DNA from: Thiotrichaceae bacterium
Lineage (GTDB): Bacteria > Pseudomonadota > Gammaproteobacteria > Thiotrichales > Thiotrichaceae
NCBI GenBank assembly: GCA_026991755.1
Contig: JALXAX010000064.1
Location: 19,384-51,383 of the forward strand
DNA length: 32,000 nucleotides
Direction of reading: 5' to 3'
Shown: one piece after another, positions 1 through 32,000 of the stretch
How positions within the stretch are numbered: position 1 is the stretch's first letter
Layout of the letters: the number at the start of each line of letters is the position of its first letter
Translations under genes and position numbers: made by a program
Notes under the pieces: model-generated
Database searches by the model: none
Seen by the model: the letters and a program-made list of their open reading frames with translations, nothing else
What the model was told of the DNA's origin: nothing

Positions 1-699
1 GGGCGTATTACAACACGTCACGTAGGTGGTGGTCACAAGCAACATTATCGTATTATTGATTTTAAGCGTAATCACAAAGATGCTATCCCTGCAGTAGTTG
101 AGACGATTGAGTATGATCCAAATCGTACCGCTAATATTGCATTGCTAAAATATGCGGACGGTGAGCGTACTTACATTATCGCTCCTAAAGGACTACAAGT
201 CGGTGATGCTATTGAAGCAGGAAAAGAAGCAGCTATTTCAATTGGTAATGCACTGCCAATGATTAACATCCCAGTGGGAACTGTTATCCATTGTATTGAA
301 ATGAAGCCTGGTAAAGGTGCTCAAATGGCACGTAGTGCTGGTACATCTGCACAGATCGTTGCTCGTGAAGGTCGTTTCGTTACTTTACGTCTTCGTTCAG
401 GTGAGATGCGTAAGATCTTATCAGAATGTCGTGCAACCATCGGTTCAGTAAGTAACTCTGAACATTCGCTTATAAAGCTCGGTAAAGCAGGCGCTAGTCG
501 TCATCGCGGAATTCGTCCAACGGTTCGTGGTGTTGCTATGAATCCGGTAGATCACCCACATGGTGGTGGTGAAGGTAAAACATCAGGTGGTCGTCATCCT
601 GTTTCACCTTGGGGTACTCCAGCCAAAGGCTTTAAGACTCGTAAAAACAAACGTACGGACAATATGATTGTTCGCCGTCGTAATAAGGGTAAGAGGTAA
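1..699 (+). CDS. rplB: 50S ribosomal protein L2 (5'-truncated by window edge)
   Basis: Frame 1 is open from base 1 ([23 protein letters not shown]...). [10 protein letters not shown] motif and basic C-terminus are typical of L2. Confidence 0.97.
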
Positions 700-705
700 T
701 TAATC

Positions 706-978
706 GTGCCACGTTCACTTAAAAAAGGACCATTTGTTGATCATCATCTAATGGCTAAAGTTACAAAAGCTGCGGCAGCAAATGATCGCAAGCCTATTAA
801 AACTTGGTCGCGTAGATCAATGATTCTACCAGATATGGTTGGGTTAACAATCGCAGTTCATAATGGTCGTCAACACGTTCCAGTTCTTATAAATGAGAAC
901 ATGGTAGGACATAAACTAGGTGAATTTTCTCCTACTCGTATGTTCCGTGGTCACGCAGCAGACAAGAAGACGAAATAG
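706..978 (+). CDS. rpsS: 30S ribosomal protein S19
   Basis: GTG start. [27 protein letters not shown] signature. Conserved position after rplB. Confidence 0.97.
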
Positions 979-986
979 GTTTTATC

Positions 987-1328
987 ATGGAAACAGCAGC
1001 AAGATTAAAATTTGCACGTATTTCTCCACAGAAAGCTCGCTTGGTTGCCGATCAAGTTCGCGGTCAGTCTGTTGAGAAGGCGCTAGATGTGTTGAAATTC
1101 AGCCAAAAGAAAGCAGCTAAGATTGTAGGAAAAATCTTAGAATCTGCGATAGCAAACGCTGAACATAACGAAGGTGCTGATATCGATGAGTTAAGTGTAA
1201 CTCAGATATATGTAGATGCAGGACCAACAATGAAGCGTATTCGTCCACGTGCTAAAGGCCGTGCTAATAGAATAATTAAACGAACCAGTCACATCACTCT
1301 GATGGTTGGTGATGGCGAGAAGGACTGA
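987..1328 (+). CDS. rplV: 50S ribosomal protein L22
   Basis: [17 protein letters not shown]...[10 protein letters not shown]...KRTSHIT closely parallels E. coli L22. Confidence 0.97.
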
Positions 1329-1337
1329 GGTTAAGTT

Positions 1338-2057
1338 ATGGGACAAAAAGTACATCCAATTGGAATTCGTTTAGGTATTGCTACAGATTGGCGTTCTAAA
1401 TGGTATGCAGAAGGCAAGCAATACTCGGAATTTTTACTTAAAGATATCGAGATCCGTGAGCACCTTATGAAGAAGCTAAAGAATGCTTCTGTTGCTGATG
1501 TTCGCATTGAACGTCCGGCTAAGTCTGCCTTCATTACTATTCACACGGCTCGGCCTGGGATCGTAATTGGCAAGAAAGGCGAAGATATTGAAAAGCTTCG
1601 CGCAGAACTTTCTAAAATGCTTGAGTTGCACCCTAACAACGTTAAGGTCAACATCGAAGAAATTCGCAAGCCTGAGACAAATGCTTTGTTGATTGCAGAA
1701 GGTATTTCACAACAACTAGAACGTCGTATTATGTTTCGTCGTGCTATGAAGCGCGCAGTTGGTAATGCAATGCGTCTTGGCGTTAAGGGAATCAAGGTTC
1801 GTATTGCTGGTCGTTTAAACGGTGCTGAAATTGCTCGTGCAGAATGGTACAGAGAAGGTCAAGTACCATTGCATACGTTGCGTGCTGATATTGATTATGC
1901 AACTGCAACTGCTGCTACTACATATGGAAATATCGGTATTAAAGTATGGGTTTACCATGGTGAAGTATTCGATCTTGAAGATAAAAGAGCACGTGCTAAG
2001 AAGGCTTCTACCGCAGGTCGTAGAAACAATAATAGCCGCAGAGATAACAAAAGGTAG
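1338..2057 (+). CDS. rpsC: 30S ribosomal protein S3
   Basis: [14 protein letters not shown]..., KH-domain [15 protein letters not shown]; operon position. Confidence 0.97.
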
Positions 2058-2062
2058 TCGAG

Positions 2063-2476
2063 ATGTTACAACCTAAGAAAACTAAATTTCGTAAGCAGCA
2101 CAAAGGTAGAAACCGTGGCCTAGCTACAGTTGCTAACAAGGTAAGCTTCGGAGAGTACGGACTTAAGTCTGTGGATAGAGGTCAGTTGACTTCTCGTCAA
2201 ATTGAAGCGGCACGTCGTGCGATGACTCGTCACATCAAACGTGGCGGAAAAATATGGATTCGTGTGTTTCCTGATAAGCCGATTACTACTAAGCCATTAG
2301 AAGTTCGAATGGGTAAAGGTAAGGGTAACGTTGAATATTGGGTTGCCCCTATTCAACCAGGAAGAATGTTATTCGAAATGGAAGGTGTTGATGAAGAGTT
2401 GGCTCGTGAGGCGTTCGAATTAGCATCAGCTAAGCTTCCTATTAAGACTACGTTTATTACACGGACGGTGATGTAA
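2063..2476 (+). CDS. rplP: 50S ribosomal protein L16
   Basis: [19 protein letters not shown]... matches the L16 N-terminus. Stop overlaps the rpmC start by 1 nt. Confidence 0.97.
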
Positions 2477-2679
2477 TGAAAGCCAGTGAATTACGCAGCA
2501 AGAGTGCTGATGAACTCCAAAGTGAGTTAATTGAAAATTTAAAAGAACAGTTCGGCCTGCGTATGCAGCGTGCAGCTGGTCAGTTAGAAAAGCCATCTGA
2601 AATGAAACGTGTTCGACGTAACATCGCTCGTATTAAGACACTAATGGCAGAATCAAAAACCGCAGGTAACGAAGCATGA
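2476..2679 (+). CDS. rpmC: 50S ribosomal protein L29
   Basis: [18 protein letters not shown]...QFGLRMQ pattern of L29. ATGA overlap with rpsQ. Confidence 0.95.
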
Positions 2680-2927
2680 GTGAAGCAGAAGTAAAAGAAG
2701 TAAGAAGCCTTACTGGTGTCGTTATTAGCGATAAAATGGATAAAACCGTTGTTGTTAAAATTGAGCGCAAAGTAAAGCACGCGTTATATGGTAAGTATAT
2801 CCGTCGCTCAACTAAGTTCCACGTCCATGACGAGAACAACGATGCGAAAGAAGGTGACACAGTGATGTTTAAGGAGTGTCGTCCTTACTCAAAAAGCAAA
2901 CATTGGAAAATGTTAAAAGTAGTTTAA
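2676..2927 (+). CDS. rpsQ: 30S ribosomal protein S17
   Basis: [42 protein letters not shown] matches S17. Confidence 0.96.
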
Positions 2928-2984
2928 TCGCATTAGCGTTGACTACCTCTTTAATAACAAAGAAATAGTACAGGAATATCGAAC

Positions 2985-3353
2985 ATGATTCAGATGCAAT
3001 CAGTTTTAAAAGTAGCCGATAACAGTGGCGCCAAGCGCGTTCAGTGTATTAAGGTACTTGGCGGTTCACACAGACGCTATGCAGGTATCGGTGACATCAT
3101 TAAGGTGAGCATCAAAGAAAGCATACCTCGTGGAAAAATCAAAAAAGGTGATGTTCATTTCGCTGTTGTAGTACGTACAGCTAAAGGTGTTCGTCGTAAC
3201 GACGGTTCAATCATTCGTTTTGATGATAATGCCGCAGTAATATTGAATAGCAAGTATGAGCCAGTAGGAACACGTATCTTCGGGCCTGTTACTCGTGAAT
3301 TACGTGGTGATCGCTTTATGAAGATCATCTCTTTAGCACCAGAAGTTATTTAA
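2985..3353 (+). CDS. rplN: 50S ribosomal protein L14
   Basis: [39 protein letters not shown] is near-identical to the canonical L14. Confidence 0.98.
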
Positions 3354-3367
3354 GGTCTGGAAGAATT

Positions 3368-3688
3368 ATGAATAAGATTCGAAAAGGTGATGAAGTTCAA
3401 GTCGTTTGTGGAAAAGACAAAGGCCGTACTGGAATAATCACACTAATCAAAGACAACGGGAAAGTCCTAGTTGATGGGATTAACATGGCTAAGAAGCATG
3501 TTAAGCCAAATCCTAACGCAGGTATTGAAGGCGGCATCGTTTCACAAGAAATGGCACTTGACGCTTCTAACGTAATGTTAGTAAATCCTGCTACAGGTAA
3601 AGGTGATCGTGTTGGTTTTAAGATCCTTGAAGATGGCAAAAAAGTTCGCATCTTTAAGTCTAATGGTGAAGCGGTAGACGCAGGATAA
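3368..3688 (+). CDS. rplX: 50S ribosomal protein L24
   Basis: [23 protein letters not shown] motif; spc operon position. Confidence 0.96.
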
Positions 3689-3692
3689 GACA

Positions 3693-4235
3693 ATGACAAG
3701 GTTACATGATTTTTATAAAGACACTGTTGTAAAAGAGCTAACTGATAAGTTCGGCTACAAGAGCGCAATGGAAGTTCCAAAGATCACAAAGATTTCATTA
3801 AACATGGGGTTAGGTGAAGCGATTGGAGACAAAAAGATTATAGAAAAAGCAGTAGGTGATATGGCGGCAATAGCTGGTCAAAAACCTGTTGTGACTATCG
3901 CAAAGAAGTCAATTGCGGGTTTCAAAATTCGTGATGATTATCCCATAGGTTGTAAAGTAACTTTACGCCGTGAGCACATGTATGAGTTTCTAGATCGTTT
4001 GATCAGTATCTCTATACCTCGTGTACGTGACTTTCGTGGATTAAACCCTAAGTCATTTGATGGTCGTGGTAACTATGCGATGGGGATTACAGAGCAGATC
4101 ATTTTCCCTGAAATTGATTATGACAAGATTGATATGTTGCGTGGTATGGATATTAACTTTACTACAACAGCTAAAACTGATGAAGAAGGAAAAGCATTAT
4201 TAGATGCATTTAAATTCCCCTTCAAAAAGAAATAA
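3693..4235 (+). CDS. rplE: 50S ribosomal protein L5
   Basis: [13 protein letters not shown]...[10 protein letters not shown]...[17 protein letters not shown]...[10 protein letters not shown] matches L5. Confidence 0.98.
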
Positions 4236-4248
4236 GGAATAGATAGCA

Positions 4249-4554
4249 ATGGCTAAGAAATCAATGATTGCCCGCGAGCATAAGCGCGAAAAGCTAGTAG
4301 CAAAATATGCTACTAAACGTGCTGAACTTAAAGAGATCATCAGAAACCCTGAAAGCAGTTATGACGAAGTAATGGATGCTAGCGATAAGCTGCAGAAGTT
4401 ACCACGTAACAGCAGTCCGGTACGTCTACAACGCCGTTGTCAGATTACAGGTCGTCCACACGCGGTTTACCGTAAGTTTGGTCTATCACGTAATAAACTC
4501 CGTGAACACGCTATGCAAGGCGATGTTCCTGGTCTAACTAAAGCAAGCTGGTAG
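4249..4554 (+). CDS. rpsN: 30S ribosomal protein S14 (long, Cys-poor form)
   Basis: [13 protein letters not shown]...[25 protein letters not shown]...PGLTKASW, 101 aa. Confidence 0.97.
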
Positions 4555-4565
4555 GAGCGAATACT

Positions 4566-4958
4566 ATGAGCATGAGTGATCCAATCGCTGATATGTTGAC
4601 GCGTATTCGTAACGGTCAAATGGCTAACAAGCAGACAGTTACCTTTCCATCGTCAACCTACAAGACAGCTATCCTAGATGTATTACAAAGTGAAGGCTAT
4701 ATCGATGGTTACGAAGTAACTAAAGAAGCAAAGCCGGAAGCTACTGTTACGCTTCGCTATTATCAGGGTAAGCCTGTTATTAGCCTAATCAAGCGTATTA
4801 GTCGTCCAGGTTTAAGAATTTTCCGTGGTAAAGATGAATTGCCATCACCACTTAATGGTTTAGGAGTAGCTGTTGTATCTACTTCTAAAGGTGTAATGAC
4901 AGACCGTGCAGCCCGTGAAACGGGTCAGGGCGGCGAAGTTGTTTGTATCGTCGAATAG
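4566..4958 (+). CDS. rpsH: 30S ribosomal protein S8
   Basis: [18 protein letters not shown]... canonical S8 N-terminus. Confidence 0.97.
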
Positions 4959-4970
4959 TAGGAAGTCGTT

Positions 4971-5504
4971 ATGTCTAAAGTAGCTAGAAAACCGATTGAT
5001 TTACCTTCTGGACTGGAATGTACAGTTGATGGTCAATCAATTAAATTAAAAGGCGCTAAAGGCTCTTTTGATTATGTAATTCATGATTTGGTAGAAATCG
5101 GACAAGATGATAACGCTTTAACGTTTAAAGCTAAAAATGATGATCGTCTTGGTTGGGCAATGGCAGGTACAATGCGTGCATTGACAGCAAATATGGTAAC
5201 GGGTGTTACTGAAGGTTTCGAAAAGAAGCTTGAACTTGTTGGTGTGGGTTACAGAGCTAAAGCACAAGGTTCAAAGTTAAACTTAACATTAGGTTTTTCA
5301 CATCCTGTAGATCATGAAATGCCAGAAGGTATTACTGTTGAGACTCCGAGTCAGACAGAAATCATCCTTAAAGGTATTGATAAGCAACAAGTAGGCCAAG
5401 TTGCCGCTGAAATTAGAGCTTATCGCCCACCAGAGCCTTACAAAGGTAAAGGTGTTCGATATGCTGGTGAGCATATAATCCGTAAAGAAGCCAAGAAGAA
5501 GTAG
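4971..5504 (+). CDS. rplF: 50S ribosomal protein L6
   Basis: [13 protein letters not shown]...VGVGYRA...LGFSHPV...[11 protein letters not shown] matches L6. Confidence 0.97.
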
Positions 5505-5512
5505 GTTTTGAA

Positions 5513-5866
5513 ATGAATAAAAAAGACGCAAGAATCCGTAGAGGAAAGAAAGCACGTTTTAAGATGCGTGAATTGGGTGTAACCCGTTTATGTATCAATC
5601 GTACTTCACGCCATATCTACGCACAGGTTATATCTCCTGAAGATGGTAGTGTTATCGCATCAGCTTCAACATTGGATAAAGATATTCGCTCTGAAGTTAA
5701 GTATTCTGGAAATACGGATGCTGCTAAGGCTGTAGGCAAAGCGATCGCAGAACGCGCTAAAGCAAAAGGCGTAGAAGCTGTTGCATTTGACCGCTCAGGT
5801 TATAAATATCACGGACGTGTTAGCGCTTTAGCTGATGCCGCTCGCGAATCTGGTCTACAGTTTTAG
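5513..5866 (+). CDS. rplR: 50S ribosomal protein L18
   Basis: [14 protein letters not shown]...RHIYAQVI...[26 protein letters not shown] matches L18. Confidence 0.97.
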
Positions 5867-5894
5867 ACTACTAAGTAAGGTTTAAAGATTAAAC

Positions 5895-6404
5895 ATGGCA
5901 AAACAAGATAACAGAGAACAAGCGGCAGACGGCCTGACTGAAAAACTAGTACACGTTAATCGTGTTGCTAAAGTAGTTAAAGGTGGTCGTATTTTTGGCT
6001 TTACAGCACTAACAGTAGTTGGCGATGGTAAAGGCAAAGTAGGCATTGGCTATGGTAAGGCGCGTGAAGTTCCAATCGCTATTCAAAAAGCAATGGAAAA
6101 AGCCCGTAAGAACATGGTAAATGTTGCACTTGATGGAGATACTTTACAGTATCCAATCAACGCACGTTACGGCGCAGCTAAGGTCTATATGCAGCCTGCA
6201 TCGGAAGGTACTGGTATTATTGCTGGTGGTCCAATGCGTGCAGTATTTGAAGTAGTAGGGATCAAAAACGTTTTGTCTAAGTGTAACGGAACGCGTAATC
6301 CAATCAACGTGGTACGTGCAACGATCAAAGGCCTAGCTGAAATGAATTCTCCTGAGATGATCGCTGCTAAACGCGGTAAGTCTGTAGAAGATATTAGAGG
6401 ATAG
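5895..6404 (+). CDS. rpsE: 30S ribosomal protein S5
   Basis: [43 protein letters not shown] matches S5. Confidence 0.97.
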
Positions 6405-6408
6405 AACA

Positions 6409-6594
6409 ATGGCTGAAAAAAAACTAAAATTGACATTGGTTCGTAGTTTGAACGGACGTCTTAAAAGCCATAAGGCATGTGCAGCAGGTCTAGGTATTCG
6501 TAAGATGCACAACTCTGTAGAAGTTATTGATACACCTGAAAACCGTGGCATGATCAACAAGATCAACTACATGTTGAAGGTTGAGGAAGTTTAA
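6409..6594 (+). CDS. rpmD: 50S ribosomal protein L30
   Basis: [44 protein letters not shown] matches L30. Confidence 0.95.
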
Positions 6595-6596
6595 TC

Positions 6597-7031
6597 ATGA
6601 AATTAAATACACTAAGCCCTGCAGAGGGAAGTACTAAAGATCGTAAGCGTGTAGGTCGCGGAATCGGTTGTGGTAATGGAAAAACTTGTGGACGTGGTCA
6701 TAAAGGCCAGAAGTCTCGCTCAGGTGGTTTCCATAAAAGTGGTTTTGAAGGTGGTCAGATGCCTTTACAGCGTCGTCTACCTAAGGTTGGTTTCTCTTCA
6801 CGTACTAAGCAATATTCAACAGAAATTCGCTTGAATGAACTTGAGTCACTTGAAGCTGATGTAGTTGACCTTAATGTACTAAAAGAAGCTGGAATAGTCG
6901 GACACAAGATAAAGAAAGCTAAAGTTATCCTTTCTGGTGAATTAAAAAGATCAGTAACTGTTAAAGGTTTAGCAGTAACCTCAGGTGCTAAGAAGGCAAT
7001 TGAAGCAGCTGGTGGAAAGATAGAAGAATAA
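6597..7031 (+). CDS. rplO: 50S ribosomal protein L15
   Basis: [12 protein letters not shown]...[26 protein letters not shown] matches L15. Confidence 0.97.
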
Positions 7032-7061
7032 GCACGATTAATAAGAAGAGAATATAAAGCC

Positions 7062-8381
7062 GTGGCCAATCAAAAAGCAGCTGGTAAGTTGGGATCGATG
7101 GGAAACTTTGCTGAAATAAAGCAACGTTTAATCTTCGTAATACTTGCACTAATTGTTTATAGAATTGGAACCTTTATTCCAGTGCCTGGTGTAAATCCGG
7201 ACGCAATGGCGAACTTCTTTAATGATAACAACGGCACAATACTGGGTGTCTTTAATATGTTCTCAGGTGGAGCATTACAAAGGTTTAGTATATTTGCCCT
7301 AGGTATCATGCCTTATATCTCCGCATCAATTATTGTGCAGTTGATGACTAAAGTAGTTCCTTACTTTGAGCAACTTAGTAAGGAAGGTGAATCAGGAAAA
7401 AGAAAGATTACCCAATATACTCGTTATGGAACGGTAGGTTTGGCACTCTTTCAAAGTATAGGTATTGCTTCAGCCTTTGGTGGTCAAGGTATTGCACTTT
7501 ATCCTGGTGTTAGCTTTATCGTAACGACAGTAGTTACCTTGGTCACTGGGACATTGTTCCTAATGTGGTTAGGTGAGCAGATTACAGAACGTGGCATAGG
7601 TAATGGTATATCACTCATTATCTTTGCCGGTATTGTTGCAGGTTTACCCGCAGCAATTGGTGGAACATTAGAATTAGCAAGAAATGGTGAGATCTCAGCA
7701 GGTATCGTGATCTTATTAATTGTTTTGGCATTTGCAGTAACAGCCTTTGTCGTTTTTGTTGAACGAGCACAGCGTAGAATAACTATTAACTACGCTAATC
7801 GTCAGCAAGGTAGGAAAATGATGAAAGGGCAGTCTAGCTTCTTGCCTTTGAAACTAAATATGGCGGGTGTTATCCCACCTATATTTGCATCAAGTATTAT
7901 TCTTTTTCCCGCTACTTTAGGCAAGTGGGCAAGTGGAGATGGTACAGGTGCATTAAGTCAGTTTGTGAATATGCTACAGCCAGGTCAGCCCCTGTATGTT
8001 TTATTTTACGCAATGGCTATTATATTTTTTACGTTTTTCTACACGGCTCTTGTGTTTAACTCACGCGAGACGGCAGATAACCTAAAAAAATCTGGTGCAT
8101 TTATTCCAGGTATTCGTCCAGGTAAGCAAACCGCTAAATATATAGACGGTGTAATGACTCGCTTAACAGCAGTTGGCGCCATCTATATAACATTAGTTTG
8201 TTTATTGCCTGAGTTCTTAATACTTGGATGGAATGTACCGTTTTACTTTGGTGGTACATCATTGCTAATCATTGTTGTGGTTGTTATGGACTTTTTAGCT
8301 CAGCTACAGTCACATACTATGTCGCACCAGTATGAAGGCTTGATGAAGAAAGCTAATTTCAAATCAGGCAAGAAAAAATAA
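7062..8381 (+). CDS. secY: preprotein translocase subunit SecY
   Basis: GTG start. [27 protein letters not shown] and ten hydrophobic segments. Conserved position between rplO and rpmJ. Confidence 0.97.
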
Positions 8382-8396
8382 TTTGAGGATTTAAGC

Positions 8397-8510
8397 ATGA
8401 AAGTACGTGCATCAGTAAAAAAGATTTGTCGTAACTGTCGAGTCATTAAGCGAAAAGGCATAGTAAGAGTCATCTGTACTGACCCCCGCCATAAGCAACG
8501 CCAAGGTTAA
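8397..8510 (+). CDS. rpmJ: 50S ribosomal protein L36 (Zn-ribbon form)
   Basis: Absent from the ORF track (under 60 aa). Hand translation gives [37 protein letters not shown] with a CxxC..C..H motif. Confidence 0.95.
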
Positions 8511-8533
8511 TCCTCGGTTAGTAAAATATTTAT

Positions 8534-8562
8534 TTGATTAATTTTGAGAAAGCAGGTATCTT
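8534..8562 (+). promoter_or_regulatory. candidate sigma70 promoter in rpmJ-rpsM spacer (alpha operon)
   Basis: TTGATT (8534-39), 17 nt, TATCTT (8557-62), about 37 nt before the rpsM ATG. Motif match only. Confidence 0.3.
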
Positions 8563-8598
8563 TGCCCGCCTTTTCGACAATATTCTGGAGAAACTGTA

Positions 8599-8952
8599 AT
8601 GGCTCGTATAGCGGGTATAAACATTCCGGTAAATAAACATGCGGTCATCGGACTAACTTCCATTTTTGGTATTGGTCGCACTCGTTCAGCTCAAATTTGT
8701 GAAGCTGCAAAAATCGAACCCTCTACTAAGATCCGTGATCTTTCAGAAGACGAAATAGAGCGTGTTCGTAAAGAAGTCGGCAAATTCATTGTTGAAGGTG
8801 ATCTTCGTCGTGAAGTTTCCATGAATATTAAACGCCTAATGGATCTGGGTTGTTATAGAGGTATTCGTCATCGTCGTGGTCTCCCACTACGTGGACAACG
8901 TACTAAAAATAACTCTAGGACTCGTAAGGGTCCACGTAAACCCATCCGTTAA
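8599..8952 (+). CDS. rpsM: 30S ribosomal protein S13
   Basis: [25 protein letters not shown]...[30 protein letters not shown] matches S13. Confidence 0.98.
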
Positions 8953-8979
8953 TTGAACAGAATAGACAGGATCTAGGAA

Positions 8980-9366
8980 ATGGCAAAGCAGCCCGCTAAA
9001 ACTAAAAAAGTTAAAAAGTCTATATCAGACGGCATCGCACACGTGCATGCAACTTTTAATAACACAATCGTGACGATTACTGATCGCCAAGGCAACGCTC
9101 TAGCATGGGCAACAGCTGGTGGCTCTGGTTTCCGTGGTTCACGTAAAAGTACTCCTTTTGCAGCACAGGTTGCAGCAGAGAGAGCTGGCGAAGCTGTTAA
9201 AGCTTTTGGTATGAAAAATCTTGACGTTATGATCAAAGGCCCTGGCCCTGGTCGTGAGTCAGCAGTTCGTTCATTGAACAATGTTGGTTTCAAGATTGGC
9301 AATATTATAGATGTAACACCCATTCCACATAATGGTTGTCGTCCTCCTAAAAAGCGTCGCGTGTAA
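8980..9366 (+). CDS. rpsK: 30S ribosomal protein S11
   Basis: [46 protein letters not shown] matches S11. Confidence 0.98.
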
Positions 9367-9386
9367 GGAATAGTAGAGAAAATATT

Positions 9387-10007
9387 ATGGCTAGATATAC
9401 TGGACCAACTTGTAAGCTTATGCGTCGTGAAGGAACGGATCTTTACTTAAAAGGTCGCGGAACTTCATTAGAAAACAAATGTAAGATGGACAAAGTTCCT
9501 GGTGTCCATGGTGACGCAAGAATTCGTCTTACTGACTATGCAATTCAGCTTCGTGAAAAGCAAAAAGTTAAGCGTATGTACGGAGTACTTGAAAAACAAT
9601 TCCGTAACTACTTTAAACGTGCTGCACGCCAAAAAGGTTCAACAGGTGAAAACTTGTTGTCACTTTTAGAGTCTCGTCTTGATAACGTTGTTTATCGTAT
9701 GGGTTATGGTGCTACTCGAGCTGAGTGTCGCCAATTAGTAAGCCATAAAGCGATTACGGTTAATGGTCAATGTGTAAATATTGCATCATATCAAGTTCAA
9801 GCAGGTGACATCGTTGCTATTCGTGAAAAGTCAAAGAAGCAAGCACGTATTGTTGATGCAATGGCTATCATGGAGCAAATGGGATTCCCTGAGTGGGTTG
9901 AAGTTGACGGTAAGAAGCTAGAAGGTACGTTTAAAGCCGTACCTGAGCGTAGTGAACTACCTGCTGAAATCAACGAATCACTTATCGTCGAACTATACTC
10001 TAAGTAA
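9387..10007 (+). CDS. rpsD: 30S ribosomal protein S4
   Basis: [19 protein letters not shown]...[22 protein letters not shown]...S4 domain. Confidence 0.98.
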
Positions 10008-10070
10008 TTAGCAGTTAGTACGGCAGTAAGGTTTAAGTAGTTATAACTTATATATTAGGATTAGCACGTC

Positions 10071-11063
10071 ATGGCAAATGCAATGGATTTATTAAAGCCA
10101 CACAAAATTGACATAAAAGAACTAGGCGCTAATGCATCTAAGATCGTTCTTGAGCCGCTTGAGCGTGGTTTTGGTCATACGTTAGGTAATGCTTTCCGTA
10201 GAATCCTGCTTTCATCTATCCCTGGTGCTTCAGTTACTGAAGTACAGATTGTAGGTGTGAAGCATGAATATGAGTCTCTTGATGGTGTACAGGAAGATGT
10301 TATCGACATTTTGCTAAACCTTAAAGAACTTGCTATTCGATTAAACGCAAAAGATGAAGTAACCCTTTCTTTAAACAAGCAAGGCCCAGGTGTTGTTACT
10401 GCTGCTGATATCGCACTAGATCATGATGTTGAAATAATCAACCCTGATCACGTTATCGCGACTCTAACCACCGATACTTCTATTGAAATGTCGTTAACTG
10501 TTACTACCGGTAGAGGCTACCAACCAGTAACTATGCGTCGCGGTCCTGATGCACCAGAACTGCCAGTAGGAACATTAGTTATTGACGCAAGTTACAGCCC
10601 TGTACGTCGTGTTATTTATGATGTAGACAGTGCACGTTCTGGTGAACGCGCTGATATGGATAAGCTAATCCTTGAGCTAGAGACGGATGGTTCTGTAGAG
10701 CCAGAAGAAGCTATCTCTATGGCTGCACAAATTATTCAGAACCAACTAGCCGTATTCTTCAACCTAACGATTGAAGAACCTGTTGAGGTTGAGCCACAAG
10801 AGCCTGAGATTGATCCAGAGCTATTACGTCCTGTTGATGATCTTGAGCTTACTGTACGTTCTGCAAACTGTCTTAAAGCAGAGCAAGTTTACTATATCGG
10901 TGACCTAGTTCAGAAGACAGAAACAGAGCTACTGAAAACTCCAAATCTCGGTAAGAAATCACTTACAGAGATTAAAGATATATTGGGTACTAGAGGGTTT
11001 ACTCTTGGTACTAAGCTTGATACTTGGCCCCCTGCTGCTTTGGAAGAAAAAGAAGCTAGTTAG
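10071..11063 (+). CDS. rpoA: DNA-directed RNA polymerase subunit alpha
   Basis: [26 protein letters not shown]..., C-terminal [14 protein letters not shown]...[16 protein letters not shown] (alpha-CTD). Confidence 0.98.
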
Positions 11064-11177
11064 TTGGCAAGTACCTCACGGTATTGCAATTAAACTAAAG
11101 GTCAAAGTCACTAACTATACTGACTAGTAAAAAGTTGAGAATAGTTAAATTTAAGAACATTTTATAGGTTTAGAACA

Positions 11178-11558
11178 ATGCGTCATCGTAAAATCGGAAG
11201 ACAACTAAGTCGTAACAGCAGTCATCGTAAAGCTACTTTACAGGCTCTTACCGTTTCATTGTTTCGTTATGAAGGTATTAAGACTACTGTTGCTAAGGCA
11301 AAGGAACTACGTCGTGTAGCTGAACCACTTATCACTCGTGGTAAGGTTGATTCAGTTCATAACCGTCGTATCGTATTTGCTCGTTTAAGAGACAACGAAG
11401 TGACTGCAAAAGTATTCACTGACTTCGGACCACGTTATCAAGATCGTCCTGGTGGATATCTTCGTATTATCAAGTGTGGCTTCCGTGCAGGTGATAACGC
11501 ACCTATGGCATACGTTGAGCTTGTTGATCGTCCTGAAGCAGATACCGAAGCCGCGTAA
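11178..11558 (+). CDS. rplQ: 50S ribosomal protein L17
   Basis: [24 protein letters not shown]...PGGYLRIIK matches L17. Confidence 0.97.
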
Positions 11559-11604
11559 CGTTATACATACTTTTATTGTTAGTGGTAGTTAGTATACTAA
11601 CAAC

Positions 11605-11633
11605 AAAAAAGCCGACTATTAGTCGGCTTTTTT
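11605..11633. terminator. bidirectional rho-independent terminator
   Basis: AAAAAAGCCGACT-ATT-AGTCGGCTTTTTT: 7-bp GC-rich stem flanked by an A-run and a T-run. Serves rplQ (+) and the convergent minus-strand ORF, whose last codons lie in the stem. Confidence 0.85.
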
Positions 11634-12047
11634 GTGGATGGTTTTACGCCGTTTTTCTATATCTTGCAAAACAACATTACTCTCAACGGGAAGCAGTAAC
11701 TCTCCATTTTGTTTGATGTTAGCTTGAATAGTGCTTTCTGAATCGTAATTAATCACAGTGAACTCATTACCCGACCAGGATTCAAGTTCTTGTTTGAAAG
11801 TAGTTAGTACACTGGTTTCCAGTTGCACTAGTAAGGATAACGATTCCCCTTGATTGAGTAACCAACATTCATTGCATTTAAACATCGAACAAATGCGTCG
11901 GATCGTCTCTTTATTGGGATTGAGTTGGGTCATTAAGTGATTACTCATACGAAATTCATTAGCTTTTTCTGATATGCTCTGCACACTAGTCAGATAGAGA
12001 TATTCTAAATGAAAAAAGCTGATGACAACATTATAACTGCTAAGCAA
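11619..12047 (-). CDS. hypothetical protein, possible XRE-like helix-turn-helix N-terminus
   Basis: 142-aa ORF. SVQSISEKANEFRMSNHLMTQLNPNKETIRRICSMFKCNECWLL resembles the Cro/C1-type HTH pattern. Start is uncertain (overlaps the divergent ORF by 39 nt). Confidence 0.4.
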   Translation of the reverse strand: MLSSYNVVISFFHLEYLYLTSVQSISEKANEFRMSNHLMTQLNPNKETIRRICSMFKCNECWLLNQGESLSLLVQLETSVLTTFKQELESWSGNEFTVINYDSESTIQANIKQNGELLLPVESNVVLQDIEKRRKTIHKKAD

Positions 12048-12398
12048 TCTAGATTTGCGGCAAAAGTCTTTAATTATGGAACAATTGCTTCGGTTTTAAT
12101 CCCTTTTCCGTTATTTATCTTCTGGTTTGGGGCATCTATGTTTGCTTATGCAATGTATCGCCATCATCCAAATCCAAGAGTAGGCTTTTATACTCAACGC
12201 GCAGCTTATATTTATTATACCCTCGCGGGATTATTGGTACCTGTATTAACCTTTGCGCCTAAAGAATTCTTCACAGAATATTGGTGGGCATTATGGGGAG
12301 CCGCTATATTGGGCGTTGTGCCTTTAGCGATTATCCAAATCATCAAGGTCAATAAAGAAGAATGGACAGACATCCAAATTAACCCAAACAAAAATTAA
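12009..12398 (+). CDS. small integral membrane protein (3 predicted TM helices)
   Basis: 129-aa ORF ending 13 nt before bioB. Hydrophobic stretches IASVLIPFPLFIFWFGASMFAYAM, AAYIYYTLAGLLVPVL and WWALWGAAILGVVPLAII. Confidence 0.6.
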   Translation: MKKADDNIITAKQSRFAAKVFNYGTIASVLIPFPLFIFWFGASMFAYAMYRHHPNPRVGFYTQRAAYIYYTLAGLLVPVLTFAPKEFFTEYWWALWGAAILGVVPLAIIQIIKVNKEEWTDIQINPNKN

Positions 12399-12411
12399 GG
12401 ACGATTAGAGC

Positions 12412-13374
12412 ATGACCGAAGTACGCACAAACTGGGATATCACAGAAATCGAAGCGCTATTTGCACTGCCACTAAATGACCTTCTTTATAAGGCACATAC
12501 GATACACCGCGAAAACTTTACCCCTAATACTGTTCAAGTCAGTACTTTATTGAGCATCAAAACAGGTGCATGTCCTGAGGATTGCTCATACTGTTCGCAA
12601 AGTGCAAGAAATGATACCGGACTCGAACGTGAGAGATTACTTCCTATTGAAGAAGTGATCAGTGCAGCTCAAGAAGCAAAAAACAACGGTGCTACACGTT
12701 TTTGCATGGGAGCAGCATGGCGTAATCCAACGGATAAGAGCCTTGATCACGTGGTTGATATGGTAAGTGCTGTAAAAGCGCTTGGTATGGAAACATGCGT
12801 AACCTTAGGAATGTTGACCGAAAAGCAAACTGATAGACTAAAAACGGCAGGTCTGGACTACTATAATCACAACCTTGATACGTCACCTGAGTTCTACGGT
12901 GAGGTTATTACAACGAGAACCTATCAAGATCGTTTAGATACACTATCTTATGTCAGAGATTCAGGTATCAACGTTTGTTCGGGTGGAATACTAGGATTAG
13001 GTGAAACAGCAAGGGATCGTGCTCGCTTATTGCAAGAACTGGCAAATATGCCTAAGCACCCTGAGTCTGTACCGATAAACGAGCTTGTGCGCATTCCTGG
13101 AACACCGCTTGCAGATAATGAAGCGATAGATTCATTTGATTTTATACGTACCATCGCCGTTGCCAGAATTCTTATGCCTACTTCATATGTGAGGCTTTCC
13201 GCTGGGAGAACAGAAATGAGTGATGAAACACAAGCCATGTGTTTCTTTGCCGGCGCAAACTCCATGTTCTACGGTGATAAGCTATTAACCACAGATAACC
13301 CAGAGGAAAATGCAGATAACTTATTATTTGCTAAACTGGGTCTAGAGCCAGAAAGAGCCAATACCACAAACTAA
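12412..13374 (+). CDS. bioB: biotin synthase (radical SAM)
   Basis: [11 protein letters not shown] radical-SAM CxxxCxxC motif, [29 protein letters not shown]. Confidence 0.95.
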
Positions 13375-13407
13375 GCTTTTACCTAGTTAACCCCGAACTC
13401 ATCTATT

Positions 13408-15291
13408 ATGTTCTACTCAAAAAGTTATGATGTCATTGTGATAGGCGGCGGTCACGCAGGTACCGAAGCCGCGCTGGCCTCTGCGCGTATGGGCATGAAC
13501 ACACTCCTGCTAACACACAATATAGAAACCATTGGTCAAATGAGCTGTAACCCTGCCATAGGGGGGATTGGTAAGGGGCATCTAGTTAAAGAGATAGATG
13601 CACTAGGTGGAGCAATGGCACATGCTGCTGATAAAGGCGGAATCCAGTTCAGAACACTAAATTCTCGCAAAGGTCCAGCGGTTAGAGCAACGCGCGCTCA
13701 AGCTGATCGCAGTCGCTATAAAGCAGCCATTCGCAAAGCAGTAGAAAACGAATCAAATCTCGACTTATTTATGCAAGCCGTTGACGATCTCATTATTGAG
13801 AATGATGAAGTCAAAGGTGTAGTTACAGAGATGGGGCTAAAATTTAAAGCACATTCAGTGGTATTAACCGTTGGCACATTCCTTGCTGGTAAAATCCATA
13901 TAGGCGATAGCAATCAACGAGCAGGCAGAGCAGGCGATCCGCCCGCCAATGCGCTTGCGAAACGACTAAGAGAACTACCCTTCAGAGTAGACCGTTTAAA
14001 GACAGGTACACCTGCAAGACTCGATAGCAGAACCATCAACTACAGCGTTTTACAAGAACAGCCAGGCGATGAGCCACGGCCTGTATTCTCCTTTTTAGGG
14101 AGTGATGTAGATCATCCGCCTCAAATATCCTGCCATATCACCTATACCAATGAGAAAACTCACGAAATCATCCAACAAGGCATCCCCCGCTCACCCCTTT
14201 TTACTGGCGCGATTGAAGGAGTTGGTCCCCGTTATTGTCCTTCAATAGAAGATAAAGTCGTGCGTTTTGCAGAACGTGATAGTCATCAAATATTTGTCGA
14301 ACCAGAAGGTTTGGATAGCTACGAAGTGTACCCAAACGGGATCTCCACAAGCTTACCGTTTGATGTGCAAATAGATTTTATCCATTCTATTGTTGGTTTC
14401 GAGAATGCCCATATAACACGCCCAGGTTATGCTATCGAATATGATTATTTTGATCCGCGTGATCTTCGCGATACCCTAGAAACAAAATATATCAACGGCT
14501 TGTATTTCGCGGGTCAAATCAACGGCACAACAGGCTATGAAGAAGCGGCGGCTCAAGGTTTGCTAGCAGGAACAAACGCTGCACTTAGAGTGCAAGAAAA
14601 AGATAGTTGGTCGCCACTAAGAAGCGAAGCCTATATCGGTGTATTAGTTGATGACCTTACTACAAACGGAACAATAGAACCTTATAGAATGTTCACTAGC
14701 CGAGCAGAACACCGTTTACTACTTCGCGAAGACAACGCAGATTTGCGACTTACCGAAAAAGGTTATGCATTAGGCTTAGTAAGCGATAAACGCTGGGAAG
14801 CCTTCTGTAAAAAACGTGAAGCCATAGCGCTAGAAAAACAACGCATCAAAGAAACTTTCATCACGCCTGCTATGTTAAGCGAAACACAAACACACGCCTT
14901 GTTTGATGGCCCACTTAGTCGTGAATATCATCTCGACGAATTGTTGCGAAGACCTAATGTGACTTACGCTGACCTAATGACAATCGAAGGCATTGGCCCA
15001 GGCGTAGAAGACAAAAAAGTGGCCGAGCAAGTAGAAACCCAATTTAAGTACGCAGGTTACATAGAGCGCCAGCAAGACGAAGTTGCCAAACAATTGCGTA
15101 ACGAAAATACAAAACTGCCTGATGATATCGACTACAGCCAAGTACACGGCTTATCCAACGAAGCCCGTCAAAAATTTGAAGAAGCTAGGCCTGAAAGCAT
15201 CGGTAAAGCGTCACGAATTTCAGGTATCACACCTGCCGCTATTTCGTTATTGCTAGTCCATCTTAAAAAACGCAAACTCATTAATACATGA
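13408..15291 (+). CDS. mnmG: tRNA uridine-5-carboxymethylaminomethyl modification enzyme MnmG (GidA)
   Basis: [19 protein letters not shown] motif, [24 protein letters not shown], 627 aa. Confidence 0.97.
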
Positions 15292-15920
15292 TTAGCCTAG
15301 AAGCAGGACTCGAAGCACTTAACTGCTCAGTGAATGAAACCCAGATCAAGCAACTACAAGGTTACGTAGATATGCTGATGCGCTGGAACAAAGTTTATAA
15401 TCTAACAGCGATCACTGATGCTGATGATGTTTTGCGGTTACATATCTTTGATAGCTTAGCCGTTGCACCATTTATTGAAGGCCGCAGCTTTTTGGACGTA
15501 GGCAGTGGTGGAGGTTTACCTGGTATACCGCTGGCCATTTTAAACCCCGAAAGACAATTCACCTTACTTGATAAAGTGGGCAAAAAAAGCCGTTTTATGC
15601 GCCAAGCAGCGATTGAGCTAAAACTACCTAATGTCAGTGTTGAACAAACGCGTGTAGAAAGCTGGTCATCTGATATCGAATTTGATGCTATTATTAGCCG
15701 AGCATTTTCCTCAGTCGTCGACTTTGTATCGCTCACAGGAAAACACATGCACCCACAAGGTAGCTTATACGCCATGAAAGGCCGTTACCCCACTAATGAG
15801 TTAGCACAATTACCCCAACAATATCGCGTAGTGGCTGAGCGTAAATTACAGGTTCCTCAGTTAGATGCAGAACGTTACCTCATAGAAATAAAGCATACAG
15901 AGAATACACATAATGGCTAA
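15288..15920 (+). CDS. rsmG: 16S rRNA (guanine527-N7)-methyltransferase RsmG (GidB)
   Basis: [10 protein letters not shown]..., [19 protein letters not shown] motif. ATGA overlap with mnmG. Confidence 0.94.
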
Positions 15921-16701
15921 AGTCATCGCAATTGCCAATCAGAAAGGTGGAGTTGGCAAAACCACGACCAGCGTAAATCTTGCTGCATCGCTATCCGCAA
16001 TGAAGCGAAAAGTGCTTATTGTTGATATGGATCCTCAAGGCAATGCCACTACAGGTATGGGCATTGATAAGAATGAACAAGAATATTCATTGAGTGAAGC
16101 GTTGTTAAATCAGGTAAGTATTGATCAAGTTATCAAAACTGTTCCTGATACCAATATAGACATGCTTCCAGGTGGAGCAGATATGACCGTTGCTGAAATA
16201 ACCTTGATGAATGAAGACGATCGAGAATACCGCTTACGTGCTGTGCTTGAAAATATCAAAGGTAATTATGATTACATCGTTATCGACTGTCCTCCCTCAT
16301 TAAACATGCTAACGGTTAACGCATTAGTAGCGGCAGATGGCATCATGATTCCCATGCAGTGTGAATATTATGCGCTTGAAGGCTTATCGGCATTAATGGG
16401 ATCGGTTGAAACCATTCGTGAAAGTTCAAATCCAGATTTAGAAATCACGGGCTTATTGCGCACTATGTATGACCCTAGAAACAATCTAGCGCGTGACGTA
16501 TCCAGTCAACTTTCTGAATACTTTGGTGATAAGCTTTATAATACTTCGATCCCACGTAATGTACGTTTGGCAGAAGCACCTAGTCATGGGCTACCTGTAT
16601 TGTCTTACGATAAGCACTCGCGTGGAGCTTTAGCGTATTTAGCCATGGCAGCAGAAATGATTCGCAAAGATACAAGCCGAGTTGCGGAGCTATCTAACTA
16701 A
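15913..16701 (+). CDS. parA: chromosome partitioning ATPase ParA (Soj)
   Basis: IAIANQKGGVGKTTT deviant Walker A, DCPPSL, IPRNVRLAEAPSHG. Confidence 0.95.
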   Translation: MAKVIAIANQKGGVGKTTTSVNLAASLSAMKRKVLIVDMDPQGNATTGMGIDKNEQEYSLSEALLNQVSIDQVIKTVPDTNIDMLPGGADMTVAEITLMNEDDREYRLRAVLENIKGNYDYIVIDCPPSLNMLTVNALVAADGIMIPMQCEYYALEGLSALMGSVETIRESSNPDLEITGLLRTMYDPRNNLARDVSSQLSEYFGDKLYNTSIPRNVRLAEAPSHGLPVLSYDKHSRGALAYLAMAAEMIRKDTSRVAELSN

Positions 16702-16777
16702 GCTCTAACTAGGCTATCAAGCTAGAGAGCTTTAAATTATTTGATGCAGACAATAAAGAATAGAGAAGTGAAATAAT

Positions 16778-17638
16778 ATGGTCAGAAAACCAGGTTTAGG
16801 AAAAGGCTTAGATATCTTGCTCAGTTCTGCTAGTAAAGCCAAAAAAGCAGAAGAGAATAGTAACTCAGGTATGCGCTTGCTACCTGTCGATAAAATCGAA
16901 AAAGGACAATATCAACCTCGTTTAAGTATTGAGCCAGAAGCTCTGCAACAATTGGCTGATTCTATTAAAGCACAAGGCTTAATCCAGCCTGTAGTGGTGC
17001 GTCCTATTGGTGGTGGAAAGTTTGAGCTTATAGCCGGTGAACGTCGCTGGCGTGCTTGCCAAATCGCAGGTTTGTATGATATTCCCGCTGTTGTAAAAAA
17101 CATTCCTGATCAAGCTGCTGCAGCCATGTCGCTGATCGAAAACATTCAGCGTGAAGACCTAAACCCATTAGAAGAAGCCATAGCGATGGAACGCCTTATC
17201 GAAGAGTTTGGCTTAACACACCAACAAACTGCTGATTCAGTAGGTCGCTCACGTTCAGCTATCACCAACTTGTTGCGCCTATTAGTGCTTGAAGATAAAA
17301 CCAAGGCCTTGTTAGATAAAGGCGAGCTAGAAATGGGACATGCTCGTGCATTACTTGGCTTAGGAGGTTCTAAGCAGGTAGAAGCCGCAGAGAAAGTAGC
17401 CAACAGAGGCATGAGTGTTCGAGACACTGAACGATTAGTAAAAAAACTAGCTAATCCTGACGCAGGTAAGCAAGTTGAATCAAATAAAGCACCAGAAGTA
17501 CTAAAATTGGAACAACAGCTTAGTGAAAAGTTAGGCGCTAATATCCAGATTAAGTACAACAACAAAGGTAAAGGCAAGCTGACGATTGACTACAACAGCC
17601 TTGATGAGTTGGACGGTATTTTAGAACACATCAAGTAA
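16778..17638 (+). CDS. parB: chromosome partitioning protein ParB (Spo0J)
   Basis: GLGKGLD, QPRL, LIQPVVVRP, ELIAGERRWRA, ENIQREDLNP, HTH QQTADSVGRSRSAITN. Confidence 0.95.
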   Translation: MVRKPGLGKGLDILLSSASKAKKAEENSNSGMRLLPVDKIEKGQYQPRLSIEPEALQQLADSIKAQGLIQPVVVRPIGGGKFELIAGERRWRACQIAGLYDIPAVVKNIPDQAAAAMSLIENIQREDLNPLEEAIAMERLIEEFGLTHQQTADSVGRSRSAITNLLRLLVLEDKTKALLDKGELEMGHARALLGLGGSKQVEAAEKVANRGMSVRDTERLVKKLANPDAGKQVESNKAPEVLKLEQQLSEKLGANIQIKYNNKGKGKLTIDYNSLDELDGILEHIK

Positions 17639-17650
17639 TTAATGGCTAAG

Positions 17651-17833
17651 TTGAATTTAACCTGAATCAGTGATTTCACTACGGCATAGGGAATAAGATA
17701 TTGATTCATCACGGGTTTAAAAAATACCCGCTTAACGAAGGGTGAAGCTAAGATTTTTTAAAATCCCGTGCTAAACCAATCTCTTATCCCCTATTATCCG
17801 CATTGAAGTCACGGATTCAGGTTTAAATTTCAA
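17651..17833. repeat. 183-bp long imperfect palindrome (MITE-like or structured-RNA element) downstream of parB
   Basis: Left arm TTGAATTTAACCTGAATCAGTGA... pairs with right arm ...TCACGGATTCAGGTTTAAATTTCAA. Complementarity runs through about 80 nt per arm (ACGGGTTTAAAAAAT / ATTTTTTAAAATCCCGT near the centre). Confidence 0.7.
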
Positions 17834-17945
17834 GGTGTTTCTATTAATTCTGGTCGGAGTTGCTTAGCTGAGCTTTAGCAAATCTTAGAAGTTTCAGCAG
17901 ATTCTTCCTATAGAAGGGAGTTTTAAAAATGGAAACCAAGCCACT

Positions 17946-19088
17946 TTGCAAGAAATAAAGATACACCCCTCTATATCGGAAATCCCCCAAGAGCATTGGA
18001 ATCAGCTAATTGTTGATAACAATCCCTTCATCCGTCATGAATTCCTAAAAGCTCTCGAAGATCATCATTGTGTAGGCAAAAGCTTTGGTTGGCTACCACG
18101 ACATATCAGCATCTATGAAACCAATAAAGCGGGCAAAACTAGCCTAATCGCAGCCATGCCTCTCTATGAAAAATACAATTCTTACGGGGAGTTTGTATTT
18201 GATCACGCATGGGCAGATGCTTGGCAACGCGCAGGGCTTCAATATTTTCCTAAACTGGTCTCATCCGCCCCCTATACACCTGCACAAGGTCAGCGCCTGT
18301 TAGCAAAGCCGCAAGACTTAGAAAAAGTAGCATCGATGTTGTTACAAGTTGCCAAAGAAATAGCGAAACAAAATAACATGAGTGGCCTGCATGTTCTTTT
18401 CCCCAGTACGACAGAGCAGCAATGGTTAGAAAAGCAGGGTATGTTAGTTCGCCATGACTGTCAGTTTCATTGGCGTAATAATAGCTACCAGACTTTTGAT
18501 GACTTCCTTTCAGCACTAACCGCCAAGAAGCGTAAGAATATTCGTCAAGAAAGAAAGCGCGTACAACAAAGCGGAATAAAGCTCAGAGTACTAAGTGGTC
18601 ATACTGCCAACGAGCAAGATTGGGATGATATGGCGAGGTTTTATCAAAGTACTTTTGATGAAAAGTGGGGTACAGCTACTTTAAATGCAGCTTTTTTCAA
18701 ACAGGTAGCCCAGAAGATGCCTGATCAGATTGTACTGGTATTAGCAGATAAAGATGAACAATGCGTGGCAGGATCCTTAATGTATCGAAGTGATACCACG
18801 TTATACGGTCGCTATTGGGGCTGTGATGAGGAAATAGACAAGTTGCATTTTGAAGCCTGTTATTATCAGGGAATAGAATACTGTATTGAACATGGTTTAA
18901 CGTTATTTGAGCCTGGTGCACAAGGCGAACATAAGATAGCCAGAGGCTTCTTGCCGACATTAACCCAATCCAGTCATTGGTTAGTGGAGAACCCTTTTCA
19001 AGACAGCATTAAGCGTTATACCGAGCATGAGCAAGTTGCTGTAACTGAATATATCGAAAGCTGTAATCAGCATAACCCGTATAAGTAG
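17946..19088 (+). CDS. DUF482 / FemAB-like GNAT-fold protein
   Basis: 380-aa ORF with TTG start. I..IPQEHWNQL...NPFIRHEFLKALE, NSYGEFVFDHAWADAW and YFPKL...PYTP recall the PF04339-type family. Assigned from memory, not searched. Confidence 0.6.
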   Translation: MQEIKIHPSISEIPQEHWNQLIVDNNPFIRHEFLKALEDHHCVGKSFGWLPRHISIYETNKAGKTSLIAAMPLYEKYNSYGEFVFDHAWADAWQRAGLQYFPKLVSSAPYTPAQGQRLLAKPQDLEKVASMLLQVAKEIAKQNNMSGLHVLFPSTTEQQWLEKQGMLVRHDCQFHWRNNSYQTFDDFLSALTAKKRKNIRQERKRVQQSGIKLRVLSGHTANEQDWDDMARFYQSTFDEKWGTATLNAAFFKQVAQKMPDQIVLVLADKDEQCVAGSLMYRSDTTLYGRYWGCDEEIDKLHFEACYYQGIEYCIEHGLTLFEPGAQGEHKIARGFLPTLTQSSHWLVENPFQDSIKRYTEHEQVAVTEYIESCNQHNPYK

Positions 19089-19111
19089 CACTAATTTAAT
19101 AAGGCAAATAA

Positions 19112-19714
19112 ATGAAACCCTTCTCAGAATCGTGCGTACAAAATCGTGAACCTATATTTAACATCATTCAGCCTTTATTTGAAAACAGCAAAAATCTCTT
19201 AGAGATAGGCAGTGGCACGGGTCAACATGCGGTTTATTTTGCCAAAGAAATGCCTCATTTAAGTTGGCAAACTAGTGATCTGGAAGAAAACCATGAAGGC
19301 ATCAACCAATGGTTGAATGAAGCTCAACTAAGTAATATAAAGCCACCCGTATCATTAGCGGCTTGTGATCAACTGGCATGGACAAGCTTAGATGGCCCTG
19401 GTAAGTACGATGCTATATTTTCTGCTAATGCTGTACATATCATGGGCAAAGAAGATGTGCAGTGTTTGATAAAGAACATCGGTACAGTGATAGCTCAGAA
19501 CGGGCTTTTTGTTTTATACGGTCCGTTTAATTATGACGGAAAATTCACCAGTGAGAGCAATGCACGCTTTGACATCTGGTTAAAAGATCGAAATCCAGAA
19601 AGTGGAATACGTGATTTTGAATGGCTTGATGAGTTGGCTAATCAAGCAGGAATGACGTTTCAACAGGACTACAAAATGCCTGCAAATAATCGCATTCTGG
19701 TATGGCGAAAATAG
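19112..19714 (+). CDS. DUF938 family class I SAM-dependent methyltransferase
   Basis: NREPIFNII..., LEIGSGTGQHAVYFA, LYGPFNYDGKFTSESNARFD, GIRDFEWL and MPANNRILVW are hallmark DUF938 motifs. Confidence 0.8.
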   Translation: MKPFSESCVQNREPIFNIIQPLFENSKNLLEIGSGTGQHAVYFAKEMPHLSWQTSDLEENHEGINQWLNEAQLSNIKPPVSLAACDQLAWTSLDGPGKYDAIFSANAVHIMGKEDVQCLIKNIGTVIAQNGLFVLYGPFNYDGKFTSESNARFDIWLKDRNPESGIRDFEWLDELANQAGMTFQQDYKMPANNRILVWRK

Positions 19715-19736
19715 TCATTTCATAACAATTACTTAT

Positions 19737-20336
19737 CTAGGCGATTTCCTTATGCTCTCTGCAAATTAGCCTTATATCTTCAATAGAAAGAGGCTTTTTG
19801 ACGAGTGTACAAAAATAGCCATCAGTACGCTTCTCGTTGTGGTAGCAGCTGTGGCAAGCCCCAAAACTTTTCATCTTGTTGGATTTCATAATTGCTACGA
19901 GCAATTGCTTTAGCGCATTATCAATCTCTGTTTGTGCCTTATTGGTGAGTGACTTACAGCCATTGGTAAACAGTGGTGTTGGAATAAGTGCCTTCAATAA
20001 AGCCAAACCATCATCGGTAATTTTGAGGTGTGTCAGACGCTTATCATTATCATCGGGTTGTTTTCTTAGATAGCCTTTTTTTTCCAGCACCTTCAAGGTT
20101 TGCGAAACCGTTCCCTTGGTTTGACCCAAATATTCAGTAACCGCCATCGGTGTGTCTGAAAAACGATTACAGAGTGACAAGTAATGCAATGCCTCTAGCT
20201 GGATAGGCTGTAACCCATATTCGGAACCTTTGCCTCTTGCATCAGTGCGCAATAAGTTGCTAAGGCGTTCTAGTGTGTCGTAGATGGAATGAGATTTCAT
20301 ATTGCATATAGTATCGACTAAAAACATTCTTGACAA
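19737..20336 (-). CDS. MarR-family transcriptional regulator with C-terminal 4-Cys extension
   Basis: Winged-helix core LQPIQLEALHYLS...TEYLGQTKGTVSQTLKVLEKKGYLRKQPDDNDKRLTHLKITDDG. Tail is CHSCYHNEKRTDGYFC...LICREH. Start is ambiguous (TTG 20336, ATG 20327 or ATG 20300). Confidence 0.8.
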   Translation of the reverse strand: MSRMFLVDTICNMKSHSIYDTLERLSNLLRTDARGKGSEYGLQPIQLEALHYLSLCNRFSDTPMAVTEYLGQTKGTVSQTLKVLEKKGYLRKQPDDNDKRLTHLKITDDGLALLKALIPTPLFTNGCKSLTNKAQTEIDNALKQLLVAIMKSNKMKSFGACHSCYHNEKRTDGYFCTLVKKPLSIEDIRLICREHKEIA

Positions 20337-20380
20337 GTCGGCAAATGTTCCTCATGATAATTAAGGTATCGATTCGATAC
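20330..20380 (+). promoter_or_regulatory. candidate promoter plus palindromic MarR-type operator for the downstream secreted-protein gene
   Basis: TTGACA (20330-35), then a -10-like CATGAT/GATAAT (20353-61). Perfect 7-1-7 palindrome GTATCGA-T-TCGATAC at 20366-80. A GTATCGA half-site recurs at 20311-17. Confidence 0.45.
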
Positions 20381-20404
20381 ATTTAATTTATTACATAGGA
20401 AACA

Positions 20405-21448
20405 ATGATGATAGCGAAGCTAAAAACAAAACAATCAATTTCTACTCTTAGTACCCTAGTTATACTAAGTACACTTTCATTTCCTCTATCAGCGCACCAA
20501 CATGATAAGCATAAAGCAGGAATAGCCTCTCAAGAGGATGAAAAGGTAATTGCTCCTTTTGATATTGTGCATACAAAAATAACAACAGAAGGTAATGTGG
20601 CCACATTCCATATGGCTGTATCGGGTAAATCGGGGGAGAATAAGCCGACTGCAACGGGTAAATTGGCGGGAAGTAACGTTTTTTCTTATGTCTGGCCAAC
20701 TACTCTGGATAGCTACGATGTAGGTTTTGAGAAAAAAGCAGGAATATTAGCACTAGTACTCCAGCAACTTAGGTTTGATGGATACAGAGCAATCCAAAGC
20801 GCTCAAGACAAGGCATGGGTTGCAGGCAATGGTTGTTCCCTTGGCAAGACCCATAACGCAGTATTGAGCGCTTTGGGTTGCTCCCTTCGGGCGAGCCAGG
20901 AAGCGGTCATCCGCGTTGTTGCGCCTTTTGTGAAGGGAACAACCATTCCCTGCAAGACGCGCCTAGCGGCTAACCGCTTCCTGACTCGCTGTATTCATCA
21001 AACCTAACTTGTTGGAGTACTAGCAGTAACTGCACACCCTGATTTTGATGACACACCGTTGTTCGATGAAAATGGTGATAACAATACAGATAACGATGGT
21101 AATGTATGGCATAGCCATTGGGTAGTTTTACAGCCTAACAAGAGATGTGGCAAAGATGCTTTAGGCGTGGTCGATATTCCAAAAGGTAGTAAACCAAGAT
21201 TACCCAAAACATGGCCAGGCTTGCCAATTCTTCTGGATAGCCCAGGCTGGAATCCCACATTTGCTAAAGATACCGTTGAAGTGCGAGTTCCTTTTGAGAA
21301 TATTGGAGCCGTTAAATCAATGAGTTTTGATGGCGTTACAGCAGGTTTACGCGTTAATCAGAGTGTACATGCTCCATTGCTATGCGTTGTTAACGTGATG
21401 GATATAGCTTCGGGTGATCTGAGCTTGTCAGGTAAAGTGGATCAATAA
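20405..21448 (+). pseudogene. secreted protein of unknown function, interrupted in frame by a 263-bp inverted-repeat element
   Basis: N-terminal signal peptide (KLKTKQSISTLSTLVILSTLSFPLSA). ORFs 20405..21007 and 21059..21448 share one frame. Removing 267 nt restores ...AGILALAVTAHPDFDDTPLFDENGD... as a 258-aa ORF. Confidence 0.75.
20757..21019. mobile_element. 263-bp non-autonomous TIR element (MITE-like), CTAG-flanked
   Basis: 31-nt terminal inverted repeats match 28/31 (TACTCCAGCAACTTAGGTTTGATGGATACAG vs rc TACTCCAACAAGTTAGGTTTGATGAATACAG). CTAG on both sides (20753-56, 21020-23). No transposase ORF. Core is about 57% GC by hand count. Confidence 0.75.
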
Positions 21449-21458
21449 CGCTAAGCTA

Positions 21459-21495
21459 CTCTTCACATGTAGTCGTTATGATTACATGTGAAGAG
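21459..21495 (+). terminator. 13-bp perfect stem-loop after the secreted-protein gene
   Basis: CTCTTCACATGTA-(11 nt)-TACATGTGAAGAG starts 11 nt after the stop. The T-run (TTTTT) lies about 14 nt downstream, so the geometry is atypical. Confidence 0.5.
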
Positions 21496-21544
21496 GGTAT
21501 GGGTTGAGTTTTTCCTAAGTTCTGAATAAGAAATATTCAGCTAG

Positions 21545-21702
21545 GAGGCTGTCTTAGAACTAGAAGCGTAGCGAAAAACACAAGAGCATCATAAGCTGCG
21601 TATATTGAATGAGGCGAATAGTTGTTCTATTTAACGATTTCAATATGCCCAGCTTATGATGTTCATGGGATTTGCAGTAATTTCTTAGTTCTAAGACAGC
21701 TT
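21545..21702. mobile_element. 158-bp palindromic element flanked by CTAG (MITE-like), abutting the dnr stop codon
   Basis: Ends GAGGCTGTCTTAGAACTA / rc GAAGCTGTCTTAGAACTA. Internal arms pair again at CATCATAAGCTGCGTATATTGAA / TTCAATATGCCCAGCTTATGATG. CTAG at 21541-44 and 21703-06. Confidence 0.6.
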
Positions 21703-22392
21703 CTAGATAGACACAATACGTCGCAACTCTGCAGGGTTATTTAATACAAGGTGAGTATTGTGTATCTCCAATAAACCTTGCTGAGAAAGGCCTTTTAGTG
21801 TGCGAGAGAAGGTTTCTGGGGTGATTGAAATACGCGAGGCAATAACATTTTTAGGGAGCGAGAGATTAATTTCAATCGGTGTTTCTCTCTCCTCAGGAAT
21901 ACCTTCCAGTAAATAGCTAATCAGTCGATAACTTGCGTTGTGCAGGCTTAAGCGATCCAGCTCTGTCATTAGCCAATGTATGCGTACACTAAGTGCTGCC
22001 ATTACTTTAAAACAAACTTCGGGTGAATGTTGTAAGGTTTTAATATAGGTTTCTGCATTGATCCGTAAGACAACAGAATCAGATAAAGCTTCTGCGTTAA
22101 CAGGATAACCTGGTATGCCTCGAAAAATGATGGCTTCGGCAAAGGTATTTCCTTGATGAATAATATCGACGACTTTCTCAGCACCCTCAAAAGACAATAA
22201 ACTCAGTTTGACTTTGCCACTGATCAGGAAAAAAAAGTCAGTAGCAGGCTGCTGTTGTTGGAATAACATTTCATCGGAGGTTAACTCACATAATGTGGTG
22301 TGTGTGACAACTTGAAGGAAATCCTCTTCAGTTAGGTCCTTGAACAAAGGGTTCTTCCTCATTATCTCCTGATATTTGATATCAACTCGCAT
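21703..22392 (-). CDS. dnr: Crp/Fnr-family regulator, Dnr/NnrR-like (no N-terminal Cys cluster)
   Basis: cNMP-binding-like beta-roll (FLISGKVKLSLLSFEGAEKVV) and C-terminal HTH VIASRISITPETFSRTLKGL with the E--SR recognition motif. Lacks FNR-type Cys residues. Located next to norCB. Confidence 0.8.
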   Translation of the reverse strand: MRVDIKYQEIMRKNPLFKDLTEEDFLQVVTHTTLCELTSDEMLFQQQQPATDFFFLISGKVKLSLLSFEGAEKVVDIIHQGNTFAEAIIFRGIPGYPVNAEALSDSVVLRINAETYIKTLQHSPEVCFKVMAALSVRIHWLMTELDRLSLHNASYRLISYLLEGIPEERETPIEINLSLPKNVIASRISITPETFSRTLKGLSQQGLLEIHNTHLVLNNPAELRRIVSI

Positions 22393-22566
22393 TATGTCCC
22401 CTTGTTAGTCTGTCTATTTTCATTTAAATCACGCTTTTAACTCCTTTAGGAATCTTTGAATAAGTCGGTGGAATTTCTCGAAGCTGAAATTGTTCAGTTT
22501 TTGCATCGAGAAAACCGTTCGTGACTTGTTCAGAGGTTCCTTTATGGAGGCTGGTCAAATCTAATC

Positions 22567-22608
22567 TTGACGAACATCAAGGACGTTGTCTACTGCAAAG
22601 ACTAGAGT
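22567..22608 (+). promoter_or_regulatory. FNR/Dnr box plus -10 for norCB (class II geometry)
   Basis: TTGAC-GAAC-ATCAA (22567-80; consensus TTGAT-N4-ATCAA), then 22 nt, then TAGAGT (22603-08), about 38 nt before the norC ATG. Confidence 0.7.
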
Positions 22609-22645
22609 GCATGTTCACAATAACATTTAATCAGTGAGGAATGCT

Positions 22646-23083
22646 ATGAGAGAAACCTTTACTAAGGGCATGGCTCGAAATATTTACTATGGTGGTGGTG
22701 TTTTCTTCTTCCTAGTATTAATCGGTCTTACGGTCGATACCGTTGTCAGCCTACCTAAAACAGATAATTCTGAGAATCTAACCGAACAAGTCGCTGCTGG
22801 AAAGCGCTTATGGGAACGTAATGATTGCATTGGTTGCCATACGTTACTAGGGGAGGGGGCTTATTTTGCGCCTGAGCTTGGAAATGTATATACCCGTTTC
22901 GGAGAAAGTACCGAAGCTATCAAGGGCTTTATCAAAAGTCGGCCAAAAAATGGTATTCCTAACCGTCGCAGCATGCCTCAGTTCAACTTTACTGATGAAG
23001 AATTAGAAGCACTTGCGCAATTCCTGAAATACTCGGATGGCATTAAAACTGCCAGAGACTGGCCACCCAATATACAAGGTTAG
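22646..23083 (+). CDS. norC: nitric oxide reductase subunit C (monohaem c)
   Basis: TM anchor IYYGGGVFFFLVLIGL and CIGCH haem-c motif followed by LLGEGAYFAPEL. ATG 22646 is preferred over the track's GTG 22634 because GAGGA lies 5 nt upstream. Confidence 0.92.
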   Translation: MRETFTKGMARNIYYGGGVFFFLVLIGLTVDTVVSLPKTDNSENLTEQVAAGKRLWERNDCIGCHTLLGEGAYFAPELGNVYTRFGESTEAIKGFIKSRPKNGIPNRRSMPQFNFTDEELEALAQFLKYSDGIKTARDWPPNIQG

Positions 23084-23109
23084 AGGGGCGTTTTTGGTTG
23101 CTTTTATAA

Positions 23110-24558
<1,449 letters not shown>

Positions 24559-24680
24559 CTAACACTAGAAAGCACAAAGAGAATGACAATGTAGTCGGAC
24601 AGCGCAATTGCTTCCGACTACCCCAAGTTATTAACCTCACTATCAACTTTTTGGAGTAGCAAAAGTAAACATCAAGGATT

Positions 24681-24727
24681 ATCCTCTCTCCTCTTCCTCC
24701 TACCTATATGGAGGGAGGATTTTTTTA
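24681..24727 (+). terminator. rho-independent terminator downstream of norB
   Basis: Pyrimidine-rich arm (ATCCTCTCTCC / TCTTCCTCC) pairs with GGAGGGAGGAT, followed by a T7 run (24720-26). Confidence 0.65.
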
Positions 24728-24743
24728 CAGACAAAAAAATCTC

Positions 24744-25112
24744 ATGAGATCAACTAATAAAATACCGCTACAACGTGCATCAAACGCAGCACTCGCTTCG
24801 TTATTGAATCTTACTTTGTTGCCTGTCTTAGGCTTTGCGTATTTGATCTTTACCTTCAAGAAAACAGATCCGGACGGTATAGATCGTTATCACACGATTC
24901 TGGGTATAAAGATTAATATTATTGCTGCCACAGTGTTGTTAGTAGTCAGTGGTTTAATGATTTTTTTTGGAGGCTTCGATTCGCCCTGGACATGGGTTTA
25001 TGTTATTTCCTATTTCACCATCGTACATACGGTCTTTATTGTATTTGCAATATGGGCGCTGGTTCGCGCATGGTCAGGTGAGAAGTTACGTAGTAGTTTT
25101 ACAAAAACATGA
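24744..25112 (+). CDS. small integral membrane protein (about 3 TM helices)
   Basis: ORF track starts at 24708, but that ATG lies inside the terminator stem, so ATG 24744 (MRSTNKIPLQ...) is preferred. Hydrophobic segments LLNLTLLPVLGFAYLIFTF, IIAATVLLVVSGLMIFFGG and VYVISYFTIVHTVFIVFAIWALV. Confidence 0.55.
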   Translation: MRSTNKIPLQRASNAALASLLNLTLLPVLGFAYLIFTFKKTDPDGIDRYHTILGIKINIIAATVLLVVSGLMIFFGGFDSPWTWVYVISYFTIVHTVFIVFAIWALVRAWSGEKLRSSFTKT

Positions 25113-25130
25113 AATATTCTTTATTACCGC

Positions 25131-25544
25131 ATGATCTCCCGTATGAATAGTACAAAAGCGATTATTGCTGGCATCATATTTATCATCGTTGCGACCCTTT
25201 TAATACAGCTTGCCTATCTATTTGTAGCGGTGGGCTATAATTCCCTTGAAAAAGATTACCCCTTCTTAAAAGAAATCAGCGGAATCTTCAGATACCTCGT
25301 AGCAATTCCTGTCTTCATAGGCGTCATGTTTGTTGGTGGGTATATAACTGCTGCAATTGCTAAAAGCAAGACGTTAAGCCGCACTCTAATGCATTGCATG
25401 GTAGTGGGTGTAGTGACTATAGGGGGAACTATGTGGCTTGCCTTAGAAAATGCAAATCTAACTTTAACAGGAATTATTGTAAATACATTAATGATGCTTG
25501 CAACCATTACAGGTGGACTGTGGTTTAGAAAAACCGCCAACTGA
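25131..25544 (+). CDS. integral membrane protein (4 predicted TM helices), unknown function
   Basis: 137-aa ORF with four hydrophobic stretches (AIIAGIIFIIVATLLIQLAYLFVAV, YLVAIPVFIGVMFVGGYITAAIA, HCMVVGVVTIGGTMWLAL, GIIVNTLMMLATITGGLW). Confidence 0.6.
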   Translation: MISRMNSTKAIIAGIIFIIVATLLIQLAYLFVAVGYNSLEKDYPFLKEISGIFRYLVAIPVFIGVMFVGGYITAAIAKSKTLSRTLMHCMVVGVVTIGGTMWLALENANLTLTGIIVNTLMMLATITGGLWFRKTAN

Positions 25545-25694
25545 TAATTTCTGTTTGCTAACAAAATAAGGCTTAATGTGCATAGCTGGTAAGCCAATCG
25601 GTGTTCTAGTCAGATTGAAGTAGTTTATAAAAGCGCTTTTTGAACTTAAGCAGGTGTATTTTGCTAAATACAGGGAGTCTTTGCGCGAAAAGAT

Positions 25695-25859
25695 ATGACG
25701 AATAAAAGTGGCTTGACGACTATTCCCTTTTTAGCGGAAATAATAAAGGGAATTACGCTTTTCTCTCTCTCCCCATTCTTTAGTGAAAAAGCTTACCTGG
25801 AAAATTTGGAATATCTCGCAGTGCTAGTAGCTATTTACAGCTTCATTGTCGTTGACTAG
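25695..25859 (+). CDS. candidate 54-aa small ORF (copy 1 of a duplicated module)
   Basis: Hand-translated: MTNKSGLTTIPFLAEIIKGITLFSLSPFFSEKAYLENLEYLAVLVAIYSFIVVD*. Its leader and N-terminus recur at 26161-26184. Weak SD. Absent from the track (under 60 aa). Confidence 0.25.
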   Translation: MTNKSGLTTIPFLAEIIKGITLFSLSPFFSEKAYLENLEYLAVLVAIYSFIVVD

Positions 25860-26175
25860 CTAGTGCTTCATAGCAACTTCTAATATCTTCTAGTTGTTAA
25901 TAACGTATAACTTTCTACATATTATTTAAGCGTGAAGTAGTTAAAGCCTTGCTTCTAAGTCCCATATGCTCTTTCGTGCCCTTCGACTCCGCTTGGGGTT
26001 GCGAAGCATAATCTACTCCTTGTGGAGTTGAGGGTGTGGTGAATAATAAATAGTAGATAGGGTTTAAAAAAAACCACAAAGAACAATGAGTACGCTGAAA
26101 CCCGTTGTGACTTGGAGAGGTATCAATTAGGTTTCAATGTCCTTTGTGGTTAAAAGAGACCTTTGCCCGAAAGAT

Positions 26176-26388
26176 ATGACGGATTTAGCGTAATTTTCTC
26201 TATTTTTGCTAAAAAAGAGGGTAATAGCCAAGCTATTGGCCGAATTTTTAGCAGAAATAGAGGGAATTCAAGCCATTTTTAGTGAGCTTGCCGTTTTATC
26301 AAAACGGTCAACTCAATTATTAAGCTTGCTCATTTTTCTATCGCCATCCTTTCATGCAAAGGCCTCTAAAAGATTAACTATTGTTTAG
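26176..26388 (+). pseudogene. diverged second copy of the small-ORF module with in-frame TAA at codon 6
   Basis: ATG ACG GAT TTA GCG TAA, then the same frame continues as the track ORF 26206..26388. FLAEIEGIQAIFS and LSPSFHAKA parallel FLAEIIKGITLFS and LSPFFSEKA of copy 1. The 3' end overlaps the nirT stop region. Confidence 0.2.
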
Positions 26389-28201
26389 TTGCATTTACCT
26401 CTACCTGATCATTATCAAAGCCTAGTTTGTAACCTAGTGATACATGGTGGTATCGTCCATTGGTGTGATCATCATGGATGGCAAAGCCAAAGTTATACAC
26501 TTTATCCATTTTCATACTGACATCACCAGCCTTGTCTGATTTCAACTTTCGTGTGAGCTCCACAACCCAGGTATCACCATTAAGTGATGCGGTAAAACCA
26601 GTGCCTTGTCCGCCTTCCATAGAACGCTCAGCAAGAATATGTCCATCTTCACTTTCATTTTTACCCAACTTGAAGCGAATAATATCCATATAGTGACCTG
26701 CACTCATTTCAGTTGCTATTTCATCATCTGTTTTGCGTTTGTCCCAGCCACCTCGTTTTTTACCACGACGGCCTTTAACCTCAATCTTGGTACGACTTTC
26801 ACCAATATATTTAGTCACTTTAGTATCTGCAGGTGCATGAGGCATTCCATTTGCATCGTGGTGGCAAGTTCCCCAACAGCCTGCTTGTTTGGCATATTGA
26901 ACGTCGTCTGTAGCAAACATAATGGCTAATTTAACAGGGTTGTCAGCATCCATTTTTCCACCGTCTACAAAAGGCACGGGCGTATGTTCAGTATTCTCCC
27001 ATTCGAATCGCATATACAAGTTGTCATTATCATGGCTAGCTTGAACGATAACGGGGATACTGCCACGTTTACCAGGTATCAATGTTTCTTGAGGTTCTAG
27101 CTTTTCACCGGTCACAATTTTTTCACCCATCTTAGCGGTTTCTTTATCGTGACAATTGAAGCACCGATCTCCCAACTTTACAAAGGGACGCGCACCACCG
27201 TGGTCTTTACCCGTGAGCATCCATTCCATAGAAGCTTGTCCTGGGTAAAATAGGGTGATTTCTCTACTGGGAACAGTGCCCCAGTTAATGTTGCTTGAAG
27301 GGGGGGTAGTTGAAGGAGTAGCAGTGGGAGTTACTTCACTGGTACTAGAGCTAGGGGTTGCTGATAAAGGCTCTGAAGCAACCGAGGGTGCAGCTACAAC
27401 AGCAGTTGCCAATGCAGCTTTTACCGCTTTATCAATACGCTCTTGAGTTGCGATTTCGGCATTCTTTTTCTTTTCTCTTAATTTGGCTTTTTCTTTAGCC
27501 GCTTTTTCTTCAGCCTCTTTCTCTTGCTGTGCAACCTGTTTCATACCGTCTAGATACATTTTTGGGACTTCACGTATGAAGGCAGGGTTGGGTTTTTCCA
27601 ATTCCTCAAGCTCTTCATCAGTGAGTTGATCACGAATATTTTTATGAGCAATCCCTTTATGACAATCAATACAGGTCTGTCCTGTTTCAAAGGCATTTAA
27701 ATGCTGTTTACGAGCGCGAGGTTTTTGAAAGACAGGGTTCATGGATTCAAAGTTATGGCAGTTACGGCATTCACGTGAATCCGTTTCCTTCATGGATTTC
27801 CATACATGTTTTGCTAGAGTAAGGCGCTTTTGGTTGAATTTTTCAGGCGTATCAATAGTACCTAGTACCTTATGCAAAACCTCGTTACTAGCTTGCACCT
27901 TACGGACCATTTTGTGAATCCAGGGTTTGGGTACATGGCAATCAGAACAGGTAGCTCGTACACCGCTTCGGTTAGAATGGTGAATACTGGGTTTGTATTC
28001 CTGATAGACGTTTTCTTCCATTTCATGACAAGAAGTACAGAACTCCAGGGTGTTAGTGGCTTCCATGGCTGTATTGAATCCACCCCAGAAAATAACGCCC
28101 AGCATGAAAAATAATAGTGCAGCACTCATCGTGATGTTTTTTGTAACTCGACGTGAGAAAAAGCCGAACTTTTTAGTGGTTGCGGAGGTGTTAGTTGCCA
28201 T
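26378..28201 (-). CDS. nirT: NapC/NirT-family tetrahaem cytochrome c fused to a C-terminal NirB / EB_dh-like haem domain
   Basis: N-terminal TM anchor plus four CxxCH (CTSCH, CSDCH, CRNCH, CIDCH) in NirT spacing. Residues about 215-305 form a Lys/Glu-rich then Ala/Ser/Thr/Pro-rich linker. The C-terminal ~300 aa carry CFNCH and CWGTCH (CX3CH). GGAGA SD lies 7 nt upstream. Directly downstream of nirS. Confidence 0.85.
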   Translation of the reverse strand: MATNTSATTKKFGFFSRRVTKNITMSAALLFFMLGVIFWGGFNTAMEATNTLEFCTSCHEMEENVYQEYKPSIHHSNRSGVRATCSDCHVPKPWIHKMVRKVQASNEVLHKVLGTIDTPEKFNQKRLTLAKHVWKSMKETDSRECRNCHNFESMNPVFQKPRARKQHLNAFETGQTCIDCHKGIAHKNIRDQLTDEELEELEKPNPAFIREVPKMYLDGMKQVAQQEKEAEEKAAKEKAKLREKKKNAEIATQERIDKAVKAALATAVVAAPSVASEPLSATPSSSTSEVTPTATPSTTPPSSNINWGTVPSREITLFYPGQASMEWMLTGKDHGGARPFVKLGDRCFNCHDKETAKMGEKIVTGEKLEPQETLIPGKRGSIPVIVQASHDNDNLYMRFEWENTEHTPVPFVDGGKMDADNPVKLAIMFATDDVQYAKQAGCWGTCHHDANGMPHAPADTKVTKYIGESRTKIEVKGRRGKKRGGWDKRKTDDEIATEMSAGHYMDIIRFKLGKNESEDGHILAERSMEGGQGTGFTASLNGDTWVVELTRKLKSDKAGDVSMKMDKVYNFGFAIHDDHTNGRYHHVSLGYKLGFDNDQVEVNATKQ

Positions 28202-28303
28202 GAATAGATCTCCTCAAAGCGGTTTATGAAATAACGGTTAGCGCTGTTTAGCGCTTTGCCGTTACTTTAGAAACAACTCTTCTGTATGTCTTACACTTAA
28301 AGT

Positions 28304-28374
28304 GTGGGTGCAGAATAAAGACTAATCTGCACCCACGGTTATATCTGGAACACGGAGCTGTGTGTTTCAGATAT
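28304..28374 (-). terminator. two intercistronic stem-loops between nirS and nirT (attenuator or mRNA-stabiliser candidates)
   Basis: GTGGGTGCAGA-(11 nt)-TCTGCACCCAC (28304-36) and ATATCTGGAACAC-(8 nt)-GTGTTTCAGATAT (28341-74, 12/13). Neither has a clean U-tract. Confidence 0.4.
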
Positions 28375-28384
28375 TGGTGTGGCG

Positions 28385-30028
28385 CTATGTCACATGATTA
28401 ACACGGTTGTGAACATTAAACTTACCTGTTGGTGCGTAAAGTCCTTTAACACGAGCTTTTTCCTTTAGCGTTTTAGCATCAAAGATAATGATTTCACCAT
28501 TAGGTTTCTTACTATCTTTACGATTCCAGACGGATGCCCAAACCTCAGTGCCATCGGCATTAAACTCAAAGTGTACCGCTGCATAACCTTCTTTCTCGGT
28601 TAAGCGAATAGTTTTTACAATTTCATGAGTTTTCTTATCGATGACTTGAACGGATTGTTGTACTTCAGGCTCAGGATGTTTAGTCTGATCCGCCCATACG
28701 TAATCTGACTTGGGGTGAGTACGAAGGAATACTCCAGGGCCATCTGTCTCAACTTCATAACAGATTTTCCATGCGTTATCGGGGTGACCTTTAGGATCAT
28801 TACCCCATACAGTAACTTTACCTACACCTAAGTGGGTGGTTCCTGCAACAGGGCCACATTTAGCATCGTTCCAGTTAGCGCCTGGGCCTGGGTGTGGCTT
28901 CTTGTCGACATCAATCATTGCTTCCAGCTTCTGTGTTTCAGTATCAACGACGACCATTTTGTTGGAAGCATTAGCTGCGATTTGGAAGTAACGACCTGTT
29001 GGGTCAAAGAAACCATCATGCAAGAACTTGGCTGAGTTAATCTTGGTGATCTTCATATTATCCAGATCGGAATAATCAACCTGCCACATTTGACCTAGCT
29101 CTTTAGCTGCAACTAACCAAGTGGGCGCATGGGGAGTGTCGTAGATAGCAGCAACACGAGATTCGTTTACATACTCACCATCGACGTTAGTACCACGCGT
29201 AGAAACTACCTTGATAGGCTCCATGGTTTTAGCATCTAAAATAACGAAATGAGGAGGCCAATAACCGCCACCGATAACGTACTTTCCATCACCTGATACA
29301 GCAACATCACGTGCGTCATAAGCGACCTGAACATTAGCAACTTTCATTTTGTCAGGCGTTTGCCAAAGGTCAATTTTGGTCATCATGCCGTCACGACCCA
29401 TCACGTACCAGAAGCGTCCAGGGTTCTCTGCTTTCATGCCATCATGGTGTTCGGTGGTTTTCAGTACGTGTACTGCATAACCCGTATCAATACGCGCGAA
29501 GACCTCTTTTTTGTCGCCATCAATAATGGCAATCTTGCCCACATCACGTTCAATAACGAGGAAGAAGTTTTCCCAGTTACGATCATGCATGGGTTTGCTT
29601 GGATAGTTTTCGGGCTTAACATGAACCTCATGTCTTTCTTTCATGAGTGCCAAGGGCATTTCGGGGGGAATAGGAGGCTCGTTCTGGATATATTTTGCCA
29701 ATAGAGTGATCTCTTCTTTAGAGAAAATATCATCGAAATTATTCATACCTCCCTCTGTTCCCAGAGTGATAATTTTCTCTAAGCGCTCTTGGCCTTTTTC
29801 CAGTGTATTTTTTGGCTCAAGATTTTTACCTGTTGCACCTTTGCGTAACACGCCATGGCAACCAGCACATCGCTGAAAGTACATTGACTTGGCTTTTTCA
29901 AATTCAGCCTCTGACATTTCTGGTGCTTTAGCACCCTTCGCAGCTTCAGCGGAAGCTTGGAGCGAAATACCTGAAAGTGCGACGCTGATAGCAACTGACA
30001 ATGCGGCACCCATATGTTTATAACTCAT
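28385..30028 (-). CDS. nirS: cytochrome cd1 nitrite reductase
   Basis: YFQRCAGCHGVLRKGATGKNL haem-c site, IDTGYAVH, YWPPHF, HPGPGAN and GKFNVHN beta-propeller motifs align with P. aeruginosa NirS. ATG 30028 is preferred (AGGAG 7 nt upstream; signal peptide MSYKHMGAALSVAISVALSGISLQASA); the track start 30055 is the alternative. Confidence 0.96.
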   Translation of the reverse strand: MSYKHMGAALSVAISVALSGISLQASAEAAKGAKAPEMSEAEFEKAKSMYFQRCAGCHGVLRKGATGKNLEPKNTLEKGQERLEKIITLGTEGGMNNFDDIFSKEEITLLAKYIQNEPPIPPEMPLALMKERHEVHVKPENYPSKPMHDRNWENFFLVIERDVGKIAIIDGDKKEVFARIDTGYAVHVLKTTEHHDGMKAENPGRFWYVMGRDGMMTKIDLWQTPDKMKVANVQVAYDARDVAVSGDGKYVIGGGYWPPHFVILDAKTMEPIKVVSTRGTNVDGEYVNESRVAAIYDTPHAPTWLVAAKELGQMWQVDYSDLDNMKITKINSAKFLHDGFFDPTGRYFQIAANASNKMVVVDTETQKLEAMIDVDKKPHPGPGANWNDAKCGPVAGTTHLGVGKVTVWGNDPKGHPDNAWKICYEVETDGPGVFLRTHPKSDYVWADQTKHPEPEVQQSVQVIDKKTHEIVKTIRLTEKEGYAAVHFEFNADGTEVWASVWNRKDSKKPNGEIIIFDAKTLKEKARVKGLYAPTGKFNVHNRVNHVT

Positions 30029-30130
30029 TATTAATCTCCTGTACGTAGAAAGCATTGTTGAAACTCGCCTGTCAGTTAGGATTGAGAGTCAAGGATGGAC
30101 GATCATTCGGCAGACGGGCGACTTTAATTA

Positions 30131-30173
30131 ACCATATTGAAGATCTGGATAAATCAGCATTGACTTGCATCAA
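30131..30173 (-). promoter_or_regulatory. FNR/Dnr box plus -10 for nirS
   Basis: Minus strand reads TTGAT-GCAA-GTCAA (30173..30160), then 23 nt, then TATGGT (30136..30131). Lies about 130 nt upstream of the nirS ATG, in the divergent spacer shared with the hemerythrin gene. Confidence 0.65.
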
Positions 30174-30357
30174 TTAGGTTTGATGGCTTGTGAGACTATG
30201 ATATATGTCAATACTTTTCGGGGAATGCTAGAAAGGCTTTATCGTGTTGTACTTTCATCTGTATAAGTAATAGCTGGGAGTCTACATTTATGATATTTGC
30301 ATGTGGGTTCTAGTTTTTAGCTTGTAATTATAAGATCTTTTTATTCAGGAGTTGATA

Positions 30358-30927
30358 ATGAACAGACGTATCAAAATGATTGTGTTAGCTATGTTTACAG
30401 GCGCTTTATTGGTGGCAGTAGTGCTTTCTTTTATTGCTCTTGGGGCGATGCATCTAGTTCCTTGGTTATTATTGGCATCGTTATTTTTGATTCCCTTTTT
30501 GCTGAATAGAAGTGAGCAACACCACTTTGTTGTATGGAAGGATGAATACAGTGTAGGTGTTGAATCTCTTGACGATGATCACAAGAAGCTACTTAATTTG
30601 ATCAATAATTTACAGTTGGCAGTGCATTATCAAACGGGAGAAAATTTCGAAAAAGAAGCATTAACCGATGTGGTTGCCTATACCAAGTATCATTTTGAAC
30701 GAGAGGAGAAAATGATGCAGGAAGCTTCATATGCTGATTTTGATGCTCATAAAGCAGTGCATACTGCGATGATTGCCAAGGTGAATAAATTCTTGCTGGA
30801 ATATGAAAAACAGGGGCATGATGCGTTAGAGGAGTTGGCGCAGTATCTCAAAGATTGGCTGGTTGGACATATCAACGGCACAGATCAGGAATACAGCTCA
30901 TTGTTGCGTGAGAAAGGTATTAATTAG
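30358..30927 (+). CDS. membrane-anchored bacteriohemerythrin-domain protein
   Basis: Two N-terminal TM helices (IVLAMFTGALLVAVVLSFIALGA, LVPWLLLASLFLIPFLL). Then W.DEYSVGVESLDDDHKKL...YTKYHFEREEKMM...H..VH...WLVGHINGTDQEY, the hemerythrin His/Glu/Asp ligand pattern. ATG 30358 has AGGAG 6 nt upstream (the track uses TTG 30352). Confidence 0.88.
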   Translation: MNRRIKMIVLAMFTGALLVAVVLSFIALGAMHLVPWLLLASLFLIPFLLNRSEQHHFVVWKDEYSVGVESLDDDHKKLLNLINNLQLAVHYQTGENFEKEALTDVVAYTKYHFEREEKMMQEASYADFDAHKAVHTAMIAKVNKFLLEYEKQGHDALEELAQYLKDWLVGHINGTDQEYSSLLREKGIN

Positions 30928-31090
30928 AAGATTTATATGTAACTACTCAGCTTACCCTCTACTTTGTCCAATAGCTGCGTTGAAAGTGCTCATTTATACC
31001 TATAAACTGCGCGCTTTCGCCTTACTCTTGAACAAAGTAGAGGTCAATCTGAGCAGTTACGGATTACGCTGAGTAGTTACATTTATATTT
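30928..31090. repeat. about 160-bp palindromic element downstream of the hemerythrin gene
   Basis: ATGTAACTACTCAGC / GCTGAGTAGTTACAT (15/15) and CCTCTACTTTGT / ACAAAGTAGAGG (12/12). The right arm carries an extra 20 nt that includes a second GTAACTGCTCAG copy. Confidence 0.65.
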
Positions 31091-31180
31091 TCAAAGTTTA
31101 AACAAATAGACTTGCAGGTTAGATAAGCTATATAGGCACATGGATGTACCGTAGTAGGCAAAGTAGTTAATTCTAAGCTT

Positions 31181-31208
31181 GTCGGATGGGGTTCCTTATC
31201 CGGCCTAC
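31181..31208. repeat. REP-like hairpin just downstream of the TonB-dependent receptor gene
   Basis: GTCGGATGGGGTTCCTTATCCGGCCTAC. The stem pairs GTCGGAT with ATCCGGC. The 3' half CTTATCCGGCCTAC equals the classical enterobacterial REP motif. Confidence 0.5.
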
Positions 31209-31236
31209 AAAATATAAACGCTTCACACCGTCATGA

Positions 31237-32000
31237 TTAGAAGCTTCCACGCAACTCCAGTTTCAACGTACGTGGGTATTCCTCATGTCTGAAAACGGGT
31301 GACTCTTCTTCCAGACGAACATCTGTCAAGTTTTCAATACTCGCAGCTAGCTCTATATGCTTACTGATTGTATTGCGTACACCGACATTCCAAAGAGTGT
31401 AGTCAGGTACCTCTGTAGGTACTAAGTTGCGTCCCACTCTAAAGTCAATTATTTGATCAGCCAGGCGCTCTGCATTCAAGTGCACTTTCCAGTCATTTTT
31501 TTGCCAAGATAAACCTGTTGACAAAGTATGCCGAGGGCGACGTTCCAAACGCTCTCCACCGCTGTCTTTAGCATCAAGGTACTGGTAGTTGGCCGTCAGT
31601 TTCAAAGCATCACTCAGTTGTACTTCTGTAGAGAACTCTGCTCCTTTAAGGTGGGCCTCATCAATATTGTCATAGGTCCATTGTTGTCTTACACCACCTG
31701 GTAAAAAAGTATCGAAGCGGGTATCAATCAGATTCTTCACCTTGTTATCAAATACCGCTGCATCAATACGGTACTTCTCGGAGCTGTAGTGGGTGCCTAG
31801 CTCTAGTGCATTGTTGGTTTCAGGTTTTAGATCGGGGTTACTGGCAATAACAAAAATACCCAGTGGAAAGCTGTAACCAGGGGAGACCTGTTTGATGGTG
31901 GGAGCGCGAAAACCGTGTCCGTAGCTGCCTTTGAAAATCCATTGGTCAGTTGCGTTCCAAACAATGGAAGCACGAGGGCTTACCTCACTACCAAAAGCTT
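31237..32000 (-). CDS. TonB-dependent outer-membrane receptor (C-terminal part; 5' end beyond window)
   Basis: The frame stays open to base 32000 upstream of the track's GTG (AFGSEVSPRASIVWNA...YGHGFRAPT...NPDLKPETNNALELG). Beta-barrel repeats and a terminal aromatic residue (LRGSF*). Confidence 0.88.
   Translation of the reverse strand, partial: AFGSEVSPRASIVWNATDQWIFKGSYGHGFRAPTIKQVSPGYSFPLGIFVIASNPDLKPETNNALELGTHYSSEKYRIDAAVFDNKVKNLIDTRFDTFLPGGVRQQWTYDNIDEAHLKGAEFSTEVQLSDALKLTANYQYLDAKDSGGERLERRPRHTLSTGLSWQKNDWKVHLNAERLADQIIDFRVGRNLVPTEVPDYTLWNVGVRNTISKHIELAASIENLTDVRLEEESPVFRHEEYPRTLKLELRGSF

What the first reader, a model, noticed from the sequence alone, without database searches (positions are those of the whole stretch)
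20753..21023. 263-bp TIR/CTAG-flanked element splits a secreted-protein gene; the empty site reconstructs a clean 258-aa ORF
ORFs 20405..21007 and 21059..21448 lie in the same reading frame. The segment between them, 20757-21019, has 31-nt terminal inverted repeats matching 28/31. CTAG sits on both sides (20753-56 and 21020-23). Deleting the element plus one CTAG removes 267 nt (89 codons). This joins ...KKAGILA to LAVTAHPDFDDTPLFDENGD... with no stop and gives a signal-peptide protein of 258 aa. The 80-aa tail of the first ORF (QQLRFDGYR...IHQT*) is read-through into the element, ending at TAA 21005-07. A 4-bp YTAR/CTAG duplication is the known IS5-family target behaviour, so this looks like a recent non-autonomous insertion. 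The target gene sits directly behind a MarR operator. The length is an exact multiple of 3 and the junction is clean, so RNA-level removal (an intron-like element) is also worth excluding.
Basis: partly seen in the sequence, partly recalled or inferred. Interest (0 to 1): 0.7.

Follow-up and report, generated by a model that had tools for sequence, protein, structure and literature searches.

The report
IS630-type MITE splitting a secreted-protein gene
A small transposase-less mobile element (MITE), apparently moved by Tc1/mariner-IS630-type transposases, has jumped into a CTAG site and knocked out a conserved secreted-protein gene of a sulfur-bacterium relative; this is an ordinary event, though the element has an unusually well-conserved Y-shaped fold.

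Summary
A 263-bp element (20757-21019) with 31-nt inverted termini and CTAG on both sides splits one gene. Three independent assemblies about 97% identical to the window carry the uninterrupted gene with a single CTAG. More than 5,000 homologues lack the insert.

The element is a MITE. Seven more full-length or near-full-length copies (84-96% identical) sit at unrelated sites in Thiotrichaceae and Methylococcales MAGs and vent metagenomes. There are also deletion derivatives and 29-nt "solo" hairpins.

The IS5 attribution is not supported. At imperfect targets the flanks read GTAG...CTAC, TTAG...CTAG and CTAG...CTAA. This fits a TA duplication around an element G-TACTCC...GGAGTA-C, as in IS630/Tc1-mariner. 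A 1.23-kb two-ORF IS630-family element from the same kinds of samples is flanked by CTAG|TAC...GTA|CTAG in 7 of 7 copies. In one contig it abuts a MITE copy. No exact autonomous partner was found.

Nothing supports an intron. The multiple-of-three length is a coincidence.

The unusual feature is the fold: a TIR stem plus two ~97-nt hairpins, kept by compensatory changes (22 of 103 pairs in 8 copies). Its function is unknown.

Verdict: a new member of a known kind, of modest interest.

The parts
20405..20756 (+). 5' part of the disrupted gene (codons 1-117 of a 258-codon secreted-looking protein of unknown function). In the window it reads on into the element and stops at TAA 21005-21007.
   Evidence: ORF list. 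Reconstruction. Intact allele P0001 is 99% identical over its full length.
20753..20756 (.). Left CTAG. The target TA (20754-20755) is one copy of the duplication, and G20756 is best read as the first base of the element.
   Evidence: Empty-site alleles have a single CTAG. Flank table of 15 units plus L049.
20756..21020 (+). The MITE itself: 265 bp under the TA-duplication reading (G-TACTCC...GGAGTA-C), or 263 bp (20757-21019) if CTAG is counted as the duplication.
   Evidence: Insertion boundaries from alignment with L002-L004. Seven further full or near-full copies at unrelated sites.
20757..20787 (+). Left terminal inverted repeat. Its outer 11 nt (TACTCCAGCAA) are imperfectly complementary to its inner part (TTGATGGA-TA), so the terminus is itself a small hairpin.
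   Evidence: The consensus 29-nt solo units show the perfect 11-bp stem.
20787..20883 (+). Internal hairpin 1 (stem arms 20787-20809 and 20861-20883, plus inner helices). The apical region carries the conserved motif TTGCAGGCAATGGTTGTTCCCTTGGCAA.
   Evidence: Inverted repeat I3. Consensus fold and pair counts.
20884..20890 (+). Short linker (CCTTCGG) at the centre of the element, between the two hairpins.
   Evidence: Unpaired in the MFE and consensus folds.
20891..20989 (+). Internal hairpin 2 (stem arms 20891-20914 and 20966-20989, plus inner helices). Its apical motif is the reverse complement of the one in hairpin 1 (20928-20964 against 20811-20847, 81%). It holds most of the compensatory changes.
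   Evidence: Inverted repeats I4 and I2. Pair counts.
20989..21019 (-). Right terminal inverted repeat.
21020..21023 (.). Right CTAG. C21020 is best read as the last base of the element, and TA 21021-21022 as the second copy of the duplicated target.
21024..21448 (+). 3' part of the disrupted gene, in the same frame as the 5' part. The listed ORF from TTG 21059 is only the mechanical remainder.
19737..20336 (-). Divergently transcribed MarR-family regulator gene. This is context, not part of the element.
   Evidence: Pfam MarR_2, E = 5.5e-13. The same gene order occurs in the empty-site contigs.

Best explanation
The segment is a non-autonomous DNA transposon (MITE) of the IS630/Tc1-mariner type.

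It carries no gene. It has about 31-nt inverted termini that a transposase supplied in trans would bind. It was cut and pasted into the TA of a CTAG inside codons 117-118 of a conserved secreted-looking protein gene, and the TA was duplicated. Because the element begins with G and ends with C, a CTAG is rebuilt on each side.

The insertion truncates the protein after 117 native residues, adds an 80-residue nonsense tail, and separates the C-terminal 140 codons from their start and signal peptide. The gene is therefore inactivated in this strain, while closely related strains keep it intact.

**Shown:** the insertion and the empty site, multiple copies at unrelated sites, the flank pattern, IS630-family elements in related samples with the same junctions, and the conserved fold.

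**Inferred:** that an IS630-family transposase moves it, that the gene is non-functional, and that the 29-nt solo hairpins are deletion remnants formed between the 11-nt direct repeats that the hairpin-shaped termini create.
For: **Empty site**
- Three assemblies at 96.6-98% nucleotide identity read GCA-CTAG-CAG where the window has CTAG + 263 bp + CTAG.
- The intact 257-aa protein P0001 is 99% identical. All sampled homologues among 5,546 read AGILALAVT(A/S)HPDFDDTPL straight through.

**Mobility**
- Full-length copies in L008, L024, L033, L035, L049 and L050, and a near-full copy in L051, are 84-96% identical with unrelated flanks.
- One reading frame alone gave 27 distinct called peptides from element copies in the protein database.
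- L050 comes from the same metagenome as the empty allele L002.

**TA duplication rather than a 4-bp duplication**
- The inner flank base is G in 15/15 units and C in 14/15.
- Imperfect targets give GTAG...CTAC, TTAG...CTAG and CTAG...CTAA.

**Family link**
- A 1,228-1,232-bp element has an HTH_32 ORF and a DDE_3 ORF. Its N-terminal fragment hits NCBIfam IS630 transposase at E = 8e-11.
- It has CTAG|TAC...GTA|CTAG junctions in 7/7 independent copies.
- In L035 it directly abuts a MITE copy and shares one CTAG with it.
- Terminus similarity to that IS type has a nominal p of 0.0005-0.008.

**Literature**
- IS630 inserts at the TA in 5'-CTAG-3' (Tenzen & Ohtsubo, cited in PMC2170065).
- The RUP MITE is attributed to IS630-Spn1 (PMC2229807).

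**No coding or RNA-family signal**
-.
Against: - No autonomous element with termini identical to the MITE (TACTCCAnCAAnTTAGGTTTGATG) was found. The IS630-family elements recovered share only CTAG|TAC plus a shifted ATCAAC...TTAG similarity, and that statistic is uncorrected for 30 comparisons.
- No transposase lies next to any lone terminus examined.
- The TA-duplication argument rests on three imperfect-target copies. Each could in principle be explained by one or two point mutations.
- Cut-and-paste DDE transposition does not require the two internal hairpins, yet these are maintained by compensatory changes. The model leaves that unexplained.
- Only 32 kb of the source genome is visible, so copy number and the presence of a partner in this genome are unknown.
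Confidence: 0.8

Rival explanations
1. IS5-family MITE: a DDE_Tnp_1-type transposase makes a 4-bp staggered cut at CTAG/YTAR and duplicates all four bases, so the element is exactly 263 bp.
For: The window copy alone fits equally well, because CTAG is a palindrome. IS5-type MITEs that duplicate CTAG or YTAA exist, for example MITEPsy1 (PMC3189936).
Against: Imperfect-target copies are not 4-bp direct repeats: GTAG...CTAC, TTAG...CTAG and CTAG...CTAA. The base adjoining the element is invariant, as expected if it belongs to the element. The only related autonomous elements found are IS630-family. The termini do not resemble IS5-type ends such as the GGAAGGT... of MITEPsy1.
Confidence: 0.08
2. 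A hairpin-dependent, single-strand element similar to REP/REPIN-RAYT or IS200/IS605. The 29-nt CTAG-bracketed hairpin would be the basic unit. The 263-bp element would be two inverted units plus cargo, moved as folded single-stranded DNA by a Y1/HUH enzyme that cuts at CTAG.
For: Each terminus is itself a hairpin, and free-standing 29-nt units occur in several taxa with covarying stems (L028 TGGTCCA/TGGACCA, L009). The whole fold is kept by compensatory changes, which suggests the single-stranded form matters. There are more G.T than A.C cells on one strand, 32 against 11.
Against: The ends are symmetric and the flank pattern indicates a TA duplication, whereas IS200/IS605-type elements make no duplication and have unlike ends (established knowledge). 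No Y1 transposase was seen in any fetched locus. In L050 the two termini co-vary with each other, but the hairpin within each terminus is lost. Solo units are simply explained as deletions between the 11-nt direct repeats, like the 'nearly precise excision' remnants of Tn10 (Ross et al. 1979 and Foster et al. 1981, listed). The G.T excess is biased because the fold was predicted on that strand.
Confidence: 0.07
3. An intron-like element removed at the RNA level, so that the gene still yields the full 258-aa protein.
For: The inserted length (267 nt) is a multiple of three, the junction is clean, and the RNA would be very highly structured.
Against: No group I or group II intron or any other Rfam family reaches threshold. 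Only sub-threshold microRNA-like hairpin matches appear. Copies lie mostly just outside genes, abutting stop codons. Copy L024 is 264 bp. Presence or absence is a DNA polymorphism with a target duplication. A 1-in-3 chance explains the frame.
Confidence: 0.02

Closest known systems
RUP (repeat unit of pneumococcus), the MITE attributed to IS630-Spn1
   Same: A small, gene-less element with inverted termini that inserts at TA. It is thought to be moved in trans by an IS630-family transposase and tends to land next to or in other IS elements (PMC2229807). Here too a copy abuts an IS630-family element and copies cluster.
   Different: RUP is 107 bp and folds as a single stem-loop. This element is 263-265 bp with a three-way (Y-shaped) fold, about 31-nt termini that are themselves hairpins, and a strong CTAG preference. 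RUP's termini closely match its IS, whereas here the match to the IS found is only partial.
IS630 of Shigella sonnei / ISY100 (IS630-Tc1-mariner superfamily)
   Same: Target TA, preferentially within 5'-CTAG-3', with TA duplication. About 24-30 bp of each end suffices for transposition (PMC2170065 and the Tenzen references in it). The 1.23-kb relatives found here have HTH and DDE_3 ORFs and CTAG on both sides in 7/7 copies.
   Different: Those are autonomous and encode their own transposase. The element in the window encodes nothing and depends on a partner that was not identified exactly.
Correia/NEMIS elements of Neisseria
   Same: MITEs with about 24-26-bp inverted termini and TA at the ends. 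They are often at gene boundaries, and their transcripts form long stem-loops that can affect neighbouring mRNAs (PMC2229807).
   Different: They are 107-155 bp and form a single stem-loop, in a different host group, with no CTAG preference reported in the text read. No RNA-level effect has been tested for the present element.
CIR repeats of Caulobacter/Brucella
   Same: Their predicted structure has two long hairpin arms joined by a linker, conserved across species (PMC2229807). This resembles the two internal arms here.
   Different: CIRs lack terminal inverted repeats and a clear target duplication, and have not been found inside genes. This element has both features and sits inside a gene.
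MITEPsy1 (IS5-family-derived MITE of Pseudomonas syringae)
   Same: A small MITE found flanked by CTAG (PMC3189936).
   Different: MITEPsy1 duplicates four bases (CTAG or YTAA) and its ends match ISPsy2 (IS5 family). Here the flanks at imperfect targets indicate a 2-bp TA duplication, and the related IS elements are IS630-family.

Membership tests
Bacterial MITE (non-autonomous DNA transposon) | Small size and no coding capacity | tested here: met
   The element is 263-265 bp. All six frames lack a credible gene. Variable sites fall 25/35/34 over codon positions 1, 2 and 3 in the one long open frame.
Bacterial MITE (non-autonomous DNA transposon) | Terminal inverted repeats | tested here: met
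   28/31 matching (32/35 with the CTAG). Conserved in all copies, and co-varying in L050.
Bacterial MITE (non-autonomous DNA transposon) | Target-site duplication shown against an empty site | tested here: met
   L002, L003 and L004 carry one CTAG where the window has two around the element.
Bacterial MITE (non-autonomous DNA transposon) | Multiple copies at unrelated loci | tested here: met
   Eight full or near-full copies with unrelated flanks, plus truncated, 80-nt and 29-nt derivatives. 27 peptide clusters derive from copies.
Bacterial MITE (non-autonomous DNA transposon) | An autonomous element with matching termini | tested here: inconclusive
   IS630-family elements share the target, CTAG|TAC and a partial terminus similarity (nominal p 0.0005-0.008), but their termini are not identical.
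IS630/Tc1-mariner-derived element | Duplication of a TA dinucleotide | tested here: met
   Flanks are GTAG...CTAC, TTAG...CTAG and CTAG...CTAA at imperfect targets, with an invariant element-proximal G and C. This rests on three informative copies.
IS630/Tc1-mariner-derived element | Preference for TA within CTAG (a trait of IS630 proper) | tested here: met
   11 of 16 complete units tabulated have CTAG on both sides. CTAG is not unusually common or rare in the window: 92 observed against about 99 expected.
IS630/Tc1-mariner-derived element | Binding and mobilisation by an IS630-family DDE transposase | not testable with these tools
   Needs a binding assay (EMSA) or a transposition assay. Only co-occurrence and adjacency (L035) were observed.
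IS5-family-derived MITE | 4-bp direct target duplication (CTAG/YTAR) | tested here: not met
   The imperfect-target copies are not direct 4-bp repeats.
IS5-family-derived MITE | Termini matching an IS5-family element | not tested
   No IS5-family element was specifically sought. None with these termini appeared in the loci fetched through the terminus scans.
Group I / group II intron or IStron | Match to the intron RNA models (conserved catalytic core) | tested here: not met
   No match at gathering thresholds in the window. With permissive thresholds only weak microRNA-like hairpin hits appear.
Group I / group II intron or IStron | Removal from the transcript | not testable with these tools
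   Requires RT-PCR or RNA-seq.
REP/REPIN-RAYT or IS200/IS605-type single-strand elements | No target duplication, unlike ends, and an associated Y1/HUH transposase | tested here: not met
   The ends are symmetric and a TA duplication is inferred. No Y1 transposase appears in the ORFs inspected around copies. Complete genomes were not available to search.
Rickettsia-type palindromic elements translated in frame (RPE-like) | Inserted in frame without stops and retained as part of the protein | tested here: not met
   The read-through hits TAA at 21005-07. Lengths of 263 and 264 bp both occur. There is no codon-position signature.

The most novel reading that the evidence does not exclude
The Y-shaped fold is not a by-product but a functional part of the element. 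On this reading the folded single strand (DNA during replication, or the transcript) is what is recognised for mobilisation, or what protects or terminates neighbouring mRNAs. The 29-nt CTAG-bracketed hairpins would then be a self-propagating REP-like family derived from the termini. That would make this a hybrid between a Tc1/mariner-type MITE and a hairpin-dependent repeat.
Probability: 0.12. Interest if true: 0.55.

Novelty: new member of a known kind. Interest (0 to 1): 0.3.

Why it matters
For this genome, the two adjacent ORFs should be annotated as one gene disrupted by a mobile element. The strain probably lacks a protein that is very widely conserved: more than 5,000 homologues at 70% identity or above, with no assigned family, sitting beside MarR- and Crp/Fnr-type regulators and respiratory cytochrome genes.

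More generally, it documents a previously undescribed MITE family in Thiotrichaceae and Methylococcales of vent and sediment communities. It also gives a clean filled-versus-empty pair for it. It shows how to tell a TA duplication from a CTAG duplication when the target is a palindrome.

The compensatory maintenance of a three-way fold, and the solo hairpins, are a small but testable lead on whether MITE secondary structure is selected.

Tried and rejected
1. **Rfam** over the whole window and permissively over 20600-21200 gave nothing meaningful.
2. **Parent element next to lone termini** in L005, L009, L011, L014, L016, L023 and L031 turned up only ordinary genes. Most "lone termini" proved to be complete 29-nt units.
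3. **Exact autonomous partner.** I sampled three clades of the IS630-family relatives (L036-type, L046, L047). All target CTAG and begin with TAC, but none has the MITE's terminus.
4. **Strand preference.** There are 32 G.T against 11 A.C cells, but the fold was predicted on that strand. Orientation relative to the upstream gene is co-directional in 4 of 5 copies, which is not significant. No claim is made.
5. **Coding potential** of the long open frame was rejected.
6. **Function of the disrupted protein.** No Pfam, NCBIfam or PDB sequence match. The AlphaFold model had a mean pLDDT of 40, so no fold search was run on it.
7. **Pair counting.** My first pair-count script used a garbled structure string and was redone. 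A sloppy fuzzy search for IS ends was redone exactly.
8. **Contig break.** L001 ends inside the element. I considered this as evidence of high copy number, but the break falls in a hairpin arm, so the palindrome could have caused it.

Full report
**1.

- Two ORFs, 20405..21007 and 21059..21448, lie in one frame.
- Between them lies a segment whose ends form a 35-nt inverted repeat at 91% (20753-20787 with 20989-21023). This is 28/31 if the flanking CTAGs are left out.
- CTAG sits at 20753-56 and 21020-23.
- Deleting 267 nt gives a continuous 258-codon ORF.

The signal is not chance. A 25-nt terminus probe matches only these two places in 32 kb, with none expected. The segment folds 13-15 standard deviations better than shuffles. 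It has about 56% GC in a 40-44% background.

**2. The empty site exists.**

The reconstructed protein finds 5,546 homologues. The best, P0001, has 257 aa, is 99% identical, covers the full length, and comes from a MAG labelled Thiothrix sp..

P0001 is encoded on three independent assemblies (L002, L003, L004) with the same gene order as the window: ParAB, a FemAB-like gene, DUF938, MarR, this gene, Crp/Fnr, cytochrome c, COX1-like. These are 96.6-98% identical to the window in DNA. They read ...TTAGCA-CTAG-CAGTAAC..., and their alignment to the window stops at 20756 and resumes at 21016. All homologues inspected read AGILALAVT(A/S)HPDFDDTPL straight through the junction.

So this is a DNA insertion into an otherwise intact gene. 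A second assembly, L001, is 100% identical to window 9112-20870 and carries the left part of the element. Its contig ends inside a hairpin arm.

**3. It is a mobile family.**

A scan of one genome per species with the terminus core gave 28 loci. About 18 have a genuine terminus, nearly all in Thiotrichaceae (Thiothrix, Cocleimonas, Leucothrix) and Methylococcales MAGs. A metagenome scan added three loci.

Full-length copies occur in L008, L024, L033 and L035 at 88-96% identity. L049, L050 and L051 (the last cut by a contig end) were reached through peptides that gene callers had predicted across copies. There were 27 such peptide clusters from a single frame. Flanks are unrelated beyond the CTAG.

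L050 comes from the very metagenome that holds the empty allele L002.

Derivatives also exist:
- an 80-nt version (L022);
- truncated copies (L011, L016, L023);
- many 29-nt units, CTAG|TACTCCAnCAAnTTAGGTTTGATGGAGTA|CTAG.

Many copies abut a stop codon, which is natural because CTAG contains TAG on both strands.

**4. Which transposon family?**

CTAG is a palindrome, so the window copy cannot tell a 4-bp duplication (IS5-like) from a TA duplication around an element that starts with G and ends with C (IS630-like). Copies at imperfect targets can.
- L015 has GTAG...CTAC.
- L034 has TTAG...CTAG.
- L049 has CTAG...CTAA.

The base touching the element is G in 15/15 units on the left and C in 14/15 on the right. 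This is what a TA duplication at targets GTAC, TTAG and CTAA predicts. A 4-bp direct repeat does not predict it.

Independently, in L035 the CTAG that ends a MITE copy is followed at once by TACATCAACCAGTT... and an ORF whose fragment hits the NCBIfam IS630-transposase model (E = 8e-11, below the full-length cut-off because only 124 aa are on the contig) and Pfam HTH_32. Its relatives are 153-aa first ORFs of a 1,228-1,232-bp element with a second, DDE_3 ORF. The two ORFs are separated at an A-run. Seven independent copies of three subtypes all have CTAG|TAC...GTA|CTAG junctions.

IS630 is the classical element that inserts at the TA of 5'-CTAG-3' (Tenzen & Ohtsubo 1990/1991, as cited in PMC2170065). 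The pneumococcal MITE RUP is attributed to an IS630-family transposase (PMC2229807).

Beyond the shared TAC, the MITE terminus aligns with the L036/L035-type IS terminus with a 3-nt shift (TCCATCAAC-TTAG against TACATCAACCAGCTTAG). The nominal p is 0.0005-0.008 against shuffles, uncorrected for 30 comparisons. I therefore assign the element to the IS630/Tc1-mariner type with good but not complete confidence. No exact autonomous partner was found.

**5. Anatomy beyond the termini.**

The element folds as a three-way junction: a terminal stem of about 31 bp and two internal hairpins (20787-20883 and 20891-20989) joined by CCTTCGG. The apical parts of the two hairpins carry the same roughly 28-nt motif in opposite orientation and are almost invariant. 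The stems below them vary.

| Alignment | Cells paired | Pairs with change on both sides | Controls |
|---|---|---|---|
| 5 copies | 95.4% | 13 of 105 | 6.2 +/- 1.5 in 500 shuffles (none reached 13); 0-1 when partners are slid |
| 8 copies | not computed | 22 of 103 | not computed |

Part of this comes from the termini of L050, which changed together on both ends. Most of the rest lies within hairpin 2.

A cut-and-paste DDE mechanism does not need these hairpins. So either the folded single strand (DNA or RNA) matters to the element, or the arms of each palindrome are homogenised by repair. I cannot separate these. According to the review, bacterial MITEs usually form one stem-loop, and only CIR repeats have two arms. 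A stem plus two arms is therefore an unusual shape but not a new kind of element.

**6. The 29-nt units.**

Each terminus is itself a hairpin, with outer TACTCCAnCAA complementary to inner TTGATGGAGTA. A full element therefore carries 11-nt direct repeats near its two ends. Deletion between them leaves exactly the observed 29-nt unit between the two CTAGs.

This parallels the transposase-independent 'nearly precise excision' of Tn10 between short direct repeats within its inverted ends (Ross et al. 1979 and Foster et al. 1981, references listed; the mechanism is from my own knowledge). I regard this as the likelier origin.

Units with covarying stems occur in more distant taxa (L028, L009), and a solo lies directly beside a full copy in L051. 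Independent spread is therefore not excluded.

**7. The alternatives.**
- **Intron-like removal:** there is no RNA-family support. Copies are mostly extragenic. The 264-bp copy L024 shows that the multiple of three is incidental. The open frame shows no coding signature.
- **Local duplication or a chance palindrome:** excluded by the empty site and by the dispersed copies.

**8. Consequence.**

In this strain the protein is cut after residue 117 and acquires 80 element-encoded residues. The remaining 140 codons lack a start and a signal peptide. The gene is very probably dead, although otherwise unblemished, so the insertion is young relative to the divergence from the 97%-identical relatives.

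The protein has no Pfam, NCBIfam or PDB match, and my structure model was too poor to use. Its many invariant His and Cys residues, and its neighbours, suggest a redox or metal-related periplasmic role. The neighbours are MarR- and Crp/Fnr-type regulators, a small cytochrome c, a COX1-family protein and a NapC/NirT-family cytochrome. That role is speculation.

**9. Verdict.**

This is a correct and well-described observation. The intron idea has no support. It is a new member of a known kind, and the conserved Y-shaped fold and the solo hairpins are a modest open question.

Noticed in passing
L031 1157-1193, L021 2401-2437, L025 4044-4080, L027 1338-1374, L006 120-156, L015 3373-3409, L028 4994-5030, L034 7937-7973, L051 2582-2618: Free-standing 29-nt hairpin units (11-bp stem, 7-nt loop) identical to one terminus of the element and bracketed by CTAG. 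L028 (a Woeseiaceae MAG) has a doubly compensated stem, TGGTCCA...TGGACCA. They are probably deletion remnants between the 11-nt direct repeats of a full element, but independent spread is not excluded.
   Followed up: partly
L051 2481-2856: A cluster of elements: a fragment of hairpin 2 in inverted orientation (2481-2540), then a solo unit, then a full copy that shares one CTAG with the solo. The CTAGs rebuilt by each insertion seem to act as hot spots for the next.
   Followed up: partly
L035 3029-3760; L036-L040 2915-4142; L046 2411-3642; L047 1914-3145: A 1,228-1,232-bp IS630-family insertion sequence with two ORFs (153-aa HTH_32 and 206-aa DDE_3) split at an A-run, about 13-bp inverted termini starting with TAC, and CTAG on both sides in 7/7 copies. 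I did not check whether it already has a name in ISfinder.
   Followed up: partly
L050 2517-2779: One copy has a different terminus core on BOTH ends (TACTCCAAYCACGTTATATTGACG instead of TACTCCANCAANTTAGGTTTGATG), while the interior is conserved. This suggests adaptation to a different transposase, or exchange of the ends.
   Followed up: no
window 20405-21448 (reconstructed); P0001: The disrupted protein belongs to a very large family (5,546 hits, 70-83% identity across Gammaproteobacteria and some Alphaproteobacteria) with no Pfam, NCBIfam or PDB match. It has many invariant His and Cys residues (for example H121, H146, H148, C158, H232, C237). One source calls a homologue 'Peptidase'.
   Followed up: partly
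window 20366-20380 (and 20311-20320): A perfect palindrome GTATCGA-T-TCGATAC lies between the best promoter-like site (20330-20358) and the start codon of the disrupted gene. A GTATCGA half-site sits upstream. This is a plausible operator for the divergent MarR-family regulator. The terminator scan flags it only because of the following T-rich run.
   Followed up: no
window 20870 (end of contig L001): An independent assembly identical to the window stops 114 nt into the element, inside a hairpin arm. This is an example of how such palindromic MITEs break short-read assemblies and go under-counted in MAGs. Several other termini (L007, L016) also sit at contig ends.
   Followed up: no
window 17657-17911 and about 22500: Against the 97%-identical relatives L002 and L003, the window differs by a non-aligning stretch between the ParB gene and the FemAB-like gene (L002 has a 68-aa ORF there). 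L002 also has about 55 extra bases upstream of the cytochrome c gene. These are other small indel polymorphisms in the same neighbourhood.
   Followed up: no
window 21703-30055: The neighbourhood encodes a Crp/Fnr-family regulator, a small cytochrome c, a 458-aa COX1-family protein (an arrangement like nitric-oxide reductase NorCB, which is my inference), a NapC/NirT-family multihaem cytochrome fused to a longer protein, and another cytochrome-c-containing protein. Another MITE copy (L049) lies between nirS-like and nirD/L-like genes.
   Followed up: no

Follow-up and report, generated by a model that had tools for sequence, protein, structure and literature searches.

The gene at positions 20,405 to 21,448 of a 32,000-nucleotide stretch of DNA from a Thiotrichaceae bacterium (the whole stretch is called the window here) is interrupted by a 265-bp element, and the question raised by this locus is what the highly self-complementary core of the element represents. 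An earlier note on this DNA had paired three sets of segments in the interleaved order A-X-A'-Y-X'-Y' and proposed that they form either a pseudoknot with a 23-bp loop-loop contact or a switch between two exclusive folds. The pairings themselves held on recounting: helix A (20788-20806 with 20864-20882) consists of 18 Watson-Crick pairs and one G-U among 19 positions, helix X (20820-20842 with 20933-20955) pairs at 22/23, and helix Y (20891-20907 with 20973-20989) at 16/17. A repeat search extended the arms a little, to 23 nt for A, 24 nt for Y and 37 nt for X, the last at 81%. The core was correctly described as GC-rich relative to its surroundings (0.569, against 0.416 for the window), and the tetraloop-type hairpin CCCTTCGGG is present, starting at 20883. 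The reading that we favour, with a probability of roughly 70% for the whole, is that the element is a non-autonomous DNA transposon (MITE) with twin conserved modules, that helix X is a by-product of the twinning, and that the element would be mobilised in trans and would carry a cis-acting single-strand fold favouring its propagation.

The element, its insertion site and the interrupted gene are laid out as follows.

20405 to 21448, + strand: host gene interrupted by the MITE, a conserved hypothetical secreted protein of about 247-258 aa
20754 to 20755, no strand assigned: left copy of the duplicated target, the TA within CTAG (empty site and restored ORF)
20756 to 21020, no strand assigned: the MITE proper, 265 bp (repeat search, ORF restoration and empty-site comparison)
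20756 to 20787, + strand: left TIR, GTACTCCAGCAACTTAGGTTTGATGGATACAG (repeat search; this TIR type also flanks the siblings L141, L142 and L143)
20989 to 21020, - strand: right TIR (repeat search and pairing count)
21021 to 21022, no strand assigned: right copy of the duplicated target, TA (empty site and restored ORF)

The two 32-nt TIRs (20756-20787 and 20989-21020) match with one mismatch and two G:T, and over the wider stretch of 20753-20787 and 20989-21023 there are 34/35 pairs, counting two G-U; the element ends of this TIR class read GTACTCCAGCAAC.... The reading frame of the host gene now terminates within the element, at a stop at 21005-21007, and when 267 bp are taken out an ORF of 258 aa is regained. 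For the restored ORF there are 5,545 homologues; the best, from a Thiothrix sp. MAG, matches at 99% identity and 100% coverage, and the host locus is syntenic with loci L136 and L137. At L136 and L138 the site is empty (...TTAGCACTAGCAGTAAC...) and holds one CTAG only. Set against the filled site, ...GCAC-TA-[265 bp]-TA-GCAG..., the empty GCACTAGCAG differs by exactly the element and a TA. Since the intact gene of the 99%-identical relative contains a single CTAG, the TA was duplicated upon insertion. Comparison of the two states of the site shows the element to be a recent insertion of a MITE into a CTAG of a Thiothrix-like gammaproteobacterial gene. It has the size (below ~500 bp), the lack of coding capacity, the TIRs, the target duplication in the empty and filled sites and the copies dispersed in other genomes of a MITE, and its internal ORFs are at most 50 aa long and without a Pfam match. 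Inside the element a promoter and terminator scan found no promoter-like and no terminator-like site. Three signals considered by eye were dropped, as the family does not conserve them: TGG-N10-GC, resembling a sigma-54 site, in modules of the Pseudomonas type; TTGNCA-N15-17-TATAAA, resembling a sigma-70 site, in AT-rich ones; and an IHF consensus.

Covariance-model matches and covariation show that between the TIRs a single hairpin module of ~100 nt occurs twice, in mutually inverted orientation, with a small CCCnnnGGG hairpin connecting the copies. The parts are the following.

20787 to 20883, sense +: left hairpin module (covariance-model match and covariation)
20787-20809 with 20861-20883, +: P1 of the left module, the A of the earlier note
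20809-20814 (CAAGGC) and 20855-20864 (AACGCAGTAT), +: internal loop of the left module
20815-20820 with 20849-20854, +: P2 of the left module
20828-20832 with 20838-20842, +: P3 of the left module, with the pentaloop TTGTT at 20833-20837
20820-20842: apical part of the left module, the former X
20883 to 20891, no strand assigned: central mini-hairpin CCCTTCGGG, common to the 3' ends of both modules
20891 to 20989, sense -: right hairpin module (covariance-model match)
20891-20914 with 20966-20989, -: P1 of the right module, the former Y
20933-20955: complement of the apical part of the right module, the former X'

The covariance model matched the left copy at 20778-20900 on the + strand with 97.6 bits (E 2e-25) and the right copy at 20874-20998 on the - strand with 63.8 bits (E 6e-16). 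The plan of the module comprises a long basal P1, a conserved internal loop (CAAGGC/AACGCNG), a P2 of 6-7 bp, a P3 of 5 bp and a pentaloop TNNTT; the registers of P2 and of the central hairpin were taken from RNAalifold. Family-wide the central hairpin keeps its CCC...GGG and the loop is variable. The predicted MFE, -158.7 kcal/mol, lies far beyond chance when compared with shuffles (-83.6 +/- 5.0; z-scores of -14.9 and -14.7 for the + and - strands, respectively), and the corresponding fold consists of the TIR stem with hairpins A and Y, without X. The contention that the core differs from a plain MITE hairpin is borne out by two inverted modules with compensatory changes.

Bacterial MITEs that duplicate TA and form long hairpins include ERIC/IRU, YPAL/RU-2 and the Correia/NEMIS elements of Neisseria, and the plant Stowaway elements are a eukaryotic analogue. 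The present element is like the ERIC, YPAL and Correia types in being small and non-coding, with TIRs, a TA duplication, many dispersed copies and a strong predicted single-strand fold, in its intergenic and occasional gene insertions, and in a DDE transposase that would act in trans. It has no sequence similarity to them, as a search of 5,426 E. coli genomes gave no match. Whereas those elements form a single fold-back, here two inverted modules each have three covarying helices and internal loops that are conserved. Further differences are that the core is common to TIR classes matching two unrelated IS families and that, although the hosts are very diverse, the length stays at ~265-270 bp.

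A genome scan recovered at least 120 loci, and the genome-scan matches listed, together with plasmid searches, comprise ~130 loci and 220 module matches, mostly from Gammaproteobacteria. The module-bearing loci listed span dozens of proteobacterial genera, few of them outside Gammaproteobacteria. Among the matches listed are 78 distinct two-module elements, and element lengths cluster at ~264-276 bp across TIR classes. The three siblings with the TIR type of the window (L141, L142 and L143) come from other metagenomes. No match was found in a phage collection; a scan of viral contigs gave two. Several family members hold nested small two-hairpin mini-elements.

Throughout the family the stems are ~94% paired, with compensatory changes at 27/31 pairs and a covariation score of 0.622 (as against 0.184 with shuffled and 0.11-0.28 with slid partners); in the same scoring P1 is 95-98% and P3 93% paired. 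The secondary modules (n=89) show 85-100% pairing at most pairs and 4-6 pair types per position, and a structure-blind MAFFT alignment of whole elements contains double changes at 19/19 pairs of A and 16/17 pairs of Y. Compensatory substitutions of the kind expected of a functional RNA are found in P1, P2 and P3 of each module, and not in X. The three helices that the earlier note took to be real, and that it suggested examining for covariation, accordingly divide: A and Y carry compensatory changes and a single-strand G:T signature, whereas X has a median of 14/23 pairs and no covariation.

The unpaired motifs CAAGGC, TGGT..TTC and AACGCNG are near-invariant. Since the primary modules were retrieved with a search pattern that fixes loop motifs, the invariance of the motifs in them is partly by construction; the motifs recur, however, in the 89 secondary modules, which lay outside the pattern selection, and these and the plasmid copies found by BLAST lessen the bias without removing it. 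The classes that share the motifs have stems and TIRs without common sequence. When each module is read on its own strand, G:T outnumbers A:C by 190 to 41 in the primary modules and by 156 to 29 in the secondary modules, an excess of ~5:1 on whichever strand runs inward from the end in question. The alignments behind these counts were fitted to the model and favour G:U slightly, and a tally of pair types from the MAFFT-based alignment gave an excess in the same direction. So marked a predominance of G:T over A:C implies that each module folds as a single strand.

The strand signature bears on an explanation in double-stranded DNA, in which supercoiling would extrude the TIR stem, the two module hairpins and the mini-hairpin as a cruciform or four-way junction, either uniting the ends of a stiff 265-bp element for transposase synapsis or binding a protein of the HU/IHF type. 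Such a device would be in keeping with the symmetric architecture, the constant length across TIR classes, the independence of the core from the transposase family and a run of three A-T pairs in mid-P1 (columns 23-25) that is conserved even in hosts of 65% GC. In a cruciform, however, a G:T in one strand necessarily appears as an A:C in the other and no excess of G:T is expected, yet the excess is present in both modules. The conserved unpaired loop sequences would also be left unexplained, the IHF consensus was not seen by eye, and a MITE without the module has an IS630-like TIR too. We regard this explanation as unlikely.

It is similarly improbable that the core has no function, its complementarity being maintained passively by intramolecular gene conversion or hairpin-templated repair in a family that is simply a successful selfish repeat. 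Individual old copies do decay; in the one orthologous pair, the single case that speaks for a lack of constraint at the level of the host, the old copy decays like its flanks. The better-conserved module shows no orientation bias relative to flanking ORFs, the element is free of promoter and terminator signals, and derived variants common to both modules of one element are what conversion would produce. Yet conversion explains neither the near-invariant unpaired motifs, those of the 89 unselected secondary modules included, nor the strand-specific excess of G:T, and it does not account for the P3 helices, which differ between the two modules of most elements.

The reading of two single-strand modules also accounts for helix X. 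As Y together with X' is the reverse complement of a second module copy, the pairing of X with X' is merely the sequence identity of paralogous loops. The family alignment and the folding energies show helix X to be a by-product of two similar copies, an unavoidable one-strand complementarity of their apical parts. Across the 78 two-module elements X and X' pair at a median of 14/23 positions, and no more than four elements attain 20/23. Only the columns that are invariant in sequence pair at a high rate; at columns that covary inside the modules the rate is 0.3-0.45. In siblings with the TIR type of the window the X changes are uncompensated (19/23). In the window copy itself the X fold is worse than the twin-hairpin fold by 14 (RNA) or 11 (DNA) kcal/mol, and both X and X' lie in loops that have a fold of their own, as P2 and P3.

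These results weigh against joint action of A, X and Y in a single structured RNA or DNA switch, as a double pseudoknot or kissing complex or as alternative A+Y and X states, possibly in a ribozyme or intron. The near-complete pairing of X in the window copy favours it, as do apical pentaloops that complement one another exactly when read on one strand (TTGTT / AACAA), rare apical variants that occur in both modules (TGGTG in L068 and the tip GGCCWTAGTCC in L142) and a variable pentaloop column that is paired in 46/55 elements (columns 95/208). Gene conversion between inverted repeats predicts shared rare variants equally well, however, and the P3 helices differ between the two modules in most elements. 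With X poorly paired across the family, pairing well only where the sequence is invariant, uncompensated in siblings of the same TIR type and 11-14 kcal/mol costlier than twin hairpins, the pseudoknot, the 23-bp loop-loop contact and the conserved two-state switch are not upheld, and we give joint action of the three helices little credence. Comparison with Rfam 15, which the earlier note had recommended, brought no family that matches the core, ribozymes and introns included: the window has 0 matches at the gathering threshold and only chance-level miRNA matches at E up to 10. The modules are like the mobile-element RNAs of Rfam (IS605-orfB motifs, HEARO/omega RNA and group I/II introns) in having covarying secondary structure on a mobile element, and unlike them in the absence of any Rfam 15 match or adjacent protein gene and in forming an inverted pair between TIRs.

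The twin-module MITEs have ends of more than one kind. One TIR class of the family matches the ends of an IS5-family IS (L131) and another those of an IS630-family IS (L134), with one autonomous example each, and a further class carries 3-bp TNA duplications. Neither partner-type IS holds the module. That the core might be a fragment of an IS coding region, a case which the earlier note had raised against itself, is contradicted by these two ISs and by Pfam, which gave no match for the ORF translations tested, among them five of the ORFs overlapping the core. For the TIR class of the window no autonomous partner was found in plasmids, and of two metagenome scans one was empty and the other gave only three more MITE copies; TIR copies apart from modules, within ~1 Mb of family loci, had RecR, YbaB, Rnf and similar ORFs nearby and no transposase. 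Long TIR-to-TIR spans at L028, L033, L035 and L048 are best read as separate adjacent copies. A recent exchange of TIRs between the IS5-like and IS630-like classes was discarded, the 97% core match behind it being due to a misclassified flank (true maximum <=72%). Klebsiella contains a module-less MITE of ~100 bp with an IS630-like TIR, which indicates that the module is dispensable for the chemistry of transposition.

REPINs are doublets of REP sequences that form hairpins and are mobilised by RAYT. The present core is like them in having two palindromic units, inverted, with a short spacer, and with an inverted palindromic pair of this kind a strand can fold back on itself along its whole length or make two local hairpins instead, the ambiguity behind A-X-A'-Y-X'-Y'. 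REPIN units are ~25 nt long, as against ~100 nt here, and REPINs are without TIRs or target duplication and need an HUH tyrosine transposase, whereas here a TA duplication accompanies TIRs of the IS630/IS5 type. Movement as single-stranded DNA by an HUH enzyme (RAYT or TnpA), in the manner of REPINs or of IS200/IS605 and with the TIRs incidental, has the twin inverted units, the strand-specific folding signature and the nested mini-elements to recommend it. To our knowledge, HUH elements have neither target duplication nor TIRs, and this locus has a clean TA duplication adjoining 32-nt TIRs, in a family whose TIR classes match DDE-type ends. No HUH gene was found in the ten window ORFs or in the few locus ORFs scanned, and we consider HUH-mediated movement very unlikely. 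Membership in the REPIN/REP-RAYT group was rejected on the TIRs, the TA duplication and the lack of an HUH gene in the ten window ORFs, and derivation as an IS200/IS605-type PATE on the TIRs and target duplication and on modules that are sense on opposite strands.

In the reading that we prefer, a TA-duplicating DDE transposase would move the element in trans, and the module would most likely act in cis as a folded single strand. The association of one core with different transposase families and the decay of an old copy suggest that the module is probably maintained through selection on the element's own spread. Our best guess is a cis-acting single-stranded structure, either RNA or lagging-strand DNA, that would favour this spread. 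The folded strand could be a transcript entering from either side, or it could instead be the lagging-strand template or a displaced DNA strand; RNA and single-stranded DNA are indistinguishable from sequence alone. The inverted pair would guarantee one sense copy in either landing orientation.

More tentatively, the module may be a functional single-stranded motif, not described before and carried by MITEs, to which some factor conserved in Proteobacteria binds (for instance an RNase, an RNA chaperone or a protein of the replisome or of repair), with the inverted pair ensuring a sense copy in the transcribed or exposed strand; this is a possibility to which we would lend less than even weight. 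If it is true, the inverted arrangement would allow the motif to join the ends of unrelated transposons repeatedly (the IS630-type TA, IS5-type TA and TNA classes). Literature searches with TIR and core sequences and with MITE, IS and host terms retrieved no description of it, the single sequence match being a Legionella primer.

The interiors of MITEs are usually viewed as drifting filler between transposase binding sites, and here it is the interior that is conserved: across dozens of genera a ~100-nt hairpin keeps its loop sequences and, by compensatory change, its helices, while unrelated IS families exchange the terminal repeats. If the module is functional, non-autonomous elements may own a cis-acting "fitness" structure that does not depend on the transposase; or else a structured RNA or ssDNA motif of wide occurrence may have been overlooked, because screens for ncRNA routinely filter out repeat-derived candidates. 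The covariance model separates the family cleanly and could serve to annotate these gene-disrupting repeats, which also break assemblies; a public assembly of the same locus breaks within the element.

An element, which we regard as a MITE built from twin inverted hairpin modules (probability roughly 0.9), interrupts a gene in the window. Contigs in which the encoded protein is uninterrupted are syntenic with the window (ParB, FemAB-like, DUF938, MarR, the gene, Crp-like, cytochrome c and COX1). Aligned to it, they have an empty site, ...GGAATATTAGCACTAGCAGTAACTGC..., with a single CTAG, where the window has a filled site, ...GCAC-TA-[GTACTCC...GGAGTAC]-TA-GCAG.... This alignment gives the element boundaries, the TA duplication and the length of the terminal inverted repeats (TIRs):

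20754-20755 and 21021-21022: the duplicated TA
20756-21020: the MITE, 265 bp
Both ends of the MITE: the true TIRs, 32 nt each; the 35-nt repeat takes in the palindromic target

Removal in silico of 267 bp (265 bp and one TA) fused the ORF fragments 20405-21007 and 21059-21448 into a 258-aa frame. The restored protein is a member of a large conserved hypothetical family (5,545 hits), and its best homologue, from a Thiothrix sp. MAG, is 99% identical over the full length. A public assembly of the same locus breaks off within the element, as is common at repeats. The element is a recent MITE insertion; every testable feature of a MITE was found, save a partner IS that shares its TIR type.

The earlier note had described three interleaved helices and a tetraloop hairpin in the core between the TIRs. 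Its observation as a whole was confirmed, and recounting from the sequence gave:

20788-20806 with 20864-20882: helix A, 18 Watson-Crick pairs and one G-U
20820-20842 with 20933-20955: helix X, 22 of 23 positions paired
20891-20907 with 20973-20989: helix Y, 16 of 17 positions paired
20883 (start): CCCTTCGGG

The core has 56.9% G+C and the window 41.6%. An inverted-repeat search recovered the A, X and Y arms in slightly longer form, plus the 35-nt terminal repeat. Folded as a single strand, the element has an energy of -158.7 kcal/mol, whereas shuffled sequences give -83.6 +/- 5.0 (z about -15); the complementary strand folds almost as stably. The minimum-energy fold consists of the TIR stem and hairpins A and Y, with X absent. 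No Rfam family matches the element, its ORFs matched no Pfam family, and a scan of the element found no promoter-like or terminator-like sites.

Plasmid BLAST recovered the same architecture in Pseudoalteromonas, Pseudomonas, Azotobacter, Halomonas, Photobacterium and Catenovulum, with the same loop sequences and different terminal repeats and stem sequences. A pattern drawn from the conserved loop (CMAGRC-N16-RGTNNTTC-N16-AACGCNGYAT) matched at least 120 loci in the species-representative genome collection. Hosts among the matches listed included Alteromonadales, Vibrionales, Pseudomonadales, Halomonas/Salinicola, Chromatiales, Thiotrichales, Nevskiales, Salinisphaerales, Deefgea, Nitrosomonas and one zetaproteobacterial MAG. 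Additionally, two IMG/VR viral contigs match the pattern (L139, 5287-5342; L140, 1087-1142); they may be host DNA that flanks a prophage. Aligning 66 non-redundant left halves revealed a module of about 100 nt that forms one long hairpin and occurs twice in the window element:

P1: basal stem, the helix A of the earlier note
Internal loop: AGGCAAGGC on the 5' side, AACGCNGYAT on the 3' side
P2, 6-7 bp: window ATGGGT/ACCCAT; Pseudomonas GCGGGAC/GTCCCGY; Pseudoalteromonas ATTGATT/AATCAAT; Halomonas GCAAAAC/GTTTTGC
P3, 5 bp: AATGG/CCCTT, TTTGG/CCAAA, ATAG/CTAT or GTGTGG/CCACAT, with a T-N-N-T-T pentaloop on top
20778-20900, + strand: left copy, covariance-model match, 97.6 bits
20874-20998, - strand: second copy, covariance-model match, 63.8 bits, E 6e-16

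Double changes that keep the pair occur at 27 of the 31 predicted pairs in this alignment, the covariation score is 0.622 (0.184 when shuffled, 0.11-0.28 with slid partners), and pairing is kept at 95-98% in P1 and 93% in P3. Since the second match is inverted, Y is the P1 of the second copy and X' the complement of its apical region. Family-wide, the covariance model gave at least 220 hits at a minimum of some 130 loci, and at least 78 distinct elements carry two opposite-strand modules overlapping at a central CCCnnnGGG hairpin. The second modules of elements found by the pattern lie outside its selection; the 89 distinct ones among the matches listed keep most of their pairs 85-100% intact, show 4-6 pair types at each position, and retain the motifs C-AGGC, TGGT..TTC and AACGC-G. 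When 55 whole elements were aligned with MAFFT, blind to structure, A and Y showed double changes at 19 of 19 and 16 of 17 pairs, respectively.

The interpretation in the earlier note holds in part. The structure is real, conserved, covarying and single-stranded, but the interleaved order, which the note had read as a pseudoknot or switch, follows instead from inverted duplication of the module. As the modules are inverted, a loop position can pair left with right on one strand exactly when the paralogues share a base. Pairing over the 23 X columns (22 in the window) has a median of 14 among the 78 elements in the matches listed, only 4 of which reach 20 or more; it is near 1 where the sequence is invariant and 0.3-0.45 where columns covary inside each module. 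In most elements the P3 helices differ between the two modules. Covariation of X is absent from the 55-element alignment, in which well-paired X columns never vary and variable ones are mostly unpaired, and two siblings with the window's TIR type (L141, L143) carry uncompensated X substitutions (19 of 23 by our reading). Forcing X in the window copy raises the folding energy by 14.1 kcal/mol under RNA parameters and by 11.2 under DNA parameters, and the loops needed for kissing are already taken up in P2 and P3. Two observations keep a slim chance for an X:X' loop contact: rare apical variants common to both modules in a few elements (L068, L142), and a variable pentaloop column pairable in 46 of the 55 aligned elements. 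Gene conversion between the inverted repeats explains both equally well. Helix X is a by-product of two alike inverted modules.

Mismatches at covariance-model pairs, with each module read on its own strand, favour G:T over A:C in the pattern-selected primary modules (190 vs 41) and in the secondary modules among the matches listed (156 vs 29), and our tally of MAFFT-based pair counts runs in the same direction. A symmetric cruciform is ruled out as the source of this excess, as each G:T in it would correspond to an A:C on the complementary strand. Each module is therefore selected to fold on one strand, the one that runs inward, 5' to 3', from the terminal repeat at its end. This strand is copied first by an incoming transcript. 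It is also displaced as the non-template strand, and a fork arriving from the same end uses it as lagging-strand template. An inverted pair always presents one sense copy in either insertion orientation. RNA and single-stranded DNA are equally compatible with the sequences as the putative folding molecule.

An orthologous copy in the hisS-ispG gap of two Pseudoalteromonas strains has diverged about as its flanks have; its right P1 has lost 12 bp and its AACGC motif is hit. The orientation of the better-conserved module showed no preference relative to neighbouring ORFs (51/48 upstream, 48/44 downstream). Together with the lack of an orientation preference and of promoter or terminator sites in the scanned element, this decay, seen in one orthologous pair, favours conservation through the success of active copies over a host-level function at each insertion. 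On the account with the best support, still a tentative one, the module may be kept because it helps the element propagate: the MITE would be mobilised in trans, and its twin modules could act as folded single strands aiding that propagation.

The family has many TIR classes, and for two of them there are autonomous elements with matching ends. An IS of 862 bp on an Aeromonas plasmid, which encodes a DUF4096 + DDE_Tnp_1 transposase (IS5-family), has ends (cTAGGGGCTGTTGACGTTTTGCCGCGAG) that match class TAGGGTCTGTTGACGTTTTGGCGTGAG; a decayed IS on a Photobacterium plasmid, with HTH_33 + DDE_3 remnants (IS630-family), has an end (TATACCCATTCAACTTGAAGATGCAGGATTGAGC) that matches class TATACCCGTGATACTTGAAGATGCAGGATTCAGC. 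The module is absent from both ISs, so the core is not IS-derived, and the possibility of an IS coding fragment, raised earlier, falls away with the lack of a Pfam match. A third class (TACCAAG...) has 3-bp TNA duplications (TTA, TAA, TGA) in place of TA, at L029, L035, L059, L097, L118 and other loci, which suggests that this core is also mobilised by a transposase of a third kind. Cores of the IS5-like and IS630-like classes share at most 72% identity, and the core-TIR associations are therefore old. Klebsiella pneumoniae plasmid NZ_CP036439.1 (L135, 2000-2100) holds a MITE of about 100 bp with IS630-like TATACTCAAGAAACTTCAAGATGCAGGA ends and without the module, which is thus not required for transposition chemistry. 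Similar TIR matches occur in Cronobacter, Pantoea, Enterobacter and Yersinia plasmids. Plasmid and metagenome searches found no partner IS for the window's own class. At L127 (2951-2993), two IS5-like TIRs (TAGAGTCTGTTGATCTTT / AAAGATCAACAGACCCTA) are set back to back and enclose hardly any sequence, resembling an 'empty' minimal element. Legionella pneumophila primers beside lpg2920-21 contain TTTAGGGTCTGTTGAC (PMC12457610, primer table), and judging from these primers an IS5-like end of the same class probably lies there.

Searches of E. coli genomes and a phage collection gave no sequence match to the element, and no paper printing its sequences or describing it was found in the literature within reach, subscription journals and ISfinder being beyond the search. 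ERIC, YPAL and Correia are bacterial MITEs that duplicate TA and form hairpins; the element works alike, with unrelated sequence. It resembles REPINs, also unrelated in sequence, in its two inverted palindromic units. Three features set it apart: a large module, present twice, whose loops are conserved and whose three helices covary; a fixed length of about 265-270 bp; and a core common to TIR classes of unrelated transposase families.

Several family members contain a nested mini-element, some 45-50 bp long, that carries a pair of small hairpins (...TGCTCCTGC... and CCTACATCCATGTAGG), located in L035 (~5330-5390), L110 (~680-947) and L115 (~345-375 and 2165-2200), and also in L012, L022, L056, L074, L089, L109 and L112. 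Three independent elements have it directly behind the P3 pentaloop T(T/C)ATT, in one orientation and with no duplication visible, a placement that brings to mind the single-strand insertion of IS200/IS605-type elements.

Between the disrupted gene and the Crp-like gene, at 21548-21700, there is another MITE, some 155 bp long, that reads cTAG|GAGGCTGTCTTAGAAC...GTTCTAAGACAGCTTC|TAGa with IS5-like ends. Its fold is a single long hairpin (-79.8 kcal/mol, z -9.5). The tip of this hairpin, GAATAG-TTGTT-CTATT, equals the module's P3 and pentaloop, but the CAAGGC/AACGC loop is missing; the covariance model matches it weakly (17.8 bits, E 0.005). In L136, the relative with the empty site, the spacer holding it is equally long, so it probably inserted earlier than the 265-bp element. 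Nested inverted repeats with 36-nt and 31-nt arms at 30924-31095 suggest another small palindromic element in the window.
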